From Phycisphaerales bacterium (GTDB taxonomy: Bacteria > Planctomycetota > Phycisphaerae > WQYP01): 64,000 bases of DNA. The notes under the pieces were generated by a model. That model was given only the letters and a program-made list of their open reading frames with translations. It had not been told where the DNA came from and ran no database searches. Of the stretch, positions 1 to 64,000 are shown piece by piece; positions within the stretch are counted from its first letter, which is position 1; each line of letters begins with the position of its first letter. A program made the position numbers and the translations under genes. The stretch lies in the NCBI GenBank assembly GCA_009781185.1, contig WQYP01000005.1:1-64000 (forward strand). The letters are read 5' to 3'.

Positions 1-115
1 CCCCCCCCTCCCGATCCCCCCCCCAATTTCCCTCCCAATTCCCCTCCCCCCTCCCCTAACCTCATCCCTCCTTCCTCCCCCCCCCATCCTCCTCATCCTC
101 CCCTTCCTTCTCGTC
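1..115. repeat. C-rich, nearly G-free low-complexity tract (G-rich on the minus strand)
   Basis: Runs C8 (1-8), C9 (16-24) and C9 (77-85). Only one G in the first ~110 nt. Truncated by the window start. Confidence 0.9.
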
Positions 116-123
116 CTGCGTCG

Positions 124-870
124 TTGGCTGCTTTGGGCAATGCGATTCGTCGTCGGCGTGAGTCGCTGGAATTGACGCTGGATGCGATCTCGGCGGCCAC
201 GGGTATTTCCAAGCCGTATTTGTCGAATATCGAAACTGCGCGTGCTCCCGGGCCGGCGTCTGAAGAGAAACTGAGAAAAATTGCTTATGCTCTGCATTTG
301 CCTGCGGCTCAGCTTCTCGCTGCCGCAGATTGGCTGCGTACGCCGCCTTCTGTTCGGCGACTTCTGCACACCGCGCCACCCACGTCAAGTCGTCAAGTCG
401 TGGAGTCGGCTATTCCTTTGCGGTTGGTGCCATTGATCAATCGCGTGGTTGCAAGTTCGCCGGCGGAATTGACGGATCTCGATTATCCGGTCGGGATGAC
501 GGATGATTACATGGAGGTTCCTGATCTGCCTGATGTGCCGATCACAAATGCTTTTGCGCTGCGTATTACCGGGGATTCGATGGCGCCTGAGTACGCGGAA
601 GGCGATATCATCGTCCTGGGCTCCCCTACCGGTATCCATGGCAAAAATGCGATCCGCGACGGTGATGACTGCGTCGTCCGATTGGGCGATGAGGCGAATT
701 TTGCGACTACTTTCAAACGGGTTTACTTTGTGCCGGGGGCGGAAGAGAGGAGAGGGGCGATTCGGCTTGTGTCGCTGAATCCGGCGTATGCGGAGCGAGT
801 GGTGGCGTTTGAGCAGGTAACGGGGATTTATCCGCTGCAGTATCGGCTGGTGCCGCCTAGACGCGGTTGA
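124..870 (+). CDS. XRE-type HTH plus S24 (LexA-like) peptidase repressor
   Basis: 248 aa. N-terminal HTH 'LTLDAISAATGISKPYLSNIETA'. C-terminal S24 signature 'ITGDSMAPEY..GDIIVL...TFKRV'. TTG start. Confidence 0.8.
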   Translation: MAALGNAIRRRRESLELTLDAISAATGISKPYLSNIETARAPGPASEEKLRKIAYALHLPAAQLLAAADWLRTPPSVRRLLHTAPPTSSRQVVESAIPLRLVPLINRVVASSPAELTDLDYPVGMTDDYMEVPDLPDVPITNAFALRITGDSMAPEYAEGDIIVLGSPTGIHGKNAIRDGDDCVVRLGDEANFATTFKRVYFVPGAEERRGAIRLVSLNPAYAERVVAFEQVTGIYPLQYRLVPPRRG

Positions 871-884
871 TAGACCTGCTCCCA

Positions 885-915
885 GCGAACGGCAGGCAAG
901 CCTGCCGGCTAAATA
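885..915 (+). repeat. Conserved hairpin motif gagcggcaKgcaagcMtgccggctaaata (copy 1 of 4)
   Basis: 'gcgaacggcaggcaagcctgccggctaaata'. Stem cggcagg/cctgccg. Same motif at 8317, 14891 and 38982, all in plus orientation. Confidence 0.8.
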
Positions 916-995
916 AGAGTGTATGATATCACAAGACGTCCGAGCGCTCGCCTATCGGCTCGCGGCTAAACTTTTTCGGGGATAGACTACATCCA

Positions 996-1029
996 AGAAA
1001 AAGGCCGCGGCTCGGGATGAGCCGCGGCC
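996..1029 (-). terminator. Rho-independent terminator downstream of the PEP-CTERM gene
   Basis: 11 bp GC stem ggccgcggctc/gagccgcggcc (1003-1029), followed on the minus strand by TTTTTCTT. Confidence 0.7.
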
Positions 1030-1061
1030 TGGGATGTACTCCCCTCCAACGATGTCTCTCC

Positions 1062-2876
1062 TTATTTGCGTCGGCGTGCGATCAGGGCTGCGGTTCCCAA
1101 GCCTAAGAGCGACAGGGAGGCGGGTTCTGGGACTGCGGGGCCGATGGGACCGATGGAGCCGAGGTCGCCGGGGCCGATGCTGAGGATGAGGTCGTTTCCG
1201 CCGTAGAGTGAGCCGGTGGAGGCGTTGCCGGTGGCGGAGAGGACGTAGGTGATGTTGTTGAGCTCGAAGGTTCCGCCGTTGGCCAGATAGTCCGATGACA
1301 TGAGAGTGACCCAGTTGGAGCCGAAGAGGATGTCGGAGAACATGCCGGTGATGGCGGAGGAGCCGAGGTTGTCGATCAGGACGTAGTAGTCGGCATCGAG
1401 CGAACCGTGGAAGACCAGAGCGAGGATGCCGTCGAGAGTGACGTGTCCGCCGACGGTGAGCAAGTCGGAGCCGGCGCTGCCGATGTCCATGGTGAGGGTG
1501 GCGCCGTGTTCCTGGGTGTAGTTTCCTGCGATGTTGGCGTTCCAGACGCCGTAGTGGGGCGCTTGGTTGCTGGGTCCGCCGGGTGTGTAGGAGGCGCCGT
1601 TGCGAATCGTCAGGGAGCCTGCGAAGGAGGCTTCGCCGGTGAGTTTACCGGCCTTGATGTCGGTGAGTCCGGTGTAGGCCTGATTGCCATTGAGGGTGAG
1701 TGTGCCAGTGCCTGTTTTGGCGAAGCCGCCGGTACCGGTGAAGACATGGTTCAACCCGACCGAGGAGACATCGACTTGCATGGTCAGGGCCGGTCTGGAG
1801 CCGCTGTCGGTCAAGACGAGGGCCTTGAAGTCGCCGCCCAGGAACTCATCGATGCTCTTGAGTGGCTTGAGGATGCCGCCGTTGAAATAGAGTGAGAAGA
1901 CGGGAGTACCTCCGGTATAGGTGGCGATCCCATTTGCCACGATCATGCCACCGTTGCTGACGGTCAACTCGCCGCGTAAGGCGTTCAGTGAACCGTTAAG
2001 TGTCCAGGTGGATCCATCTCCGTCGATGATGGCGTTTCCGTAGGCGGCGGCCAGGACGTTGCCGATCGAGGTGGTTCCGCCGCTGATGAGAGTTCCGCCG
2101 GAGGTGATGTTGAGGAAACCAGGTCCGCTGGAGCCGACAGTGACGACATTATTTCCAGCGTCGACGGCTCCGCCGTGGCTGATGTTCAACTCGCCGTGGC
2201 CGTCGGTGTAGCAGCCAACGTTAATGGCGCCATTGGCGTTCCACTTGGAGCCGATGCCGTCGACGGTGAGAATGCCGGAGCTGGCGGCGCCAGCCGCGGC
2301 GATAGAGGCCGTTCCTGTGCTGTTGAAGGTGGAGCCTGAGAGGATGTTGAGGGTGCCGGAGGAGCCCATTGTTCCGCCGAGGTAGAATCCGTGGGTGGTG
2401 GTGAGTGTACTGCCGTTGGTGAGAGTGACGGTGCCGGTGGTAGCGCTACTGGCCGAGCCAATAGGGTCTCCGATGTAAAGCCAGCCGGCGTTTACGGTGG
2501 CGCCATCGTTGATGTCGAGTGTGGCCTGGCTGCCAAAGCTGCGTCCGACAAAGAGCGAGGAGCTGGAGTTCCAAACGGCGTTGCTGCCGGTGACGGTGAG
2601 CTTGCCGACGGCGCCTTTTCCGCCGCCGATGTTGGTGTCCTTGACGTTGACGGTGGTGATGCCGCCTTGATCGTTGAGGGTCATGGAGGTGTTTTGATTG
2701 TCAGTGGTGGTAATCCAGAGTTCAGTGGTGTTGTCCCAGGCGGAGGGGTCATTGGGGTAAATTTGAGCGGGATTGTCCATGATGACGGCCGCTTGCGTTG
2801 AGAGAGCGGTTGCCGCTACTACAGCCATGGCCATTGCGTTGATGGTGACGAACTTGGAAAATTTACGTGTAGTCAT
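1062..2876 (-). CDS. PEP-CTERM sorting-domain protein with Gly/Thr/Asn-rich beta-strand repeats
   Basis: C-terminus 'VPEPASLSLLGLGTAALIARRRK' (PEP motif, TM helix, basic tail). Signal-like 'MTTRKFSKFVTINAMAMAVVAATALS' starts at the ATG at 2876, which is preceded by aggaag. The ORF track start at 2930 is judged read-through. Confidence 0.8.
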   Translation of the reverse strand: MTTRKFSKFVTINAMAMAVVAATALSTQAAVIMDNPAQIYPNDPSAWDNTTELWITTTDNQNTSMTLNDQGGITTVNVKDTNIGGGKGAVGKLTVTGSNAVWNSSSSLFVGRSFGSQATLDINDGATVNAGWLYIGDPIGSASSATTGTVTLTNGSTLTTTHGFYLGGTMGSSGTLNILSGSTFNSTGTASIAAAGAASSGILTVDGIGSKWNANGAINVGCYTDGHGELNISHGGAVDAGNNVVTVGSSGPGFLNITSGGTLISGGTTSIGNVLAAAYGNAIIDGDGSTWTLNGSLNALRGELTVSNGGMIVANGIATYTGGTPVFSLYFNGGILKPLKSIDEFLGGDFKALVLTDSGSRPALTMQVDVSSVGLNHVFTGTGGFAKTGTGTLTLNGNQAYTGLTDIKAGKLTGEASFAGSLTIRNGASYTPGGPSNQAPHYGVWNANIAGNYTQEHGATLTMDIGSAGSDLLTVGGHVTLDGILALVFHGSLDADYYVLIDNLGSSAITGMFSDILFGSNWVTLMSSDYLANGGTFELNNITYVLSATGNASTGSLYGGNDLILSIGPGDLGSIGPIGPAVPEPASLSLLGLGTAALIARRRK

Positions 2877-3190
2877 CTCTACTTCCTCTTTTTTAAGATA
2901 CTGAAGAAAACTCCAAAGAACACTTGCCATTTTTGACCGGCTAGCAAACGTTGTTAATCGGTCGCCCGTGGCACAGGCTCTTTCTCTCCCTTCTGCGAGC
3001 GTACGGTCATGGCCGTATCTCGCCTACACGTGTTGAACTTTTTGCACCTCCATAAGTAAAAAGAACTGTTCGGTAGCGTATCCCGGCTAAAGCCGGTGCT
3101 ATATGTTTTTTGGGGGGTCGTTGGGGGTTAGAAGGCCGCGGCTCAGGGGGAGCCGCGGCCTTGCGTTGTTCGTCCGAACAACGTCTCTCC

Positions 3191-4516
3191 TTACTTCCGT
3201 CGGCGTACGATCATCGCCGCAGCTCCCAACCCCAGGAGTGTCAGGGAAGCGGGTTCGGGCACTGCGGGCCCCGGGCTACCCATCGGCTTGCCGCCGATGA
3301 CGAACCCGTCGTAGTAGGGGTACGGATTGCCGGTTTTGTCGAGGGTACTGCTGATGAAGCTCAGCGTGCCGTCGGCGTCATAGGTGTAAACTTCCGGCAC
3401 AAACTCGACCCACGCATTTTTGTTGGTATCGTGTTGCCAGAAGACCAGGCTCTCGATGTCCTGCCCCGTGCCGATGTCAAGAGTGAACATCGTCTTGGCG
3501 GCGACATAGTCACTGAACCACCATCCAGCCAAGGGTCCGTGATCGTCATCAATCAGCCAGGGTCCAGAGGCGAGCTGCGAGGCGGTCATGATGGTGAAGG
3601 TGGGCTGAATGATTGCCGGGCCGTTGCCCCATTGTGAGCTGACGATCAACTGTTTTCCGCTGACGGGATCTGTGACGATGGCGCGGTCGCCCCAGTGCCA
3701 GTCGCCGGTCTGGGCGCTGGTGTGATAGGTCACACCTGAGATGAGAGCGTGCGGCGTGGTGACGGTCAACTGATGTGTGCTTGTGTTCCAAGTGGCGCCG
3801 TAGATGTTGAGGGCACTGTCGCTGAGCGGCGTGGCCGTGGTCTTGATGGGCGTATAGGTACCGTTGGCGAGTTTGTCGTCGACCATGAGGTTGATGACGC
3901 CGTTGGCAAAGGTCTGAACCGTTCCGACCACGACCATGTTGTTGCCTGTGACCTTGATGCCGACGTGTCCCTCGGCGCCGACGGAGAGCTTGCTGGTCTC
4001 CATGGTGGCCCCGTCTGAGAGAGTAAGCATGGCCTTGCCTTCTGGCGGGTTGGGATATCCGCTGGAGCCGACAAACACGCCGTCGAGAAAGCCTGGGCCG
4101 CTGGTGATCAGTTTGGTTCCGGCGCCGCTGAAGCGAGCATCGGATTTATCAGCGATGTTGTCACAGGCGAGCGCCAGCTTTTTGACGTTCATGGTGGCGC
4201 CGTTTAACACGTGGAGCCAACTGTCGTTGTAGTTGAGGTCAAGCTCGTAGGTTGCGCCGTCCCACGAGGAGCCTGGGCCGGAGATGATGAGCGTGCCTTT
4301 GCCGGTGGTGGTGTTGCCCAGGATCACGTTGCCAGTGGGGCTGAAGGTGGAGCCGGCGTTGATTTCGAGGCGCCCGTTGCCTGTGTTGCCGATGTAGGAC
4401 GGCGAGACGTCGCCGGTGGAGATGATCGCGGCGCGTGACGAGAGGGCGGTGATGCCGAGCACTGCGAGGGCCATTGCGTTGATGGTGGAAAACGTGGAAA
4501 ACTTGCGAGAGGTCAT
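3191..4516 (-). CDS. PEP-CTERM sorting-domain protein (paralogous ends to 1062-2876)
   Basis: C-terminus 'VPEPASLTLLGLGAAAMIVRRRK'. N-terminus 'MTSRKFSTFSTINAMALAVLGITALSS' starts at the ATG at 4516, preceded by AGGAG. The 3' flank hairpin ggccgcggct/agccgcggcc (3134-3160) is homologous to the one at 1003-1029. Confidence 0.8.
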   Translation of the reverse strand: MTSRKFSTFSTINAMALAVLGITALSSRAAIISTGDVSPSYIGNTGNGRLEINAGSTFSPTGNVILGNTTTGKGTLIISGPGSSWDGATYELDLNYNDSWLHVLNGATMNVKKLALACDNIADKSDARFSGAGTKLITSGPGFLDGVFVGSSGYPNPPEGKAMLTLSDGATMETSKLSVGAEGHVGIKVTGNNMVVVGTVQTFANGVINLMVDDKLANGTYTPIKTTATPLSDSALNIYGATWNTSTHQLTVTTPHALISGVTYHTSAQTGDWHWGDRAIVTDPVSGKQLIVSSQWGNGPAIIQPTFTIMTASQLASGPWLIDDDHGPLAGWWFSDYVAAKTMFTLDIGTGQDIESLVFWQHDTNKNAWVEFVPEVYTYDADGTLSFISSTLDKTGNPYPYYDGFVIGGKPMGSPGPAVPEPASLTLLGLGAAAMIVRRRK

Positions 4517-4787
4517 GGTTTTTCTCCTGAAAAAAGAGACCTGGAACGTGGTGGCCACAATTGGTGATGGTTCTACTACCGAATAACAAACACTGTTACC
4601 CGGTCGCCCGTGGCCAGGACGCTCACTCTCCCGCAATTTTTTATTTTTAGTTTTCAGTTTTTGTGTGACGTGGTCATGTGCCGGCGTCTCACACACACAA
4701 GCGTCGAATGCGTCAAGTCTCCGCAACAAAACCGGCGAGGGATAGATTTTTTTTCAGGCCAACACATTTCGACGACTATTCAATTTT

Positions 4788-4818
4788 AAAAAATCCGCGG
4801 GCGTTTCAGCGCCGCGGA
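4788..4818 (-). terminator. Probable terminator downstream of the ECF sigma gene
   Basis: Stem tccgcgg/ccgcgga with a further 2 bp, followed on the minus strand by a T6 run (plus-strand A6 at 4788-4793). Confidence 0.5.
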
Positions 4819-5040
4819 CGTCAACGCGGCCTTAGCCTCGTTGCTCTCCCTCTTGTTTTGGGAAACGGCCACTGCCGCGATTTTCCGGCGGTACGTGGAA
4901 TCCACGCGAAGCGATATGTCATACGGTTATATGACTATATGCTGGGTTGCGTGTGCCTTATCATAGGCAGCGGTTCGGCTGAGTCAAAAATAAAGAGGGG
5001 AAAAATTAACTTTGGTGCTTCGCTCAATTGCAGGGGAAAT

Positions 5041-5140
5041 TTGGTGATCTGGTGAGTTGGTGATCTGGTGATTTGTGCTGTCGCATGGACGGAAGTACCA
5101 GCCGAGTGCTGAAGTCAAAATCACCAGATCACCAAATCAC
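5041..5140. repeat. Palindrome whose arms are tandem 'ggtgatct' units
   Basis: Left arm 'ttggtgatctggtgagttggtgatctggtgattt' (5041-5074). Right arm 'aaaatcaccagatcaccaaatcac' (5117-5140). Confidence 0.85.
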
Positions 5141-5176
5141 TCAATTGCTCTCTTCTCCGCAATTGGGCGATGAACC

Positions 5177-5791
5177 TTAACTTTTGGGAGTGGCCATTCT
5201 TCTTTCGACGGCGTAATTCCATAGTCGGGTTTTGAGGCTCTGGCAGGCGCGGAATACGCGGCTCTTGACGGTGCCCTCCTGCACGCCGAGGACTTCGGCG
5301 GCCTCCTTGTAGGGCAATTCGCCAATGACCACCATGACAAATGCTTCACGATAGATGTCGGGCAATTGCAGCATCGCTTCGCGGATGTCGTCGTCGACCA
5401 ACAGGTCGAGGACGGACATGAACTTGGCCGGATCGATCGCCAGATCGGTCCGCTCGGGACTTGCGAAGATGTCCGGCGGCAATTGTTCGTGTGCGCCGCC
5501 ACGGGCCTGCACGTGGCGAGATGAATCGATATATACAGATCGCAGGATAGTCAGGAGCCAAGCCTTGATATTGGTGCCGAGGCGATATTGTTCGACGGAA
5601 CGGAACGCACGGAGATAGGTTTCCTGGACCAGGTCTTCGGCGCGGGATTCTTCGCCGACCATTCGGCGGGCGACGGCGAAGACCAGGTCCATCAATGGCA
5701 GGGCTTCGTGCTCGAGTTGGTGGCGTTTTTCTCCCGGCGACATCGCCGGGGGCGAAGAAGACAGTGGCGGATTGGAGGGATCGACAGCCAT
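5177..5791 (-). CDS. ECF-subfamily sigma-70 factor
   Basis: Region 2 'DLVQETYLRAFRSVEQYRLGTNIKAWLLTILRSVYID'. Region 4 HTH 'LPYKEAAEVLGVQEGTVKSRVFRA'. Confidence 0.9.
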   Translation of the reverse strand: MAVDPSNPPLSSSPPAMSPGEKRHQLEHEALPLMDLVFAVARRMVGEESRAEDLVQETYLRAFRSVEQYRLGTNIKAWLLTILRSVYIDSSRHVQARGGAHEQLPPDIFASPERTDLAIDPAKFMSVLDLLVDDDIREAMLQLPDIYREAFVMVVIGELPYKEAAEVLGVQEGTVKSRVFRACQSLKTRLWNYAVERRMATPKS

Positions 5792-5956
5792 GGCGTCCCC
5801 GTGAAGTCAACTGGTGCAACAACAGATGTTTCCCACTACGTGATACGCGTCAGCGAGCGCGATACCCGCACTCCGCATCCAAAGAGGCGGGCAATGTATC
5901 GTCCAGAATCACGATAGGTCGCTTGGGTCCTCATGCAAGCTCGACACAAGCGGGTG

Positions 5957-6110
5957 TTGAAATTCGAAGTTCGAAGTTCGACATTCGAAGCAAATTCCAA
6001 TGTTCAAAATTCGAAACACCGCCTACACCATCCCCGTGCCCACAAGCTGTTTTGAGCTTTGAATTTCGAGCTTTTTTTCGAATTTCGAGTTTCGGATTTC
6101 GAATTTTTCG
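5957..6110. repeat. 'ttcgaa'-unit palindromic element (copy 1)
   Basis: Arms are tandem aattcgaag/tttcgaattt units around the core 'cgaaacaccgcctacaccatcc'. An inverted homologous copy lies at 51241-51400. Confidence 0.85.
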
Positions 6111-6114
6111 CGGG

Positions 6115-7335
6115 TTATTTTGAGGTGATGTCGAGGCAGACGAGGTCTTGGGTGCCTTTGATGTAGAGGCGGCCGCGGTAGACGAGAGGGGAGGCGAGGA
6201 TTTCGTTTTTTTCGTCCTGGAAGAGTTTGAATTTGCTGATGAGGGTGCATTTTTGGGGGGTGACCTGTGCGAGGATGAGTTCGCCGGAGCGGGAGAGAAG
6301 GATCATTTTGTCGTCGTAGCGGACGTATTGTCCGCCGCTGGCGAGGGGGAGGTCGGTTTTCCAGAGTTCTTTGCCGTCGGGCCAGTGGAGGCAGTAGAGG
6401 GCGTTGCCGTCGGGAGCGTAGAGGCAATCGCCTTCGAGCAGCGGTGTGACGATGTAGTTGGAGGGGGATTTCTTTTCCCAGAGGCATTCGGGGGAGCTGT
6501 CGGATTTGCCGTCGACGGTGAACATGGCGGAGCCTTCGCCGTAACTGCCGGAGAGGAGGAGGTGGCCGTTGGAATAGATGGGTGCGACACCGGAGCTGTA
6601 GCTTTTTTTGGGGGGAATTTTCCAGAGGGTTTTGCCGGTGTTGGGGTCGAGGGCGAAGAGTCCGTTGCGGGTGTAGGTGAGGAGCTGTGTTTGGTTGTTG
6701 ATGGTGGTGGGGAGGACGCGGGAGTAGGAGCAGGTGCCGGTTTCTTCGGACTGCCAGGCGATTTTGTGTGTGTCGCGGTTGATGGCGACGACGAGAGGGC
6801 CGTTGTCGCCGGTTTGGAGTAGTAGCAGGTTGCTGAAGAGGGTGGGGGAACTGCAGCAACCCCAGCTTGGCAGGGCGGCGGAGGTTTCGCTGAGGATGTC
6901 GAGGGTCCAGCGTTCTCTGCCGTCGATGAGGTCGCGGCAGATGAGGTCGCCTTTTCCGCCAAAGGTGTAGATGTATTCGTCGTCGACGGTGGGGGTGGCG
7001 CGAGGGCCGGGCATGGAGCCGGGGTAGGTGGATTCGCTGAACTCGGTCCAGAAAAGGCGTCCCTCGTCGGCGTCGATGCAGGTGAGAGCGTCTTTGTCGT
7101 CGAGAGAGGCGAAGCAGTAGATTTTGCCATCGACGGCGATGGGGCTGGCGAAGCCGGCGCCGACTTTTTGGCGCCAGAGTTCTTTTGGGCCGGAGTCGGG
7201 CCAGGAGTTGAGGAGTTTTTTTTCGTGGGAGGTGAAGTTGCCGGTGGGGCCGCCGTACTGGGTCCATTCCGTGTCGATCGCGAGTAGCGGCAGCGGCAGG
7301 AGCAGGACGAGCAGGCAGAGCAGGCGGCAAGTCAT
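6115..7335 (-). CDS. PQQ-like / BamB-like beta-propeller repeat protein, secreted
   Basis: Signal peptide 'MTCRLLCLLVLLLPLPLLA' from the ATG at 7335, with a gggag RBS. Repeated '..G.lyal/D..tGk.lW' beta-propeller blades. Confidence 0.7.
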   Translation of the reverse strand: MTCRLLCLLVLLLPLPLLAIDTEWTQYGGPTGNFTSHEKKLLNSWPDSGPKELWRQKVGAGFASPIAVDGKIYCFASLDDKDALTCIDADEGRLFWTEFSESTYPGSMPGPRATPTVDDEYIYTFGGKGDLICRDLIDGRERWTLDILSETSAALPSWGCCSSPTLFSNLLLLQTGDNGPLVVAINRDTHKIAWQSEETGTCSYSRVLPTTINNQTQLLTYTRNGLFALDPNTGKTLWKIPPKKSYSSGVAPIYSNGHLLLSGSYGEGSAMFTVDGKSDSSPECLWEKKSPSNYIVTPLLEGDCLYAPDGNALYCLHWPDGKELWKTDLPLASGGQYVRYDDKMILLSRSGELILAQVTPQKCTLISKFKLFQDEKNEILASPLVYRGRLYIKGTQDLVCLDITSK

Positions 7336-7351
7336 GGGAACTCCCGAAAAT

Positions 7352-7550
7352 ATCAGAGCAGTCATCGTAAGATTGCGGTTACGATAACGCAATCTTACGA
7401 TGGTGGGTGCGATTGCGGTGGGTGCGTGATACCTGTTGCGTTGATCTTCGATCAACGGCTAAACTGCCTCTCCCTAAAAAGCCCCGCATTGCCATGCGGG
7501 GCTCCACCCCGCAAAGCGGGGTCGCTACTTTGGTTTGCATTTCGTGTCAC
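7352..7550 (+). repeat. ~200 bp multi-hairpin composite repeat (family D, copy 1)
   Basis: 'atcagagcagtcatcgtaagattgcgg...gttgatcttcgatcaacggctaaac...agccccgcattgccatgcggggct..caccccgcaaagcggggtcgctac..tgcatttcgtgtcac'. Confidence 0.85.
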
Positions 7551-7599
7551 GCCCCCGATTGCGATGCGGCTTTATCTTGTGCACAGGGACTGATAGGAA

Positions 7600-8301
7600 T
7601 TGATGATGTCTGATACGCGATTGCATTCTCTGACTGCGATTCCTTTTGCCTATGAGGAGTCGGCGCTGCTGGGGAAGCTGCGGTTGACGGCTGGTACGGC
7701 GGATGCGGAGGAATTTTTGGCTCTTCTGCGGCGGGCGGCGGCGGTTGCTCGGCCCAAGGCGCTCCTGAAGGAATGCTTCGTGGAGGCCCGTACGGACGAA
7801 ACTGTCACGATTGAGGGCATCACGTTCACCTCGCGCACCTTGACGGCTAATCTGGCCTCGGTGCATCGTGTGTTCGCTTACGTGGCGACCTGCGGGCATG
7901 AACTCGATGAGCTGCCGTGGGAAGATCCGGATGATCCGTTGATTCAATTCTGGCGAGATGAAATCAAGGCTGCGGCGCTTCGCAGTGCCCGGCAGCATCT
8001 TGACGGGCTGTTCCAACAATTGATGCCCGGCAAGTCGGCGAGCATGAGTCCAGGTTCCGGGGATGCACGACTTTGGCCGATCACACAGCAGGTGCCGCTG
8101 TTTCGGCTTCTGGGTGACGTTTCGGGGCTTATTGGTGCGCGGCTGACGGAATCGCTGCTGATGCTGCCGAATAAGACGGTTTCCGGGCTGCGGTTTCTGA
8201 CGGCTTCTGATTTTCGGTCGTGTCAGCTCTGTCGGCGGGAGGCTTGTCCAAATCGCTCGGCGCCGCTGGATGAAGCTCGCTATGCGGCTCTGATGCGTTG
8301 A
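7600..8301 (+). CDS. Methionine synthase (MetH) activation-domain-like protein
   Basis: 233 aa. 'MSPGSGDARLWPITQQVPLFRLLGD..IGARLTESLLMLPNKTVSGL' matches my recollection of the SPGYGDW...Q...P.KSVS pattern of B12-dependent MetH activation-domain proteins. C-terminal 'CQLCRREACPNR'. Confidence 0.5.
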   Translation: MMMSDTRLHSLTAIPFAYEESALLGKLRLTAGTADAEEFLALLRRAAAVARPKALLKECFVEARTDETVTIEGITFTSRTLTANLASVHRVFAYVATCGHELDELPWEDPDDPLIQFWRDEIKAAALRSARQHLDGLFQQLMPGKSASMSPGSGDARLWPITQQVPLFRLLGDVSGLIGARLTESLLMLPNKTVSGLRFLTASDFRSCQLCRREACPNRSAPLDEARYAALMR

Positions 8302-8316
8302 ACAAGCGGCTCCCTA

Positions 8317-8345
8317 CGAGCGGCAGGCAAGCCTGCCGGCTAAAT
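8317..8345 (+). repeat. Hairpin motif gagcggcaKgcaagcMtgccggctaaata (copy 2)
   Basis: 'gagcggcaggcaagcctgccggctaaata', lying between convergent genes. Confidence 0.8.
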
Positions 8346-8359
8346 AAGGCTGTGAAAGC

Positions 8360-9199
8360 TTATTTTTCTGGTTCGAATTGGAAGGCGTCGGCGTTTTTTT
8401 TGATTTTGCCGATGCCGGGAAAGGGGAGATGGGCGGCGGCGAATCGCCAGCCTTCGTCGGCGGCGCGGTTCAAAATGGAACGGCGTGATTCGATGGCCTT
8501 GGCGGGGTCACGGTCAAATTTGGCGTTGATTTCCGGATGCGGGAACTGGATGGTGCCGCTGTGGAGGATATCGCCTGCGGCGAAGATTTTGTCGCCTTTG
8601 GAAGTGATCAAGAAGCCGGTGTGGCCGGGGGTGTGGCCGGGGATGGCGATAGCTTTGATTTCCGGGATCACGATGTCGGTTTTTTCGTCGGCGACGATCG
8701 GGTTGGGCTCGCCGTAAACACTGATGGCTTTCTCGTACTGGGCCTTGTTGGAGGACTTCCAGAAATCGAGTTCCTTGGGATTGATCCAGATTTTGGCGTT
8801 AGGGAAGTTTGGTTTGTCGCCGGCGAGGAGGCCGCCGGTGTGGTCGTGGTGGGTGTGCGTGAGGAGGACGGCATCGACGGAGGCGGGATCAATGCCGGCG
8901 GCTTTGAGGTTTTCGAGCATTTTTCGGCCCATGCCAGTATCGATCAGGATGGTGTGGCCGTTGCCTTTGACGACGAAGGCGCTGCAACTGTTGGGTGTTT
9001 TTCCGCTGGGGGCAAGCTTGTGCAAGAGGTCGGCGTCCGCGGCGAAGGTGGTATTGTCGAATTCGCCGCCGGCGTCCTGGACGCAGATGAAGTCGAGGTC
9101 TCCGACCTTGGTCTTTGCAAAACCTTCGGCCCGGACGGACTGACCGGCACACAAGACCAGCAGCAAACAGAACAATAAAATGACGGAGGAATGCATCAT
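8360..9199 (-). CDS. MBL-fold metallo-hydrolase, secreted
   Basis: 'LLTHTHHDHTGG' (HxHxDH motif). Signal peptide 'MMHSSVILLFCLLLVLCAGQSVRA'. Confidence 0.85.
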   Translation of the reverse strand: MMHSSVILLFCLLLVLCAGQSVRAEGFAKTKVGDLDFICVQDAGGEFDNTTFAADADLLHKLAPSGKTPNSCSAFVVKGNGHTILIDTGMGRKMLENLKAAGIDPASVDAVLLTHTHHDHTGGLLAGDKPNFPNAKIWINPKELDFWKSSNKAQYEKAISVYGEPNPIVADEKTDIVIPEIKAIAIPGHTPGHTGFLITSKGDKIFAAGDILHSGTIQFPHPEINAKFDRDPAKAIESRRSILNRAADEGWRFAAAHLPFPGIGKIKKNADAFQFEPEK

Positions 9200-9229
9200 T
9201 GTCTCCTTTCACGTTGACACCGGCGAATT

Positions 9230-9445
9230 ATCAGAGACGTCATCGTAAGAGCACGCTGTCATAATCGCAATCGGGTGCGTGATATGTTTTGCGGGCCTGC
9301 CCCTTCTTATATCGTATCCAAGGCGAGCGAGCGTTGATCTTCGATCAACGGCTAAACTCTCAATTGTCCGCCAAAGCTCCGCATTACCATGCGGGGCTCC
9401 ACCCCGCAAAGCGGGGTCGCTACTTTGGTTTGCATTTCGGGTCAC
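9230..9445 (+). repeat. Family D composite repeat (copy 2)
   Basis: Same module order and orientation as 7352-7550. Confidence 0.85.
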
Positions 9446-9564
9446 ACACCCATTGTAATCTAACGAATGCATAAGCGTAATCTAACAATTGCGGCGATGA
9501 TATTTTTCCGTATAGGATGAACCGTTCCTGATTTCGGAATTCTGTCTTTTTTATTGGAGAATGT

Positions 9565-11370
9565 ATGCGTTTGGTGCGTCATGGTCTGTTATCGGTAGCG
9601 TTGGCGCTGGCTTGTCAATCGGTCTGTTTCGCGGGCAATGGTTCGGAACCGGTGGGTGAGCCGGTGGTTGAACCGGCTACTCTCAAGTGCCTGGGGGCCT
9701 ACTGGGTCATTAAGGGGGATGACAATAAGAATGCCCAGGTGAATGTGGCGTATCGGAAGGTGGGGACGCAGGAGTGGCTGGCGGGGCCGCCGCTGTTTCG
9801 CGTGGAAAAGGGGGCTTGTAAGGATGCCACGATCAAGCTGGGCAGCGATGACTGGCTGTTTGCGGGGAGCGTGATAGATGTGCCGGAGGGGACGCAATAT
9901 GAGATGAAGCTTTCGCTGGTGGATCCGGATGGGGGCAATGCGGAAAAGATCGTGAAGGCTTATACGATTGCGGAGCCGGTGGATCCGCAGGGGCCGATGT
10001 ATCACGTGACGCCGGGAACTGGCGGCGGGACAGGGACGGCGGCCGATCCGTTCAAGGGGATTGCGGCGGCGGAAAAGGCGGCTAAGCCTGGGGATACGTT
10101 TTTGCTGCATGCGGGTACATATGAAGGGAAGTGGGATGTCCAGAAGAGCGGCGAGGAAGGTAAGCCGATTGTGTGGAAAGGGGCTGGCGATGGGGAAGCG
10201 ATCATCGAAATGAACGATTCGGGACATAAGGAACACATGATCGACCTGTCGGCCGGCAGGCATGATGTGTGGTTCGAAAATCTGACTACGCAGGGGAGCA
10301 ATTACAGCGATTTCTGTTTGCACAATTCTTATCGCATCGTGATTCGGCGCTGCCATATTCTGCCGGATTTGCAGGGGATTTACGCGACGAAAGACAGCGG
10401 CAAGATGGGGCAGTTTTTCATTTCGGATAATGTGATCGAAGGGCATTGGCCCTGGCCGGCGACGGCGGAGGAATGGCACAGCTTGCCGGAAAACCGAGGC
10501 GTCTGGATCGGCGGCAGGGGGAACGTGGTCTGCTACAATCGCGTGCATAACACCAAGGACGGCATTGATACTTCGGAAGCCAAAGGGCCGGCGGAAGTGG
10601 CGGTTGATTTCCATAACAACGAGGTTTACTGCTGCTTTGACGATGGTTGTGAAATGGATGGGTCGCATCGGAATTGCCGGAATTTTTACAACCGTTACAC
10701 CAACACGTTGACGGGGATTTCGTTCCAGCCGGTGTTTGGCGGGCCGATCTATGCGTATCGGAATGTCTGCTACAACACGAAGGACGAGTTTTTGAAGTTG
10801 CATAACGATCCGTCGGGTGTGGTGGTGGTGCATAATACGTTTATTCACAAAGGGCCGGGGCTGTCGGTTTCGACGAAGAATGGGGTGTCGAACTGCTACA
10901 CGCGGAACAATCTTTTTGTGTTTACGGAAGGTCGTGCGTTGGATCTGGATATGCCGACGAAGGATCTGGATTTTGATTACGACGGTTTCTCCGGGCAGTC
11001 GGGTCAGTACTTTCTGCGGTACAACACGAAGGCGGGGAAATTTCCGTTCCAGACGGTGGAAGATGTAAGGAAGAATTCGCTGATTGAGAAGCACCTGATC
11101 GTGGTGGATGCGGCGAACATTTTCGCCAGTGGTTTGAAGACGCCGGAATATCAGCCGGATTGGAAGAAGCCTGAGAAGCCGCAGGCGACGACGGGGCTGA
11201 AGATTTACGATTCGAAGATTGTGGATGTGAGATTGGATCCGAAGTCGAAGGCGGTGGGCGCTGGGGAGAAGTTGCCGGGGTTCAATGACGTCAGTAAGCC
11301 GGTGGATTTGGGTGCGGTTCCGGTGGGCGGCGAGATGCCGTGGTATGGGCCGCGGCCGGAAAAGAAATAA
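9565..11370 (+). CDS. Secreted right-handed parallel beta-helix repeat protein
   Basis: 601 aa with a signal peptide. 'PFKGIAAAEKAAKPGDTFLLHAGTYEG' and repeated 'N..i..n.f' beta-helix turns. Paralog of 11576-13465. Confidence 0.7.
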   Translation: MRLVRHGLLSVALALACQSVCFAGNGSEPVGEPVVEPATLKCLGAYWVIKGDDNKNAQVNVAYRKVGTQEWLAGPPLFRVEKGACKDATIKLGSDDWLFAGSVIDVPEGTQYEMKLSLVDPDGGNAEKIVKAYTIAEPVDPQGPMYHVTPGTGGGTGTAADPFKGIAAAEKAAKPGDTFLLHAGTYEGKWDVQKSGEEGKPIVWKGAGDGEAIIEMNDSGHKEHMIDLSAGRHDVWFENLTTQGSNYSDFCLHNSYRIVIRRCHILPDLQGIYATKDSGKMGQFFISDNVIEGHWPWPATAEEWHSLPENRGVWIGGRGNVVCYNRVHNTKDGIDTSEAKGPAEVAVDFHNNEVYCCFDDGCEMDGSHRNCRNFYNRYTNTLTGISFQPVFGGPIYAYRNVCYNTKDEFLKLHNDPSGVVVVHNTFIHKGPGLSVSTKNGVSNCYTRNNLFVFTEGRALDLDMPTKDLDFDYDGFSGQSGQYFLRYNTKAGKFPFQTVEDVRKNSLIEKHLIVVDAANIFASGLKTPEYQPDWKKPEKPQATTGLKIYDSKIVDVRLDPKSKAVGAGEKLPGFNDVSKPVDLGAVPVGGEMPWYGPRPEKK

Positions 11371-11464
11371 GCTGGCGAAGGGGTCGCGACGCAGCAAGCT
11401 ATTGCCGCGATTTCGGCGGGAAGGGATTGGTTGTCTCACTTTGGTTGTCTCACTGCGCAAAGCG

Positions 11465-11497
11465 AAGCCCCGGGATTGCAATCCCGGGGCTTTTTTT
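11465..11497 (+). terminator. Rho-independent terminator
   Basis: Stem gccccgggat/atcccggggc with loop tgca, followed by T7. Confidence 0.85.
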
Positions 11498-11575
11498 ACT
11501 TCCTGCAGGTACCAAGTGACGCGGGCAAGATGCCTGCGGTACGGCGGGCGGGACGCCCGCGGTACGTAGGATGCG

Positions 11576-13465
11576 TTAATTTTTGCTGGAACGCGGGCCG
11601 TAGTGGGGGAGTTCGCTGCCCAGGGGATAGGCGCCCAGATCAACGGGTTTGGCGGGGTCGGTGAAGCCGGGGAGTTGCTCGCCGACGCCGACGGCGGGGC
11701 TCTTGGGGGCTAAACGCAGATCGACGGGTTCATAGGTCTCGTGGAAATCCGTTGGGATGACAATCTTGGCTGCGAAAAGACCATCTGGCTTGCAGATGAA
11801 GGAATGTTTGAGCAGACCGGCGGCCTGGGCGTCCTGCAGGGTCTTGTAACGCTGGCCGTTCCACTTGAGGATGTTCGTAAAGTCCCCGACGGCAAATCCG
11901 AAATAATCGAAATCGCAGTTCACTGTCTTGGCATCGCACTGGATGACTGTACCACTGGTCTTGTTGGCAACCAAAAGATTATTTCGCATCACGCAGTTGT
12001 AAACCGGGGCAGGGGTCCAGATGCCCAGCGTATCGGTCGCTGAGACGATGGTGTTGTTGTAAAAGAGAACGCCGGAAGGGCTGTTGTGAATTTTGAAGGG
12101 TTCTTCCTGCATGTTATAGAGTGCGTTGCGGACGATGTATTGTGGGCCGCCGAGGACGGGGGCGATGGAGATGGGGTGCAGGACGTTGGTGATGCGATTA
12201 TCGAAGACGCGGACGTTGCGGACGGTATCTTTGTATTCGATGCCGTCGTCGGTGCATTGGCGGACCTCGTTATTGTAGGCGTCGATATCTTCGACGAAGC
12301 GTCCGCGGAAGGTTTGGATGCCGTCGCCGAAGTTATGGACGTAATTGTAGGCGACGATATTGTTGACGCCGTTGACCCAGATGCCGCAGTCGTCGGGGAT
12401 TTTGGTTTTCTTGGGCCAGGAGGTGCAGCCTTGGAGGTCGTTATCGGTGATGATGAGTCCGCCGAGGAAGAGGCCGTCATTTCCGCCGTTGGGGTGTTTG
12501 TTGGCGTTGATGCCACTCCAGACGTTGTCGATGTGGCAATGGCGAATGACCAGGTGAGCGGACTCGTGGCCGACCAGGGCGTAGAGGCCGTTGCGAATGG
12601 TGATGTTTTCAAACCAGACATCGTGCTGGCCGATGATGGAGACGACGCGGGAGGTGAGCCACTTGGCGCGGACTTCGGGAGTGAAGTTGGTCATGACTTC
12701 GTCGCTGAATTTGACATCTCCGACTTTTTGGGCGGCGTCTGGGAGCATGCCGTCGATGATTGCTTCGCCGTCGCCGGCGCCACGAAACATGACGGGCTTG
12801 TCAGGCGTGCCGCTGACGGTGATTTCCCAGGGGCCCTGGTATTTTCCGGCGTGGAGCAGGACGGTGTCGCCGGGCTTGACGCCGGAGATGGAGCTGAGGC
12901 CTTTGAAGGGATCGGCTTTTGAGCCTGTGCCGCCGCCGGTGCCGGGAACTACATGCAGTTCGCGTCCGCCGGTGGGGGCTACCGGCTCGGCGAGGGTTTT
13001 GCTTTCCAATGTTTTACTGACGTCGCCCCCCCCCGCACTCTTGAGGGTGAGTTTGATCTGGTAAGCGGTGCCGGGTTTGAGCGCAATAATGCTGCCGGAG
13101 AAGAGGTGGCAGTCTGAGGGGATTTCGACGACTTTGGCGGGATGAATGAAACCGTTCTTCCATTCGAACTCGGCGATTTCATGCTTGACGGCGGTGCCGG
13201 TGGATTGCTTGAGGTTGGAAGTGTCCACACGCCAGAGCGGGGGGCCCTGGAGCCATTTTTCCTGGCCTTGTTCGCGGTATTCGACTTCGACTTTGGCCTT
13301 GGCGTCCTGGTCGCCCTTGATGATCCATGAAGCGCCCAGGCAGCGGAAGGTGGGCAGTTCGAGGATCGGATCGCCGACGGGTTCGGCGGCTTTCGCGGAG
13401 GCAGCGAGAACTGCCGCGGAAGAGATTGCAAAGGCTAAAACACCACGAGTCAAACGCTTCATCAA
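11576..13465 (-). CDS. Secreted right-handed parallel beta-helix repeat protein (paralog)
   Basis: 629 aa. 'AEPVGDPILELPTFRCLGASWIIKGD' parallels 'SEPVGEPVVEPATLKCLGAYWVIKGD' in the convergent neighbour. Confidence 0.7.
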   Translation of the reverse strand: MMKRLTRGVLAFAISSAAVLAASAKAAEPVGDPILELPTFRCLGASWIIKGDQDAKAKVEVEYREQGQEKWLQGPPLWRVDTSNLKQSTGTAVKHEIAEFEWKNGFIHPAKVVEIPSDCHLFSGSIIALKPGTAYQIKLTLKSAGGGDVSKTLESKTLAEPVAPTGGRELHVVPGTGGGTGSKADPFKGLSSISGVKPGDTVLLHAGKYQGPWEITVSGTPDKPVMFRGAGDGEAIIDGMLPDAAQKVGDVKFSDEVMTNFTPEVRAKWLTSRVVSIIGQHDVWFENITIRNGLYALVGHESAHLVIRHCHIDNVWSGINANKHPNGGNDGLFLGGLIITDNDLQGCTSWPKKTKIPDDCGIWVNGVNNIVAYNYVHNFGDGIQTFRGRFVEDIDAYNNEVRQCTDDGIEYKDTVRNVRVFDNRITNVLHPISIAPVLGGPQYIVRNALYNMQEEPFKIHNSPSGVLFYNNTIVSATDTLGIWTPAPVYNCVMRNNLLVANKTSGTVIQCDAKTVNCDFDYFGFAVGDFTNILKWNGQRYKTLQDAQAAGLLKHSFICKPDGLFAAKIVIPTDFHETYEPVDLRLAPKSPAVGVGEQLPGFTDPAKPVDLGAYPLGSELPHYGPRSSKN

Positions 13466-13553
13466 TAGGCTCCTTGGGAAAATGGGATGTTCTTTTCTCG
13501 AATTTAAACGTTGGGAAAATCTTATTATTGCTCAAAAAAAAATTGCTGGTCCC

Positions 13554-13696
13554 CTCATATCGCATCCAAGGCGAACGAGCGTTGATCTTCGATCAACGGC
13601 TAAACTGCCAGCCCCGCATTGCCATGCGGGGCTCCACCCGCAAAGCGGGGGCGCTACGCGAAGCGGGGGCGCTATTTTGGTTTGCATTTCGTGTCA
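13554..13696 (+). repeat. Family D composite repeat (copy 3, lacks the 5' module)
   Basis: 'ctcatatcgcatccaaggcgaacgagcgttgatcttcgatcaacggctaaac...tgcatttcgtgtcat'. Confidence 0.8.
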
Positions 13697-13724
13697 TGCG
13701 GCTGGTGCGGGTGGGATGCAAGCG

Positions 13725-14747
13725 TTACTTGTCGCGTTCGGTGACGTAGTGGGCGGTTTGGATGAGGGCTTCGCGGGCTTCGCTGGGGGGGAGGGGTTGC
13801 AGGGCGGCGATGGATTCGTTGACGAGGCGTTCGGCTTCACTTTGGGCGTAGGCGATGGAGTCGGAGGGGGCGATGAGCTGGCGGACACGGGTGGTGCGGT
13901 CGGGAGCGTCGGATTCGAGCAGGTCGATCAGCAAGTTGCGGTTTCGTGAGGGGGCGTGTTGGAGGAAATGGATCATGGGGAGGGTGAGTTTTCCTTTTTC
14001 GATGTCGGTGCCGAGGGATTTACCGACGGTTTGTTGGTTGCCGCAGATGTCGAGGAGATCGTCGACGATTTGGAAGGCGAGGCCGATTTTTTGGCCGTAG
14101 GTGGCGAGGGATTCGATGTGGGTGGGATTGCGGGTGGAGGTCATGGCGCCCAGGCGGCAGCAGATGGCGGTCAGGGCGGCGGTCTTGCGGTCGATGATGA
14201 AATAGTAGGTTTTTTCGTCGAGCGTCCAGTTGTTGCGGTTGAAGTTCTGGATGAGTTCGCCTTCGCAGACAAGGTTGGTGGTGTGTGCGATGAGGCGGGA
14301 GGCGTCCTGGGAGTCGAGCGTGCTGCAGAGGTGATAGGCGTGGGAGACGAGGTAGCCGCCGAGGAGGACGGCGGCTTCGTTGCCGTGGAGATAGTTGATG
14401 GTGGAGCCGTTGCGACGGATTTTGGCATCGTCGAGGACGTCGTCGTGAACGAGCGTGGCGACATGGACCATCTCGATGACGGTGGCGATCGTGATGTGCT
14501 GGGAGGTCAGCGGGGCTCCCCCCCCGGCATCTTTCGCGGCGGCTAAGCCGGAGAGGAGTACCAGGGTTGGCCGGAGCATTTTGCCGCGGAATTCTGACAC
14601 GTGCGTGATCAGGGAGTTGACGTTGGAAAGGTCGGAGGCGAGCTCCCTGGCGAAAAGCTCATTGACGGAGCAGAGTTGAGGAGCGATCAGATGTCGGAAA
14701 TTGGCGGTGATGGTAGGCATATCCTTGTTGAGAGTATAGAAGGGCAT
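13725..14747 (-). CDS. Polyprenyl diphosphate synthase (IspB-like)
   Basis: Two Asp-rich motifs, 'LVHDDVLDD' and 'FQIVDDLLD'. The start is uncertain (ATG at 14747 or 14720). The ORF track start at 14903 is judged too long. Confidence 0.85.
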   Translation of the reverse strand: MPFYTLNKDMPTITANFRHLIAPQLCSVNELFARELASDLSNVNSLITHVSEFRGKMLRPTLVLLSGLAAAKDAGGGAPLTSQHITIATVIEMVHVATLVHDDVLDDAKIRRNGSTINYLHGNEAAVLLGGYLVSHAYHLCSTLDSQDASRLIAHTTNLVCEGELIQNFNRNNWTLDEKTYYFIIDRKTAALTAICCRLGAMTSTRNPTHIESLATYGQKIGLAFQIVDDLLDICGNQQTVGKSLGTDIEKGKLTLPMIHFLQHAPSRNRNLLIDLLESDAPDRTTRVRQLIAPSDSIAYAQSEAERLVNESIAALQPLPPSEAREALIQTAHYVTERDK

Positions 14748-14890
14748 GTGGGGGTTTGCCACCGAACATGGAAGGGGGGACAAGGTGACAGGGTGACAAG
14801 AAGCATCGGGTGGTAACGTGCAGTGTTGAAAAGATGCATAGTTCGCGACGCCGCAAGCGTTTTCGGTGCCCTGGTGCGAGAGCGGTGCCT

Positions 14891-14919
14891 GAGCGGCATG
14901 CAAGCATGCCGGCTAAATA
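14891..14919 (+). repeat. Hairpin motif gagcggcaKgcaagcMtgccggctaaata (copy 3)
   Basis: 'gagcggcatgcaagcatgccggctaaata'. The stem pair changes from G-C to T-A relative to copies 1 and 2. Confidence 0.8.
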
Positions 14920-14939
14920 GCAGTGCTCTTGTCACCCTG

Positions 14940-17006
14940 TCACCCCTTCACCTTGTCACCCCCACTGCCGGTGAGGAGGGCGGAGGCCTGGGCGATTTGG
15001 GGGGTTGTGCCGAGGAGGAAGACGGTGTCGCCGGGGCGTAGTTCGTCGTCGGGGCCGGGGTTGACCATGGAGGCGTCGGGGCGGTCGATGGCGACGATGG
15101 TGGCGCCGGTGCGTGTACGAAGTTCGAGTTCGCGGATGAGCTTGCCGCCGGCGGGCGTGTCGGGGGGAAGGGTGACGGGGTACATTTGGGCATTTGCCAG
15201 CAGGGGGGCGAGCGAGTGGGCGTTGGTGTCGTCGACATGGGCGGCTTCGGGCAGGGGGGCGAGGGTTTCGGCGAGTTGGACCTGGGCCTTGGCGTAGAGA
15301 CGGATAAAGGAGCGCTGCATGGCGGCGGCGACGAGGGCGATCAGGGCGATCAGGCAGAGCAGCACGGGCCAGGAGGGGAGAATGGCGGAAGTCAGCAGGA
15401 GGCCCCAGAGGGAGAGGAGGATGAAACCGATGGCTAAGAGCATGTTGGCGAGCAGAGCGCGACGGAAGGTCAATTGAAATTCGCCCCCCCCCCGTTCTCC
15501 CCCCCTTTCCGCCCCTCTGGTGATGGCGATTTCGGCCAGTGCCATGGCGATGGCGCGCATTTTTCGGATCATGGCGATCAGCAGGGGAAGGGTGAGGCAG
15601 ATGCCTACGAACCAGACGAGCGTGTTGGGGCCGCCGATCCAATGGGGGGTTTTGAGGTTTTGGATGGTATTGGTTTTTCCGAAGGCTGCGGCGGCGATGA
15701 GGATACCGGTGATCAGGAGGAGATTCAGGCCCAGTTGGAGGGCCCATTTGATCAAGAGCTTGCGGAACTGCGGGCTCGAGGCGCCGGAGCGGCGCAGGTT
15801 GGAAATCCACCGCGGATACGACTCGAGGTAAGCGACGAGTCGCGGCGGTGCGGTTCGCTCGATCCAGGCGGTGATCGGATCGGACGACTTGATGAGGTAA
15901 GGTGTCAGCAGGGCAGTGACGGCGGAAACGGCAATGACGGTGGGATAGACATATTCGGAAGTGACTTTGAGCTGCACGCCCAGGGCGGCGATGAGGAAGG
16001 AGAATTCACCGATTTGGGCGAGGCTCATGCCGACGCGCATGGAGGTGATGGTGTTGTTTCCGACGACGAAGGCGCCCAGTCCGCAGGCGATGAACTTTCC
16101 GACGACGACGATGATGGTGATGATGAGGATTTCGATGGGGTATTTGAGGAGGAGTTGTGGGTTGAAGAGCATGCCGATGGAGACGAAGAAGATGGCGGCG
16201 AACATGTCGCGTACGGGAGCGACGAGGAGGTCGATTTTTCCGTGCTCGCGTGTTTCGGCGAGGACGACGCCGATGAGGAAGGCGCCAAGGGCGATGGAAT
16301 AGCCGAGTTTCATTGCCAGGAGCGAGACGCCAAAGCAGAGGGCAAGGGCGACGACCAGAAGCATTTCGTCGGACTTGAAGCGATTGACGTAGCGGATGAG
16401 CGGCGGGACGCTCAGGAGTCCGAAGACCATGACGACGGCGAGGAAGACGACGAGCTGGCCTAAGATGATGGCGATGCTCATGGGGGTGATGGCGGTGGAA
16501 CTCGCGGCGCTCATTGCGGCGACGCCGGAAAGGATCACGAGCAAGAGGATGGAGAAAATGTCCTCGACGATGAGGATGCCAAAGACCAGCGAGGCGAACA
16601 TGGCCTTGGAGAGTCCGAGCTCCTGGAAGACCTTGATGATGATGGTGGTGGAGGAGGCGGAGAGGATGGCGCCCAGGAAGATGCTGTCAATGACGGTCCA
16701 TCCGAAGGCGCGGCCGAGGATGTAGCCGCAGAGGCCCATGACGAGGATTTCGAGGGTGGCGCCTGAGAAGGCGGTGATGCCGACCTGGACGAGTTTGCGG
16801 ATGCTGAAATGGAGGCCGAGGCCGAACATGAGGAGCATGACGCCGAGTTCGGAGAGGATTTCGATGGTGTGGTGTCGATCGTCGACAAAGGAGCAGACGT
16901 AGGGGCCGATGATGGTGCCGGCGATGATGTAGCCCAGGACGACGGGTTGTTTGAGTCGATGGAAAAGGAGAGTAACAACGCCGGCGGCGGCGAGCACGAT
17001 CGACAT
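14940..17006 (-). CDS. CPA2-family cation:proton antiporter (Kef/YbaL-like) with a C-terminal TrkA-C domain
   Basis: 'LKQPVVLGYIIAGTIIGP' and many TM helices. C-terminal 'RTGATIVAIDRPD..VNPGPDDELRPGDTVFLLG'. Confidence 0.85.
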   Translation of the reverse strand: MSIVLAAAGVVTLLFHRLKQPVVLGYIIAGTIIGPYVCSFVDDRHHTIEILSELGVMLLMFGLGLHFSIRKLVQVGITAFSGATLEILVMGLCGYILGRAFGWTVIDSIFLGAILSASSTTIIIKVFQELGLSKAMFASLVFGILIVEDIFSILLLVILSGVAAMSAASSTAITPMSIAIILGQLVVFLAVVMVFGLLSVPPLIRYVNRFKSDEMLLVVALALCFGVSLLAMKLGYSIALGAFLIGVVLAETREHGKIDLLVAPVRDMFAAIFFVSIGMLFNPQLLLKYPIEILIITIIVVVGKFIACGLGAFVVGNNTITSMRVGMSLAQIGEFSFLIAALGVQLKVTSEYVYPTVIAVSAVTALLTPYLIKSSDPITAWIERTAPPRLVAYLESYPRWISNLRRSGASSPQFRKLLIKWALQLGLNLLLITGILIAAAAFGKTNTIQNLKTPHWIGGPNTLVWFVGICLTLPLLIAMIRKMRAIAMALAEIAITRGAERGGERGGGEFQLTFRRALLANMLLAIGFILLSLWGLLLTSAILPSWPVLLCLIALIALVAAAMQRSFIRLYAKAQVQLAETLAPLPEAAHVDDTNAHSLAPLLANAQMYPVTLPPDTPAGGKLIRELELRTRTGATIVAIDRPDASMVNPGPDDELRPGDTVFLLGTTPQIAQASALLTGSGGDKVKG

Positions 17007-17074
17007 GTTCTGGAGAAATATTAAGATCTCTTCGTGGAGCAGTCGGGTACCCTCCGTGGGATGTTGATCGTGAC

Positions 17075-17190
17075 TCTAGAGCATTTTTCACTCGCCCGTA
17101 GCGTTTTGGAGCCCCGCATGGCAATGCGGGGCTTTGGCTCTCGCTTCCTGCGCATGTCATTACGCCACGACCACATGAAAAACGCTCTAG
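17075..17190. mobile_element. 116 bp MITE-like element with ~16 bp terminal inverted repeats (copy 1)
   Basis: Ends 'ctctagagcatttttcac...gtgg..catgaaaaacgctctag', with a central ccccgcatggcaatgcgggg hairpin. A near-identical inverted copy lies at 63301-63420. Confidence 0.8.
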
Positions 17191-17301
17191 CCTTGCGTGG
17201 AAACGCAAGGCTATTGTCCGCGAAAGTATCGAGGATGCGCCGTATTGAGTCAACCGGTATGCAGCCCGGGTGTTGTGCCGATTTGTACAGGAAACTAACG
17301 A

Positions 17302-18723
17302 TCATTCTCGGGCTCCGCAGGCGCGAAGCAGGTCGACTATTTCCTTCTGGCCGCTGCCTTCCGCATAGTGAAGGGCCGTCTTTCCATTGCTGTCCTTGAT
17401 TCCGTAATCAGCCCCGTGGTCAAGCAACATTTTCACTACCTCGAGACGACCGTACTGAGCGGCCCACGATAGCGCCGTTCGCCCTTGAGGGGAGAGCGTC
17501 TGAACGTTTGAACCATGTTTCATGAGGAGTTGGCACATTCCAGCGTTGCCCGTGTATGCCGCCTCAACCAGATAGTCGCCCCACGTTGCATCCTTCGTTT
17601 CAGCACCGACGTCTAGCAGTTGCTCGGCTATGGCAGCGTTGCCGTACATGACGGCCGTACCAAGGGGGTTGGCCCCAAGGCGAGACCTGGCGTTGGGATT
17701 TGCCCCCGCCGCAATCAGAGCGCCCACGCCATCCAAGTCGCCGTCTGCAATAGTCTGGCAAAGCACGGAAGTACCTCCGGCATCACACTGATTTGGATGG
17801 AGTCCCCGCCCCAACCTCTCCTTCATCGTCGGCCACGGTCGCCATTCCACATACAGCTTGGAGTTCTCATAATCAAAGGTCAGGCGAAAGTTGCGAAGAA
17901 GAACATTTCCAATAACCCCCGCGTAGCCCGGCTTTTTGCCAGGTTCTTCGTCAACGCCAGCCATCTGCTGGATCACGGCGCCTCGCACATCGCGAAACAC
18001 ATGTCCGAACACTTCAATCGAGTCATATCTTGTTCGGATCCGCTCAAATTTTTCTATACTCGTCTGATACTCCCATTGCGCGTCAGGCTTCATCACGCCA
18101 ATTCCGGGATTTTGCCGGACAAAAGAACCGGACAACTCCAAGGCGCCGTCATCGCCGGTATCCAGTGCAATAACAATCGGCTGGCCGTTGACAATAATCG
18201 GGATGTATGGCCTGTTATCCTTGCTAAAGGTCAGGTCAACCACCTGCGATCCCGCAGGAGGACGAAAGCTTTCACGCAGATAAAATGTAAGCGTCAACGC
18301 CTGTGGATCAATTGTAAATGGCATCGTACCCAATATGGGCGTGCCAACAACACCATTCATCTCAACGCCAAGAAGTGCTGTCGCCCACTCTGTGTCCATG
18401 ACTGTGGCATCATCATTAATAAACGGAACACCTCCTATCGCCACAGTCTTAGTGCGTACCAGATCGGTGGTCGTTTTCCCAACATGGCCGCGTAATTCCA
18501 CTACATGATGCTCCATCTTCGACAAAGCAAGCTTCTCCACAATGCCTCTGTCAACACATATACTCGCACAGCCAGTGTCGATGACAAAACGTCCCACGTC
18601 ATGACCGTTCACCTGTGCCTTGGCGAACATAAGGTTGCCCACTCTCTCCAATGGTACCGTGCGCGTACACGATGCCAGCAACATCCATGCGCACGCCAAG
18701 GCATAATACTTCATCGTGTTCAT
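17302..18723 (-). CDS. Lipoprotein with two retropepsin-like aspartic protease lobes plus C-terminal ankyrin repeats
   Basis: Lipobox 'LLASC'. Two DTG motifs ('FVIDTGCASICVD', 'IALDTGDDGALEL'). ANK repeats ('GRTALSWAAQYGRLEVVKMLLDHGAD', 'GKTALHYA'). Confidence 0.7.
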   Translation of the reverse strand: MNTMKYYALACAWMLLASCTRTVPLERVGNLMFAKAQVNGHDVGRFVIDTGCASICVDRGIVEKLALSKMEHHVVELRGHVGKTTTDLVRTKTVAIGGVPFINDDATVMDTEWATALLGVEMNGVVGTPILGTMPFTIDPQALTLTFYLRESFRPPAGSQVVDLTFSKDNRPYIPIIVNGQPIVIALDTGDDGALELSGSFVRQNPGIGVMKPDAQWEYQTSIEKFERIRTRYDSIEVFGHVFRDVRGAVIQQMAGVDEEPGKKPGYAGVIGNVLLRNFRLTFDYENSKLYVEWRPWPTMKERLGRGLHPNQCDAGGTSVLCQTIADGDLDGVGALIAAGANPNARSRLGANPLGTAVMYGNAAIAEQLLDVGAETKDATWGDYLVEAAYTGNAGMCQLLMKHGSNVQTLSPQGRTALSWAAQYGRLEVVKMLLDHGADYGIKDSNGKTALHYAEGSGQKEIVDLLRACGARE

Positions 18724-18890
18724 GCGTGATCGCCCTCCAGTCTCTGTCGCATCTCCAAGGATCCCCGATGCCATCGGACACAACCTACTATACAGAGCAC
18801 TGCCACACACGTCACCTCGAACGTGTCCCCCACAGTTCCGTAAAGGCTATTTTGTATGCAGCCCGCCACCCCGCAAAGCGGGGTCGCTAC

Positions 18891-19610
18891 CTACCTGCAT
18901 TTCGTGTCACGGATGCGTCCGTCCGTTAAATGAATGGTTCGCTGGGCCAGCGAGGCGACTTGGGAATCGTGCGTGACGAGCAAGAGGGTTTGTTTGCGTG
19001 TCTGGTGCAGGTTGATGAGCACGTCGAGGATGGCGCGGCCGGTTTTGGCGTCGAGGTTGCCGGTGGGTTCGTCGGCTAACAGCAGGTCGGGGGAGTTGAT
19101 CAGGGCGCGGGCGATAGCGACTCGTTGGCGTTCGCCGCCGGAGAGTTGGGAGGGGCGATGCTTCAGGCGATGCGAGAGCGAAAAGGAGTCGAGGAGCGAG
19201 CGGGCGGATTGTTTTTTGGTGCGGGAAAGGAAGAGGCCTTTGTATAGCGGCGAGGCGACCATTGCCGGTAACAGTGTGTTCTCCAGAACGTTGAGTTCGG
19301 GCAGCAGGTGGTAAAACTGGAATACGAAACCGATACGGCGGTTGCGGAGCTTGTGGCGATTCCAGAAATACATGTTCGAGACGCTTTGGCCGTCGAAGAT
19401 GACTTCGCCGGCGTCGGGGCGTTCCAGTACACCGGCGATGTGCAGCAGTGTGGATTTTCCGGAGCCTGAGGCGCCCATGATGGCGACGAATTCGCCGGGG
19501 AAGATCTGCAGATTCACGCTGTGGAGGACCTGGACGGTCTCGGGGCCCATGCGGTAGGCTTTTTTGACGTCGCGGAGTTCGAGGAGGGGGGTGATGGGGG
19601 GTTTACTCAT
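18891..19610 (-). CDS. ABC transporter ATP-binding protein (LolD/MacB-type)
   Basis: Walker A 'GASGSGKST', signature '[15 protein letters not shown]', Walker B 'LLLADEPT'. Confidence 0.85.
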
Positions 19611-21303
19611 AGCGCACCGCCTTTACCGGATCCTGGCAGGCAGCGAAGGTTGCGGGGATCAGGGCGCCGATCAGGCCAGCGAGAATGGCGACGGCGTAGT
19701 AGGCGATCAGCACGGTGGGGCTGACGTGGTCGGGGATGCGGTCGAAGAGGTAGACGGAGCGGTCCCAGATGATGATACCGGTGGTTTGGTAGATCCATTC
19801 GTGGATTTCGTTGGTGTGAGTGACGAAGGCGACGCCGCAGAGGACGCCGAGTCCGCCGCCGACGATGCCGATGAAGAGGCCGTAGTTGAGGAAGATGGTC
19901 AGGACGCCGAGTTCGGAGCCTCCGACGGCTTTGAGGATGCCGATGTCGCGGGTCTTGTCGCGGACGATCATGTAGAAGATGAGGAAGATCACGACCAAGA
20001 CGACCAGGGACATGAGTCCGAGGATGAAAATCTGCATGTACTTTTCGTTTTCGACGGCGCCGAGGTACTTTGCTTGCCGCTCGTCCCAGGTCTGGACGGT
20101 CAGCATGGGGAAGGATTCATCGAGGAGTGCCTGGATTTTGGCGCGGAGCAGGCGAGTGGCGGCGGGGTTGGCGGAGGTGGCATCGTTGAGCTTGATGAGC
20201 AGTTCATTGCAGCGTGGGGGGAAGTCGGCGGCGGGGTTTTCCTTGAGCAGTTCGGGATCGGGCCGCATGCGGGTCATGTACTGAACGGTTTCAAAAGGGG
20301 CGTAGATGTAGGTGGAATCGACGTCGTACACGCCGGAGTAAGAGTCGTCGACGACGGTGAAGGGGAGAGTGAAACCGCTCTGGACGGAGATGGCGCCGGT
20401 GTCTTTGACGGGGAAGACGGTGATCTTCAGACGAGGATTGGGGAAGTCTGGCGGTCGTTCGAAGTTGCCGCGTTTATCGCGGCGGAGGAGGCCGATCTGT
20501 ACGCCGACGATGCAGCCGGTGTCTTGTGCGGCATCGGGGGCCTGCTGGGTGGCGGCGGGCGGAATGTCGAAGGAGGGCTTGGGGGGAAGAAGAGCGGCCA
20601 AGAGATCGGCTTTGGAATGGTATTGTTTTTCGGGGAGGGAGAGGGCGAATTGCCAGGTGCGTTTGGCGCTGGCTTCGTCCTGGTAGGCACGGTTCAGGCG
20701 GTCTTCGGCAAGTTCGAACTGGCGAGGCCGGGCGGAGTTGTCGTGAAGCTTGTCGCCTTGTTCGCGGTAGAGCTTTCCGTATTGTTCGCGGAGAAGCTCG
20801 AGTTTGGCAGAGATGTTCCGATCGTTTTCGCTGGCGAAGGCGATCAGCTTGTCCCGGTCGGCGGGGAGTGCGGGGGCGAGAGCGTCGGCGGCTTCGTGCG
20901 GAGCAATGTACTGACGGAACAGCGTTTCGCGGAAACGGCTTACCTGCGAGCGTTCGGCGGGACGAATGCCGACGAGCTGGATCGGGACGGTCTGGTTGTA
21001 GGGGTAGAGGAAGTAAGCCAGTCCGTAGGCGCGGACGACGGGGGTGGAAGCTTTGATTTCGGGGAATTGCTGGGCGAGGTGTTTGGCCAGTTCGTCGTAG
21101 CCGGGCCAGCCGGTGGGATTCTGGGAGAAAATGACGATGTCGCCGAGCAGGTCGCGATTTGCCTGCCGCACACGATCGACAAAACCGCCCATGATGCTCG
21201 TGACGATGATCATCATCATCAGGCAGAGCCAGACCACCAGAATGGGGAAGATGACGATCTTCTTGCGAGTGAGATAGCGGAGAGTGAGGAAGAATTTGTA
21301 CAT
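19603..21303 (-). CDS. FtsX-like ABC transporter permease (LolC/E family) with a large periplasmic insert
   Basis: N-terminal TM helix and a C-terminal FtsX-type TM bundle ('RDIGILKAVGGS'). Overlaps the ATPase gene by 8 nt. Confidence 0.8.
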   Translation of the reverse strand: MYKFFLTLRYLTRKKIVIFPILVVWLCLMMMIIVTSIMGGFVDRVRQANRDLLGDIVIFSQNPTGWPGYDELAKHLAQQFPEIKASTPVVRAYGLAYFLYPYNQTVPIQLVGIRPAERSQVSRFRETLFRQYIAPHEAADALAPALPADRDKLIAFASENDRNISAKLELLREQYGKLYREQGDKLHDNSARPRQFELAEDRLNRAYQDEASAKRTWQFALSLPEKQYHSKADLLAALLPPKPSFDIPPAATQQAPDAAQDTGCIVGVQIGLLRRDKRGNFERPPDFPNPRLKITVFPVKDTGAISVQSGFTLPFTVVDDSYSGVYDVDSTYIYAPFETVQYMTRMRPDPELLKENPAADFPPRCNELLIKLNDATSANPAATRLLRAKIQALLDESFPMLTVQTWDERQAKYLGAVENEKYMQIFILGLMSLVVLVVIFLIFYMIVRDKTRDIGILKAVGGSELGVLTIFLNYGLFIGIVGGGLGVLCGVAFVTHTNEIHEWIYQTTGIIIWDRSVYLFDRIPDHVSPTVLIAYYAVAILAGLIGALIPATFAACQDPVKAVRYE

Positions 21304-21307
21304 AGTT

Positions 21308-21343
21308 GGAAGAAGCCAGAAGCTAGGAGCCGGAAGCTGGAAG
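21308..21343. repeat. 'gaagcca' heptamer array (single arm)
   Basis: 'ggaagaagccagaagctaggagccggaagctggaag', between the lolE-like start and the lysS stop. Confidence 0.8.
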
Positions 21344-21351
21344 TTTTTGTG

Positions 21352-23103
21352 TCATACGTCAACGATCCTGAGGGTGCCGTCCGTTTCGAGGATGAACATG
21401 GTGGGGCGAAGCCTGGTGGTGGCCTTCACCTTCGCCAAATCCGATTCCAGCTTGGTGACGTCCGCTTCCATCTGGGCTTCGCTAGGCTCGGCGGACTGAC
21501 GGTGGGCCGGGGGACTGGCGACGGGATCGTGCGGTTTGAGAAGTGGGAAGAGCACCACGTCGCGAATCGATTGGCGATTGGTCAGGAGCATGGCGAGTCG
21601 GTCGATGCCGATGCCGAGTCCTCCGGCGGGGGGCATGCCGTGGCGGAGGGCGTTGATGTAGTCGTCGTCCATGCGGGCCATGGATTCTTCGGCGGGGAGG
21701 CCGGCGAGTTGGCGTGTGAAGGTTTCTTGTTGGATGACGGGGTCGTTGAGCTCGGTGTAGGCGTTGGCGAGTTCCATGCCGGCGATGTAAAGTTCGAAGC
21801 GCTCGGCGATGTGCGGAGAGCCTGTCTTCCGTTTGGTCAGCGGACAGAGCGCCGCCGGGTAGTCGTAGAGGAAGATCGGGCGGTCGGATTTCTCGAGTTC
21901 GGGTTCGGCGAGTTGTTCGAAGAGTTCGCCGACGAGGACGTCGTGGTCTTTTTTGGCGGCGTTTTGGAGGCCGCGGTCGGTGGCGATGCGGAGCACGGCG
22001 GCTTTGTCTTGCATGTCGATGCCGACATGCTTATGGAAAAGGTCCGCGTAGCTGACGCGATCGAACGGCGGCGTGTAGTCGATGATGCGATCGCCGTATT
22101 GGAGGTGCAGGGGATGATTATCAGAGCCGCGACCGTAAGGGAGCGACTGACTTTCCTGATGTCTTGCCGCACTGTCGCTCCCTGACGGTCGCGGCTCTGA
22201 TGGGAGTTTGCCCAATGATGCGAGTCGTTCCTTGACCAGGCAAACGAGGAGGGATTCGGTGAGTTCCATCATGCCGGCGAGGTCGGAATAGGCTTGATAG
22301 CACTCGAGCATGGTGAATTCGGGGTTGTGTGTGGTGTCGATGCCTTCGTTGCGGAAGTTGCGGTTGATGTCGAAGACGCGTTCCATGCCGCCGACGAGGA
22401 GGCGCTTGAGGTAAAGCTCCGGGCTGATGCGGAGGAAGAGGTCGATGTCGAGGGCGTTGTGGTGAGTGATGAATGGGCGTGCGGCGGCGCCGCCGGCGAT
22501 GGATTGGAGGAGTGGGGTTTCGACTTCGATATACTGCCGCTGCTTGAGGAAATCGCGGACGGAGTCGATCATCTTCGAGCGGAAGAGGAAGACGTCCATG
22601 GAATCGGGGTTGGCGAAGAGATCGACGTAGCGTTGTCGGTAGCGGAGTTCGGTGTCGGAGAGGCCGTGGAATTTGTCGGGGGGGGGGAGGAGTGCTTTGG
22701 CGAGGAGTCCGAAGCCGTTGGCCCAGATGGTGATTTCTTCGGTTTTGGTGTGTCCGACTTTTCCTTCGAACCAAGCGATGTCGCCGAGCTCGAGGAGTTT
22801 AGCCTGAGGCCAGCGGTCGGGGAAGTTTTGTTTGGCCAAGCCGATCTGGATGCGGGCGGAAGAGTCTTGGATGGTCAGGAAGATGAGTTTGCCGATGTCG
22901 CGGTAGAGGACGATTCGGCCTGCGACTTTGGCGGAGTCTTGGCCGTCGTGAGGGGTGATGGCGGGGCCTTTGTGCAGGGCGCGAGCCTGGGCGGCGGAGA
23001 GGAGGCCGTCGGTACGCTGGCCGTAGGGATCGATGCCCAAGGCGGTCCACTTCTGGAGCTTGGCGAGGCGATCCTTGTATTGAGGATTGTCGGAAGTGGT
23101 CAT
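21352..23103 (-). CDS. lysS: Lysine--tRNA ligase (class II) with an internal repeat-derived insert and a C-terminal extension
   Basis: OB-fold N-terminal domain, class II motifs ('FRNEGID','ELANAYTELNDP','GLGIGIDRL'). ATG at 23103 ('MTTSDNPQYKDRLAKL'). Confidence 0.9.
   Translation of the reverse strand: MTTSDNPQYKDRLAKLQKWTALGIDPYGQRTDGLLSAAQARALHKGPAITPHDGQDSAKVAGRIVLYRDIGKLIFLTIQDSSARIQIGLAKQNFPDRWPQAKLLELGDIAWFEGKVGHTKTEEITIWANGFGLLAKALLPPPDKFHGLSDTELRYRQRYVDLFANPDSMDVFLFRSKMIDSVRDFLKQRQYIEVETPLLQSIAGGAAARPFITHHNALDIDLFLRISPELYLKRLLVGGMERVFDINRNFRNEGIDTTHNPEFTMLECYQAYSDLAGMMELTESLLVCLVKERLASLGKLPSEPRPSGSDSAARHQESQSLPYGRGSDNHPLHLQYGDRIIDYTPPFDRVSYADLFHKHVGIDMQDKAAVLRIATDRGLQNAAKKDHDVLVGELFEQLAEPELEKSDRPIFLYDYPAALCPLTKRKTGSPHIAERFELYIAGMELANAYTELNDPVIQQETFTRQLAGLPAEESMARMDDDYINALRHGMPPAGGLGIGIDRLAMLLTNRQSIRDVVLFPLLKPHDPVASPPAHRQSAEPSEAQMEADVTKLESDLAKVKATTRLRPTMFILETDGTLRIVDV
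22121..22200. repeat. Family A palindromic element (tcagagccgcgaccgtaagggagcgac ... gtcgctccctgacggtcgcggctctga), in frame in lysS
   Basis: 27 nt arms with a 26 nt loop. The arms are identical to those of the copies at 47101 and 48508. Confidence 0.95.
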
Positions 23104-23231
23104 GGCAGTCCTGTTTTGGATGAGGAACAAACGCGGAGAATCATTGTAGGGCATTCGAGCCGCAATCGTAAGATTGCGCTATTGTAACCGCAATCTGGGG
23201 GGGCATGGCACTTTAGGCGGGCTATCTGACT

Positions 23232-23329
23232 CGCAAAATTCGTAAAATTCGTGGAGGGAGCCTTTTCATGCGATAACGGGGCTCGCAAACTTTGTCCTCT
23301 CTCCCCACGAATTGTACGAATTTTACGCG
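23232..23329. repeat. Palindrome with 'aaattcgt'-unit arms
   Basis: 'cgcaaaattcgtaaaattcgtgg' (23232-23254) versus 'ccacgaattgtacgaattttacgcg' (23305-23329). Confidence 0.8.
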
Positions 23330-23361
23330 TGAGATGGCCGCCTGAAGTGAAGTCATGCACC

Positions 23362-24663
23362 TCAGTTTTTCAGGAGTTGCTTGGGCAGATAGGCTTGATG
23401 GGCGGCGGCCAATTCGTCGTAAATGGCGGTGGCTTTTTTCAGGGAGAAGACCAGCGGATGGCTGGCCAGGGCGCGGATGGCGTCGCGGCGGGTGCCGTGC
23501 CAGGCGGCTTGGGCGGCGAGGGATTGATAGTTGCCGAGCATGTGCAGGAGGCCGGTGAGATGACGCGGGAGGTGAGATTGCAGCAGGGGGCGGAGTCCTT
23601 GGCGATCGACGTGGGCGGGGAGTTCCACGACGAGGTCGTTGGGGAAATCGGGAAGGGCGCCGTGATTGACGACGTTCACCGGCCAGAGTTCGCGGCGATC
23701 GTTGAATATTGCGTCCATGACGTCAATGGCGAGCTCGAATTCATGGATGCCGCCACGGGAACGGGTCGGATCGAGTAACGGTTTGTCCGTCTGGAGTTGC
23801 TCGCGGTAGTGGAGCCAGTAATCGGGGACGGACGCGAGGATTTCCTGGCTGCGGGTTTTGCCGGAGGCGAGCAGTTCGGCGACTTCCTGCTCGTGGAAAT
23901 AATAGAAACGGAAGTATTGCGAGGGGACGGCGTCCATCATCGCGGTGAGGCCCAGGAGGCGTGTGCGATACGGGACTGCGGCGGGATCGTGGAGCAGGCG
24001 TTCGTGGGCCTGGGCGAGCAGCGGAATCAGCGGCTGGCCGTCATAGAGATGACGTATGGACCAGCATGCATGATTGAGACCGATCATCGTGACATCGACT
24101 TTCGCGGGATCGAGACCGGCCCATTCGGCTTGGTGTTGAGCGAAAGCAATCGGGCCTTCGCAAAGCGAAACTTGCTTGAGCGATGTGTGATCCGCGAGCG
24201 CCTGCGAAACGATGTTGACTGGATTGGTATAGTTGAATAGCCATGCGTTTGGGCAGAGATGTTGCATGTCATCGGCGATTTGCTTGAGGCAATGGATGGC
24301 GCGCAGGGCCATGAAGAATCCGCCGGGGCCTTGGGTTTCCTGGCCGATGATGCCGTATTTGAGCGGAACTTGTTCATCGAGGAGTCGCGCTTCAAAACCG
24401 CCGGGGCGGAAACTGGAGAGCACGGCGTTTGCGTCTTTCAGGGCGGCGCGGCGATCGGTCGTGGCGGAAAAAGTCAGATCGGCGTCGCGTGTTTTGGCCA
24501 TTTTCGTGGCGAGTTGCTGGACCAGTTGCAGATTTGCTTCGTCCAGGTCCACCAGTACGAGTTCCGAGCCGGCGAAATTGGCGGCCTGATGGATGAAGGA
24601 TTCGAGCGTGCCCGGAGCCCGCGTGCCGCCGCCGCCGATGTAGACGATTTTCAGACGTGCCAT
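23362..24663 (-). CDS. Glycoside hydrolase family 4 (NAD/Mn-dependent glycosidase)
   Basis: 'KIVYIGGGGTRAPG' Rossmann N-terminus, 'NYTNPV', 'VSLCEGP', 'IGLNH'. Confidence 0.8.
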   Translation of the reverse strand: MARLKIVYIGGGGTRAPGTLESFIHQAANFAGSELVLVDLDEANLQLVQQLATKMAKTRDADLTFSATTDRRAALKDANAVLSSFRPGGFEARLLDEQVPLKYGIIGQETQGPGGFFMALRAIHCLKQIADDMQHLCPNAWLFNYTNPVNIVSQALADHTSLKQVSLCEGPIAFAQHQAEWAGLDPAKVDVTMIGLNHACWSIRHLYDGQPLIPLLAQAHERLLHDPAAVPYRTRLLGLTAMMDAVPSQYFRFYYFHEQEVAELLASGKTRSQEILASVPDYWLHYREQLQTDKPLLDPTRSRGGIHEFELAIDVMDAIFNDRRELWPVNVVNHGALPDFPNDLVVELPAHVDRQGLRPLLQSHLPRHLTGLLHMLGNYQSLAAQAAWHGTRRDAIRALASHPLVFSLKKATAIYDELAAAHQAYLPKQLLKN

Positions 24664-24711
24664 GTGGTTTCCTGATTGGTGCTGCGAACCATCATTCGGA
24701 GAAAAACCGTG

Positions 24712-24966
24712 TCACGCTGCGTGGCGCGATTTGGAACGGCGTGGTTTGCTTTTTTGGGGGGGGAGGGATTTATGCTGATCGATCAGTTTTTGGACGCGAG
24801 GGACCAGATCCCACGGGACAACCATGAAGGTCTCATCCGCGTCGTCTGCCGCTTCGATTTCAGCAGCGCCATCTTTCTCCGATTGATGATCGTAATAATC
24901 GATCACGCGTTGGACTTTGTCAGGCGTCCAGCCCTTGGGAAAGTCGTGACGGTGTTTCTTTTTCAT
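24712..24966 (-). CDS. Small hypothetical protein (acidic centre, basic tail)
   Basis: 84 aa ORF immediately upstream of the GH4 gene on the same strand. Contains a G8 run. No family recognised. Confidence 0.4.
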   Translation of the reverse strand: MKKKHRHDFPKGWTPDKVQRVIDYYDHQSEKDGAAEIEAADDADETFMVVPWDLVPRVQKLIDQHKSLPPQKSKPRRSKSRHAA

Positions 24967-25052
24967 AGCTACCTCCGTCGCATACGACGGCGAAAAGCAC
25001 GGAGTTCTTTGCCACGCATATCATACGCCGTGATGATGAAAACGCCAATTTG

Positions 25053-25190
25053 ATCATCGTCAAGCGCGTAAGGTGGGTGCATGACATGTTTTGCAGAACG
25101 AGCGTTGATCTTCGATCAACGGCTAAACTTGTGCGGACATGCACCACCACCCCGCAAAGCGAGGTCGCTACTTTGTTCTGCATGTTGCGT
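25053..25190 (+). repeat. Family D composite repeat (copy 4, partial)
   Basis: 'atcatcgtcaag..ggtgggtgcatgacatgttttgcag..gttgatcttcgatcaacggctaaac..caccccgcaaagcgaggtcgctac'. Confidence 0.75.
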
Positions 25191-25208
25191 CCCGCACCCG
25201 CATTCCAA

Positions 25209-25243
25209 GAAAAAACCCGCGAGCTTGTTGCCAAGCTGCGGGC
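25209..25243 (-). terminator. Rho-independent terminator at the end of the ribosomal/rpoA/rplQ operon
   Basis: Minus strand 'gcccgcagcttggcaacaagctcgcgggtttttt'. Confidence 0.7.
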
Positions 25244-25279
25244 TTTTGTTGCATTTTCATGTAAGGCGATTAGCGGGCA

Positions 25280-25750
25280 TTAAGCCGCTGGCGCCTCTTC
25301 CTTTTTCTTGCCGGCCTTCTTTTTGGCGGGGGCTTTTGCCTGGACCTTGCCAAGGCCGACGAGTTGGACGATTACCAGATCGCCAGCGTCGCCGATACGC
25401 CATTGGGAGGTTTTGATGATTCGTGTATAACCGCCGTCGCGGTCTTTGAAGTGCGGGCCGATCTCTTTGAAGAGTTTTTGCACGACCGTGTCATCGGCGA
25501 GCATGTCGCGGTCGGCGGGATCGGTCATGAAACGATCGTTGAGACGCGAGATCACCAGGCGGCGCGCGTGCAGTGTGCCTTTCCTCGCCTGTGTGATCAG
25601 GGGTTCAATGAAACGGACCAGTTCCTTGGCCTTGGGCAGCGTGGTTTTGATCTGGCCGTGCTCGATGAGCGACTGTGCCAGGTTCCGCAAAATCGCCTTG
25701 CGATGCGACGGGGTTACGCTTAACCGTCGGCCTACTACTCTATGACGCAT
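25280..25750 (-). CDS. rplQ: 50S ribosomal protein L17
   Basis: 'MRHRVVGRRLSVTPSHRKAILRNLAQSLIEHGQIKTTLPKAKE'. Confidence 0.95.
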   Translation of the reverse strand: MRHRVVGRRLSVTPSHRKAILRNLAQSLIEHGQIKTTLPKAKELVRFIEPLITQARKGTLHARRLVISRLNDRFMTDPADRDMLADDTVVQKLFKEIGPHFKDRDGGYTRIIKTSQWRIGDAGDLVIVQLVGLGKVQAKAPAKKKAGKKKEEAPAA

Positions 25751-25763
25751 AAAACACCTTTTT

Positions 25764-25796
25764 AGTTTCGAGTTTCAAGTTTCGAGTTTCCAGTTT
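25764..25796. repeat. 'gtttcNa' heptamer array (single arm)
   Basis: 'agtttcgagtttcaagtttcgagtttccagttt', between rplQ and rpoA. Confidence 0.85.
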
Positions 25797-25798
25797 TT

Positions 25799-26809
25799 TT
25801 ACTGGGCGGCGGGCTGTTCTGTGCCGCCGATGACCATACCCAGGGAGAGCCCCAGGTCTTGCAGCTTGCGTTTCACTTCGCGGAGGCTTGTTTTGCCGAA
25901 GCTGCGTACTTTCAGCAAATCGCCTTCCGTCAATTTGACCAAGTCGCCGATCGTGTGGATCTTCGCCGATTCGAGACAGTTGCTGGCACGGACCGAGAGC
26001 TCCATCGCGCCGATCGGCTGGTTCAGCTTGCCCTGCAACTCCTCGTTCATCTGCGGCGTGGCCACCTGGGTGTTGTCGGGCAGTTCGGCGTCGAGATTGT
26101 CGCCCGGCTCGAAATACTGAACGAAGGCATTGAGATGCTTTCGCAGAATTTTGGCCGCTTCGACCAGTGCCATTTCCGGCGTGACTGTGCCGTCGGTCCA
26201 GATTTCGAGGATCAAGCGGTCGTAGTTGGTTTTCTGGCCGACGCGGGTGTCTTCGGTTTTGTAGCGAACGCGTGTTACCGGCGAATAGATGGAGTCGATC
26301 GGAATGACGCCGATGATCTGTTCTTCCGGCGTGTTTTCAGCCGCCGTGACGAAGCCGCGGCCTTTGTGGACTTCCAGTTCCATGTTGAACTCGACGTCGC
26401 TGGTCAACGTCGCAATGTGCTGATTTTTGTTGTGAATCACGACGGCGGCGTCGCCTTGCAGGTCGGCGGCTGTTACCACGCACGGGCCTTTCTTGACCAC
26501 GGTGAGCGTCTTGGCGACGTCCGCATCCATCGACATGATGATACTCTTGACGTTGAGGATGATGTCGGTGACGTCTTCTGTGACGCCTTCGATCTGGGCA
26601 AATTCATGGTCGACGCCAGCGATTTTGACGGAGATGGCGGCGGCGCCTTCGAGCGAGGAAAGCAGGATGCGGCGAAGGGAATTGCCGACGGTGGTGCCGA
26701 AGCCGCGTTCGAAGGGTTCGACGATGAACCTGCCGTAGGTTTCGGTCTGGACGCTCTTGTCCGGTTCGACCCGGGTGGGCAGCTCAAGCCCGCGCCAACG
26801 AATACGCAT
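25799..26809 (-). CDS. rpoA: DNA-directed RNA polymerase subunit alpha
   Basis: N-terminal domain, plus C-terminal domain 'LSVRASNCLESAKIHTIGDLV'. The ATG at 26809 ('MRIRWRGLELP') has an aagga RBS. The ORF also remains open up to 26866. Confidence 0.95.
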   Translation of the reverse strand: MRIRWRGLELPTRVEPDKSVQTETYGRFIVEPFERGFGTTVGNSLRRILLSSLEGAAAISVKIAGVDHEFAQIEGVTEDVTDIILNVKSIIMSMDADVAKTLTVVKKGPCVVTAADLQGDAAVVIHNKNQHIATLTSDVEFNMELEVHKGRGFVTAAENTPEEQIIGVIPIDSIYSPVTRVRYKTEDTRVGQKTNYDRLILEIWTDGTVTPEMALVEAAKILRKHLNAFVQYFEPGDNLDAELPDNTQVATPQMNEELQGKLNQPIGAMELSVRASNCLESAKIHTIGDLVKLTEGDLLKVRSFGKTSLREVKRKLQDLGLSLGMVIGGTEQPAAQ

Positions 26810-26889
26810 AAAGGTGTCCTTTCTAATGACCGCCGCCGGATTATCGCTCACGAGAGCATCTGTCACGGACAGCGAGAGTAACTTACTTT

Positions 26890-26984
26890 GGAGCCAAGCC
26901 AGAAGTTAAAAGTTATAAAGTTAAAAGGTAAAAGGTAAAGATAGCTCGAAACTGGAAACCTTCTGGCTATTGGCTTCTAGCTTC
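26890..26984. repeat. Heptamer-arm palindrome (gaagcca type)
   Basis: 'ggagccaagccagaag' ... 'ccttctggctattggcttctagcttc'. The loop contains 'ctcgaaactggaaac'. Confidence 0.8.
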
Positions 26985-26988
26985 TTTG

Positions 26989-27369
26989 TTACACGCGGCG
27001 TTTCTTTGGGGGGCGGCAGCCGTTGTGGGGGAGTGGGGTGTTGTCTTCGATGGCGGTGATTTTCAGGCCGCTGTTTTGGAGGGCGGTGATGGCCGATTCG
27101 CGGCCGGAACCGGGGCCTTTGACGCGCACTTCGACTTCCTGCAAGCCGTACTTTTTGGCCTTGGCGGCACAGTTTTCCGCGGCGCGAGTGGCGGCGAAGG
27201 GTGTGCTCTTGCGGGCGCCTTTGAAGCCGACGGTGCCGGCGGAATCCCATGCGAGGGTTTCGCCATTGACATCGGTGATGGTTACCTGCGTGTTATTGAA
27301 GCTTGCGTTGATGTGAGCAACGCCTTTGACGACATTTTTTCTGATTTTCTTTTTGCCGGCTTTCGCCAT
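26989..27369 (-). CDS. rpsK: 30S ribosomal protein S11
   Basis: '[19 protein letters not shown].....[14 protein letters not shown]'. Confidence 0.95.
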
Positions 27370-27501
27370 GAGGGGTTCCTTTATGTAGTGGGCTTCGATC
27401 GGATTCGGCCGAGCAACGCGCTTGGCCAGTCCTCACCCGGAAATCCAAAAGGGATATAGTTTACTCAGTTCATTGACTCATTTCCATTGCGTTGCGTTGA
27501 C

Positions 27502-30500
27502 TTACCTGGTAGTTGACGTCGAGATTTTCGCGTCCGCGGACTGGATGCCGCCCAAAGTTGACGAGATTGCACGGACGATAAAGGTATATTTCGTTGAGGG
27601 TGTCAAGCCTGGGATCGTTACGGGGAGTTCGGTGTAGTTGCCGGACCAGACTTCTGTTTCCGTGTTGCCGTCGAGCCGGAATACCTGGTAGCTGGTGGTT
27701 TCCGGGAACTTGGATGCGGCCCAGGTCAACGTCACCGAATTCGCCGAACTCGTGGCTTTGACGTTCGTGACGGCAGTGTAAGTTTGCGTTTTTGCGTTGA
27801 CGTTCACGGCGGCGGCTTGCATTCCGTTGAAACCTGTCGCCACAACAAAGAACGTGTAAGACATGCCGGGATATAATCCGGGGATCGTGACCGTATTGCC
27901 GGTGACGTACTCATCAACGCCAAGTGCGATGCAGATGATCTCGTACTGGGCGTTGTTGGCGATGGTTTTCCAGGTGAGCGTGACGGTCGAGAGCGTGGAA
28001 CTGCTCTTGATGCCCTTGGCTTTCGTCGGGGCATCGCAGGTGATGTTATTGTTAGACAGAGCCGTGCAGCCGGAGAGATCCAGAGACGTCAACCATTTGT
28101 TGCCGGAACAATTAAGGGTTTGCAGAGCCGTGCAGGCGGAAACGTTTAGGGACTTCAATTGGTTATTGGAGCAATTGAGAGTTTGCAGAGCCGTGCAGGC
28201 GGAAACGTTTAGGGACTTCAATTTATTGTTAGAGCAATTGAGGTTTTGCAGAGCCGTGTAGCCGGAGACGTTCAGGGATGTCAATCTGTTGCCGGAGCAA
28301 GTGAGAGTCTGCAGAGTCGTGCTGGCGGAGACATTCAAAGACTTCAATTTGTTGCCGGAGCAAGTGAGGTTTTGCAGAGCCGTGCAGGCGGAGGCGTTCA
28401 GGGACGATAATTTATTGTTGGAGCAAGTGAGGATTTGCAGAGCCGCGCAGGCGGAAAGGTTCAGGGACGATAATTTGTTGTTGGAGCAATTGAGGTTTTG
28501 CAGAGCCGTGCCGCGGGAGATATTCAGGGACTTCAATTGGTTGCTGTTGCAGGAGAGCAGTAGCAGAGCCGTGCAGGTGGAGGCGTTGAGGGACTTCAAT
28601 CGGTTGCTGGAGCAAGTGAGGATTTGTAGAGCCGTGCATTTGGAGATGTTCAGGGATGTCAATCGGTTGTTGTTGCAAACGAGTTGTTGGAGAGCCGTGC
28701 AGCCGGAGGCATTGAGGGACTTCAATCTGCTGTTGTAGGAGCAACTGAGGATTTGCAGAGCCGTGCGGCCGGAGACGTTCAGGGATTTCAAATAGCTGTT
28801 GTGAGAGCAATTGAGCGCTGTCAATGCCGTGCAATTGGAGACGTTCAGGGATTTCAACAGGTTGTAGCTGCAATCGAGAGATTCCAGAGCTGTGCAGCGG
28901 GAGACGTTCAGGGACTTCAAGGGGTTGTTGTAGCAAGCGAGCGATTGCAGAGCCGTGCAGCGGGAGACGTTCAGGGACTTTAATTGGTCGTTGGAGCAAT
29001 CGAGTTCTTGGAGGGCCGTGCATCCGGAGACGTTCAAGGAGGTGAATTGGCTGTTGTTGCCGCAATCGAGTTCCTGGAGAGCCGTGCAGCCGGAGACGTT
29101 CAGGGATGTCAATTGGTTGTTGTTGTCGCAATTGAGAGATATCAGAGCCGTGCAGCCGGCCAAATTAAGTGAACCACTGAGAGGCCTGGTAAACGGGCCG
29201 CTTGAACTGCTGTTAGTTGCATCGATGCTTTTGATTTTCAGTTCGTCGTTGACTACTGTCCATATGACCATATCCTCTGTGAGTCCGTTTTTGGCGATGG
29301 CGGTGGTGTATTTCGCCCAGTCGTAGGCGTTGTAGGGTGCTACCCCTGTCGTCGCACTGACGGTGTCCGAATACGGCGAGTCGCTGTAGTCGCCCGTTCC
29401 GATCGCCATGACGCAGACGTCATAGGTCGTTCCCACCTTCAAGTCGTCAAAATCAAAAGTGAGCGTTGTGCCGTCCGTCACCGTTTTCGTTTTTGTGCCC
29501 ACTTGAATCACGTAGCCGGAAGCGCCGGGCACGGCATCCCAGCTGACGGTCAGTGTGACGGCGTCCTTGGCGGTTGCCGTAACGCCTGTTGGAGCGGCGA
29601 GCGTCGATGCCAGGATCGTGACCTCTGTTGTTTGCAGCGTCAATTCCGGAAACGTCGCATTGGTCATCGTGCAGTAGATGACGTCATCCGTATGGAGACC
29701 GTCGAATACGAATTGGCCGTTGGTTTCCGTGTAATTGTCTGGGGAAACCGTCGTCCCGTCGGCGTAATACCATGTGTACGTAGTCGGCACTCCGCCGATC
29801 ATGGACTCTGTGGAAAGGTCTAACATCGCATCGCGAGCAAGCGATGATACGATGGAAATATCGCTTTGCGGGCTGTAAGTGTTGCTGGTCAGAGGCAGCG
29901 TTGAAAAAGTCAATTGGTTGTTGGAGCAGTCGAGAGTTTGCAGAGCTGTGAAGCCGGAGAGGTTCAGGGACGTTAATTGGTTGGTGGAGCAGTTGAGCGA
30001 TTGCAGGGCCGTGCAGTCGGAGAGGTCTAGGGATGTCAATTGGTTGGTGGAGCAATCGAGAGTTTGCAGGGCCGTGCAGTCGGAGAGGTTCAGGGACGCC
30101 AAGCTGTTGAAGCTGCAATCGAGAGAAGAGAGCTCCGTGCAACCGGACAAGTCGAGGGTACCGTTGAGACCGGCGTCGCTGGCGATGACCTGGGTGAGTC
30201 GCATTTCGCTATTGATTTGCGTCCATGTGACCATGTCCGCAGTGAGTCCGTTGTTGTCAACGGCGGTGGAGTATTTCGCCCAGTCATCGGCGTTATAGCC
30301 ATCAGGGGCAGGGTCAGCGGCGACGTCGGCGGCAGTGGCGGCGGGAACGACTGCAGCCTGATCCTGAGGAGCGATGAGCGCAACGGAGGTTGCGTGATTG
30401 TCGGGAACCGCAAGTTTTGGCAATAACGGACTGGCCGAGAGCATTGTCCGGTTATCGAGAGATTCCAAAATATGCCGGGAATTGTGGGTGGGTCTGGTTT

Positions 30501-30537
30501 TGCCGGTTTTCTGGAACATGCTCATTCTCCAACTCAT
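27502..30537 (-). CDS. Large leucine-rich-repeat / fibronectin-III surface protein
   Basis: 1011 aa. About 20 LRR units of 22-23 aa ('LKSLNVSACTALQTLNCSNNQ') in two blocks. Three FN3-like modules ('VTLTVSWDAVPGASGY','VTLTWKTIANNAQYEI','VTLTWAASKFPETTSYQVF'). Confidence 0.85.
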   Translation of the reverse strand: MSWRMSMFQKTGKTRPTHNSRHILESLDNRTMLSASPLLPKLAVPDNHATSVALIAPQDQAAVVPAATAADVAADPAPDGYNADDWAKYSTAVDNNGLTADMVTWTQINSEMRLTQVIASDAGLNGTLDLSGCTELSSLDCSFNSLASLNLSDCTALQTLDCSTNQLTSLDLSDCTALQSLNCSTNQLTSLNLSGFTALQTLDCSNNQLTFSTLPLTSNTYSPQSDISIVSSLARDAMLDLSTESMIGGVPTTYTWYYADGTTVSPDNYTETNGQFVFDGLHTDDVIYCTMTNATFPELTLQTTEVTILASTLAAPTGVTATAKDAVTLTVSWDAVPGASGYVIQVGTKTKTVTDGTTLTFDFDDLKVGTTYDVCVMAIGTGDYSDSPYSDTVSATTGVAPYNAYDWAKYTTAIAKNGLTEDMVIWTVVNDELKIKSIDATNSSSSGPFTRPLSGSLNLAGCTALISLNCDNNNQLTSLNVSGCTALQELDCGNNSQFTSLNVSGCTALQELDCSNDQLKSLNVSRCTALQSLACYNNPLKSLNVSRCTALESLDCSYNLLKSLNVSNCTALTALNCSHNSYLKSLNVSGRTALQILSCSYNSRLKSLNASGCTALQQLVCNNNRLTSLNISKCTALQILTCSSNRLKSLNASTCTALLLLSCNSNQLKSLNISRGTALQNLNCSNNKLSSLNLSACAALQILTCSNNKLSSLNASACTALQNLTCSGNKLKSLNVSASTTLQTLTCSGNRLTSLNVSGYTALQNLNCSNNKLKSLNVSACTALQTLNCSNNQLKSLNVSACTALQTLNCSGNKWLTSLDLSGCTALSNNNITCDAPTKAKGIKSSSTLSTVTLTWKTIANNAQYEIICIALGVDEYVTGNTVTIPGLYPGMSYTFFVVATGFNGMQAAAVNVNAKTQTYTAVTNVKATSSANSVTLTWAASKFPETTSYQVFRLDGNTETEVWSGNYTELPVTIPGLTPSTKYTFIVRAISSTLGGIQSADAKISTSTTR
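28054..29175 (-). repeat. Tandem ~69 bp coding repeats (LRR block 2, ~16 units)
   Basis: Recurrent 'ttgcagagccgtgcaggcgga..cgttcagggacttcaa' periodicity. Confidence 0.9.
29902..30165 (-). repeat. Tandem ~69 bp coding repeats (LRR block 1, ~4 units)
   Basis: Same unit type as block 2. Confidence 0.85.
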
Positions 30538-30610
30538 TCTCCAAGATGTATTGCCCTTGCGTCAGCCCCCGGCCCCCCCAATTCTGCCGGGGGTTTGCAC
30601 TGCATACGGG

Positions 30611-30685
30611 AAACGCTCCCTGACGGTCGCGCCTCGGATTGCCCCTTACATTTGACCATCCGAGACGCGACTGTAAGGGAGCATT
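30611..30685. repeat. Family A-related hairpin with the arm order swapped
   Basis: 'aaacgctccctgacggtcgcgcctcgg' ... 'ccgagacgcgactgtaagggagc'. Followed by 'gagcttacgctcgcggctctga' (30700-30722). Confidence 0.7.
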
Positions 30686-30734
30686 TTTAGCTCACGGGAC
30701 GAGCTTACGCTCGCGGCTCTGATGGCGGACGGCG

Positions 30735-31121
30735 TTAGGCGTGGAGTTCCTTCACGCCCTTCTTGCCGGCAACGGTTTTGCGTGGGCCCTTGCGGGTACG
30801 GGCGTTGGAGCGTGTGCGTTGGCCGCGGGTCGGCAGGCCGCGGCGGTGGCGGCTGCCACGGTAACTTTGGATGTCTTTTAATCGCTGAATGTTTTGCTGC
30901 ACCTGGCGGCGAAGGGCGCCTTCGACGACGTAACTGCGGTCGATAATGTTCACGATGCGGCCGATCTCTTCTTCGTTGAGAGCTTTGGCTTTTTTGTTGG
31001 GGTCGATGTTCGCTTCGGTCAGGATGGCCATGGCGTTCATCGGACCGATACCGAAGATGTAACGCAGACTGATGCGAATCTGCTTCTCGGGGGGAATGTC
31101 AATACCGGAAATACGGGGCAT
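30735..31121 (-). CDS. rpsM: 30S ribosomal protein S13
   Basis: '[26 protein letters not shown]'. Confidence 0.95.
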
Positions 31122-31194
31122 AAGAAAAACTCCTTGATACAGTCAGAATCACGTGAGCGGGTTGCCCGGTTTCGTGCATCTGACCAAAATTGAC

Positions 31195-31280
31195 AAGAAG
31201 CCAGTAGCCAGAAGCCAGAAGCCAGAAGAATCAATGGAAGCCGTAGCTTCTGGCTACTGGCTTCTGGCTTCTGGCTTCTT
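31195..31280. repeat. Heptamer-arm palindrome (gaagcca type)
   Basis: 'aagaagccagtagccagaagccagaagccagaag' (31195-31228) versus 'cttctggctactggcttctggcttctggcttctt' (31247-31280). The right end touches the rpmJ stop codon. Confidence 0.9.
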
Positions 31281-31396
31281 TACCCTTGCCGCTGTTTGTG
31301 GCGAGGGTCGGCTTTGCAGACGACGCGGAGCACGCCGTTGCGGCGGACGATGACGCAATGCTCACAAATACGCTTGACGCTTGAACGAACTTTCAT
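31280..31396 (-). CDS. rpmJ: 50S ribosomal protein L36
   Basis: '[38 protein letters not shown]' (38 aa). Only the 3' part of the 78 aa ORF is coding. Confidence 0.9.
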
Positions 31397-31500
31397 GATA
31401 AAACTCCCTGTTCCAATCTGCTGACTGTCCGCGCGTGGCTTGTCGATTAGGTTCGGGTTCTTGTTTAAGGTCAGCAGCTCGACAAGCCGCGGCAAATATT

Positions 31501-31556
31501 CAGTTTCCAGTTTCAAGTTTCGAGTCTCTTGAAACGCGAAACTTGAAACTGGAAAC
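31501..31556. repeat. Heptamer-arm palindrome (gtttcNa type)
   Basis: 'cagtttccagtttcaagtttcgag' versus 'cgaaacttgaaactggaaac'. Confidence 0.9.
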
Positions 31557-31558
31557 TT

Positions 31559-31780
31559 CTAATTTCTCATAACGATTCGGCCACGGGCCAGATCGTAGGG
31601 GCTCAGTTCGACGGTGACCTTGTCTCCGGGGAGGATGCGGATGAAGTTCATTCGCATTTTGCCGGAGACGTGGGCGATCATCACGTGATTGCTGCCGTTC
31701 TCCAGGCGGACGCGGAACATCGCGTTGGGCAGCGACTCGAGCACCGTGGCTTCAACCCGTAATGCGTCTTCCTTTGGCAT
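31559..31780 (-). CDS. infA: Translation initiation factor IF-1
   Basis: '[55 protein letters not shown]'. Confidence 0.95.
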
Positions 31781-31789
31781 TTTTTCGTC

Positions 31790-32572
31790 TCATCTTCCAT
31801 CGGTCAGTACATCTGACCCTGTCGCGGTAACCGCGATGGTGTGTTCGTAATGCGCTGCCGGGGTGCTGTCCTTTGTGACGACGGTCCAGCCATCGTCGAG
31901 GACGACCACGTCCGGGCTGCCCAGGATAACCATCGGTTCGACGGCGAGAGTCATCCCGGGCTGCAGATAAAAATCGCCTCGTTTCCGGAACTCATCGGAG
32001 ACGAAGTTAGGCACTTTGGGGTCCTCGTGCATGCGTGTGCCAATGCCATGCCCGACGAATTCTCTGACGCAGGACATGCCGTTGCTTTCGACATAGGCCT
32101 GCATTTTGGTGGCGACGTCCGACCATCGTCGGCCAGGGCGAATCTCCCGGATCGCCAGCGCGAGCGCTTCTTGCGTCACGTCGCAGAGACGCTGCTGATC
32201 GGGGCTGATTTTTCCGATGGCGATGGTGATCGCCGAGTCGCCGCAGTATCCGCCCAGCCGAATGCCGCAATCGACGCTGACGAGGTCGCCGTCCCTGAGC
32301 ACCCGGCCGCCCGGGATCCCATGGACGATTTCGTCATTGACGCTGATGCAGGTATTTCCCGGAAATCCCTTGCCGGGTGCGTACGTCGGATACCACAGAA
32401 ACAGCCCCTGCCCGCCGGCAGATGTGTAAGTATCGTACACAATGCGATCTAATTCAAGTGTTGTCATGCCGGGATGAGCCAGTTCTTTCGCCCGCGTGAG
32501 TGCCCGGTAGACGACGCGTCCCGCGGCACGCATTAATTCCAGGTCTCGCCGTGATTTAAGGTTGATTTTCAT
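31790..32572 (-). CDS. map: Type I methionine aminopeptidase
   Basis: 'MKINLKSRRDLELMRAAGRVV' from the ATG at 32572. 'GHGIG...HE' and 'EHT' metal-binding motifs. The upstream 102 codons of the ORF read through a palindromic repeat. Confidence 0.9.
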   Translation of the reverse strand: MKINLKSRRDLELMRAAGRVVYRALTRAKELAHPGMTTLELDRIVYDTYTSAGGQGLFLWYPTYAPGKGFPGNTCISVNDEIVHGIPGGRVLRDGDLVSVDCGIRLGGYCGDSAITIAIGKISPDQQRLCDVTQEALALAIREIRPGRRWSDVATKMQAYVESNGMSCVREFVGHGIGTRMHEDPKVPNFVSDEFRKRGDFYLQPGMTLAVEPMVILGSPDVVVLDDGWTVVTKDSTPAAHYEHTIAVTATGSDVLTDGR

Positions 32573-32576
32573 GGAT

Positions 32577-32665
32577 CGAAGCCAGAAGCTAGAAGCCAGA
32601 AGCCAGAAGTGAGAAACTGCCGAGACCAAAACCTTCTGGCTACTGGCTTCTGGCTTCTGGCTTCG
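32577..32665. repeat. Heptamer-arm palindrome (gaagcca type)
   Basis: 'cgaagccagaagctagaagccagaagccagaag' versus 'cttctggctactggcttctggcttctggcttcg'. Confidence 0.9.
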
Positions 32666-32678
32666 AGGTTGGCAAGTC

Positions 32679-34244
32679 TCATGACGGCAGTCCCTTCGTG
32701 TCTCTGCGATCGAAGGTTGCCACCGGCTCGCCGCCTCCGCCCCCACCGCCCTTGGGTCGTCGAATTTTGGCGCCGGATCCCGATCCGCCGGATCCGCCTT
32801 CCATGAAACCGCTGTAGTTTCGCATGACGAGGTTGGCCTCGATGCGGTTGACCAGATCGAGCATGACGCTGATGACAATGAGCAAGCCGGTACCGCCGAG
32901 GAATTGGGCTGCCTGCTGGTCCATCGTGCTGGGCTGCCCTCCGCCAGCGATGAGATAAGTTCCCGCGACAGTTGGTACGATCGCGATCACGCAGAGAAAT
33001 GCGGCGCCGACGTAGGTGATGCGGTTCATGACGGCTTCCAGGTAATCAGCCGTTCGTTTGCCAGGGCGCAGGCCGGGGATGAAGCTGCCGTAATCGCGGA
33101 GTTGGTTGGCCATTTCCTTGGGCTGGAACTGCACGGTGTTCCAGAAATAGCTGAAGAAGAAAATCAGGGCACAGTAGAAGACTTCCCAGAAGTAACCCGA
33201 CCTGCTGAAGTTTTCGCTGAAGAAATGTGCCACGTTGAGTGACCAGGTATGTATGGAGGGTGTGGTTCCTGCCGCCAGGCCAGCCGCCGTGTCGGCCGCT
33301 TTGCGCGCCGCCTGATCCCAGTCGAGCACCCTCTGCGCCAACCACTGGAAAAACATCTGCGGGAAGAGCATCAGCGAACTTGCGAAGATGATCGGCATCA
33401 CGCCGGCATGGTTCACCCTGAGGGGTAAATAGGTGGTTTGCCCGCCGTAAACCCGCCGGCCACGCATGTGTTTGGCCTGCTGCACGCGAATTCGCCGCTG
33501 CGCCTCGGTTAAATAGATCGAGCCTGCCACGACGAAAATAAAGCAGAAGATCAGAACGATGAGCCGCTCGGGTCCGAGCTTATCAGCACTGTGCTGAACG
33601 GCGAGGGTGGATTTTTGGTAGAGATAAATGATGGAGTCTGGCATGCGGGAAATAATGCCCGCGGTGATGATCAGGGAGACGCCGTTGCCGATACCGTAGT
33701 GGTCGATCTGTTCGCCCAGCCACATGAGGAAGATGGATCCGCAGGTCAGCGCCGCGATGCCCATGGGAATGAAGATGCCCAGATAATCATCCCGGACGGT
33801 GTGATAGATGAGGTTGTTCGGGGAGCCTACCAGGTGCCACATCCACATGAGCGCCTGAACGATGCAGACCCCGACGGCGAGGTATCGTGTCCATTCATTG
33901 ATTTTCCGCATTCCCGGCTCGCCCTCTTTTTTGAGCTTTTCAAGCGTCGGTATGGCGGTGCTCAGGAGCTGAATGATGATCGAAGCGGAGATATAGGGCA
34001 TGATGCCCAGGCCGAAGATGGTGGACTGGCCCAGGTCGCCGCCGGAAAACATGGTCAGGTATGCGGAAAGAGAGCCCAAGGCCGAGTTCTGGGCACTGCC
34101 CATCATTTCGCGCAGGTGGATCGCGTCCACGCCCGGTAAGGGGACGTAAAACCCGATACGATACCCGCAAAGCATAATGATCGTGAACAGGAGCTTGTTC
34201 CTGAGCTCCGGAATCCGAAAGATGTTCAAAAATTTGGCGAACAA
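32679..34244 (-). CDS. secY: Preprotein translocase subunit SecY (Gly-rich C-terminal tail)
   Basis: 'FGLGIMPYISASIIIQLL', 10 TM helices. Tail '[25 protein letters not shown]'. Confidence 0.95.
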   Translation of the reverse strand: MFAKFLNIFRIPELRNKLLFTIIMLCGYRIGFYVPLPGVDAIHLREMMGSAQNSALGSLSAYLTMFSGGDLGQSTIFGLGIMPYISASIIIQLLSTAIPTLEKLKKEGEPGMRKINEWTRYLAVGVCIVQALMWMWHLVGSPNNLIYHTVRDDYLGIFIPMGIAALTCGSIFLMWLGEQIDHYGIGNGVSLIITAGIISRMPDSIIYLYQKSTLAVQHSADKLGPERLIVLIFCFIFVVAGSIYLTEAQRRIRVQQAKHMRGRRVYGGQTTYLPLRVNHAGVMPIIFASSLMLFPQMFFQWLAQRVLDWDQAARKAADTAAGLAAGTTPSIHTWSLNVAHFFSENFSRSGYFWEVFYCALIFFFSYFWNTVQFQPKEMANQLRDYGSFIPGLRPGKRTADYLEAVMNRITYVGAAFLCVIAIVPTVAGTYLIAGGGQPSTMDQQAAQFLGGTGLLIVISVMLDLVNRIEANLVMRNYSGFMEGGSGGSGSGAKIRRPKGGGGGGGEPVATFDRRDTKGLPS

Positions 34245-34258
34245 AAGAACCTCACGAT

Positions 34259-34417
34259 GAAGAAGCCAGAAGCCAGAAGTTAGAAGCTAGAAGGCTCCAG
34301 CTTTGTGGCTTATTCGAGATCCCCAACTTCCGATTCCCAACTTCCAACTTCCGACGACGAACTTCGAACTTCGAGCTTTAGGCTTTAAGCTTCTGGCTTC
34401 TGGCTTCTGGCTTCTTC
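34259..34417. repeat. Large heptamer-arm palindrome whose right arm runs into the rplO 3' end
   Basis: 'gaagaagccagaagccagaagttagaagctagaagg' (34259-34294) versus 'ctttaggctttaagcttctggcttctggcttctggcttcttc' (34376-34417). The loop carries 'ccaacttcc' and 'gaacttcga' units. Confidence 0.85.
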
Positions 34418-34929
34418 GAGGCGGGCTTGCGGCTCTTGAAACGGCCGGTTTTGGCGTCCACTTTGCCCTTGTTGCGATCGAGCTCGAGCGACTGGATCGA
34501 ACCGCCGGCTTTGACGATTTTGTCGGCGGCCTGCTTGGTGAACTTGCCGGCAACCACCGTTAACTGCTTGGTCAATTCGCCGTCGCCGAGAACCTTTACC
34601 GGGTAACGTTCGTCGCGGACGAGACCCTTGTTGATCAGAGCGGTCGTGTCGACTGTTGTCCCGGCATCAAAGTGCCGCTCCAGGTCGCTTACGTTGACGA
34701 TGCTGAAGCGCTGTGCAAATTGGTTGTTATTGAAGCCGCGTTTGGGCAGGCGCCGGAACAACGGCAAATTTCCGCCTTCTGAACCCACTTTAATCATGGC
34801 GCCGGCGCGAGCTCCGGAGCCTTTGGTTCCGCGTCCGCAAGTTTTGCCGTGGCCGGACGACTCGCCGCGACCGACACGCATCCGTTTTCTATGGGCTCCC
34901 GCTTGAGCGGTGATTTCATGGATCATCAT
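34378..34929 (-). CDS. rplO: 50S ribosomal protein L15 (extended C-terminus)
   Basis: 'GRGESSGHGKTCGRGTKG', 'GGNLPLFRRLPKRGF'. Confidence 0.9.
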   Translation of the reverse strand: MMIHEITAQAGAHRKRMRVGRGESSGHGKTCGRGTKGSGARAGAMIKVGSEGGNLPLFRRLPKRGFNNNQFAQRFSIVNVSDLERHFDAGTTVDTTALINKGLVRDERYPVKVLGDGELTKQLTVVAGKFTKQAADKIVKAGGSIQSLELDRNKGKVDAKTGRFKSRKPASKKPEARSQKLKA

Positions 34930-34964
34930 AATGAGCTACTCCTGGAAAAAGCCGGGAACCATCA

Positions 34965-35000
34965 CCTTCTGGCTTCTGGCTTCTGGCTTCTGGCTTCTTC
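34965..35000. repeat. 'tggcttc' heptamer array (single arm)
   Basis: 'ccttctggcttctggcttctggcttctggcttcttc', between rplO and rpsE. Confidence 0.85.
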
Positions 35001-35494
35001 TACAGCGACACGCCGCGCTGCTCGGTAACGGTTTCTTTGGTCCGCAGGCTCTGCAGGGCCGCTAGTGCGGCTTTGCTGAGGTTTTTCTTGTTGGAGCTTC
35101 CGAAGGCTTTCGTGAGGATGTCACGGATGCCTACGAGCTCGAGGACGGGTCGGACATAGCGTCCGGCCTTGATGCCGGTGCCGGGGCGAGCGGGGACCAG
35201 GCGAATCAAACTGGCGCCGAATTTGCCTTGGACTTCATGGGGGATCGTGCTGCCGTGGAGCTCGACTCTGACCATTCGGCGGCGAGCGTCTTTGGTGGCC
35301 TTTTCGACGGCGGCGGGGACTTCCTTCGCCTTGCCGTAGCCGATGCCGACGCTGCCCTGCCTGTCGCCCGCGGCGACCAGAGCTTCGAAGGCGAAGTTCT
35401 TGCCGCCCTTGACCACCTTCGCGGAACGGAAAACACCGATCGTCGCGGATTCCACGCCACGTTCATCGTCACGATCTCGAATACGTTCAGTCAT
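35000..35494 (-). CDS. rpsE: 30S ribosomal protein S5
   Basis: 'VFRSAKVVKGGKNFAFEALVAAGDRQGSVGIGYGKAKEVPAAVEKA'. Confidence 0.95.
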   Translation of the reverse strand: MTERIRDRDDERGVESATIGVFRSAKVVKGGKNFAFEALVAAGDRQGSVGIGYGKAKEVPAAVEKATKDARRRMVRVELHGSTIPHEVQGKFGASLIRLVPARPGTGIKAGRYVRPVLELVGIRDILTKAFGSSNKKNLSKAALAALQSLRTKETVTEQRGVSL

Positions 35495-35505
35495 TGCATC
35501 TACCC

Positions 35506-35880
35506 TTAAAATTTCAATCCAGCTTTGCGAGCGGCATCTGCCAGCGCCTTAACTCGGCCGTGATAACGATATCCGTTGCGATCGAAGGCGACCTGGGTGA
35601 CGCCCTTGGCGATGGCTTTGGCGGCGATGGTTTTGCCGATTTCGGCGGCTGCGCCTTTGTTTCCGCCGTGCTTCATCGTGCCGCGGACGTCTTTTTCCAG
35701 CGAGCTTGCCGCCACCAGCGTTTTGCCAGTGGTATCGTCGATCACTTGCGCGTAAATGTTCTTGACGCTGCGGAAGATGCTCAAGCGGGGACGCTCCGTG
35801 GTGCCACGAACGGAACCGCTGGTCCGCAGCTTCCGCTGCGTCCGACGGGTCTGCTTTAATTGATTGATCGTTTCGCCCAT
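35506..35880 (-). CDS. rplR: 50S ribosomal protein L18
   Basis: '[29 protein letters not shown]', '[26 protein letters not shown]'. Confidence 0.95.
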
Positions 35881-35942
35881 ATATCACCTTCGTCTGTCTG
35901 TTTTTGTCTACTTTTGTCTATTTTTATCTGCGTTTGTCTGCG

Positions 35943-36497
35943 TTATTTGGCACCGGCGCCTGCGAATTGCTTGCCGAGCTTCTTCTTGACGACTTCGCCG
36001 AGGTAGCGTACGCCTTTGCCCTTGTAGGGTTCAGGTTTACGCATTTTGCGGATTTCCGCGGCGAGATGTCCGACGGCCTGCTTGTCGGCGCCTTGAATAT
36101 TGATCTTCGTGCCCTGTGCTTCGATTTTCACCGCCACGCCGTCGGGGACGCCGATCTTCAGTTGGTTGGCGAAGCCCAGTGAGAGGACCACTGTTTTGCC
36201 TTGCAGTTCCGCTTTGTAGCCGACGCCCTGGATTTCGAGGTCTTTTGCGTATCCTTCGCCGACGCCTTTGATATTGTTGGCGATCAGGGCGCGTGTGAGG
36301 CCATGGACGGCTCGGGAGAGTTTTTCATCGTTGATGCGGCCGACCATCACAAGTCCGCCTTCGACCTTCACAGTCGCGGCCGGGTGGTGCTCTATCGCTA
36401 ACTTTCCCTTGGGCCCCTCAAACGCAATCGTGCGACCGTTCACAGAGACTTTCACGCCCTTGGCAATCGGGACCGGTTTTTTTCCAACACGACTCAT
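35943..36497 (-). CDS. rplF: 50S ribosomal protein L6
   Basis: 'MSRVGKKPVPIAKGVKVSVNGRTIAFEGPKG', 'EPYKGKGVRY'. Confidence 0.95.
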   Translation of the reverse strand: MSRVGKKPVPIAKGVKVSVNGRTIAFEGPKGKLAIEHHPAATVKVEGGLVMVGRINDEKLSRAVHGLTRALIANNIKGVGEGYAKDLEIQGVGYKAELQGKTVVLSLGFANQLKIGVPDGVAVKIEAQGTKINIQGADKQAVGHLAAEIRKMRKPEPYKGKGVRYLGEVVKKKLGKQFAGAGAK

Positions 36498-36508
36498 ATT
36501 TGAATTCC

Positions 36509-36904
36509 TTAATTCACTGTCGCCAACAATTCACCACCGATATTCTGCTGTCTTGCTTGGCGATCGCTCAGGACGCCTTTGCTTGTGGAGAGGACCGCGA
36601 TGCCGAGGCCCTGGATGACCTGCGGGAAATCTTTGACCGTGCGGTAGACCCGGCAGCCGGGGCGGCTGATGCGTTTCAATTCCCGCAAGACCTGTTCGCC
36701 GGTCGGCGTGTACTTGATCGCGATGCGGATCAGGCCCTGCTTGGTGCCGTCGTCGAGGATGTCGAAGCCCGTGATGTAACCTTCTTCCTGGAGCACTTTT
36801 GCGATGCCCTGGCAGATACGGGAGTTTTTGACATCCACTGTTTTGTGCTTGGCCGCCGTCGCGTTCCGAAGCCTTGTCAACATATCCGCGATTGTGTCGC
36901 TCAT
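36509..36904 (-). CDS. rpsH: 30S ribosomal protein S8
   Basis: 'MSDTIADMLTRLRNA', 'ISRPGCRVY', 'GIAVLSTSKGVLSD'. Confidence 0.95.
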   Translation of the reverse strand: MSDTIADMLTRLRNATAAKHKTVDVKNSRICQGIAKVLQEEGYITGFDILDDGTKQGLIRIAIKYTPTGEQVLRELKRISRPGCRVYRTVKDFPQVIQGLGIAVLSTSKGVLSDRQARQQNIGGELLATVN

Positions 36905-36992
36905 GATTTCCTCGCGCCTATTTTTATTTTTCGCTGCGATCCGATGATTTTTGCCAGCGGATCATTTATTTCAAACCACGTCAGAAACGATA

Positions 36993-37262
36993 TCAGAAGC
37001 TGCTCTTACGCATACCCGGAATCAGGCCTGCGTGGGCCAGTTCCCGGACCATAATGCGGCTGATTTTGAACTTTCGGTAATGGCCGCGACGCCGACCGGT
37101 CAGCTCGCAACGCCGGGTCAGACGCGTGGGGGAAGAGTTCCGCGGCAACTTTGCTAACGCCGCATAGTTCTTTTCTTCCTTGAGCTTTTTGCGAATCTCG
37201 GCGTACTTTTGAACCAGCTCCAGCCGTTTCTTGTACCGATTTTTCCATGCTGTTGTTGCCAT
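36993..37262 (-). CDS. rpsN: 30S ribosomal protein S14 (long, non-zinc type)
   Basis: '[50 protein letters not shown]'. Confidence 0.9.
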
Positions 37263-37265
37263 TTG

Positions 37266-37298
<33 letters not shown>

Positions 37299-37300
37299 TT

Positions 37301-38131
37301 TTATTTACGTGTTTTTTCTTCTTCTGTACGGAAGGGCATGCCGAGGTGTTTCAGCAAGGCGAAACCTGCGGCGTTGTCTGCTGCCGAGGTAACGATTGTG
37401 ATGTTCATGCCTTGGTGGAATACCACCGCGGCGGAGTCGACTTCTGAGAAGACGGTTTGTTCGGTGATGCCCATGTTGTAGTTGCCGCGGCCGTCGAAGC
37501 CCTTGGGATTCAAACCGCGGAAGTCTTTGACACGCGGAATTGCCAGCGTGATGAGGCGATCCAGGAATTCCCACATGCGGCCGCCACGGAGTGTTACTTT
37601 TGCGCCGATTTCCATGCCTTCGCGGAGTTTGAAATTTGAGACGCTTTTCTTGGCTTTGCAGATAACGGCTTTCTGGCCGGCGATGGCGGTCAGTTCTTTG
37701 ATTGCCGCTTCCAGACGCGGCCGTTCCGCGATTGCTTTGCCCAGGCCCATCGAGACGACCACCTTCTCTACTTTCGGCAGCGCCATTTTGTTCTTGATTT
37801 TCAAATCGGTCATCAGTTTCGGAGCGATCTGTTCTTCAAAACGTTTTTTCAAACGCGGCATGTAGCCCTGCGGAAAGGCGAGAACTTCGCCGCCTTCTTC
37901 TTTCTTTTTGCCGCCACCTCCCCCACCGCCGCCTTTGGCTTTGCCTTTGTCGGCTTTTTCAGTTTTGCCGCCTTTTCCTTCGGGCGCTGCGCCTGCGGCT
38001 TCGCCGCCGGCTTCTTTCGCCTTCGCCGCCATTTCCGCTTTCTTGGCGGCCTTGGCAGCTTTTTCGGCTTCGATCTGCTCGGGTGTCTTGGCCGGCTTAT
38101 CCTGTTTCTTTTCTTCTTTTTCTTTCGACAT
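37301..38131 (-). CDS. rplE: 50S ribosomal protein L5 with a ~95 aa Lys/Ala/Gly/Glu-rich N-terminal extension
   Basis: Core '[16 protein letters not shown]...VVVSMGLG...[19 protein letters not shown]'. ATG at 38131 ('[12 protein letters not shown]'). Confidence 0.9.
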
Positions 38132-38215
38132 CGTTTTTACCTCAATCTCGTGAACCCCAAGCACAACTAAAGTTAAAAGGTTTTGTCTTGGTTGTACGAG
38201 TTATTCCTGTTTCAT

Positions 38216-38530
38216 TTATACCTTGCCTAAGTCTGTTCCGGTTTTCACGGCGACACGCCGTTTTTCGCCGTCCTTGATTTGGAATTTCACACGCGTGCCC
38301 TTGCCGGTCTTGGGGTCCAGCGGCAGTACTTTGGAAAGGTGGATCGGCGCTTCCTTGCGAATGCGGCCGCCACGCTGATTTTTTTGCGTCGGCTTGAGAT
38401 GTTTCCAGACGACGTTGATGCCTTCGACGACGACCTGGTCGTTCAGGAGCCGCAGGACCTTGCCGGTCTTGCCTTTGTCGTCACCCGACTGCACGTAAAC
38501 GATATCGTCTTTTTTAATGCGGGCTGCCAT
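38216..38530 (-). CDS. rplX: 50S ribosomal protein L24
   Basis: 'MAARIKKDDIVYVQSGDDKGKTGKVLR' from the ATG at 38530. Confidence 0.9.
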   Translation of the reverse strand: MAARIKKDDIVYVQSGDDKGKTGKVLRLLNDQVVVEGINVVWKHLKPTQKNQRGGRIRKEAPIHLSKVLPLDPKTGKGTRVKFQIKDGEKRRVAVKTGTDLGKV

Positions 38531-38540
38531 AGTTATTCCT

Positions 38541-38574
38541 GAGTTTCGAGTTTCCAATTTCGAGTTTCGAGTTT
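38541..38574. repeat. 'gtttcNa' heptamer array (single arm)
   Basis: 'gagtttcgagtttccaatttcgagtttcgagttt', between rplX and rplN. Confidence 0.85.
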
Positions 38575-38575
38575 G

Positions 38576-38962
38576 TTAAACGACTTCGGAGGCCAGTGAG
38601 ACGATTTTCATGTGGTTTTTTTCGCGGAGTTCGCGGGCGACGGCGCCGAAGATGCGGGTGCCGCGTGGATTGTTGTCGGCGTCGACGACGACGGCGGCGT
38701 TGCGATCGAAGCGTACGTAACTGCCGTCGGATCGGCGAATCGGCTGACTGGTGCGAACGATGATCGCGCGGACGACGTCGTGGAGTTTGACGTCGCCGTT
38801 GGGGGTGGCGGTTTTCACGGCGATGACGATGAGGTCGCCGATGCCGGCGACTTTTCGTTTGAACTTGCCGCGGGAGGTTGAACCGCCGAGCACCTTGATG
38901 CACATCGCGGTTTTGGCGCCGGTGTTGTCGGCGATATCGACACGTGTTTGTTGCTGGATCAT
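38576..38962 (-). CDS. rplN: 50S ribosomal protein L14
   Basis: '[17 protein letters not shown]....IKVLGGS'. Confidence 0.95.
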
Positions 38963-38981
38963 AAGTTTTTAGCCTCGCGCT

Positions 38982-39010
38982 GAGCGGCATGCAAGCATGC
39001 CGGCTAAATA
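38982..39010 (+). repeat. Hairpin motif gagcggcaKgcaagcMtgccggctaaata (copy 4)
   Basis: 'gagcggcatgcaagcatgccggctaaata', between rpsQ and rplN. Confidence 0.8.
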
Positions 39011-39019
39011 TACAAAGAG

Positions 39020-39406
39020 TTAACTTTCTGGCGTTGCCACTACGTCTGTTGCCGATGGTTCGGCTTTCTTCTTTTCGAACATCTTGGAGGCTTCGCCTTC
39101 GAGGATGCTCGTATCGATCTGCGTGCCCTTGGTGACGATCCGGAGCAGGCGGTAGGTTTTGCTCTTGGAGATCGGGCGGCAGCTCATGACTTCCACCTGA
39201 TCGCCGACGCGGCTTTCGTTTTTCTCGTCGTGCACGTGCAGCACCGTCTGGCGCTTGACGTACTTGTTGTACTTCGCGTGGCGAGAGAGGTACTCAACGA
39301 CCACCTTGCGGGTCTTGGCGACCTTGTCGCTGGTCACGACGCCGATCTGGCGGGTGCGAAGTCTGCGTTTTTCCGTTTTTTCTGTTTTTGTTTCTGCTGT
39401 CGTCAT
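39020..39406 (-). CDS. rpsQ: 30S ribosomal protein S17 (extended at both ends)
   Basis: 'GVVTSDKVAKTRKVVVEYLSRHAKYNKYVKRQTVLHVHDE.N...VGDQVEVMSCRPISKSKTYRL'. Confidence 0.9.
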   Translation of the reverse strand: MTTAETKTEKTEKRRLRTRQIGVVTSDKVAKTRKVVVEYLSRHAKYNKYVKRQTVLHVHDEKNESRVGDQVEVMSCRPISKSKTYRLLRIVTKGTQIDTSILEGEASKMFEKKKAEPSATDVVATPES

Positions 39407-39421
39407 ATCTATCGTCCTGCC

Positions 39422-39634
39422 TTACGCCTTTTTGGCCTTGAGTTCGTTCTCACGCATAACCGTTAAAATCCGGGCAATGTCCTTTTTGACTTTTTTGAAC
39501 TGCGAGACATCCTTGACCTTTTCCGTGGCGCTATTTGTCCGCAGTTTGAAGAGCTGGGTTCGCAGTTCCTGCTCGCGTTCCTGGAGCTGGTCGGTGGCCA
39601 TTTGCCGGTATTCTTTTAAGTCTTCTGTTGCCAT
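39422..39634 (-). CDS. rpmC: 50S ribosomal protein L29
   Basis: 'LQEREQELRTQLFKLRTNSATEKVKDVSQFKKVKKDIARILTV'. Confidence 0.9.
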   Translation of the reverse strand: MATEDLKEYRQMATDQLQEREQELRTQLFKLRTNSATEKVKDVSQFKKVKKDIARILTVMRENELKAKKA

Positions 39635-39697
39635 GTTTTATTCCTTTTGGTGCCACCCCGCCAAGCGGGGTCGCTACTTGCGGGCAAGATGCCCGCG

Positions 39698-40117
39698 TTA
39701 CAGTGTGTGACGGCGGCGTACGAAGCGGCATTTGACCGGCATTTTGTACGCCACGCGGGAAAATGCACGACGAGCTACCGTTTCGTCGACGCCGGCGATT
39801 TCGAACAGAATCGTGCCGGGTTTAACTTCGGCGGCCCAGAATTCCGGCTCGCCTTTGCCGGTGCCTTGCCGGGTTTCCAATGGCTTCTTCGAAAAGCTCT
39901 TGTGTGGGAAGATACGGATGTAGACGCGACCTTCGCGGGCCAGGTAGTGGGAGCAGGCCATACGACCGGCTTCGATCTGTCGGCCGTTGATGCGGCCGGG
40001 CTCCAGGGATTGGAGTGCGTATTCGCCGAAGCTGACTTTGTTGCCGCGTGTTGCGTTGCCGCGCATGACGCCGCGCTGCTGTTTACGCCACTTGACTCGT
40101 GATGGCATCATTGCCAT
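39698..40117 (-). CDS. rplP: 50S ribosomal protein L16
   Basis: 'MAMMPSRVKWRKQQRG.M.G.A.RGN.V.FG.Y.L'. The ORF track starts at a TTG at 40132; I prefer the ATG at 40117. Confidence 0.95.
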   Translation of the reverse strand: MAMMPSRVKWRKQQRGVMRGNATRGNKVSFGEYALQSLEPGRINGRQIEAGRMACSHYLAREGRVYIRIFPHKSFSKKPLETRQGTGKGEPEFWAAEVKPGTILFEIAGVDETVARRAFSRVAYKMPVKCRFVRRRHTL

Positions 40118-40159
40118 ATTGAAACTCCTCAATGTACCCAGGGGGTGGAACCCCAGGGC

Positions 40160-40855
40160 TTACCGACGTCGCGGGCGACGTACTGCGTTTGCTGCCGCGA
40201 CGAGGGCCGCATCCGTTTCTGCATAGGTTCCCAGATAGACCCAAACTTTGATTCCGATGACGCCGTAGGGTGTGCGGCAGTGAACTTGTCCATAACTGAT
40301 GTTTGCTTGCAAAGTATGCAGCGGGATCGAGCCGGCGATCATTTTTTCAACGCGTGCGATTTCGGCGCCGCCGATCCGGCCGGAGAGCTGCATTTTGATG
40401 CCCTTGGCGCCGGCGTTGCGAGTGGCGTCGGCTTTTTGCTTGAGCACGCGGCGGAAACTGGCACGCTTTTTGAGCTGCTCGGCGATGCCTTCGGCGACCA
40501 ATTGGGCGTTGAGGTCGGGGCTGCCGATTTCGGCGATTTCGACTTTTACTTTGCGGCCGGTGAGGTCTTCGAGCTCGTTGCGAAGTTTATCGACTTCCGC
40601 GCCTTTCGGGCCGATGACCACGCCGGGACGGGCTGTGTGCAGCAGCACTTTGAGCTCTTCACGTGTGCGTTCGATTTCGACCCGAGCCACCGCTGCGTAG
40701 GGGGGCTGCTTGTTGAGCTTGTCATCCACAAAGTTCCGAATCTTCTGATCCTCGACGAGCAGTTCGCCAAAGTATTTTTTGGAAGCGAACCATCGGCTGT
40801 TCCACCCTTCGGTGACGCCGACCCGGAAACCATGCGGATGTATTTTCTGACCCAT
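40160..40855 (-). CDS. rpsC: 30S ribosomal protein S3
   Basis: 'MGQKIHPHGFRVGVTEGWNSRWFA', KH domain 'RPGVVIGPKGAEV'. Confidence 0.95.
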   Translation of the reverse strand: MGQKIHPHGFRVGVTEGWNSRWFASKKYFGELLVEDQKIRNFVDDKLNKQPPYAAVARVEIERTREELKVLLHTARPGVVIGPKGAEVDKLRNELEDLTGRKVKVEIAEIGSPDLNAQLVAEGIAEQLKKRASFRRVLKQKADATRNAGAKGIKMQLSGRIGGAEIARVEKMIAGSIPLHTLQANISYGQVHCRTPYGVIGIKVWVYLGTYAETDAALVAAANAVRRPRRR

Positions 40856-40887
40856 GAGAACCTCAAAATGAAGTTAATCGCAAACGA

Positions 40888-41367
40888 TTAACCTTTTGCC
40901 TCCGTCTTTTCTTCCACCCCGCTAAGCGGGGTCGCTACTGTCGCCGGTTTTTCGCCGGATGTCTTCTTCGAACCTTTTTTCTGCAGGCGTTCACGCCGAA
41001 TTTCGAGCTGTTTGCGTTTTGCCTTGCTCATCGGCGGCTTGCCTTCCTCGACTTCGATCGTGATGTGGCACATGCGTTTGAAAATCGAGAAGCTCTTGCC
41101 GCGATCCTTGGGCTGGAAGCGCTTCATGATCGGGCCGTCATTGCAGAAGGAGCGCGAGACGTACAACTCTTCCACGTCGGCTTCCTTGACGTCGGCGTTG
41201 GCGATGGCGCTTTTGAGCACCTTGGCGACCATGATGGCGCCGCGTTTTTTATTGAATTTCAGGGCGTCGAGCGCTTCGCCGACGGGTTTGTTGCGGATCA
41301 GGTCCGTTAAGAGCCGCGCTTTGCGGGCGGAGATCCTTGCGAACTTCCATTGACTTACATAGGGCAT
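40888..41367 (-). CDS. rplV: 50S ribosomal protein L22 (extended C-terminus)
   Basis: 'ARISARKARLLTDLIRNKPVGEALDALKF..KRGA..V.KVLKSAIANA'. ATG at 41367 with a gaggt RBS. Confidence 0.9.
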   Translation of the reverse strand: MPYVSQWKFARISARKARLLTDLIRNKPVGEALDALKFNKKRGAIMVAKVLKSAIANADVKEADVEELYVSRSFCNDGPIMKRFQPKDRGKSFSIFKRMCHITIEVEEGKPPMSKAKRKQLEIRRERLQKKGSKKTSGEKPATVATPLSGVEEKTEAKG

Positions 41368-41409
41368 ATCAACCTCGCTGCAACTGGCTTTCGCCAATCA
41401 CGAAACCTT

Positions 41410-41703
41410 TTATTTGACCGGCGCCGCGGCGGCCTCTTCCTTCTTGACAATCGTGTGGCCACGGAACTGCCGGGTAAACGAAAATTCGCCCAGTTTGTGG
41501 CCGACCATGTCCTCGGTCACAAACACGCGTTTGAAATCTTTTCCGTTGTGGACCTCGAAGGTGTGGCCGACAAAGTCGGGAATAATTGTGCTCGATCGCG
41601 ACCAAGTCTTCACCGGCGTCTTCAAGCGTTTCGCATTGAGCTCGTTGATCTTCTTCAACAAATGCTCCGCGACAAAGGGGCCTTTTTTTGTGCTTCTGCT
41701 CAT
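41410..41703 (-). CDS. rpsS: 30S ribosomal protein S19
   Basis: '[16 protein letters not shown]', '[29 protein letters not shown]'. Confidence 0.95.
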
Positions 41704-41744
41704 ATCTATCCTCAGCCTTCCGGCTACTAACTACTGACCACTGA

Positions 41745-42611
41745 CTATTTCCGTTTCAACACTGATTCGCCATAACGGGTTGTCATACGTCGGCGAATAA
41801 TTTTGCTTGACGAATTTTTGCGTGGGTTACGAGTTTTGCCGCCTTTTGCGGAGACGCCCCATTTGCTGACGGGGTGCCGACCGCCGCCGGAGCGGCCTTC
41901 GCCGCCGCCAAGCGGGTGGCTGACGGGGTTTTGTGCGACGCCGCGGACGGTTGGACGGATGCCACGGTTACGTGTGCGGCCGGCTTTGCCCCAGCGAATG
42001 TTGATCCAGTCGGGATTACCTAGCTGTCCGATGGTGGCGCGGCATTTCCAGTGAATTTGGCGGACTTCACCGGAGGGCAATTGGATGGTTGCCAGGCCGT
42101 TGTCTTTGCCGATCAATCGTGCCACGCTACCGGCGGAACGGCACAATTTGCCGCCCTGACCGGGGATCGCTTCGATGTTATGGATTTCCATGCCGACGGG
42201 AAGGATTTCCAGCGGCATTGCGTTGCCGACGGTTTTTTCGATGTCCGCGTTTGTTCCGGATTCGATGACGTCGCCGACTTTGATCGCGGCCGGAGCGAGG
42301 ATATAACGCTTTTCGCCGTCGGCGTATTCGACCAGTGCGATATAGACGGTGCGGTTCGGATCGTATTCGATGGTTTTAACGGTTGCCTTGATGCCGTCTT
42401 TGGTGCGTTTGAAATCCATTTTGCGATAGAACTGTTTGTTTCCGCCGCCGATGTGGCGGCAGGTGATCCAGCCGGTGTGGTTGCGTCCGCCGGTTTTTTT
42501 CCGGCGAACGATCAGGCTCTTTTCCGGCTTGTCCGTGGTCAGCTCGGAGTAGGCATTGACGTTGCTGTTACGCCGGGCTGCGGTCGTCGGTTTGTAAATC
42601 TTTATGGGCAT
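41745..42611 (-). CDS. rplB: 50S ribosomal protein L2
   Basis: 'MPIKIYKPTTAARR', 'GRNHTGWITCRHIGGG', 'RGVAQNPVSHPLGGGEGR'. Confidence 0.95.
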   Translation of the reverse strand: MPIKIYKPTTAARRNSNVNAYSELTTDKPEKSLIVRRKKTGGRNHTGWITCRHIGGGNKQFYRKMDFKRTKDGIKATVKTIEYDPNRTVYIALVEYADGEKRYILAPAAIKVGDVIESGTNADIEKTVGNAMPLEILPVGMEIHNIEAIPGQGGKLCRSAGSVARLIGKDNGLATIQLPSGEVRQIHWKCRATIGQLGNPDWINIRWGKAGRTRNRGIRPTVRGVAQNPVSHPLGGGEGRSGGGRHPVSKWGVSAKGGKTRNPRKNSSSKIIRRRMTTRYGESVLKRK

Positions 42612-42681
42612 GACTTCTATCCTGTTTCTGTCCTGTTTTTACCCGAACCCCCGGCAGAGCCGGGGGCTAACGGGGGTGCCA

Positions 42682-42972
42682 TTAGAACAAATCGAGTTTG
42701 TTGTCCTGATGCAGTATGACGATGGCTTTTTTCCAGGCGGCGGTTGTTTTGTAGCCGCTGCGTGTACGCTTGGGTTTGCCGACGACGTTTACCGTCCGCA
42801 CTTCCAACACTTTCACGTTGTATAGTTTTTCGATCGCGGCCTTGATCCGGGGCTTGTCGGCACTCTTGGCGACTTCGAAACAATACGCATTGCGGACGCT
42901 GGCCAGAAAGGTGCTCTTTTCCGAGATCACCGGGGCCTTGATTACTTCTGTATCGTGCAGTTGAACTGGCAT
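42682..42972 (-). CDS. rplW: 50S ribosomal protein L23
   Basis: 'VIKAPVISEKST......N.Y.FEVAKSADKPRIKAAIEKLYNVKV'. Confidence 0.9.
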   Translation of the reverse strand: MPVQLHDTEVIKAPVISEKSTFLASVRNAYCFEVAKSADKPRIKAAIEKLYNVKVLEVRTVNVVGKPKRTRSGYKTTAAWKKAIVILHQDNKLDLF

Positions 42973-43020
42973 ATTTCACCTCAAAACATCGCTGGGGGGG
43001 GCGGCCAAAGCCGTCGGAAT

Positions 43021-43671
43021 TTATCCCTTTGCTTTGGCCGTTTTACTGGGCTTGGCACCTTTGAGAACGTCCTCAAACGCCGCTTTCGTGATGATCATCG
43101 TTCGTTTGGAAAGGACGTCGTACGCGTTGATTTCGGCTGCCGGCTTGATGATCGTTTTGGTGATGTTGCGGGCGGAGAGCCAGAGGTTGCGATCGAGTCC
43201 TTGCGTGGCGATCAAAACGCCGCGGTCGGCGTGGAGCGTTTTCAGGACGTTTGCTACTTCTTTGGTTTTTGGGGCTGGAACGGCAAAACCGTCCAGCAGG
43301 ATCAGCGTATTGGATAAGATTTTGGAGAGAATGGCGTTATTTCGAGCCAAACGGCGTTGTTTCAGTGGCATTTCCTGTCGGAAATCGCGTGGGAGTTTGC
43401 CGAAAGCGTTACCGCCGCCTTTCATGACCGGCGTACGAATATTGCCGCGGCGGGCGTTGCCTGTGCCCTTTTGTTTGTAAAGTTTCTTGGTGGAGCCTTC
43501 CACTTCCGCACGGGTCTTGGTTTTGACCGTGCCCTGCCGCTGATTGGCGTGGTGTCGTACCAGCGCCTGCTTGAGCAATGCGGGACGCACGGTCGTTCCG
43601 AGCAGCGCTTCGTCCACCGGGAATTTCCCCACCTCTTTCCCCTGGGTATTCATCACTGGCACTTCAATCAT
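43021..43671 (-). CDS. rplD: 50S ribosomal protein L4
   Basis: 'HANQRQGTVKTKTRAEVEGSTKKLYKQKGTGNARRG..R.P...GGG..FGK'. Confidence 0.95.
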   Translation of the reverse strand: MIEVPVMNTQGKEVGKFPVDEALLGTTVRPALLKQALVRHHANQRQGTVKTKTRAEVEGSTKKLYKQKGTGNARRGNIRTPVMKGGGNAFGKLPRDFRQEMPLKQRRLARNNAILSKILSNTLILLDGFAVPAPKTKEVANVLKTLHADRGVLIATQGLDRNLWLSARNITKTIIKPAAEINAYDVLSKRTMIITKAAFEDVLKGAKPSKTAKAKG

Positions 43672-43731
43672 GGCTCAACCTTTTATCTTCTGGCTAGCGA
43701 ATCCCGGCTAAAGCCGGGGCTATATGAGTAT

Positions 43732-44424
43732 TCAGGCCTTCTTGACATTATTGAGGACCGTTTTGGCTTGTCGGACAAACACGACGCCGCCGTTGGCACC
43801 GGGTACTGTCCCTTTGATCAGCAGCAGATTTTTTTCTTTGTCGACGCTGACGAGCTGGAGACAGCGTGCGGTGATATTTTCGTCGCCCATATGTCCGGAC
43901 ATTTTTTTACCGAGGCGAATGGCTCGTCCGTGGCCGCGTGTGCCCTGGCCGCCGCCGATGCCACCGGGAGAACGGTGTTTGCGTTCGGTGCCGTGGGAGC
44001 CGGGCTGGCCGCCGAAGCTCCAGCGTTTCATGACGCCCTGGAAGCCCTTGCCCTTGCTGGTGCCGCTGACATCCACATATTTGATCAGTTCGAAAATGCC
44101 CACATCGACCATCGTTCCCGTTTCCACTGTTGGCTTATCGTTCAGGCGAACTTCGCGGAAGAAGCGTTTCGGCTCGGTTTTGCCGGTCTTGCGGCAGTGC
44201 CCGACCACCGGCTTGGTGCTGCGACGTTCCTTGATGTCCTCAAAACCGAGCTGAATGGCGTTGTAGCCGTCTTTGCCTTCCTGGGTTTTGACTTGCGTGA
44301 CGACGCAAGGGCCAGCCTGGACGACCGTGACGGGAATAGCACTGCCGGCCTCGTCGTAGACGCGGGTCATGCCGACCTTTCGGCCCAGAAGCGCAGCAAT
44401 AGAACCTAGACCATTTTCGCTCAT
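43732..44424 (-). CDS. rplC: 50S ribosomal protein L3
   Basis: 'LLGRKVGMTRVYDEAGSAIPVTVVQAGPCVVTQVKT', 'GKGFQGVMKRW.F.GQPGSHG'. ATG at 44424. Confidence 0.95.
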   Translation of the reverse strand: MSENGLGSIAALLGRKVGMTRVYDEAGSAIPVTVVQAGPCVVTQVKTQEGKDGYNAIQLGFEDIKERRSTKPVVGHCRKTGKTEPKRFFREVRLNDKPTVETGTMVDVGIFELIKYVDVSGTSKGKGFQGVMKRWSFGGQPGSHGTERKHRSPGGIGGGQGTRGHGRAIRLGKKMSGHMGDENITARCLQLVSVDKEKNLLLIKGTVPGANGGVVFVRQAKTVLNNVKKA

Positions 44425-44778
44425 GGCATCCTCACACCACGGTCGCCTCCTCAAAACCCGTTTCCCTCGAGCGTCCGAGGGTGTCAGGTTTTACCGCGAT
44501 ATCCCGTCTGGCCTGCCCCCGGATTGCCATCCGGGGCTCCCCCGGCTTGTTGTCCGGGGCTCTTTGCCAACTTTCAGACTCGAGAACCGTATTGGGCGAT
44601 GATCAGTTTCGCATCGTTGACGCAGCTGGTGCTGATGGAAACCTCGCTGTTTCGGGCCCGAGCGGGATCACTCAGGTTGGGCACTCCGTGGAAAATCGTT
44701 GTTCGTGCCACGCCGCTTCCTCGCGGAAGACGACGGTTTGCACCGCCAGAATCGCTCCCGGCAAAATGCAAGAGGAGT

Positions 44779-44807
44779 ACTCTACCACCCCTCATCCGCC
44801 TTGTCAA
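44779..44807 (-). promoter_or_regulatory. Candidate sigma-70 promoter for the rplC operon
   Basis: The minus strand reads TTGACA (44802-44807), a 17 nt spacer, then TAGAGT (44779-44784), about 350 nt upstream of the rplC ATG. Confidence 0.4.
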
Positions 44808-44871
44808 CACTGAAACGGTCATTGAAATTCGAAAGGGGTGCCCATTTTTTATGGCAACGCCCCATTCCACT

Positions 44872-44975
44872 AGCCCCCGGCTCTGCCGGGGGGCATACCA
44901 GAGATGATCATTCCACCACATTTTGGCAAAATGAGTGTCACTGGTTCGCCCCCCCGGCAGAGCCGGGGGCTAGGG
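44872..44975. repeat. Inverted pair of 'cccccggcagagccgggggcta' hairpin units flanking ~55 bp
   Basis: 'ctagcccccggctctgccgggggg' (44872-) and 'cccccggcagagccgggggctagg' (-44975). A third unit lies at 42647-42677. Confidence 0.8.
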
Positions 44976-45037
44976 GATTGGGTGTGCCCGGAAAAACGGG
45001 CACACCCAATCGAAATTCGAGTGACGACGGGAAATAA

Positions 45038-45086
45038 CCACAGACAGATCAGACAGACGTTTTCTTACTGTCTGATCTGTCTGTGG
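45038..45086. repeat. Perfect 19 bp stem hairpin downstream of the PEP-CTERM gene
   Basis: 'ccacagacagatcagacag' / 'ctgtctgatctgtctgtgg' with an 11 nt loop. An A7 run follows on the plus strand. Terminator function is uncertain. Confidence 0.6.
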
Positions 45087-45156
45087 CAAAAAAAGGCAGG
45101 TAAGGCTGAGGGAGTGTGCCACTGGCGGGGCGAGCTTACGCTCGCGGCTCTGTTTT

Positions 45157-46401
45157 CTACGAACGGTTTTTTCGACGGAGGAGCAGGAGTCCGGAGCCCA
45201 GAGTCAGGAGGCCGAGGGAGGCGGGCTCGGGGACTTTGGTGACGATGAGGTCGATGCCGTCGAAGGTGATGCCGTCATAGGCCATGTCGGCGCCGACGAA
45301 CTTAAATTTATACGTGTAGCCGTCCGGAACCTTGCCGAGTGTAAAGAGGTCGAAGACGTTGGTGTAGTCGATGTTTGTGACTTCGTTGCCGTCGGCGTCG
45401 AAGTAGGAGATCGTGCGGTAGCGATACCCTCCGTTGAGGTCCGGGCCTCCACCGGTGAGGGAGATGATGTGATAGATTCCCGAGAGGTCTCCGCCGTTGC
45501 TCATGTCGTTGATGTTGATTGTGGCGCCTTCGTAGACGCTGAGGCCAACACTGGAATAATTGCCGCAAATGAGGCTGAGGCTGTCGTAGATATCGGGGGT
45601 CTCCAAGTCAATGTCGAAGGAGGAGGTGGATTGGAAGTGAACATCGATAGAGGCGCCACCACCATAACCGGCTTGGAAGACGAGTGCTCCGGTTGCTCCG
45701 AAGTTCGAGTCGGCAGTGACATCGCCTGGAGCGAGGTGACCATAGACTGGAATAATTTCAGTTGGCGCCCCGCGGTTTCCACCACTGACGTTGATGGTGG
45801 CATTGCCGGCGAGAGTGGCAATAGCCTCACTGCTGCTGCCAATGCCCAGAAATTGGCGGACGGAATTATCAGTGCCGCTGAAAAGGAGTTTTCCTTCGAG
45901 CACTTCGACGGCGGGGGAGCCGGAGAGGGCACCGAGGCTCAGAAGCCCGGCTCCTGTTTTCTGGAAGTAACCGACATATGGATTGCTCCCCAAATTGCTG
46001 CTGGGCGTCAATTTCTGGACGTACAAGGTGCCGGCCTGGATGTCCAATGTGTAGCGGCAGGAATTACCATTTTGAAAGCCTATGGCGAGGGTGGTATTAA
46101 TGGTGTTAAGTGTGTTGGAATCGCCAGTTTGCGTGACGAATGTGCGGTTGTAGTCATTGGGGCCGACGGTAATGCCGTAGCTGTTACCTTCCGCGTTTTT
46201 GATACTGCACCCGCTAGCATTGAATGTGAGGGAGTCGATGGTGACGTCGTTGTCGAGAATCACCTGGCTGTCGGGATCGTCCAAGCTGACGTCCCCCGTC
46301 CAATCAATGGCGGCCTGCGAGGCGGCGGCGAGGCCGAGGGAGGCGGCGCCTACGGCAACTATTGTGGCGTGACGGCGAATGTGGTGTTTGAGCGAGAACA
46401 T
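45157..46401 (-). CDS. PEP-CTERM sorting-domain protein
   Basis: C-terminus 'VPEPASLGLLTLGSGLLLLRRKNRS'. Signal-like 'MFSLKHHIRRHATIVAVGAASLGLAAASQA' from the ATG at 46401. Confidence 0.8.
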   Translation of the reverse strand: MFSLKHHIRRHATIVAVGAASLGLAAASQAAIDWTGDVSLDDPDSQVILDNDVTIDSLTFNASGCSIKNAEGNSYGITVGPNDYNRTFVTQTGDSNTLNTINTTLAIGFQNGNSCRYTLDIQAGTLYVQKLTPSSNLGSNPYVGYFQKTGAGLLSLGALSGSPAVEVLEGKLLFSGTDNSVRQFLGIGSSSEAIATLAGNATINVSGGNRGAPTEIIPVYGHLAPGDVTADSNFGATGALVFQAGYGGGASIDVHFQSTSSFDIDLETPDIYDSLSLICGNYSSVGLSVYEGATININDMSNGGDLSGIYHIISLTGGGPDLNGGYRYRTISYFDADGNEVTNIDYTNVFDLFTLGKVPDGYTYKFKFVGADMAYDGITFDGIDLIVTKVPEPASLGLLTLGSGLLLLRRKNRS

Positions 46402-46673
46402 AAACTCCACTCCTTGAAAAAATTGCACAAAAAAAGCAGAGAGCTTGAGATCACTCCCGACATGGGCGAAGCGCTCATGCCGTGGGGAGCTCTCTCTCAC
46501 TCTCTGCTTGTTTTTTGCCGGATTCAAAGGCTCCGGCTAAGGCCGTTAGTGGTTCAGTGGCACGGGCATCTTGCCCGTGACGCATGGGCTCGACGCCCGT
46601 GCCACGACATAACACGGACAAAATGCCCGTGTCATGTGAATGACATATGAATTGAAATAACGAACGTTAAGTT

Positions 46674-46685
46674 GGGGGGGGGGGG
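46674..46685. repeat. G12 homopolymer
   Basis: 'gttggggggggggggcagg', about 270 nt upstream of the PEP-CTERM gene start (C12 on its coding strand). Confidence 0.9.
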
Positions 46686-47100
46686 CAGGTCGGGTAATGT
46701 GGCGGAACAGGCTTGACAAAGCCCCCCGCGATTGATCGCGGAGGGAGCGGAACGCGGAGAAAATATTCCAACTTCGTTTCATGGCTGAGTTTATGTCAAT
46801 CTTGCCAGAAAGTGTCCGTGCGTAACCGCGCACACGGCAATACGCTGTATGTTCGATATACCACAAGTTTCCAAAAAAACAAGGACTTTTTTATGTTTTT
46901 TGGAAGGGGAGGCGTGACATGGTTTGTACACCCAAGTCGCGTTCGTACGGGTCGCGACGCCGCAAGCGGTTGCGGGGATCTTCCACACAAGTCATGTCGG
47001 TTTTTGCTCCGCCAGCCAAAGCTCCGCATTGCCATGCGGGGCTCTGTCACCCCGCAAAGCGGGGTCTACGTGCTCTGTCTCAACCCTCCGCAAGCGATGA

Positions 47101-47181
47101 TCAGAGCCGCGACCGTAAGGGAGCGACAGGCGGTATTTTCGCATGGTCACACGGGTCGCTCCCTGACGGTCGCGGCTCTGA
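47101..47181. repeat. Family A palindromic element (intergenic)
   Basis: Same 81 bp sequence as 48508-48588, including the loop 'aggcggtattttcgcatggtcacacgg', by eye. Confidence 0.95.
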
Positions 47182-47232
47182 TAGAGGATAGAGACAGAGC
47201 AGGGTCTACGTGCATTTCATGTCACGTGCCTT

Positions 47233-48279
47233 TTATCGGTAGCTGTTTGCGTCTGGTTCCTGAACGGTGGAGAGGAGTTTATCGATAACGGCGTCGGTGT
47301 CGACGCCTTCGGCATCGGCGTTGAAGTTGGTGATGATGCGGTGTCGTAGGACGGGTTTGGCCATGGCTTGGATATCGTCGGTGCTGACGTTGAGTCGGCC
47401 GTGGGTGATGGCACGGGCTTTGGCGCCCAGGACGAGGTATTGTGCGGCGCGTGGGCCGGCGCCCCAGGTGAGCCAATTATTGATGAAGTCGGGGGTGCCG
47501 GGCTCGTTGGGGCGTGTTGCGCGGGCGAGGCTGACGGCGTAATCGACGACGTGGTCCGAGACGGGGACTTTTCGTACGATCCGTTGTACGGCCAAAATGT
47601 CGCTGGCGGTGAGTACCGGCAGCGGGTCTGTTGGGATGTCGCTGGTGGTGTTTTTGACGATGGAGCGTTCGTCCTCGCGGCTGGGATAGCCGACTTTGAC
47701 CATGAACATGAATCGATCTAACTGTGCTTCGGGGAGCGGGTAGGTGCCTTCCTGTTCGACGGGGTTTTGGGTTGCCAGTACGAAGAAGGGGGGTTCGAGG
47801 GGATAGGTTTGGCCGCTGGCGGTGACCTGGGATTCCTGCATGGCCTGGAGCAGGGCGGCCTGGGTTTTTGGGGGGGTTCGGTTGATTTCGTCGGCGAGGA
47901 GCATATTGGAGAAGATGGGGCCTTTGACGAAGTTGAAGACGCGTCGGCCGGTTTGGGTGTCTTCCTGGATGATGTCGGTGCCGGTGATGTCGCTGGGCAT
48001 GAGGTCGGGTGTGAACTGGATGCGATTGAATTTGAGGGAGAGGACTTTGGCGAGTGTGCTGATGATGAGAGTTTTGGCGAGGCCTGGGACGCCGACGAGG
48101 AGGCAGTGTCCGCGTGAGAACATGGCGATGAGGAGGTAGTCGATGACTTCGGTTTGGCCGACGATGACTTTGCGGATTTCGTGGAGCAGCGATTCGCGAG
48201 CGGCTTTCATTTTTTCGACGGCGGCCATGTCGGAGGAACCGTCGGCGTGGGAGGCTGCGGGGGGGGAAATTGGGACCAT
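47233..48279 (-). CDS. MoxR-family AAA+ ATPase
   Basis: '[14 protein letters not shown]' (Walker A), '[23 protein letters not shown]' (Walker B and sensor). Confidence 0.9.
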
Positions 48280-48297
48280 GCTTGATCCTTCAAGAGA

Positions 48298-48486
48298 ATG
48301 AGAAGAGCGAGCGATGGTATGCTACCGCACAGGGCATGGAATTGGAACCGAGTCGCCGGGATGATGGAGGATCTGGCGGGGTTGTGGCTGGAGGGCGGAG
48401 TGAATGTGATGTTTCCGCTGGAGATCGGGTCGTGGCAGTACGATCCGATGCGGCTGCGGAAGAAGTTGGGGGAGGTGAGGTTTTAG
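48298..48486 (+). pseudogene. Possible remnant of a uroporphyrinogen-decarboxylase-family (URO-D/MtaA-like) gene
   Basis: 'LEGGVNVMFPLEIGSWQYDPMRLRKKLGEVRF' resembles the '..G.D.lnPlE...gMDp..LK..yG..l.f' segment near the C-terminus of that family. No N-terminal part is present. Confidence 0.3.
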
Positions 48487-48507
48487 GGGGACAACGCGGG
48501 TTGCGCT

Positions 48508-48588
48508 TCAGAGCCGCGACCGTAAGGGAGCGACAGGCGGTATTTTCGCATGGTCACACGGGTCGCTCCCTGACGGTCGCGGCTCTGA
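48508..48588. repeat. Family A palindromic element (intergenic)
   Basis: Direct duplicate of 47101-47181. The adjoining 48589-48635 segment ('ttatccggggcaatcgtctgattggccataaaaaatggccacaccc') recurs inverted at 63881-63922. Confidence 0.95.
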
Positions 48589-48677
48589 TTATCCGGGGCA
48601 ATCGTCTGATTGGCCATAAAAAATGGCCACACCCGTTTATTATAGCATTTTGTGGGGGTATGCTGTAGGCTGCGGGG

Positions 48678-49706
48678 ATGCATATTCCGGATGGACTTTT
48701 GGATGTGAAGACGGCGGTGGCGATGGGGGTGCTCTCGGCGACAGGGCTGGGGGTGGCGTTGCGGCATGTGCGATTGCATCTGCCGGCGAAACGGGTGCCG
48801 CTGCTGGGACTGTCGGCGGCGTTTGTGTTTGCGGCACAGATGCTGAATTTTCCGGTGTTGCCGGGGGTGAGCGGGCATTTGATCGGAGGGATGCTGACGG
48901 CGGCGCTGCTGGGGCCCAGTGCGGCGGTGGTGGTGATATCGGCGGTGCTGATTGTGCAGTGTTTTTTGCTTGCTGATGGAGGGGTTCTGGCGCTGGGGGC
49001 GAATATTTTTAACATGGCGCTGGTGGGGAGTGCGGGCGGATGGGTGGTGTATTATTTGGTGAGTCGGGCGGTGAAGGGGTTGTTCGGGCGTGTGCTGGCG
49101 GCGACGTTCGCGTCGTGGGTGGCGGTGGTGGTGGCGGCGGTGGCGTGTGCGGGGGCGCTGGCGACGTCGGGGACGGCGAGTTGGTCAGTGTTGCTACCGA
49201 TGATGACGGGGGTGCACATGCTCATCGGCGTGGGTGAGGGGGTGATCACGGCGATGGTGCTGACGTTTATCGCCAAGACGCGGCCGGAGATGTGGGGCGA
49301 TGCGGCGGCGGCGAAGAGAAGCCAGAAGCCAGAAGCCAGAAGCCAAGAGATGGGGGGCGGGCAAACGGTGAATCCAACAGGAACGGAGCGGTGGGGGGCG
49401 GTGATTGTGTTGGGGTTGCTGATTTGTGTGGGGTTGGCGTTGTTCGTGGGGCCGTTTGCGTGCGGGTGGGATGATGGATTGGAGGTGACGGTTCAACAGA
49501 AGGGCGTGCATGTGTCTGAGGCGGCGGAGCATCTGATCAAGGTGCCGATGCCGGACTACAAGATGCCGGGGCTGGGAGACGGCAGAGTGGCGACGGGGGT
49601 GGCGGGAGCGGTGGGGACGGTGGTGGTCTTTGGACTGGCGTGGGTGCTGGCGCGGTCGCTGGTGAGGAAGATGAAACCGGCGGTAGATGTGGGGGGGAGT
49701 GAGTGA
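48678..49706 (+). CDS. cbiM: ECF cobalt/nickel transporter substrate component CbiM fused to a PDGLE-type C-terminal domain
   Basis: 'MHIPDGLLD' start and CbiM TM helices. C-terminal 'ACGWDDGLEVT' between two TM helices. Confidence 0.8.
   Translation: MHIPDGLLDVKTAVAMGVLSATGLGVALRHVRLHLPAKRVPLLGLSAAFVFAAQMLNFPVLPGVSGHLIGGMLTAALLGPSAAVVVISAVLIVQCFLLADGGVLALGANIFNMALVGSAGGWVVYYLVSRAVKGLFGRVLAATFASWVAVVVAAVACAGALATSGTASWSVLLPMMTGVHMLIGVGEGVITAMVLTFIAKTRPEMWGDAAAAKRSQKPEARSQEMGGGQTVNPTGTERWGAVIVLGLLICVGLALFVGPFACGWDDGLEVTVQQKGVHVSEAAEHLIKVPMPDYKMPGLGDGRVATGVAGAVGTVVVFGLAWVLARSLVRKMKPAVDVGGSE
49314..49349. repeat. 'gaagcca' heptamer array inside cbiM
   Basis: 'aagagaagccagaagccagaagccagaagccaagag', translated as 'KRSQKPEARSQE'. 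Confidence 0.9.
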
Positions 49707-49707
49707 G

Positions 49708-50457
49708 ATGCGGGCGGAATATCTGGATCGATACAGCCGATTGAGCAGTCCGGTGCATCGGCTTTGGACGGGTGTGAAATTGTTGGCGGCGGTGGCGGTG
49801 GTGGTGGTGGTGGTGTCGATGCCGCGGAATTTTTGGGGTGGGTGGGCGGGATTGGCGGCGGTGGCGGGGTTTCTGGTAGTGGTGGCGGCGATGAGCGGGA
49901 TTCCGTGGGGGTTTTTGCTGCGGCGGATGCTGTGGCTGGAGCCGCTAGCGATTGGCGTGGCGTTATTGAGCTTGTTGCAGGTGGGTGGGTGGCAGGTGTT
50001 TTTGTGGCTGATGGCGCGGAGCAGTTTGTGTCTGCTGACGATGCTGCTTTTGTCGAACACGGCGCCGTATTCGGAGCTTTTGCGGGTGATGCGTCGGGTG
50101 AAGGTGCCGACGATGCTGGTGACGACATTGGCGTTGATGTATCGGTATTTGTTTGTGATGATGGATGAGGCGGGGCGGATAAAGCGGGCGCGGATGAGTC
50201 GGACGTTTTCGGAGAGGGGGGGGGGGAAATCACGCCGTTGGCGGACGGCGGCGACGGTGGTGAGCCAGTTGTTCATCCGAGTGAGCGAACGATCGGAGCG
50301 GATATTCGCGGCAATGTGTGCGCGGGGATGGGGAGACGGTCTGAGCCGCGACCGTAAGGGAGCGACCCGTTCTAGCGCTCTGTTATCGCACGGTCGCTCC
50401 CTTACGGTCGCGGCTCAGATCGTCAAAGACAATAGCTCTGGGAACGAGGGAAGATAA
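49708..50457 (+). CDS. cbiQ: ECF transporter transmembrane (T) component CbiQ
   Basis: 'MRAEYLDRYSRLSSPVHRL' from the ATG at 49708, 2 nt after the cbiM stop. '..AMCARGW' lies near the native C-terminus. The stop TAA overlaps the cbiO ATG. Confidence 0.8.
   Translation: MRAEYLDRYSRLSSPVHRLWTGVKLLAAVAVVVVVVSMPRNFWGGWAGLAAVAGFLVVVAAMSGIPWGFLLRRMLWLEPLAIGVALLSLLQVGGWQVFLWLMARSSLCLLTMLLLSNTAPYSELLRVMRRVKVPTMLVTTLALMYRYLFVMMDEAGRIKRARMSRTFSERGGGKSRRWRTAATVVSQLFIRVSERSERIFAAMCARGWGDGLSRDRKGATRSSALLSHGRSLTVAAQIVKDNSSGNEGR
50340..50419. repeat. Family A palindromic element forming the 3' end of cbiQ
   Basis: 'tctgagccgcgaccgtaagggagcgac...gtcgctcccttacggtcgcggctcaga'. The stem position is A-T paired here. 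Confidence 0.9.
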
Positions 50458-51209
50458 TGACCGTGGCGTTGGAAGTTCGGGATCTCAAATATCGGTATCC
50501 GGATGGGACCGAAGCGCTGCGTGGGGTGACGTTTTCGCTGGAGGGCAGCGAACGGGTGGGGTTGATCGGGCCGAACGGGGCGGGGAAGAGTACGCTGTTG
50601 TTGCATTTGAATGGGCTGTTGCCGGAGGAATCGGGGAAGGGGGAGGCAGCGGTGTTTGTGGATGGGATGGCGGCGGTGGGGAAGCATTTGCCGGAGGTAC
50701 GGCGGCGGGTGGGACTGCTGTTTCAAGATGCCAACGATCAGCTTTTTTGTCCGACGGTGTTTGAGGATGTGGCGTTTGGGCCGATGCAACTGGGACTCAG
50801 CGAACAGGCAATGCGAGAGCGGGTGAAAGAGGCGCTCGAGAAGGTGGGGATGGCCGGTTATGAAGGGCGGCTGCCGCACCATTTGAGCAGCGGGGAGAAG
50901 CGTCGGGTCTGTTTGGCGGGGGTGCTGGCGTGCGAGCCGTCGATTCTGGTTTTGGATGAGCCGACGAGCAGTTTGGATCCGAAAGGGCGGCGGGAATTGA
51001 AGGAGCTGTTGCGTGGGATTGCGCTGCCGCAGTTGATCGCGACGCATGATCTGGAGTTGGTGGTGGAGCTGTGCGAGCGGGTGCTGGTGCTGGATAAGGG
51101 AACAATCGTGGCGGCCGGAGCGACGGTGGACGTGCTGAATGATGAGGCGTTGATGATGCGGCACGGACTGGAACGGCCGCACATTCTGCGGCATATGCAT
51201 CCGCATTGA
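50457..51209 (+). CDS. cbiO: ECF/cobalt transporter ATP-binding protein CbiO
   Basis: 'GPNGAGKSTLL', 'LSSGEKRRVCLAGVLA', 'LVLDEPTSSLD'. Confidence 0.9.
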   Translation: MTVALEVRDLKYRYPDGTEALRGVTFSLEGSERVGLIGPNGAGKSTLLLHLNGLLPEESGKGEAAVFVDGMAAVGKHLPEVRRRVGLLFQDANDQLFCPTVFEDVAFGPMQLGLSEQAMRERVKEALEKVGMAGYEGRLPHHLSSGEKRRVCLAGVLACEPSILVLDEPTSSLDPKGRRELKELLRGIALPQLIATHDLELVVELCERVLVLDKGTIVAAGATVDVLNDEALMMRHGLERPHILRHMHPH

Positions 51210-51211
51210 AA

Positions 51212-51427
51212 TTTGGTACCGCGACCGTAGGGAGCGTGGGGGAAAGTTCGAAACTCGAAATTCAAATCAAATTCCAAATTCAAAGTTCGAAGCTCGAAAC
51301 AGCCTGGGGGCGAATGGATGGTGTAGGCGGTGTTTCGAACTTTGAACATTCGAATTTGGAATTTGTTTCGAATTTCGAATTTCGAGTTTCGAATTTCTAA
51401 ACGCTCCCTTACGGTCGCGGTACCAAA
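51212..51427. repeat. Composite nested palindrome: family A-type arms enclosing a 'ttcgaa'-unit palindrome
   Basis: 'tttggtaccgcgaccgtagggagcg' (51212-51236) and 'cgctcccttacggtcgcggtaccaaa' (51402-51427) flank an inverted homolog of 5957-6110. Confidence 0.85.
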
Positions 51428-52242
51428 TGCTCATGACAGAGGCCGAGTTTGGCAGCGTAGGTGGCGAGATCAGGCGGAAGCGGGGTGCGGAAATGAACCC
51501 ATTGATGGGTGGCAGGATGCTTGAAGCCCAGGTGCGCAGCGTGCAGACACAGACGCGGAGGAGGAGGGTAATTCTGATTTTCGATTTTCGATTTTCGATT
51601 TTCGATTTCTGAATGTGGCACGGAGTAAATGTCGTCGCCGAGGACTTGGCAGTGGATGAAGGTCATGTGGGCGCGGATCTGGTGGAGGCGACCGGTTTTG
51701 ATCGCGACGTTCACGAGGGCGGCGGGAGGTTTGTTTTCAGGCGTTTGCGAGAGGACTTTGTAGGCGGAGATGGCTTCCTGGCCTTGGCGGGAGATGACGA
51801 CTTTTTTGATGCTGGCACCTTCTCGTTTGGCGTCGGGGTTGGGGACTTCGATTTCTTTGAGGCGGGCTTGGATGACGCCTTGTTTCGGGTGCGGGATGCC
51901 GGCGGTGAGGGCGAAATATTCCTTGTCGACGCGGCGGGCTTCGAAGTCGCGGCGGAGTTGGTCGTAGGCGTTAGGGGTTTTGGCGATCACGAGAAGGCCG
52001 GAGGTTTCTTTATCGAGCCGATGGAGCAGACCGAAGTCGCGACGTTGGCCGAGGTTGTGAAGCAGCTTGGCGATAAGGCCGTCGTGAAGGGCGAAGACAC
52101 CGTTGAGAAGCGAGTCGAAGGCGTGGCCTTTGCCGGGCTGAGTGACGGTACCGGCCGGCTTGTTGATGATGAGCAGATCGTTGTCTTCATGCAGGACGGG
52201 AACGAGAACAGCAGGATTGGGTTTGATGGCGAAGTCAGGCAT
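51409..52242 (-). CDS. RluA-family pseudouridine synthase
   Basis: 'LHRLDKETSGLLVIAKT', 'GRLHQIRAHM'. ATG at 52242 ('MPDFAIKPNP'). Confidence 0.85.
   Translation of the reverse strand: MPDFAIKPNPAVLVPVLHEDNDLLIINKPAGTVTQPGKGHAFDSLLNGVFALHDGLIAKLLHNLGQRRDFGLLHRLDKETSGLLVIAKTPNAYDQLRRDFEARRVDKEYFALTAGIPHPKQGVIQARLKEIEVPNPDAKREGASIKKVVISRQGQEAISAYKVLSQTPENKPPAALVNVAIKTGRLHQIRAHMTFIHCQVLGDDIYSVPHSEIENRKSKIENQNYPPPPRLCLHAAHLGFKHPATHQWVHFRTPLPPDLATYAAKLGLCHEHLVPRP
51576..51610. repeat. (gattttc)x5 tandem heptamer inside the RluA-family CDS
   Basis: 'gattttcgattttcgattttcgattttcgatttct', translated on the minus strand as 'SEIENRKSKIENQ'. Confidence 0.9.
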
Positions 52243-52278
52243 TGCACACTTCGGACGCAAGTTGGAGACGAGAAAACA

Positions 52279-52338
52279 TCAGAGCCGCAATCGTAAGATT
52301 GCGGAGCGATAACCGCAATCTCACGATTGCGGCTCTGA
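52279..52338. repeat. Family A variant with 'ccgcaatcgtaagattgcgg' arms
   Basis: 'tcagagccgcaatcgtaagattgcgg agcgataa ccgcaatctcacgattgcggctctga'. Related units at 7361-7400, 23157-23200, 60975-61000 and 63250-63283. Confidence 0.85.
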
Positions 52339-52366
52339 TGGTTTGCACGTCTATGGTGACCGGATT

Positions 52367-53461
52367 TTAGTTGCCATCGGAGTGGCCCCAGCGGAAATGG
52401 CGGGCTTCGAGCTGGGTGATGAGTTGATCGGTGGTGGGAGAGGTAGCGAGGAGGTCGGCGAGGATTTTTTCGGCGGCTTGGTAGTCGGCGAGACCGGTGT
52501 CGTCGCCGGTGTGGTAGATAAGCGTGTCGGTTTGGGCGAGGCGGGCGGCGAGGAGTTGGAGGATGGTCATGAGTTGGCGGTCGCCGCCGTAGACGCCGCA
52601 GCCCCAAAAGCCGGTGTGGATGGTGATTTTTGGGAGAGCATCAGAGCCGCGACCGTCAGGGAGCGACCCCTGAGTTACCGCTTCACGGTCGCTCCCTGAC
52701 GATTGCGGCTCTGATGATTGTATTTTTGCGGCGGTGAAGGCGGTGGTGGCAGTAGTGAGGATGTAGCGAATTTGGTTGGCGGTGTAGAAGCCTTTGCCGT
52801 TAGCGGGGGCCTCGATGGCGATGATGTTGGAGAAGGTGGGTGGGTCGATGGTGGTGATCGCGCAGCGGACGACGTCGGCGGAGGCTTGGGCAAAGGCATT
52901 GCCGTAAAGGCCGCGGAGCTTGATGCGACGCTGGACGTTTTGAATGAGGATCGGTGTGGGCTCGCCGGACTCGACGGTAAGGGTGGAAAGGCGATCGTGC
53001 AGGAGGGCTTCGCGGAGGTGGGCGAGGATGGGATGCTCGGCGACCTGCAGTTCATCCTGGGCGAGCAGAGGGGAGGCATAAAACAAAAAGAGATCGCTGT
53101 GGGCAAAGTTGAGGTGCCACTCGATGATGTTTTTATTTTTATTTTTATTTTTCGGTGTGTCATAGGTGAAGAAATCGGGACGGGCTTCGGCGGCAGGAAT
53201 TTTGGCGGGGAGCGTTTGCGGGAGAGGCTGGGCGGGCCAGCGGGAATAGGTGAGAGTGCCGGCGTGGGCAGAGTTTTTCGGGCAGGCGAGGGCGTAGGTG
53301 AGTTGCTTGTTGGAATCTTGGAAAGTGAGGGGGAAGTCTTTGGCGAGTGTGGCGGCGTCGTAGGATTTGGTGGCGAGCGGTTTCATGACCGGCTCCGTAG
53401 TCGCAGCGGTAAACATCGCTGCGAAAAGAACAATCGCTAGAAGTTTGCAAATAACAGTCAT
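52367..53461 (-). CDS. Poly(ADP-ribose) glycohydrolase (PARG)-like protein with an N-terminal signal peptide
   Basis: 'HTGFWGCGVYGGDRQLMTILQLLAA' versus eukaryotic PARG 'TGNWGCGAFGGD..LK.L.Q.LAA' (recalled from memory). 'LNFAHSD...LLAQDELQVAEHP' versus 'DFANK.LGGG...VQEEIRF..NPE'. Signal peptide 'MTVICKLLAIVLFAAMFTAA'. Confidence 0.6.
   Translation of the reverse strand: MTVICKLLAIVLFAAMFTAATTEPVMKPLATKSYDAATLAKDFPLTFQDSNKQLTYALACPKNSAHAGTLTYSRWPAQPLPQTLPAKIPAAEARPDFFTYDTPKNKNKNKNIIEWHLNFAHSDLFLFYASPLLAQDELQVAEHPILAHLREALLHDRLSTLTVESGEPTPILIQNVQRRIKLRGLYGNAFAQASADVVRCAITTIDPPTFSNIIAIEAPANGKGFYTANQIRYILTTATTAFTAAKIQSSEPQSSGSDREAVTQGSLPDGRGSDALPKITIHTGFWGCGVYGGDRQLMTILQLLAARLAQTDTLIYHTGDDTGLADYQAAEKILADLLATSPTTDQLITQLEARHFRWGHSDGN
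52641..52714. repeat. Family A palindromic element, in frame in the PARG-like gene
   Basis: 'tcagagccgcgaccgtcagggagcgac...gtcgctccctgacgattgcggctctga'. The stem position is C-G paired here. Confidence 0.9.
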
Positions 53462-54319
53462 TTACGCGATCCGCGGCTTGATCCACTGGATGAATTTGGG
53501 GAAAGCGATTTCGGGGTCGGGCAGTTCGGGGTGCCAATGTTTTTCGTATTCGAAGAGCAGCCAGCCCCCCCCCGCGCTGTAGCCGTTACGTTTGAGGATC
53601 GCGACGCATTCGGCGAGCGGGAGCTGGCCTGTGCCGCAGTCGACATAGCGCCAGCCGGTGCCGACGCCGAATTCGCCTTTGCTGGCCTTGGGGTCGGCGG
53701 GGACGTAGACGGCATCCTTGAGGTGGACGTAGCGGATACGTGGGGCGAGGGCGGTGTAAGTTTGCAGCGGCGTTTCTTTCCTGGTCATGGCGGCGGCGGT
53801 GTCCCAGACGGCAGCGAAGTTGTCGTCAGGGACGGCGTCGAGCATCAGCTTGGTGTCGGCGCCCTGAATCCAGTGGTCGTGAGTTTCGAAATTCCAGGAG
53901 AGCCCCCCCCCCTTGGCGCCGGGAAGAGCGAAGATTTCCTGCATCATGTTAGCGCCGATTTTGACGAGTTCGGAGCGTGGGGTGGTATCGAGGTTGCCGT
54001 AGCCCATGACGCGGATGTTTTTGGCGCCGATGGCCTGGCAGACGGCGATGGTGCGTTTGGCTTCGTCGAGGTTACGGTCGTGGCGATCGGGGTTGCAGAT
54101 GCAGATGGAGGAGGAGATGCCGAAGATTTCGACGCCGGCGTCTTTGATTTTGCGGACGGTTTGGGGGAGGTCCGCATTGAAGGCGGGGATGGCGGCGATG
54201 TCGAGCTGGCCGAGGAGGCCGCGGAAGTCGATGCCGTCGAAGCCGAATTTTTTGGTGTTGGTCAGCAGCGTGTCGAGGTTCCACGCGGGACAGCCGAGGG
54301 TGGTGAGGGAGAGTTTCAT
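53462..54319 (-). CDS. Sugar phosphate isomerase/epimerase (xylose-isomerase-like TIM barrel)
   Basis: 'MKLSLTTLGCPAWNLDTLLTNTKKFGFDGIDFRGL'. Its stop codon abuts the start of the PARG-like gene. Confidence 0.75.
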   Translation of the reverse strand: MKLSLTTLGCPAWNLDTLLTNTKKFGFDGIDFRGLLGQLDIAAIPAFNADLPQTVRKIKDAGVEIFGISSSICICNPDRHDRNLDEAKRTIAVCQAIGAKNIRVMGYGNLDTTPRSELVKIGANMMQEIFALPGAKGGGLSWNFETHDHWIQGADTKLMLDAVPDDNFAAVWDTAAAMTRKETPLQTYTALAPRIRYVHLKDAVYVPADPKASKGEFGVGTGWRYVDCGTGQLPLAECVAILKRNGYSAGGGWLLFEYEKHWHPELPDPEIAFPKFIQWIKPRIA

Positions 54320-54478
54320 CATGCACCAATTCAAATGGTTTGCGAGCTGATACAAAACTTACGTCCGCGAGCCCGGACCGCTGCCATCGCATTTGGATGC
54401 GATTTCGCTATCGTGGCCCAAAGGCCGGGCACAGCGAAGCAGGAGATTGGCATCAAGAAGTATCGGCATTAGAATGGA

Positions 54479-54763
54479 TCAATTGTACATAGAGTCGCGG
54501 CTGTCATCCACGACATGGCCTGAAGGTACTGAAGCTGCAACCAGTGCGCTCATCTCATGAACAAACCGATCCCATGCCTCCCATTGTCGTTCAAATTTTG
54601 CGTTATCATCTTGTGATGTGTCCTTGGCGACATCGCGTGGGAGAGCGCGCCCGAGGTAGGCCTCCAGGGTTTCTCCTGTGGCGCGTGCGTGTGCGTCGGC
54701 GCGGCGTAAGATTTCGGCGACGGCGGTGTCCACTTCGATTGTGGTTTTAGTATTGGCGACCAT
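54479..54763 (-). CDS. Small hypothetical protein (weakly antitoxin/RHH-like)
   Basis: 94 aa, 'TTIEVDTAVAEILRRADAHARATGETLEAYLGRAL'. Sits between two TIM-barrel paralogs. No toxin partner seen. Confidence 0.4.
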   Translation of the reverse strand: MVANTKTTIEVDTAVAEILRRADAHARATGETLEAYLGRALPRDVAKDTSQDDNAKFERQWEAWDRFVHEMSALVAASVPSGHVVDDSRDSMYN

Positions 54764-54802
54764 GACTTTGCTCCTTTACCTGGATTATATCAGGCTTCGG
54801 GG

Positions 54803-55651
54803 CTAGAAAGCGACTCCCTCGGCAAGCAGTGTTTTGGCCCATTTGACGAAGGCGGGGAAGGCGATTTCCGGCTCCGGAAGCGTCGGGTGCCAGCGTTTTT
54901 CGTGTTCGAAAAGCAGCCAACCGCTGAAGCCTTTTTGGCTCAGGAGTTTGACGGATTGGGCGAGTGGGAGTTGGCCTTCGCCTGGGAGGGTGTAGCGCCA
55001 GCCGCCTTCCATGGCGTTGGGGTGATTGGGTTGGAGAGAGGCGTCTTTGACGTGTGTGTAGCGGACGCGTGGGCCGATGGCGGCGTAGGTTTGCTCGGGG
55101 GATTCGCCGCCGACGCGGTAGGTGTGGCCGAGGTCCCACAGGGCACCAAAAGCGGGATTGGCGACGACGTCGAGCAGGAGTTTGCAATCGACGGCCTTGA
55201 TCCAGTGGTCGTGCGTTTCGAAATTCCAGGAAAGCCTCCCCCCCTCGGCGCCGGGAAGGGCGAGAATTTCGTTGACCATGGCGGCGCCGATTTTGGCGAG
55301 TTCGGGTTTTGGCATTTTGTCAGCCGGGCCGCCGCCGAAGATGCGGATGTTTTTGGCGTTCAGAGCCAAAGCGACGGGGATCGTGCGCTTCGCTTCGTCG
55401 AGGTTGTCGTTGTGCTTGGCGGGGTCGCAGACTTTGATGGAGGAGGAGATGCCGGAGACTTCGAGGCCGGCGTTTTGGATTTGTTGTGCGGTTTTGGTGA
55501 GGTTGGTGGTGAAGGCGGGGAGTTTGGTGATGTCGAGGTCCATTCCCAGTCCGCGGAAGTCGATGCCGTGGTAGCCGTAGGCTTTGGCGTTGGTCAGGAG
55601 GGTCTCGAGGGACCAGCCGGGGCAGCCGAGGGTCATGACGGAGAGCTTCAT
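54803..55651 (-). CDS. Sugar phosphate isomerase/epimerase (TIM barrel), paralog of 53462-54319
   Basis: 'MKLSVMTLGCPGWSLETLLTNAKAYGYHGIDFRGL'. Colinear with the paralog throughout. Confidence 0.75.
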   Translation of the reverse strand: MKLSVMTLGCPGWSLETLLTNAKAYGYHGIDFRGLGMDLDITKLPAFTTNLTKTAQQIQNAGLEVSGISSSIKVCDPAKHNDNLDEAKRTIPVALALNAKNIRIFGGGPADKMPKPELAKIGAAMVNEILALPGAEGGRLSWNFETHDHWIKAVDCKLLLDVVANPAFGALWDLGHTYRVGGESPEQTYAAIGPRVRYTHVKDASLQPNHPNAMEGGWRYTLPGEGQLPLAQSVKLLSQKGFSGWLLFEHEKRWHPTLPEPEIAFPAFVKWAKTLLAEGVAF

Positions 55652-56259
55652 GGGATTTTCCTTATGATCGTGATGATGAATTCATTATATCACATTCCGC
55701 AGACGGAGCCTATTGACCCTCCCCCCATCCATGGGTTAAAGTGAGGGCATGGCGCTGGGAACGACTGGTTATTTTGTCGCATAAGCGTCGCGGGCCTGGT
55801 GATATGTGCCCGAAGTTGATACGGGGTGCTGAGGAGATTGGCACGCCGGTTAAAGTCTGAGGCCGCCTCAGGGAAGATCGCGGACTCAGGACGTTCCGCT
55901 CAGCGGAGCGAGATAGATCGAACAGAACTGGTCACACGACATGGCCCGGCTGACGTGGGTCGGCTTTTGAGTGCAAGAAGGGCCAAATTTTGCAAAAGGA
56001 TGCGATTCCTTGATGGTTTTCCGGCAAATCCGAACGCCTGTCGCACTATCGCGGGCTGTTGAGTAAGGCCCGGCGGACCTCCGTATCCCTTGTCTCCGTG
56101 TCGTTGGTGATTTCCTGAACGATCTTTCGATGGCTCTTGTCTGGTTGTTCTGACCAGGTTTCCTCCCCCTATCAACCGTTGCGATGCAATTGTTGCCGCA
56201 ACGTGTACTACTCAAGTCGGGCGCGGCGTGAACGCCGGGCCGTTGAAAGGGGTTTATAG

Positions 56260-57846
56260 ATGTTTTCCATTCTTGCTGAAGATGTGTGGCTCTGGATTGG
56301 GATGGGTGGGGGCTTTGCGGGGCTTGTGGTCGGATTTGTTGGGACAATGGTGCTGTTCAAGGTGCTCTCAAGCGCTGCGGGCAAGAAGGCCAAAGTCGAT
56401 GTCGACAATATGATGAACAAGGCCCGGGACGATGCCGCAGAACTTCGCAAAAAGGCGGAAGTCGATGGCAAGGCGGAATACCTGCGGATCAAGGAATCGG
56501 CTGACAAAGAAGTGGAATATCAGCGGAAGGAATTGCGAGAACAGGAACAGCGGTTGCAAAAACGGGAAGATACGCTGGACCGAAAGCTCGATACGCTGGG
56601 CATCAAGGAAAAAAACCTGGAGAACATGGAAAAGAGCATCGGGGACCGCAAGAAGAATCTGGAAACCAAGGAAAAGCAATTGGACGAGACGCTGGCCCAG
56701 CAGCGAGATACGCTCATGCGGATCACGTCGATGAGTTTCGAGGAGGCTCGGCAGTTGCTGCTGGCACGCATCGAAAACGAGATTCGCCACGATACTGCGA
56801 TGATGGTGCAGAAGATCGAGGAGCAAGCCAGGGACGAAGCGAAGCAGAAGTCCACGAACATCATGTTGCAGGCGATGCAGCGTTACGCGGCGGAGGTGAC
56901 CAGCGAAGGAACGACCAAGTCGATCGAGATTCCGTCGGACGATATGAAGGGGCGGATCATCGGGCGTGAGGGGCGGAATATTCGGGCGTTCGAGCAGGTG
57001 ACGGGTGTGGATGTGATCATCGACGATACGCCGGGGTTGATTACGGTGAATTGTTTCGATCCGGTGCGGCGTGAGGTGGCGAAGATCACGATGGAAAAGC
57101 TCATCGCCGACGGACGCATTCACCCGGCACGCATCGAGGAAATCGTCGACGCGACACAGAAGGAAATCGAGAACAACATCCGGCAGATGGGTAAGAAAGC
57201 GGTGCTGGAATGCAATATTCAGGGGATGCATCCGAAGGTTGTCGAGATGCTCGGGCGGCTGCATTATCGCACCAGTTACGGGCAGAACGTATTGCGGCAC
57301 TCGATTGAAGTGGCGTTTCTGTCGCAGATGATTGCCGATGAACTGGGGTTGGATGGTGCTTTGGCCCGGCGGGCGGGATTGCTGCACGATATCGGCAAGT
57401 CGATGGACCACGATCAAGAAGGCGGTCACCCCGCCATTGGGATGGAGTTCGTTCGCAAGTTCAATGAGGGCGAAGCGGTGCTCAATGCGATCGGCGGGCA
57501 TCATGCGGACATTCCTGCGACGACGCCGTATACGCCGATCGTGATGGCGGCGGATGCGATCTCGGGGGCACGGCCGGGGGCGAGACGGGAAACGCTGGAG
57601 CGTTACATCAAGCGGCTGCGTGAACTGGAGACGATCGCGACGAGCATTCCCGGCGTGAAGATGGCCTTTGCGATTCAGGCCGGGCGCGAGGTGCGGGTGA
57701 TTGTCGATCCGGATCGCTGCGATGATGCGACGAGCAAGCTGATTGCCCGTGATATCGCCAAGCGTATCCAGGCGGAAATGACCTACCCCGGCGAAATCCG
57801 AGTGACAGTGCTCCGTGAAGTGCGAGCGGTGGATTTCGCGAGATAA
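56260..57846 (+). CDS. rny: Ribonuclease Y
   Basis: N-terminal TM helix, coiled-coil, KH domain 'GRIIGREGRNIRAFEQVTGVDVIIDDTPG', HD domain 'HSIEVA...LLHDIGK'. Confidence 0.95.
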   Translation: MFSILAEDVWLWIGMGGGFAGLVVGFVGTMVLFKVLSSAAGKKAKVDVDNMMNKARDDAAELRKKAEVDGKAEYLRIKESADKEVEYQRKELREQEQRLQKREDTLDRKLDTLGIKEKNLENMEKSIGDRKKNLETKEKQLDETLAQQRDTLMRITSMSFEEARQLLLARIENEIRHDTAMMVQKIEEQARDEAKQKSTNIMLQAMQRYAAEVTSEGTTKSIEIPSDDMKGRIIGREGRNIRAFEQVTGVDVIIDDTPGLITVNCFDPVRREVAKITMEKLIADGRIHPARIEEIVDATQKEIENNIRQMGKKAVLECNIQGMHPKVVEMLGRLHYRTSYGQNVLRHSIEVAFLSQMIADELGLDGALARRAGLLHDIGKSMDHDQEGGHPAIGMEFVRKFNEGEAVLNAIGGHHADIPATTPYTPIVMAADAISGARPGARRETLERYIKRLRELETIATSIPGVKMAFAIQAGREVRVIVDPDRCDDATSKLIARDIAKRIQAEMTYPGEIRVTVLREVRAVDFAR

Positions 57847-58135
57847 CGTGAACAGGAACGCCGGGGGTGACAAGCGGTTTCGGTGGCCTTTGGCGAAATC
57901 AACGCAAAGCCCCGCATTACCATGCGGGGCTCCTCCTGACGCCTGTGCTACATGTGCCACAAAAGATGGCCACACCCAGAACGCCAAATGTAATTGCCCG
58001 TGGTTTGACACTCTTCTGTCATTACCTATACTGGTTCCCTCGACATTTTCGCCGTGAAATTCGGCTCTTTGATACCCCGCCCGCAGGTTCTTAATCAAAA
58101 TATCCTGACGCGGCCTATTTCGGAGGAATTGTATC

Positions 58136-60889
58136 GTGGCTAAGAAAAAAGTTTCCAAGTCGTCGGCTAAATCGGTCAAGAAAGCTCCCGCCGGTAAAGC
58201 GAAGGACGCAGTTGCCAAGCGCGTCTTTTTCTTTGGCAACGGCAAGGCGGAAGGGATGAAGTCCGCCAGCACGGAATCGCAGCGGAGAATGATGCTCGGC
58301 GGCAAGGGTGCTGGTCTTGCGGATATGACTTCCGCGGGGCTGCCGGTGCCGCCGGGATTCACGATCTCCATCCCGTGCTGCGAAGAGTATTACCAGCTCG
58401 GGCGGAAGCTTTCGGACAAGACCAAGAAGGAAGTGCTGGAGAATCTGACGAAGGTCGAAGCGGCGATGGGCAAGAAGCTGGGCGATCCTAACGATCCGCT
58501 GCTTGTGTCTGTGCGGTCCGGTGCTGCTCGCTCGATGCCGGGCATGATGGAGACCATCCTGAACCTCGGGCTGAACGATCAGTCCGTTGAAGGCCTTGCC
58601 AGGAAGACCGGCAATGAGCGGTTTGCTTACGATTCTTATCGCCGTTTTATTCAGATGTACTCCACCACGGCGATGGGGCTTTCCAAAGAGCCGATGGAAG
58701 AGTTGCTTCATGAGATGAAGCACAAGCTGGGGGTGAAGACGGACCCTGAAATCCCGGCGGCCAATCTCAAGGACCTCTGCGAACATTTCAAGAAATTCTA
58801 CAAGGACAACAAGGGCTCCGATTTCCCGCAGGACCCGGTTGAGCAGCTTTGGGGCGCTATTATGGCGGTCTTTGGCAGTTGGGAAGCGGACAAGGCCGTG
58901 ACGTATCGCCGGGTTGAAAAAATCACGGAGCTCAAAGGCACCGGCGTGAACGTTCAGACCATGGTCTACGGCAACAAGGGCGATAACTCCGGTACGGGCG
59001 TCTGCTTCACCCGCGATCCCAACACCGGCGAAAATATCTTCTACGGCGATTACCTCATTAACGCCCAGGGCGAAGATGTCGTCGCCGGCATCCGTACGCC
59101 GCTGAAGCTCTCCACCATGGAAAAGCAGCTTCCCCGCGCTTACAAGGAACTCTGCCAGGTTCGCAAGCAGCTCGAAAAGCACTACAAGGATATGCAGGAC
59201 TTGGAGTTTACCGTTGAGGAAGAGAAGCTGTTCATGCTTCAGTGCCGCAGCGGCAAGCGTTCTCCGTCGGCGACTTTTAAGATTGCCGTCGATTTGGTCA
59301 ATGAGAGGCTTTTGACCAAAGAAGAAGCGATCATGCGGATCACGCCGGAAGATATTGAACGCTTGTTCTACCCGGTGATCGATCCGAAGCTGGACCGCAA
59401 GAGTTTGCCGAAGCTGGCCAATGGTATTGATGCGGTGCCTGGTGCTGCGGCTGGTCGCGTTTCCTTTAGTGCCGCCGACGCGGAAGCTCGCGCTGCCAAG
59501 GGCGAAAAGGTCATTCTCGTTCGCAAGGAAACTTCGCCTGAAGATGTCGGCGGTATGCATGCCGCACAAGGCATTCTTACTGCTACCGGCGGAAAGACTT
59601 CGCACGCGGCCGTCGTCGCTCGCGGTTGGGGTAAGTGCTGCATCGTCGGATGCGAAGCGCTTCGCATTAACTACGAGACTGGCGAAATGGTCATCGACGG
59701 TAAAACCGTCAAGGCAGGCGATTTCATTACGCTTGATGGTTCCACCGGCGACGTGTTCCTTGGCGAACTTTCCCTCAAGGCTCCTGAACAGCCGCTCGCT
59801 TACAATATTATCATGAAGTGGTGCGATGCGATTCGTACGCTCAAGGTCCGTACTAATGCTGACACGCCGTATGACGCTGAGAACGCCATCAAGATGGGGG
59901 CCGAAGGCATCGGCCTGACACGTACCGAGCACATGTTCTTCGACACCGAAGAACGCCGGTTGGCTATTCAGGAAATGATCGTCGCGGATTCGGTGAATGC
60001 CCGGCGTGCGGCGCTGGCCAAGCTCCTGCCTTTCCAACGCGAAGATTTCATCGGCATCTTTACCGCGATGGATGGCAAGCCTGTGACCATCCGTCTCATC
60101 GATCCGCCGCTCCATGAGTTCACGCCGAAGGATGACGCTGGCGTGAGCAAACTTTCGCAGCTCACCGGTATTTCGCCGGAGGACATCCGTCACCGCTGCC
60201 ATCAGCTCCATGAAGCCAATCCGATGCTCGGGCATCGCGGCTGCCGACTCTGCATCACCTACCCGGAAATTCTCGATATGCAGGTCACGGCGATCATCGA
60301 AGCGGCGATCGCCTGTGCCCAAAAGGGTGTTAAGGTCCTGCCAGAAATCATGATTCCGCTGACGATGGACAAGAAGGAACTGAAGATTCAAGTGGACCAG
60401 GCGCGTGCACTGGCTGACGGTCTGATCAAGAAGGCTGGCAGCAGGGTGAAATACATGCTGGGCACGATGATCGAAGTTCCGCGAGCGGCACTTCTGGCCG
60501 ACCAGGTCGCCGAAGTTGCCGAGTTCTTCTCTTTTGGCACCAACGACCTGACGCAGATGACGATGGGCCTTTCCCGCGACGACGCCGGCCGCTTCCTGCC
60601 CACCTACGTCGCTTCCGAAAAGGACGGTGGCAAGGCGATCTTCAAAGCGGATCCGTTCCAATCGCTCGACCAGGACGGCGTAGGCGCGTTGGTCAAGATC
60701 GGCATCGAAAAAGGCCGCAAGACCCGCAAAGACCTCAAGATCGGCATCTGCGGCGAACACGGCGGCGAAGCCAACTCCGTGAAGTTCTGCCATAAAGCCG
60801 GCATGAACTACGTGAGCTGCTCGCCGTATCGCGTTCCGATCGCTCGCCTGGCCGCCGCACAGGCCGTGATCGCCGACAAGAAGAAATAA
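58136..60889 (+). CDS. ppdK: Pyruvate, phosphate dikinase (Lys-rich N-terminal extension)
   Basis: 'GGKGAGLADM', phospho-His loop 'TATGGKTSHAAVVARG', 'GICGEHGG'. GTG start. Confidence 0.95.
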   Translation: MAKKKVSKSSAKSVKKAPAGKAKDAVAKRVFFFGNGKAEGMKSASTESQRRMMLGGKGAGLADMTSAGLPVPPGFTISIPCCEEYYQLGRKLSDKTKKEVLENLTKVEAAMGKKLGDPNDPLLVSVRSGAARSMPGMMETILNLGLNDQSVEGLARKTGNERFAYDSYRRFIQMYSTTAMGLSKEPMEELLHEMKHKLGVKTDPEIPAANLKDLCEHFKKFYKDNKGSDFPQDPVEQLWGAIMAVFGSWEADKAVTYRRVEKITELKGTGVNVQTMVYGNKGDNSGTGVCFTRDPNTGENIFYGDYLINAQGEDVVAGIRTPLKLSTMEKQLPRAYKELCQVRKQLEKHYKDMQDLEFTVEEEKLFMLQCRSGKRSPSATFKIAVDLVNERLLTKEEAIMRITPEDIERLFYPVIDPKLDRKSLPKLANGIDAVPGAAAGRVSFSAADAEARAAKGEKVILVRKETSPEDVGGMHAAQGILTATGGKTSHAAVVARGWGKCCIVGCEALRINYETGEMVIDGKTVKAGDFITLDGSTGDVFLGELSLKAPEQPLAYNIIMKWCDAIRTLKVRTNADTPYDAENAIKMGAEGIGLTRTEHMFFDTEERRLAIQEMIVADSVNARRAALAKLLPFQREDFIGIFTAMDGKPVTIRLIDPPLHEFTPKDDAGVSKLSQLTGISPEDIRHRCHQLHEANPMLGHRGCRLCITYPEILDMQVTAIIEAAIACAQKGVKVLPEIMIPLTMDKKELKIQVDQARALADGLIKKAGSRVKYMLGTMIEVPRAALLADQVAEVAEFFSFGTNDLTQMTMGLSRDDAGRFLPTYVASEKDGGKAIFKADPFQSLDQDGVGALVKIGIEKGRKTRKDLKIGICGEHGGEANSVKFCHKAGMNYVSCSPYRVPIARLAAAQAVIADKKK

Positions 60890-60917
60890 CTCTCTCCATT
60901 AACTAACCAACCCCTCA

Positions 60918-60948
60918 AGCCTAGGGACTGCAGTCCCTAGGCTTTTTT
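60918..60948 (+). terminator. Rho-independent terminator of ppdK
   Basis: Stem agcctagggac/gtccctaggct with loop tgca, then T6. Confidence 0.85.
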
Positions 60949-61121
60949 CATGGCAAAACAGAACACCAAAACAGAGCTGCAATCGTAAGATTGCAGTGGG
61001 GGGGAAAATGGGGGAGGCACGCCTGAAAGGCGTCAACATACGTAGCCGGGAGCAGCGTCCCCGGTTAGCATACCCCCACAGACGCCACGCCCTGAAAGGG
61101 CAATACATAGGGAATGACTTT

Positions 61122-61643
61122 ATGACAGCATCTGACTGGATAGCTCTGGCTACTTTAATCGCCGGTGTAATAGGCGGAGTATTTGTTTGGTGGCAGTGGC
61201 GTATTGGCAACAAGACGAAACGAGCTGAGTTCATCAGTCAGATAATTGAAAAATTACGATTTGATCCCGAGATACCCAAAATAATGTACCTGCTCGATTA
61301 TGATCAGCAATGGTATGATGCAAACTTTCACGGCGGTAGCAAAATCGAAGAAAAGATAGATAAGTTATTCTCTTATCTTACATACATTTGCTATATGCGG
61401 AAGCATAAAAATATAAGCAATCGCGAGTTTTGTATATTGGATTATGAGATAAGAAGAGTTTGCCAGAACAAGCAAGGACAGGCGTATCTTTGGAATTTAT
61501 ACCACTTTTCGAGAAAAATGGAGACGCAGTGTTCTTTTCATGATTTGATAGAATATTTAAGAAACAAAGTTTTGAGTGCAGAACAGAAAGAACGATTCGA
61601 TAGCAAAGACAACGGGGATTATCCTAAGTTTCTAAATTTTTAG
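61122..61643 (+). CDS. AT-rich hypothetical protein with a single N-terminal TM helix
   Basis: 'MTASDWIALATLIAGVIGGVFVWWQW', then a ~130 aa soluble domain. Visibly much lower GC than the neighbouring genes. No family confidently recognised. Confidence 0.6.
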   Translation: MTASDWIALATLIAGVIGGVFVWWQWRIGNKTKRAEFISQIIEKLRFDPEIPKIMYLLDYDQQWYDANFHGGSKIEEKIDKLFSYLTYICYMRKHKNISNREFCILDYEIRRVCQNKQGQAYLWNLYHFSRKMETQCSFHDLIEYLRNKVLSAEQKERFDSKDNGDYPKFLNF

Positions 61644-61841
61644 CAAAATGAACGGACGGGTGGCCGGGGTCTGATTTTTGGGTGTCACAGATTTGGACCT
61701 GTGCTTGGGTTTTAGCGTGAGGGTGCCGGTTCGAATTGTCCGAGTCAGTAGTCACCGCCGGGGAGGTGGACGGTGATGGCGAGGGTGCCGCCGAGCTTGC
61801 AGGCAAGCAGGCAGAGGTATTCGCCAGATGCGTTGTGAGCA

Positions 61842-62279
61842 TCACACGCAAGCCAGCTCAGCTTTGGCGTCACTTTGTTCCGCCGCTTCGATCAACCGGT
61901 CGTAAACCTGTTTGCGGTAGGTCAGCGATGGCGCTTGTTCAGAGCCGGGCGACGCCAACAGCTTCGCAAGAAAGAACAAGTACCCTAGTTTCATCGGCCC
62001 ATCCTGAATCTCGATCTGGAACGCAGGCATTTTCTCCGACAATTTCCGGCAGAGACTTTTGATGCCTTTAATGAGCGCCCCGGTGACTTCGTTGGTTTCC
62101 TGGCTGTAGTAGACGGTGATCAGATCGTCAATACGCTCACCGTAGAACATATCGGGTTTCGCAATGAATTCGATGCAATCGCCGTCGGGATCGTAGTAGG
62201 CGTGCGGCTCAAATGGCGGAGCGGATTCCGCCAGTTTCATCACATACTCTTCGAATTGTTTATTGCTCATGGCCGTCAT
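61842..62279 (-). CDS. Hypothetical protein (second gene of an overlapping pair)
   Basis: '[39 protein letters not shown]'. Its ATG (62277-62279) overlaps the upstream gene's TGA (62276-62278) as ATGA. Confidence 0.55.
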   Translation of the reverse strand: MTAMSNKQFEEYVMKLAESAPPFEPHAYYDPDGDCIEFIAKPDMFYGERIDDLITVYYSQETNEVTGALIKGIKSLCRKLSEKMPAFQIEIQDGPMKLGYLFFLAKLLASPGSEQAPSLTYRKQVYDRLIEAAEQSDAKAELACV

Positions 62280-62707
62280 AACAGTCTCCTCTTGAATCGT
62301 ACCCCGTGATTTATCGGCAAATCCGGCGAGTCGGGTTCGGCCTTGTCCCACCTCCAATTGTAGGCAATGCCATCCGCGTTCACAAACACCAGATACACCT
62401 GTCCGCGATAGGGCGGGGCTTCGGTTCCATCGGGCCGGTGACTGTGCGGTGGAATGCCGCAGTAGCATCTCCATCCGATGCCACGACGATCCTCGTCTTC
62501 TTCCCGAGTGATGCCTTCGAAAATGGCTCGCGGTTTTTGAAGGATGTAAGCCACGAGGACCGCGGCATCTCTGGCATGCCCCGCGCTGCGTCTGATAACA
62601 ACTTGCAGCCTGTCATAGGATATCTGCACCTTCAGCGGTTTGCCGTCGCCTGGGTTGATGGCGTCAATCATCAGAAATTGCCGCCGTGTTGATGATTGCT
62701 CGGACAT
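62276..62707 (-). CDS. Hypothetical protein (first gene of an overlapping pair)
   Basis: 143 aa ORF, '[28 protein letters not shown]'. No family recognised. Confidence 0.55.
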
Positions 62708-62741
62708 GGGGGCATCCTATTCGCACGGATGGCGGGAATCA

Positions 62742-63158
62742 ACCAGATCGCCGAAGTCGCCGAGTTCTTCTCCTTGGGGGCAACCCCTTGAGGGCAACCT
62801 CTTCGGCACCAACGACCTCACCCAGATGACCATGGGCCTCTCCCGCGACGACGCCGGCCGCTTCCTCCCCGCCTACGTCGCCAGCGAAAAAGACGGCGGC
62901 AAAGCCATCTTCAAAGCCGACCCCTTCCAATCCCTCGACCAGGATGGTGTAGGCGCCTTGGTCAAGATCGGCATCGAAAAAGGCCGCCAAACCCGCAAAG
63001 ACCTCAAGATCGGCATCTGCGGCGAACACGGCGGCGAAGCCAACTCCGTGAAGTTCTGCCATAAGGCCGGCATGAACTACGTGAGCTGCTCGCCGTATCG
63101 CGTTCCGATCGCTCGCCTCGCGGCGGCCCAGGCTGTGATTGCGGAGAAGAAGAAGTAA
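62742..63158 (+). pseudogene. Duplicated 3' fragment of ppdK (last ~125 codons), disrupted by a ~28 bp insertion
   Basis: '[33 protein letters not shown]...[18 protein letters not shown]' parallels ppdK residues. The insert 'cttgggggcaaccccttgagggcaacct' (62773-62800) introduces a stop. Confidence 0.9.
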
Positions 63159-63187
63159 GCTTCTCCTCCAAATCAAACCTCCATCGA

Positions 63188-63216
63188 GCCCAGAGACTGT
63201 AGTCCTTGGGCTTTTT
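63188..63216 (+). terminator. Duplicated (diverged) ppdK terminator
   Basis: 'gcccagagactgtagtccttgggctttttt'. Confidence 0.7.
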
Positions 63217-63300
63217 TCATGATGTGCTCACACGGAGACGCAGAACCATCCGAGCCGCAATCATAAGATTGCGGTTCGCAGGGGTGTGGTTGTTGTTTCA

Positions 63301-63420
63301 CTATTAGAGCATTTTTCATGTGGTCGTGGCGTAATGACATGCGCAGGAAGCGAGAGCCAAAGCCCCGCATTGCCATGCGGGGCTCCAAAACGCTACGGGC
63401 GAGTGAAAAATGTTCTAATG
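63301..63420. mobile_element. 116 bp MITE-like element (copy 2, inverted relative to 17075-17190)
   Basis: 'ctattagagcatttttcatgtggtcgtggcgtaatgacatgcgcaggaagcgagagccaaagccccgcattgccatgcggggct...gtgaaaaatgttctaatg'. Confidence 0.8.
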
Positions 63421-63485
63421 TGGCAAGCCCCACTCATGCCGGGCGGCGATAAGTGGGGCTCGTAGAGAAGGCAGGTCATTTTACC

Positions 63486-63516
63486 ACTTATAGTCTATAT
63501 GTTTGACTTATAGTCT
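63486..63516 (+). promoter_or_regulatory. Direct repeats (possible operator) upstream of the XRE gene
   Basis: 'acttatagtct' at 63486-63496 and at 63506-63516 (20 bp phasing), in an AT-rich stretch. Confidence 0.35.
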
Positions 63517-63545
63517 CTATTCTCATCGACGTCAAGGGGACTAAT

Positions 63546-63818
63546 TTGCGCTCCGTGCAGAGTCATTCCCCAGATACTCTCAAACTCGCTTACGGCGATA
63601 CCCTGCGTAAGTTCAGGTTGCCCACTGGACTCAGCCAGATGAAGTTGGCCGACAAGGTTGGTGTTCATTTCACCTATCTGAGCGATGTCGAACGTGGCAA
63701 TCGAAATATTGCCTTGGTCAATATCGTGCGTGTTGCCCGAGCGTTAGATGTGCCACTGGACAAGTTCTTTGCCGAAGTTGAAGCGCAGCTCGCTCGTTAT
63801 TCGCATCCAACAAAATGA
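63546..63818 (+). CDS. XRE-family (Cro/CI-type) HTH transcriptional regulator
   Basis: 'LRKFRLPTGLSQMKLADKVGVHFTYLSDVERGNRNIALVNIVRVARAL'. TTG start. Confidence 0.75.
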   Translation: MRSVQSHSPDTLKLAYGDTLRKFRLPTGLSQMKLADKVGVHFTYLSDVERGNRNIALVNIVRVARALDVPLDKFFAEVEAQLARYSHPTK

Positions 63819-63922
63819 AGAATTGAGGCGTACCTCGAAAAACGCCCACGCTTAGGAGAGGGAGGAGGGGGGGGTTGGGCGTGGCCATTTTTTATGGCCA
63901 ATCAGACGATTGCCCCGGAAAA

Positions 63923-64000
63923 TCAGAGCCGCGACCGTCAGGGAGCGACAGGCGTTATTTCCGCATTGTCGCACGGATCGCTCCCTGACGGTCGCGGCTC
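63923..64000. repeat. Family A palindromic element (cut by the window end)
   Basis: 'tcagagccgcgaccgtcagggagcgac...atcgctccctgacggtcgcggctc'. Together with 63881-63922 it forms an inverted copy of 48508-48635. Confidence 0.85.

Follow-up and report, generated by a model that had tools for sequence, protein, structure and literature searches.

In-frame palindromic doublets, apparently of class 3 REP hairpins, inside genes of a Phycisphaerales contig

A palindromic piece of DNA lying inside a PARG-like gene, and read there in the same frame as a second copy inside lysS, raises the question of how reading frames come to contain such a sequence and what decides which copies stay. We analysed the window, by which we mean the whole 64,000-nucleotide stretch of the contig in which both genes lie. 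A sequence-only reading of this stretch had proposed that insertion is random and that purifying selection then leaves only one combination of orientation and frame inside genes.

The palindromes in the PARG-like and lysS genes

The PARG-like (macro-domain) gene (52367..53461, minus strand; 364 aa) has a Pfam PARG_cat_C match at 2.7e-13 and PARG hits in the PDB; a search for the exact protein found no record. Wholly within its intact ORF lies a 76-nt palindrome (52640..52715, unstranded), a doublet of two class-3-type arms (52642-52667 and 52688-52713) with a short spacer between them, and positions 52641-52714 read tcagagccgcgaccgtcagggagcgacc..ggtcgctccctgacgattgcggctctga. As a repeat pair (I8) the arms are 30 nt each, 93% complementary and 18 nt apart, and as RNA the doublet folds at -60.1 kcal/mol (z -11.2). 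On the minus strand the copy is SEPQSSGSDREAVTQGSLPDGRGSD, which corresponds to residues 250-274 and reads SEPQSSGSD..SLPDGRGSD. Thirteen homologues lack the insert, whereas one orthologue of 76% identity (P0002, locus L111) has it at the identical site, with a loop that is 3 nt, or one codon, shorter and the frame kept. In an AlphaFold2 model residues 251-277 are coil, with pLDDT below 50 at 256-271, and the insert is placed, with low confidence, between a helix (228-250) and a strand (278-284). Between the window and L111 genes dN/dS is 0.24 at a dS of 0.56, and the 25 codons of the element give 0.24 as well, not below the value for the remainder of the gene. The PARG-like gene with its insert is under purifying selection, and the copy is a true insertion into a working gene, predicted to add a floppy loop.

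It might be supposed that the window and L111 copies are two independent insertions at a hotspot rather than one ancestral event, as most positions of their loops differ and their arms differ at 7 positions. We consider this unlikely, given that the junctions are identical on both sides (AAAATACAATCATC and GATGCTCTCCC), that the frame is the same and the loops, so far as they resemble each other, do so in the same orientation, and that the divergence is what a gene with a dS of 0.56 would lead one to expect. As a separate observation, CCGT has become CCAT in both L111 arms, and arms are still about 93% complementary after a dS of 0.56, both of which may be signs that the palindrome is being kept.

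The second doublet (22120..22201, unstranded; left arm with a GTAA loop, right arm with a GTCA loop) lies in lysS, a class II lysyl-tRNA synthetase gene (21352..23154, minus strand; 600 aa; tRNA-synt_2 at 1.4e-87), where it corresponds to residues 319-345. On the minus strand it is SEPRPSGSDSAARHQESQSLPYGRGSD, read as SEPRPSGSD..SLPYGRGSD. The alignment of this LysRS to PDB entry 3a74 splits at the element (query 23-311 to chain 6-296, query 350-540 to chain 300-491), so that about 35 extra residues lie there, and the lysS copy, too, is a true insertion. A CAATC/GATTG variant of the REP (23155..23200, plus strand) immediately precedes the lysS start codon. The PARG and lysS copies are indeed read in the same frame, as had been noticed, and both ORFs are intact.

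Identity of the element

Each arm can be written CAGAGCCGCGACCGT[A/C]AGGGAGCGA, that is, a CnGA foot followed by a CCGCGACC-GTNA-GGGAGCG stem-loop whose stem of 7 to 8 pairs includes a tandem G.A/A.G mismatch. Co-variation is seen in the inner pairs of that stem (CC/GG, GC/GC, CG/CG, AATC/GATT), and the two arms of a doublet also pair together into a hairpin of about 28 bp; the folding energies of these hairpins run from -55 to -66 kcal/mol (z-scores -10 to -12). The foot is CAGA in the window copies, except for CTGA in the cbiQ copy, and of the 218 arms in the fetched loci 167 have a CnGA foot, even though the foot lay outside the search pattern. Shuffled sequence would be expected to contain 0.53 matches to a 14-mer of the arm, whereas the window contains 12, and there are at least nine copies in these 64 kb of one contig. 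More widely, a 21-mer was found in more than 110 DNA stretches, mostly Planctomycetota and Acidobacteriota MAGs, and the fetched loci contain 67 inverted doublets of arms. A loop-specific pattern was confined to 4 metagenome contigs, a plasmid search gave one match, in Legionella adelaidensis, with no transposase nearby, and a viral contig search gave one contig.

Hairpins of this kind have been described before. Quentin et al. 2018 (BMC Genomics 19:475, PMC6006769, Table S1) report REP-like hairpins beside class 3 HuH-Y1 (TnpA_Y1) genes, with examples from S. usitatus (CAGAGCCGCGACCGTCAGGGAGCGATCG) and L. pneumophila (CCGAGCCGCGACCGTAAGGGAGCGGA) drawn .....((((..((....))..)))); single hairpins flank the class 3 gene, and S. 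usitatus has about 600 copies. A single window arm folds ......(((..((....))..))).. at -9 kcal/mol, the same structure as published. The likeness extends to the arm itself, which is identical or nearly so, to the CnGA foot and the imperfect GTNA-loop hairpin, as far as the nine or more copies of this one contig suggest to a high, dispersed copy number, and to the host lineages, namely Planctomycetes, Acidobacteria and Proteobacteria including Legionella. The window differs in having no class 3 gene: a HuH..Y motif scan found no HuH-Y1 gene and no RAYT in the window or in the 118 fetched loci, and the link to a class 3 enzyme therefore rests on the published association; a genome has one copy of a gene of this kind. 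All-against-all BLAST of the ORFs of those loci found no family recurring beside the arms, and Rfam gave no match at gathering thresholds anywhere in the window. Judged by arm sequence and predicted fold, the element appears to be an inverted REP doublet, REPIN-like, of the class 3 HuH-Y1 (TnpA_Y1) hairpin. Inverted doublets and in-frame copies inside genes, both seen here, are not described for class 3 in the available excerpts of PMC6006769, which call for further experiments on mobility by the class 3 enzyme.

REPINs (Bertels and Rainey 2011, PMC3116915) consist of two inverted REPs and a spacer that make one long hairpin; they are non-autonomous, presumably mobilised by a HuH-Y1 enzyme with one gene copy, and described as extragenic. 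Our element shares their inverted-doublet architecture but not their GT[AG]G foot and class 2 RAYT, since its foot is CnGA and the scan of the window and the 118 loci returned no RAYT.

Frames, lengths and hosts of in-gene copies

The arm itself closes one frame in part, as the sequence-only reading held: EPRP[S/*]GS runs into a stop (CCG TAA) in the GTAAGG arm variant, and this frame is closed in the GTAA variant only. The further claim, that both in-gene copies present the stop-free arm first, stands for lysS, where TCA lies in the first-read arm and the TAA-variant arm gives CCT TAC on the opposite strand. Both PARG arms are the TCA variant, so a stop-free arm comes first there automatically, and the arms are silent on orientation. 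The orientation that the two copies were said to share is faintly favoured by their loops, which score 0 in the same orientation against -7 as the reverse complement. Moreover, the arm is G+C-rich and only one of its frames (VAP*RSRL*, reading from the right-hand arm) is closed in every case, by TGA, so that several frames are usable. Three of the six frames are open in the lysS copy and two of the six in the PARG copy, and with so few open frames per copy it is unsurprising that two copies share one.

The strict proposal, in which random insertion is followed by selection that allows the SEPRPSGSD..SLPxGRGSD combination only, thus loses some of the force that it draws from both internal coding copies of the window being in that frame, and the genes with other readings contradict it and leave it quite unlikely. 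The cbiQ ORF (49687..50457, plus strand), whose TAA stop overlaps the cbiO ATG, carries at its 3' end a doublet (50339..50420, unstranded; CTGA foot, both loops GTAA; LSRDRKGATRSSALLSHGRSLTVAAQ; fold -66.3 kcal/mol) that it reads in another frame, as LSRDRKGAT..RSLTVAAQ. It is about 40 codons longer (the element plus 12 codons), the Pfam CbiQ match stopping at residue 217 and close homologues having 203 aa and ending ..ARGWxx; an alignment with the nearest relative (L118, 82% protein identity) gave no readable empty site, the cbiQ-cbiO junction there being different. In a Planctomycetaceae Ser/Thr kinase (L107) a doublet in the activation loop is read QSRDRQGAI..LLPDDRGSD and separates PknB residues 166 and 167 by a clean insertion of 22 residues. 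A HemN-like gene (L036) likewise reads an arm in the SRDR frame. Finally, the rluA-like ORF (51409..52260, minus strand) ends ..VPRP*, on a stop supplied by the right arm (GTA CCG CGA CCG TAA) of a composite element (51216..51425, unstranded) in which two REP arms surround a TTCGAAA-type palindrome of about 160 nt, between the convergent cbiO and rluA-like genes. It is nonetheless true that verified internal copies elsewhere use EPRPSGS more often than any other arm frame (UvrA, PolA, AlaRS and a radical SAM gene) and that AATVRER is never seen. Counted as independent in-gene events, the frames stand at six for EPRPSGS, three for SRDR and none for AATVRER, which is at most a preference for the EPRPSGS frame.

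The verified in-gene copies amount to about ten events, all from Planctomycetota-labelled sequences. Left out of the count were 17 long ORFs that run through arms at other loci and have no Pfam match, many of which look like antisense shadows, together with 3 ORFs in which the arm precedes the matched domain. Among proteins, a 52-aa tandem query of element peptides returned 8 candidate proteins, none of them scoring, and HMMER with the 35-aa lysS segment gave no hits at E up to 0.001 among 1.84 billion representatives; peptides this short lie below the reach of such searches, and the census accordingly rests on DNA loci.

A weaker version of the selection claim holds. Only three of the nine window copies overlap real ORFs, against about 89% coding sequence (P ~1e-4), and all three of these ORFs are intact; stop-containing frames are used by none of the verified in-gene copies. 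Measured foot to foot, in-gene doublets are 78, 72, 69, 78 and 60 nt, all multiples of three, and the intergenic window copies are 79 nt; the L107 kinase doublet, which is not a multiple of three foot to foot, is the exception to this rule. Core to core, 4 of 5 verified in-gene doublets have a length that leaves a remainder of 2 on division by three; among all doublets the share is 21 of 67. Copies are depleted from ORFs, in-gene doublets mostly keep a length of 3n and use no closed frames, and the purifying selection on the PARG-like gene likewise supports a filter on in-gene copies.

One might instead ask whether the peptide is the object of selection, as a functional module recruited by several enzymes with the DNA palindrome secondary. 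The PARG insert has been kept over a dS of about 0.56, and its arm-encoded residues are more alike between window and L111 than its loop residues, but this conservation of the arms tracks the DNA palindrome, as the matched CCGT-to-CCAT change illustrates, and the element is under no tighter constraint than the remainder of its gene. A module is also very unlikely in view of the same DNA being mostly intergenic and occurring in all frames, of hosts as unrelated as LysRS, PARG, UvrA, PolA, AlaRS and a kinase, and of a modelled insert that is a low-confidence loop. There is still less chance that the element is a conventional MITE, defined by terminal inverted repeats, a DDE transposase and target-site duplications: a size of 76-83 nt, terminal inverted repeats of 28 nt and no coding capacity would suit one, but direct repeats are absent from the flanks of six window copies, arms are also found singly and as direct arrays, and the arm exactly matches a REP already published in association with HuH-Y1 genes. 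That the host genes are pseudogenes and the copies mark dead genes is scarcely credible, since we found no point in its favour, the ORFs are full length with complete Pfam domains, lysS looks like an ordinary class II synthetase gene, and the PARG-like gene combines its low dN/dS with an insert whose length differs by exactly one codon between two lineages.

Spread, survival and related systems

We consider it likely that a class 3 REP doublet spreads through these genomes and that its in-gene copies survive according to length, open frame and permissive site. Copies would presumably disperse through single-strand cut-and-join by an HuH-Y1 enzyme, and most insertions into genes would be lost. 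A surviving copy would combine a length that is a multiple of three, a host frame without a stop, and a site that the protein tolerates, either a surface loop or one of its ends. The frame used in PARG and lysS would then yield the hydrophilic, Pro/Gly/Ser-rich SEPRPSGSD..SLP(D/Y)GRGSD as an extra disordered loop, and the SEPRPSGSD peptide would be a by-product of the DNA element rather than a designed protein module.

It is tempting to go further and suppose that class 3 doublets are more than tolerated passengers, with the palindrome kept in essential genes and one Pro/Gly/Ser-loop frame favoured, but we find this doubtful. If true, it would suggest selection or gene conversion acting on the hairpin, as DNA or as RNA, inside coding sequence, perhaps as an mRNA-level control point or as a substrate still used by the HuH-Y1 enzyme, or else a repeated bias to tRNA synthetase and DNA repair/replication genes.

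On the preferred reading, in which a spreading doublet is filtered by what its host genes can carry, the insertions belong to an already documented kind of event, with examples in Rickettsia and Opitutus. Rickettsia palindromic elements (RPE) are reportedly palindromic repeats lying in frame in functional genes, and are said to be longer and A+T-rich and to add surface segments compatible with protein function. Our element resembles RPE as an in-frame palindrome in a functional gene; RPE are unrelated in sequence, longer, A+T-rich and from another host lineage. The features by which RPE and intragenic REPs are recognised were found here as well, namely an insert missing from homologues, an intact host ORF with signs of purifying selection, and a position in a loop.

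Closer parallels are the GTAG- and CGTC-tagged REPs of Di Nocera et al. 2013 (BMC Genomics 14:522, PMC3733652), which occur with their dimers in frame inside ORFs, contribute 20-30 residues, and donate stop codons from the REP ends; among the hosts are tRNA synthetases, pseudouridine synthases, UvrA and DNA polymerases. LysRS, AlaRS, UvrA and PolA are hosts here too, and an arm supplies the stop codon of the rluA-like gene, whereas the CnGA foot, the stem and the enzyme class (class 3 rather than RAYT class 2) set our element apart.

The general picture drawn from Rickettsia RPE and intragenic GTAG/CGTC REPs is unchanged by these results. What they add is that an oddity of raw sequence can now be tied to a described, little-studied repeat system, whose class 3 REPs form doublets and can persist in frame in Planctomycetota housekeeping genes (LysRS, AlaRS, UvrA, PolA) and in a kinase activation loop. 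The inserts give unrelated proteins, and many spurious ORFs, shared 9-residue peptides (EPRPSGSD, SLPDGRGS, SRDRQGA, RSLTVAA), and annotation and homology searches can be misled as a result. The PARG orthologue pair, for its part, offers a dated example of how long a hairpin may survive within a gene.

Other copies in the window show the element outside genes. Two intergenic doublets (47100..47182 and 48508..48588, both unstranded) are identical over 81 nt; the first, 79 nt foot to foot, lies 50 nt 3' of a moxR-like stop codon, and the second lies between divergent moxR-like and cbiM genes. An ORF at 46713..47288 was considered as a host that would read the first of them in a third frame, and was rejected as non-coding because its GC is flat at the three codon positions and it has no Pfam hit. 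A further intergenic doublet of the same subfamily (63922..64000, unstranded) is cut by the window end. Between the PARG-like and rluA-like genes, the arms of a variant doublet (52278..52339, unstranded; pair I7) are fully Watson-Crick hairpins, CCGCAATC-GTAA-GATTGCGG, with a fold of -51.4 kcal/mol, and degenerate REP arms (30613..30735, unstranded) lie upstream of a 1011-aa ORF.

The element and its copies

The PARG-like gene (ORF 52367..53461 on the - strand, 364 aa; Pfam PARG_cat_C at 2.7e-13, with PDB PARG chains also matching) contains a palindrome of 76 nt at 52640-52715, whose arms of ~28 nt, ATCAGAGCCGCGACCGTCAGGGAGCGAC and its complement, enclose a loop of ~20 nt, and which is translated as SEPQSSGSDREAVTQGSLPDGRGSD. 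The sequence-only reading had described it as a second copy within a coding sequence, read in the same frame as the one in lysS, and we find both the description and the frame to be correct: the lysS copy (22120-22201, inside the class II lysyl-tRNA synthetase ORF 21352..23154 on the - strand; tRNA-synt_2 at 1.4e-87) is translated as SEPRPSGSDSAARHQESQSLPYGRGSD, with arm frames identical to those of the PARG copy. The repeat is abundant far beyond chance, as a 14-mer from the arm occurs 12 times in the window against 0.53 expected, and the window hairpins have folding energies of -55 to -66 kcal/mol (z-scores -10 to -12). Intergenic doublets lie at 47100-47182, 48508-48588 and 63922-64000, the first two sharing 81 nt without difference. 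A further doublet is at the 3' end of cbiQ (50339-50420), and degenerate REP arms are found at 30613-30735. A composite element at 51216-51425, in which two REP arms flank an A+T-rich TTCGAAA-type palindrome of ~160 nt, sits precisely between the cbiO and rluA-like stop codons (the two genes are convergent), the layout of a two-way terminator or mRNA-end hairpin. A CAATCG variant, with Watson-Crick pairs in place of the tandem G.A mismatch, is present in the right-hand arm of the PARG copy (52689-52711), in a REP immediately 5' of the lysS start codon (23157-23180) and in a doublet 300 nt from the PARG copy (52278-52339), each arm of which is a perfect hairpin, CCGCAATC-GTAA-GATTGCGG. That the three share it suggests that REP variants have locally converted one another.

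Quentin et al. 2018 (PMC6006769) define class 3 as a small class of HuH-Y1 (TnpA_Y1) enzymes, occurring for the most part in Planctomycetes, Acidobacteria and Proteobacteria, and report ~600 copies of the associated REP in Solibacter usitatus. Table S1 there lists CAGAGCCGCGACCGTCAGGGAGCGATCG (S. usitatus) and CCGAGCCGCGACCGTAAGGGAGCGGA (Legionella pneumophila), with the fold .....((((..((....))..)))), and by sequence comparison the window element's arm is this REP. One window arm alone takes the same fold at -9 kcal/mol. Although the search pattern did not include it, 167 of 218 arms in the retrieved loci carry the CnGA foot at their 5' end, and pairs of the inner stem change together (CC/GG, GC/GC, CG/CG, AATC/GATT). 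Because of the match in arm and fold, the foot and the co-variation, we identify the element as a known type of REP in an inverted doublet, arranged like a REPIN. A classical MITE is argued against by the missing target-site duplication at the element copies in the window. The element has no match in Rfam.

When the 21-mer GCCGCGACCGTMAGGGAGCGA was scanned over one genome per species, at least 110 stretches of DNA matched; among the matches listed, most were Planctomycetota and Acidobacteriota MAGs, with some labelled Verrucomicrobiota, Gammaproteobacteria or other. Exact 21-mer matches extend to MAGs labelled Desulfobacteraceae, Gammaproteobacteria, Anaerolineales, Binataceae, Sumerlaeota, Actinomycetes and Limisphaerales (loci L003, L006, L009, L024, L030, L039, L081 and L098), a labelled host range exceeding the three phyla of the 2018 report, with mis-binned contigs possible. 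Across the retrieved loci the arms stand singly, in direct arrays or in inverted pairs, with varying spacers. Direct arrangements, unlike the inverted doublets of the window, include five arms at 39-83 nt spacing in a Terriglobia MAG (L022, 5583-5835) and pairs in L014, L034, L061, L084 and L097. A metagenome contig of 24,387 nt (L113 / L119) has one copy of the REP subfamily seen in the window at its end, and an IMG/VR viral genome, also 24,387 nt, is taken to be identical to it.

In-gene copies as insertions in intact genes

The copies in lysS and PARG are insertions, and their host genes are intact. LysRS aligns with PDB 3a74 in two blocks (query 23-311 with chain 6-296, and query 350-540 with chain 300-491), which places ~35 extra residues exactly at the element. 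The PARG segment is missing in 13 of 14 aligned homologues (44-60% identical) and kept in the remaining one, P0002 (76% identical), as SEPRPSGSDGAAANL-SPPDGRGSD. On the P0002 contig (L111) the element has junctions identical to those of the window copy; its loop is 3 nt shorter, with the frame kept, and both arms carry CCAT for CCGT. Between the window gene and the orthologue carrying the insert dS is 0.56 and dN/dS 0.24, which shows purifying selection on the host and an old insertion. In an AlphaFold2 model (mean pLDDT 83) residues 251-277 are predicted as coil, after a helix (228-250) and before a strand (278-284), with pLDDT below 50 at 256-271, a picture of a tolerated surface loop directly before the GFWGCG motif.

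The cbiQ copy is a C-terminal extension and not an internal insert. Close CbiQ homologues have 203 aa and end in ..ARGWxx, so the copy stands where the stop codon used to be and adds ~40 residues to the protein; the TAA stop of the extended gene overlaps the cbiO ATG.

Reading frames and selection

In its own direction the arm can be read as EPRP[S/*]GS (with the stop in the GTAA variant), AATVRER or SRDR[Q/K]GA, and on the opposite strand as SLP[D/Y]GRGS, RSLTVAA or VAP[*/L]RSRL*, the last closed in every case by a TGA in the foot. As expected by the earlier reading, the GTAA arm supplies a stop after CCG: the rluA-like ORF terminates within a REP arm in exactly this way (..V P R P *, GTA CCG CGA CCG TAA). 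Open frames number three of six in lysS, two in PARG and one in cbiQ; with so few, a common frame of two copies is not improbable.

Every ORF of at least 250 aa in the retrieved loci that crosses an arm and has 40 or more codons to each side of it was listed, and we examined 30 of these with Pfam. Verified internal cases came from Planctomycetota-labelled contigs only: UvrA (L055, EPRPSGSD), DNA polymerase I (L069, EPRPSGSE and a degenerate SRAR arm), AlaRS (L095, two direct EPRPSGS arms), a radical SAM enzyme (L102, EPRPSGSV..SLPDGRGS), a Ser/Thr kinase (L107, QSRDRQGAI..LLPDDRGSD) and a HemN-like enzyme (L036, QSRDRKGAI). Against PknB, the kinase shows a clean insertion of 22 residues in the activation loop, between residues 166 and 167. 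Counting the two AlaRS arms as one event and the second DNA polymerase I arm as a separate one, and including lysS and PARG, this small sample holds ~6 independent EPRPSGS events, 3 SRDR events (plus cbiQ) and no AATVRER. Several frames are thus in use. The claim that genes tolerate only one orientation and frame is contradicted by the kinase, the HemN-like enzyme and cbiQ, whose + strand ORF translates its copy as LSRDRKGATRSSALLSHGRSLTVAAQ, in a frame differing from that of lysS and PARG. EPRPSGS is the commonest frame, and the counts suggest a possible preference for it, not exclusivity.

The accompanying proposal, that purifying selection acts on in-gene copies, fares better. Although ~89% of the window is coding, real ORFs contain just 3 of its 9 copies (P about 1e-4). 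Core-to-core lengths of 67 doublets are evenly spread modulo 3 (27, 19 and 21), and four of five verified in-gene doublets belong to the class whose foot-to-foot length is a multiple of 3 (78, 72 or 69, 78 and 60 nt), but the kinase doublet is an exception. The intergenic doublets of the window measure 79 nt. We infer that the copies spread through the action of a class 3 HuH-Y1 enzyme on single-stranded DNA, that most in-gene insertions are lost, and that inserts are translated, the added loop being neutral.

HuH-Y1 elements have a replication-linked orientation bias. Within one subfamily the three intergenic copies all point the same way, as does the lysS copy, judged by its GTAA/GTCA asymmetry; the PARG and cbiQ copies have symmetric arms, and loops too diverged to show an orientation. 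Since the + strand is strongly G-rich throughout the window, such a bias is a lead only. The GC skew holds in every 4-kb block of 1-64000, reaching 0.38, and third codon positions follow it (C 0.52-0.65 and G 0.10-0.16 in - strand genes, G 0.63-0.69 and C 0.08-0.11 in + strand genes; for example 47233..48279(-), 48678..49706(+) and 50457..51209(+)). Most window genes lie on the C-rich strand.

Related systems and other repeats

Rickettsia RPEs were reportedly the first in-frame palindromic repeats described in functional genes. Later work described GTAG and CGTC REPs within genes of Opitutus terrae, Rickettsia and others; the hosts include tRNA synthetases, pseudouridine synthases, UvrA and polymerases, and some REP ends donate stop codons (PMC3733652). 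The present element works alike, but belongs to a different, already catalogued REP family, for which the portions of PMC6006769 consulted describe neither doublets nor in-gene copies. UvrA, DNA polymerase I, AlaRS, LysRS and pseudouridine synthase (from L055, L069, L095, L107 and the window lysS and rluA-like genes) belong to functional classes that Di Nocera et al. 2013 (PMC3733652) reported as hosts of the unrelated GTAG and CGTC REPs. The overlap might come from easier detection in long conserved genes, or have a mechanistic cause.

Other repeats share the window. A perfect heptanucleotide array, (GATTTTC) x 4.7 at 51576-51608, lies within the rluA-like ORF and is translated as IENRKSKIENQ; since adding or dropping a single unit would change the frame, it is a possible slipped-strand site. 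A second intergenic type combines long palindromes with arrays of the heptamer AGAAGCC/GGCTTCT (31195-31280, 32576-32666, 34261-34408 and 34966-34998). Finally, ~17 copies of a 63-nt tandem repeat (28057-29159 and 29909-30141) within ORF 27502..30537(-), of 1011 aa, make its product a 21-residue repeat protein.

Follow-up and report, generated by a model that had tools for sequence, protein, structure and literature searches.

A small cargo islet between two diverged copies of the ppdK 3′ end in a Phycisphaerales bacterium

Described insertions at gene ends

Integrative elements as a rule enter the 3′ ends of housekeeping genes without disrupting them (PMC5704250). CIMEs are decayed ICEs or IMEs that have kept both attL and attR and have lost the genes for integration and transfer; examples are found at the 3′ ends of housekeeping genes in streptococci (PMC5704250). 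In the tycheposon islands of Prochlorococcus, elements integrate one after another at one site and the older ones are moved outward, and the cargo is separated by partial copies of the target and by degenerate remnants (bioRxiv 10.1101/2020.12.28.424599). A third system is icd/e14/icdC of Escherichia coli K-12, in which e14 (and phage 21) replaces the end of the gene with synonymous variants (PMC13626634, citing Hill et al. 1989).

We analyzed a stretch of 64,000 nucleotides from a Phycisphaerales bacterium (GCA_009781185.1 WQYP01000005.1:1-64000; “the window”). Just 3′ of ppdK, which encodes pyruvate, phosphate dikinase, 1.7 kb of intervening DNA lies between two diverged copies of the gene's last 0.5 kb (Table 1). 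This 1.7-kb piece is foreign DNA. As in CIMEs, a small insert adjoins a conserved housekeeping gene at its 3′ end: ppdK is still a full-length ORF, the direct repeats include the gene end, there is no recombinase, and a related locus (L173) has a tandem array. Unlike the short and identical att sites of CIMEs, the repeats are about 0.5 kb long and diverged, with a near-identical core of 161 nt. Also, the host belongs to the Planctomycetota, the islet is known without a helper element, and its descent from an ICE or IME is only presumed.

The islet resembles icd/e14/icdC in three ways: the element supplies an alternative 3′ end for a gene of central metabolism, with mainly synonymous differences; the native C-terminal fragment, once displaced, survives at the far end as a pseudogene; and excision would yield a chimeric yet functional gene. 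However, e14, a prophage of 15 kb, encodes its own integrase, while the islet is 1.7 kb and has neither an integrase nor phage functions of its own. In e14, homology is known only 3′ of the crossover; the islet differs in having homology on both sides. The islet shares with tycheposons the outward displacement and the separation of cargo by partial target copies, but tycheposons target tRNA genes and carry tyrosine recombinases and replication modules, none of which are in the islet (bioRxiv 10.1101/2020.12.28.424599).

The arrangement of the locus also matches a Campbell-type insertion-duplication: the 5′ part of the target is joined to an incoming 3′ arm, followed by the cargo, and then an incoming 5′ arm is joined to the native 3′ part. 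In such events, one homologous crossover brings in circular DNA; suicide vectors and lambda-dgal heterogenotes are examples. Those routes belong to the laboratory or to specialised transduction, unlike the natural islet, and we know of no described class of natural, recurrent insertion-duplication of small islets.

Table 1. Features of the ppdK locus (positions in the window)
Feature	Position	Strand	Description
ppdK (pyruvate, phosphate dikinase)	58136..60889	+	Intact, 917 aa; ORF and Pfam PPDK_N/PEP-utilizers/PEP-utilizers_C
Repeat copy A	60501..60997	+	ppdK 3′ coding end (60501-60889), 3′ UTR, terminator, REP-like hairpin; from alignment with copy B
Near-identical core, copy A	60689..60849	+	161 nt; 3 mismatches to 62979-63139
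Structured leader 5′ of ORF1	60998..61121	+	Two CCTGAAAGG hairpins
ORF1	61122..61643	+	173 aa; N-terminal membrane helix
ORF2	61842..62279	-	145 aa; in conserved two-gene operon, at the second (antitoxin-like) position
ORF3	62276..62707	-	143 aa; first gene of operon
Putative ORF3-ORF2 promoter	62714..62742	-	TTGATT (62742-62737), 17 nt, TAGGAT (62719-62714); read from sequence
Repeat copy B	62742..63275	+	5′-truncated ppdK 3′ fragment (62742-63158), terminator, REP-like hairpin; from alignment and Pfam PEP-utilizers_C
Insert in copy B	62774..62801	+	28 bp; tandem 14-nt units CCTTGGGGGCAACC / CCTTGAGGGCAACC
Near-identical core, copy B	62979..63139	+	Partner of 60689-60849

Two alleles of the ppdK 3′ end

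The nearest relatives of this ppdK are 87% identical at the amino acid level and are Planctomycetota/Phycisphaerae-like. An earlier note on this DNA, made by eye, had run the repeats from 60501 to about 61000 and from 62742 to 63285; both starts hold, and alignment moved the ends to 60997 and 63275. Copy A has an intrinsic terminator (60917-60944, with a T run) and a REP-like hairpin (a small palindrome, 60976-60996). Copy B also keeps a terminator of its own (around 63186-63213, with a T run) and a REP-like hairpin (63251-63277). The hairpins of copy A fold at -23.5 and -14 kcal/mol (z of -4.7 and -5.5). The 28-bp insert that the earlier note saw in copy B is real and breaks the reading frame. 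Its two units agree at 13 of 14 positions, and the insert has no second occurrence within the window.

Copies A and B differ at 36 of 389 coding nucleotides, and the differences are spread unevenly: 24 mismatches in the 188 nt of the left flank (60501-60688), just 3 in the core (at 60719, 60721 and 60796), and 9 in the last 40 coding nucleotides, which form the right flank. The alignment agrees with the core as first described. The manual count of about 20 mismatches in roughly 165 nt on the left was slightly off, and the 9 mismatches counted at the right end fall within 40 nt, not 45. At 60722, the copies share their longest stretch without a mismatch (74 nt). The core is significantly less diverged than the flanks (P = 5e-6, Fisher exact test), and none of 20,000 permutations gave a 161-nt stretch with 3 or fewer mismatches. 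This sharp core excludes uniform divergence, which the earlier note had named as evidence against its reading. Nor is the core intrinsically slow-evolving: identity between relatives and the window is about 80% there, just as it is in the flanks. We infer that it is the crossover or conversion tract.

The Nei-Gojobori method puts dS at 0.72 for the left flank and 0.06 for the core, with saturation on the right; dN is 0.008-0.035, and dN/dS is about 0.05. Of the codons that differ, 30 are synonymous and 4 are non-synonymous. Because the divergence is almost purely synonymous, both copies must have evolved as working gene ends in separate lineages. Judging from this pattern, copies A and B are two functional alleles of different lineages and not a decayed local duplicate.

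The copies also switch polarity across the core. On its left, copy B has the C-ending variant at 16 sites versus 2 for copy A; on its right, copy A has it at 6 sites versus 2. Informative sites relative to the closest relative (L090) split 8:16 between A and B on the left and 7:1 on the right (P = 0.013, Fisher exact test). Across three relatives (L090, L083 and L118), which do not provide independent tests, the switch in similarity has P = 0.013-0.037. The combination of the left part of B, the core and the right part of A is uniformly about 89% identical to L090, versus about 77% for the resident ppdK, and the 3′ UTR of copy A is similar to that of L083. This suggests that the last 40 or so codons of ppdK, and the sequence downstream, came in with the islet. 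The statistics give moderate support to a working gene that ends in sequence supplied by the element, with the displaced native 3′ end as a pseudogene at the far junction.

Cargo and the search for a recombinase

The cassette has three ORFs, one of them AT-rich, as the earlier note described. That note had called all three unrelated, but ORF3 and ORF2 are a conserved gene pair.

The AT-rich gene is ORF1 (35-39% GC, versus about 57% around it). None of the 635 representatives of homologous clusters is annotated, and its only matches are weak ones (DUF4381 and holin-like) to the N-terminal hydrophobic stretch. The leader region folds stably (60995-61125, -52.7 kcal/mol, z of -3.4), and 60998-61121 had no match in Rfam.

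In the ORF3-ORF2 operon, the stop of ORF3 overlaps the start of ORF2 by ATGA. ORF3 has over 500 homologues of about 143 aa, with 55-68% identity and an invariant GWRCYCG motif, and it had no matches in Pfam, NCBIfam, PADLOC or PHROGs. ORF2 has 202 homologues, mostly from Planctomycetota. The pair is conserved in many genomes (including L088, L173, L175 and L177). Structural models of ORF3 and ORF2 (pLDDT of 73 and 76) gave no PDB match and no significant PDB match, respectively; the best Foldseek E-values for the two proteins were 0.4 and 0.04. The putative -35 box adjoins the boundary of the ppdK fragment, and a paralogous module (L171) has identical promoter boxes with identical spacing; this pair of boxes may drive the operon. 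Two paralogous modules (L169 and L171) are from the same samples as the window, and all three probably belong to the same MAG. ORF3-ORF2 modules are scattered among housekeeping genes and, in L173, adjoin a hicB-like gene. By analogy, ORF3-ORF2 looks like a toxin-antitoxin pair: as in type II operons, there are two small genes with an ATGA overlap, in multiple copies and with a patchy distribution. However, neither the sequences nor the folds are similar to any known toxin or antitoxin family.

The earlier note saw no integrase or transposase, and searches of the three ORFs against Pfam, NCBIfam, PADLOC and PHROGs likewise found no recombinase, relaxase or transfer protein. Neither the cassette nor the 0.8 kb that remain of the contig after it contain a gene for an integrase, an excisionase or transfer. 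Three recombinase exemplars had no match in the whole window, which is a weak test. No integrase-bearing element was found at ppdK in about 144 related loci (within 10 kb), IMG/VR or INPHARED, nor was a phage or viral contig found with a truncated ppdK 3′ end beside an integrase. Because this screen sees only fragments within 10 kb, it is biased towards small, decayed islets. A transposon or IS was rejected: there is no transposase, no inverted repeats bound the insert, and the duplication is diverged and about 0.5 kb long. As regards an integron gene cassette, there was no Rfam match, and the cassette ends have no imperfect palindromes besides the genome's REP hairpins.

Comparable islets and the origin of the locus

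We found similar structures in three other genomes. In a close relative (L084), two other small ORFs come between ppdK and a 117-133 nt fragment of its 3′ end, 1.1 kb downstream. The fragment has 15 synonymous differences and 1 non-synonymous difference, and is identical over 17 nt at most (AAGTTCTGCCACAAAGT), a motif that falls inside the window's core. An identity of 17 nt is too short for RecA-dependent recombination and is typical of an att core. This argues for a site-specific enzyme in L084. A third and older case is a deltaproteobacterium (L056), with a ppdK 3′ fragment behind another small cassette. The fragments vary in length (about 417 nt in the window, 130 in L084 and 170 in L056). 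In L173, the ORF3-ORF2 family is part of an array of small cassettes between repeats of the 3′ end of an rsmD-like gene. Between these cassettes lie copies of that 3′ end, one of 80 nt with 98.75% identity and one with 85% identity, each followed by its own in-frame stop. By analogy with tycheposons (bioRxiv 10.1101/2020.12.28.424599) and with CIME accretion (PMC5704250), this is the pattern that successive integrations would leave. None of the four islets (window, L084, L056 and L173) has a recombinase. Nor did any of about 144 related ppdK loci have the duplication without a cassette, which excludes the ancient duplication that the earlier note had raised against its own reading.

A Campbell-type insertion probably accounts for the topology of the locus. 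As a full account, we tentatively favor a Campbell-type crossover by a site-specific recombinase at the ppdK 3′ end, which left an islet that now lacks an integrase; we consider this whole statement a little short of an even bet. Circular DNA of about 2.27 kb would have carried the ppdK 3′ segment of a related lineage (left part of B, core, and right part of A), followed by that lineage's terminator and REP hairpin, and then the cargo genes ORF1, ORF3 and ORF2. A single reciprocal crossover between this circle and the resident gene, inside the core, would leave ppdK intact yet ending in incoming sequence, and would shift the native gene end and its terminator 2.2 kb downstream, after the incoming left arm. 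The crossover enzyme would be the recombinase of an integrative element that used the ppdK 3′ end as its attachment site. If this enzyme was since deleted, or was supplied in trans, then a small integrase-less islet would remain, flanked by two att-bearing repeats. Gene conversion seeded at the shared att segment may have widened the identical tract to 161 nt, and an addiction-like two-gene module would be an expected survivor of such decay. This would be an event of an already known kind, in a poorly studied phylum.

Several observations do not fit the site-specific origin well. Left of the core, copy B is homologous to ppdK for another 237 nt; a classical attP would not need this, and the islets of L084 and L173 are without such left-hand homology. 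Site-specific recombination does not make a near-identical tract of 161 nt, so a second step (conversion) is needed. And the genes for integration, excision and transfer are missing.

The main rival, which we consider rather unlikely, is a homology-driven insertion-duplication. A small circle with a truncated ppdK 3′ segment would have entered by a RecA-dependent single crossover, with no dedicated recombinase; the circle could have looped out of a ppdK-linked islet in a related genome, or have formed by aberrant excision as with lambda-dgal. The core would then be the heteroduplex or mismatch-repair tract of the crossover. In its favor are the homology that flanks the crossover (237 nt to the left and about 150 nt to the right of the core), the near-identical tract within sequence diverged by 13-24%, the polarity switch centered on that tract, and the lack of a recombinase gene in the cassette. 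The left end of the fragment is at an arbitrary point in the ppdK frame, abutting the -35 box of the cargo operon, and the variable length of the fragments also fits. On the other hand, the longest identical run of the two alleles outside the core is 26 nt, and RecA recombination between partners this diverged is very inefficient. L084 is hard to explain by homology, since its longest run is 17 nt and its divergence (15 synonymous to 1 non-synonymous) is older than the insertion. The 80-nt repeat in L173 has sharp boundaries, as an att identity block would, and natural examples of insertion-duplication are rare compared to integrase-mediated islands. The earlier note had proposed a recombination-delivered cassette with its own ppdK 3′ end, in which the near-identical core was the crossover or att-like site, or else a homology-facilitated insertion from a relative, and the evidence fits that pair.

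A broader idea, which we find rather doubtful, is that small cargo islets of Planctomycetota move without a recombinase of their own, by host homologous recombination, with a slice of a housekeeping gene's 3′ end (ppdK, or the rsmD-like gene in L173) as the homology arm. Islets would loop out and re-insert, and at every insertion the gene would receive a new end while its previous one moved downstream. If so, they would be the natural equivalent of suicide-vector insertion-duplication, and addiction or defence modules would spread this way between related species. It is much less likely that the conserved ORF3-ORF2 pair itself supplies the targeting or recombination activity.

It is improbable that copy B serves as an attI, an internal att site that separates the decayed islet from a second, possibly intact element, whose integrase would serve both. 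That element would start at an XRE-type HTH gene (63546-63818) and run past the contig end. Tandem arrays at a single att site are well documented (PMC5704250; bioRxiv 10.1101/2020.12.28.424599), and L173 has one. The contig ends at 64003, inside a repeated palindrome and 0.8 kb past copy B. The stretch between copy B and this end is lower in GC (48-52%) and includes the repressor-like HTH gene. However, this region contains the genome's own REP and MITE-like repeats, which suggests native DNA, and no third ppdK fragment is on record for the lineage.

The two remaining explanations are very improbable. A local tandem duplication of the ppdK 3′ end that diverged in place would give direct repeats near one another, but a non-functional copy would gain mostly non-synonymous changes (30 of 34 differing codons are synonymous), the divergence is non-uniform, the copies are similar to different relatives on the two sides of the core, and no related locus is duplicated without a cassette. 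The other explanation is an artefact of metagenome assembly, in which the ppdK regions of two strains present together were fused. The window does come from a metagenomic contig, and the same reads probably underlie the source assemblies, but we have hardly any belief in this, because copy B is 5′-truncated and runs into the unrelated ORF3 promoter without any k-mer shared at that point; the ORF3-copy B junction is also covered by a Logan contig (L082, 100% identical) that another assembler built; the longest identical run (74 nt) is shorter than the k of 141 implied by a contig name (k141_484950) in a second assembly (L081), which repeats the cassette structure at 99.97% identity; and the same kind of structure is present in L084, whose record name (np1212) suggests a long-read assembly.

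Two ends of ppdK and a probable crossover between them

The window contains an intact ppdK gene, and the last 389 coding nucleotides of ppdK, along with its 3' untranslated region, its intrinsic terminator, and a small palindrome, recur downstream. We will refer to the end of the intact gene (60501-60997) as copy A and to the displaced repeat (62742-63275) as copy B. Three genes (ORF1, ORF3, and ORF2) lie between the copies. Copy B is truncated at its 5' end (at 62742), and it retains a stop codon, a terminator, and a palindrome of its own; the terminators of both copies fold well. The earlier note had described a 28-bp insert that breaks the downstream copy, and we found it at 62774-62801, as two tandem 14-nt units. 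The gene callers' 150-amino-acid protein with a PEP-utilizers_C domain (62640-63158, with the ATG at 62706) is a pseudogene fragment, that is, the broken copy B read through the junction.

Features of the ppdK locus and of related loci
Feature	Position	Strand	Description
ppdK	58136-60889	+	full length; all three Pfam domains of pyruvate, phosphate dikinase
Intrinsic terminator, copy A	60917-60944		plus T run
Small palindrome, copy A	60976-60996
ORF1	61122-61643	+	173 amino acids; N-terminal membrane helix
ORF2	61842-62279	-	ATGA overlap with ORF3
ORF3	62276-62707	-	ATGA overlap with ORF2
L084 ppdK locus	L084:10554-11929		closest relative (87% amino acid identity); ppdK 3' fragment of 117-133 nt lies past two ORFs of unknown function, 1.1 kb downstream
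L056 ppdK locus	L056:12504-15202		deltaproteobacterium; older, partly degenerate ppdK 3' fragment 2.4 kb downstream, behind 563-amino-acid membrane protein
L173 cassette array	L173:7055-8588 (ENA ERZ26871208 contig_121343)		behind rsmD-like gene, 8500-9099 (-)
L169 module	L169:3397-3994		79% nucleotide identity to ORF3-ORF2; ORF3 reduced to its 3' part
L171 module	L171:1277-2164		74% nucleotide identity to ORF3-ORF2

The two copies differ at 36 of the 389 aligned coding positions. There are 24 mismatches in the left flank (60501-60688), 9 in the right flank (60850-60889), and just 3 (60719, 60721, and 60796) in the 161-nt core between them (60689-60849, or 62979-63139 in copy B). The near-identical core that the earlier note saw within diverged repeats is therefore not a chance fluctuation (core vs. 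flanks, P = 5e-6, Fisher's test), and none of 20,000 permutations yielded a 161-nt stretch with three or fewer mismatches. When the window is compared to about 25 related ppdK genes, identity is roughly 80% in the core and the flanks alike, so by this comparison, the core is not merely a slow-evolving part of ppdK. In outline, the note's interpretation was right: this is a real, well-delimited integration scar.

Most of the differing codons are synonymous (30, with four non-synonymous). dS between the copies falls from 0.72 in the left flank to 0.06 in the core and is saturated in the right flank, while dN is 0.01-0.035. Decay after a duplication would have gathered mostly amino-acid changes, so, judging from the substitutions, the copies must be two alleles that diverged almost entirely while each was the end of a functional ppdK gene, in separate lineages. 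On the same evidence, one of the two ppdK ends must have been imported.

The flanks also differ in which copy has more C-ending codons and in which copy resembles the relatives. Of the differing sites to the left of the core, 16 have the C-ending codon variant in copy B and 2 in copy A; to its right, the balance tips the other way (6 sites in copy A, 2 in copy B). At informative sites relative to L090, which is the closest C-terminal relative, the ratio of A to B is 8:16 in the left flank and 7:1 in the right flank (P = 0.013, Fisher's test). The same switch of sides is seen with two other related loci, L118 and L083 (P = 0.03-0.04), and these three tests are not mutually independent. A haplotype with the left flank of copy B, the core, and the right flank of copy A is uniformly ~89% identical to L090, compared with ~77% for the remainder of the resident ppdK. 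The 3' untranslated region of copy A is similar to that of L083, and the spacing between the copies is 2241/2269 nt. We propose that a circular molecule of ~2.27 kb underwent a single reciprocal crossover with the resident ppdK inside the core. Copy A would then combine the native left part with the incoming right part, and copy B would combine the incoming left part with the native right part. This topology is well supported and is probably correct, though few sites underlie the statistics on polarity.

Related islets and the search for integrating elements

We screened ~144 ppdK loci, each with 1.5 kb or more of sequence downstream, for ppdK fragments within 10 kb, which favors small, decayed islets. 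In two further loci (L084 and L056), a small cassette, whose cargo is not that of the window, is followed by a 5'-truncated ppdK 3' fragment. The fragment in L084 has its own terminator, and has 15 synonymous differences and 1 non-synonymous difference. Its longest identical run is only 17 nt (AAGTTCTGCCACAAAGT), and this motif falls within the window's core. A 36-nt repeat near ppdK in another locus (L160) is explained by an ordinary tRNA-gene island.

Another islet, in L173, involves a different gene. The 3' end of an rsmD-like gene (8509-8588) recurs at 7433-7512 (80 nt, 98.75% identity) and at 7055-7145 (85% identity), with its own in-frame stop after each copy. Homologues of ORF3 and ORF2 sit between the copies, and a hicB-like gene is in the next slot. 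Except for an IS110 transposase, no recombinase was called within 8 kb.

None of the islets we found (in the window, L084, L056, and L173) contains a recombinase. For the window's cassette, this agrees with the earlier note, in which no integrase or transposase was visible. Three recombinase exemplars had no match in the whole window, which is a weak test. In IMG/VR, INPHARED, and the screened ppdK loci, we found no ppdK-targeting element with an integrase. The IMG/VR search for a phage bearing attP returned full-length host ppdK genes only (L086 and L087). In L086 (13-9929), from an unrelated bacterium, a Mu-like prophage lies directly after ppdK, and the stretch seen has no duplicated fragment. 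The matches in INPHARED were unannotated contigs with host ppdK genes. The one we opened (L181; MT835627.1, 30-6811), from an unrelated gut bacterium, has an element directly after ppdK with a primase-like gene and a large serine recombinase (579 amino acids, 4 kb from ppdK); a duplicated ppdK fragment is absent from the stretch seen.

In the collections searched, the species is not represented by any genome or contig that lacks the islet. The nearest PpdK has 87% identity, every protein of the ppdK locus forms a cluster of its own, and gene neighborhoods are not conserved among the relatives.

How the islet might have formed

Our leading explanation, which we hold tentatively, is site-specific integration: an element would use the 3' end of ppdK as its attB site and bring a new end for the gene. 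A CIME-like islet would remain because the recombinase was subsequently lost, or was supplied in trans, and the 161-nt core could be due to conversion that started from the att identity block. We favor this route because of the 17-nt core in L084 and the sharply bounded 80-nt repeat in L173. If so, the islet resembles CIMEs, which are decayed integrative elements without integration or transfer genes (PMC5704250), in being a recombinase-less remnant. Similar logic applies to the E. coli prophage e14, which integrates at icd and displaces the gene end icdC (PMC13626634), and to the remnant arrays of tycheposon islands (bioRxiv 10.1101/2020.12.28.424599). The kind of event is already known: a housekeeping gene has its 3' end replaced by integrating DNA, of which an integrase-less remnant is seen here. 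The target, the host phylum, and the cargo are new.

RecA-dependent insertion-duplication, by a circle with a truncated ppdK segment, would give the same topology. In its favor are the left arm of 237 nt, the long tract of near identity, the arbitrary point at which the fragment starts on the left, and the lack of a recombinase; we consider this route possible but rather unlikely. A variant of site-specific integration, with a second element beyond the contig's end, is quite improbable. Duplication in place, which the synonymous divergence argues against, is very improbable, and so is an assembly artefact. The window is the entire contig (64,003 nt); a second assembly of the locus (L081) is 99.97% identical and stops at the same palindrome, and the junction between ORF3 and copy B is spanned by a Logan contig (L082).

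If site-specific integration is the right reading, then the locus cleanly records how, in nature, a small foreign module was stitched behind an essential metabolic gene, with the gene left undamaged, and the synonymous-site mosaic maps the crossover. Also, ppdK, along with the rsmD-like gene in L173, would join, in Planctomycetota, the housekeeping genes that act as landing pads at their 3' ends. To our knowledge, the mobile elements of this phylum have barely been described. Integrase-less islets might be dead remnants, or they might still be mobile via homology or with help in trans. Their recurrence, together with the unusual two-sided homology, makes how they move a moderately interesting question.

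Cargo genes and other repeats

The ORF3 family has over 500 proteins of about 143 amino acids, with 55-68% identity and an invariant GWRCYCG motif. Its partner family, ORF2 (about 140 amino acids), is found mainly in Planctomycetota. The homologues are adjacent and overlapping in L088, L173, L175, and L177. The window's samples also contain two diverged paralogous modules (74-79% nucleotide identity), which are probably in the same MAG as the window; they lie on short contigs (L169 and L171) that are crowded with small unannotated ORFs. A putative promoter (TTGATT-17-TAGGAT) immediately upstream of the start codon is common to the window and the paralogue in L171, and the boundary of the ppdK fragment touches its -35 box.

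Neither ORF3 nor ORF2 matches a family in Pfam, NCBIfam, PADLOC, or PHROGs, and their AlphaFold2 models (pLDDT 73 and 76) have no significant neighbor in PDB by Foldseek. PLSDB has no homologue of ORF3. We considered whether the module is itself the mobility agent and rejected this as the main reading: five of the seven module loci lack flanking repeats, so ORF3-ORF2 is more likely cargo. The arrangement resembles toxin-antitoxin systems, by analogy only, and this large, conserved, unannotated two-gene family, which we flag as typical island cargo, is a candidate addiction or defense module.

ORF1 has 635 homologous clusters, all unannotated. Its GC content is 35-39%, versus about 57% around it, which suggests a separate, recent origin. 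The leader of ORF1 (60995-61125) has an unusually stable fold (-52.7 kcal/mol, z = -3.4) and two similar CACGCC(C)TGAAAGG hairpins, ~70 nt apart, with no match in Rfam. More broadly, our search for RNA features found no Rfam family and called no tRNA or tRNA fragment. A 9-mer at ~61727 (GGTTCGAAT) is within chance expectation.

The window has several families of repeats. A REP-like palindrome, AGCCCCGCATT(A/G)CCATGCGGGGCT, occurs just upstream of ppdK (57908-57931), just downstream of copy B (63361-63384), and at 7478, 9370, 13610, 17108, and 47014. A 113-nt element, at 63305-63417 and, inverted, at 17077-17189 (98% identity), has 30-nt terminal inverted repeats with the REP palindrome at its center, and looks like a MITE. 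A second palindromic family, with GAGCCGCGACCGTCAGGGAGCGA arms, is at 22120-22201, 47100-47182, 48508-48634, 50340-50420, 52640-52716, and 63877-64000; both assemblies of the locus break inside the last of these, and L173 has a related copy (4656-4745, 77%). A third hairpin family (CYGCAATC-RTAA-GATTGCRG) is at 23157-23177, at 52280-52343, and after the two ppdK terminators (60976-60996 and 63251-63277), where a compensatory change (T-A to C-G) distinguishes the two hairpins. Self-comparison also showed a long run of diverged tandem repeats at 28057-30158 (period ~63 nt, 72-80% identity), which is presumably a gene for a repeat-rich protein. Finally, 53498-54319 and 54854-55651 are paralogous genes (~70% identical), with a 94-amino-acid ORF between them; according to the gene calls for L081, they encode AP_endonuc_2 / xylose-isomerase-like TIM barrels.
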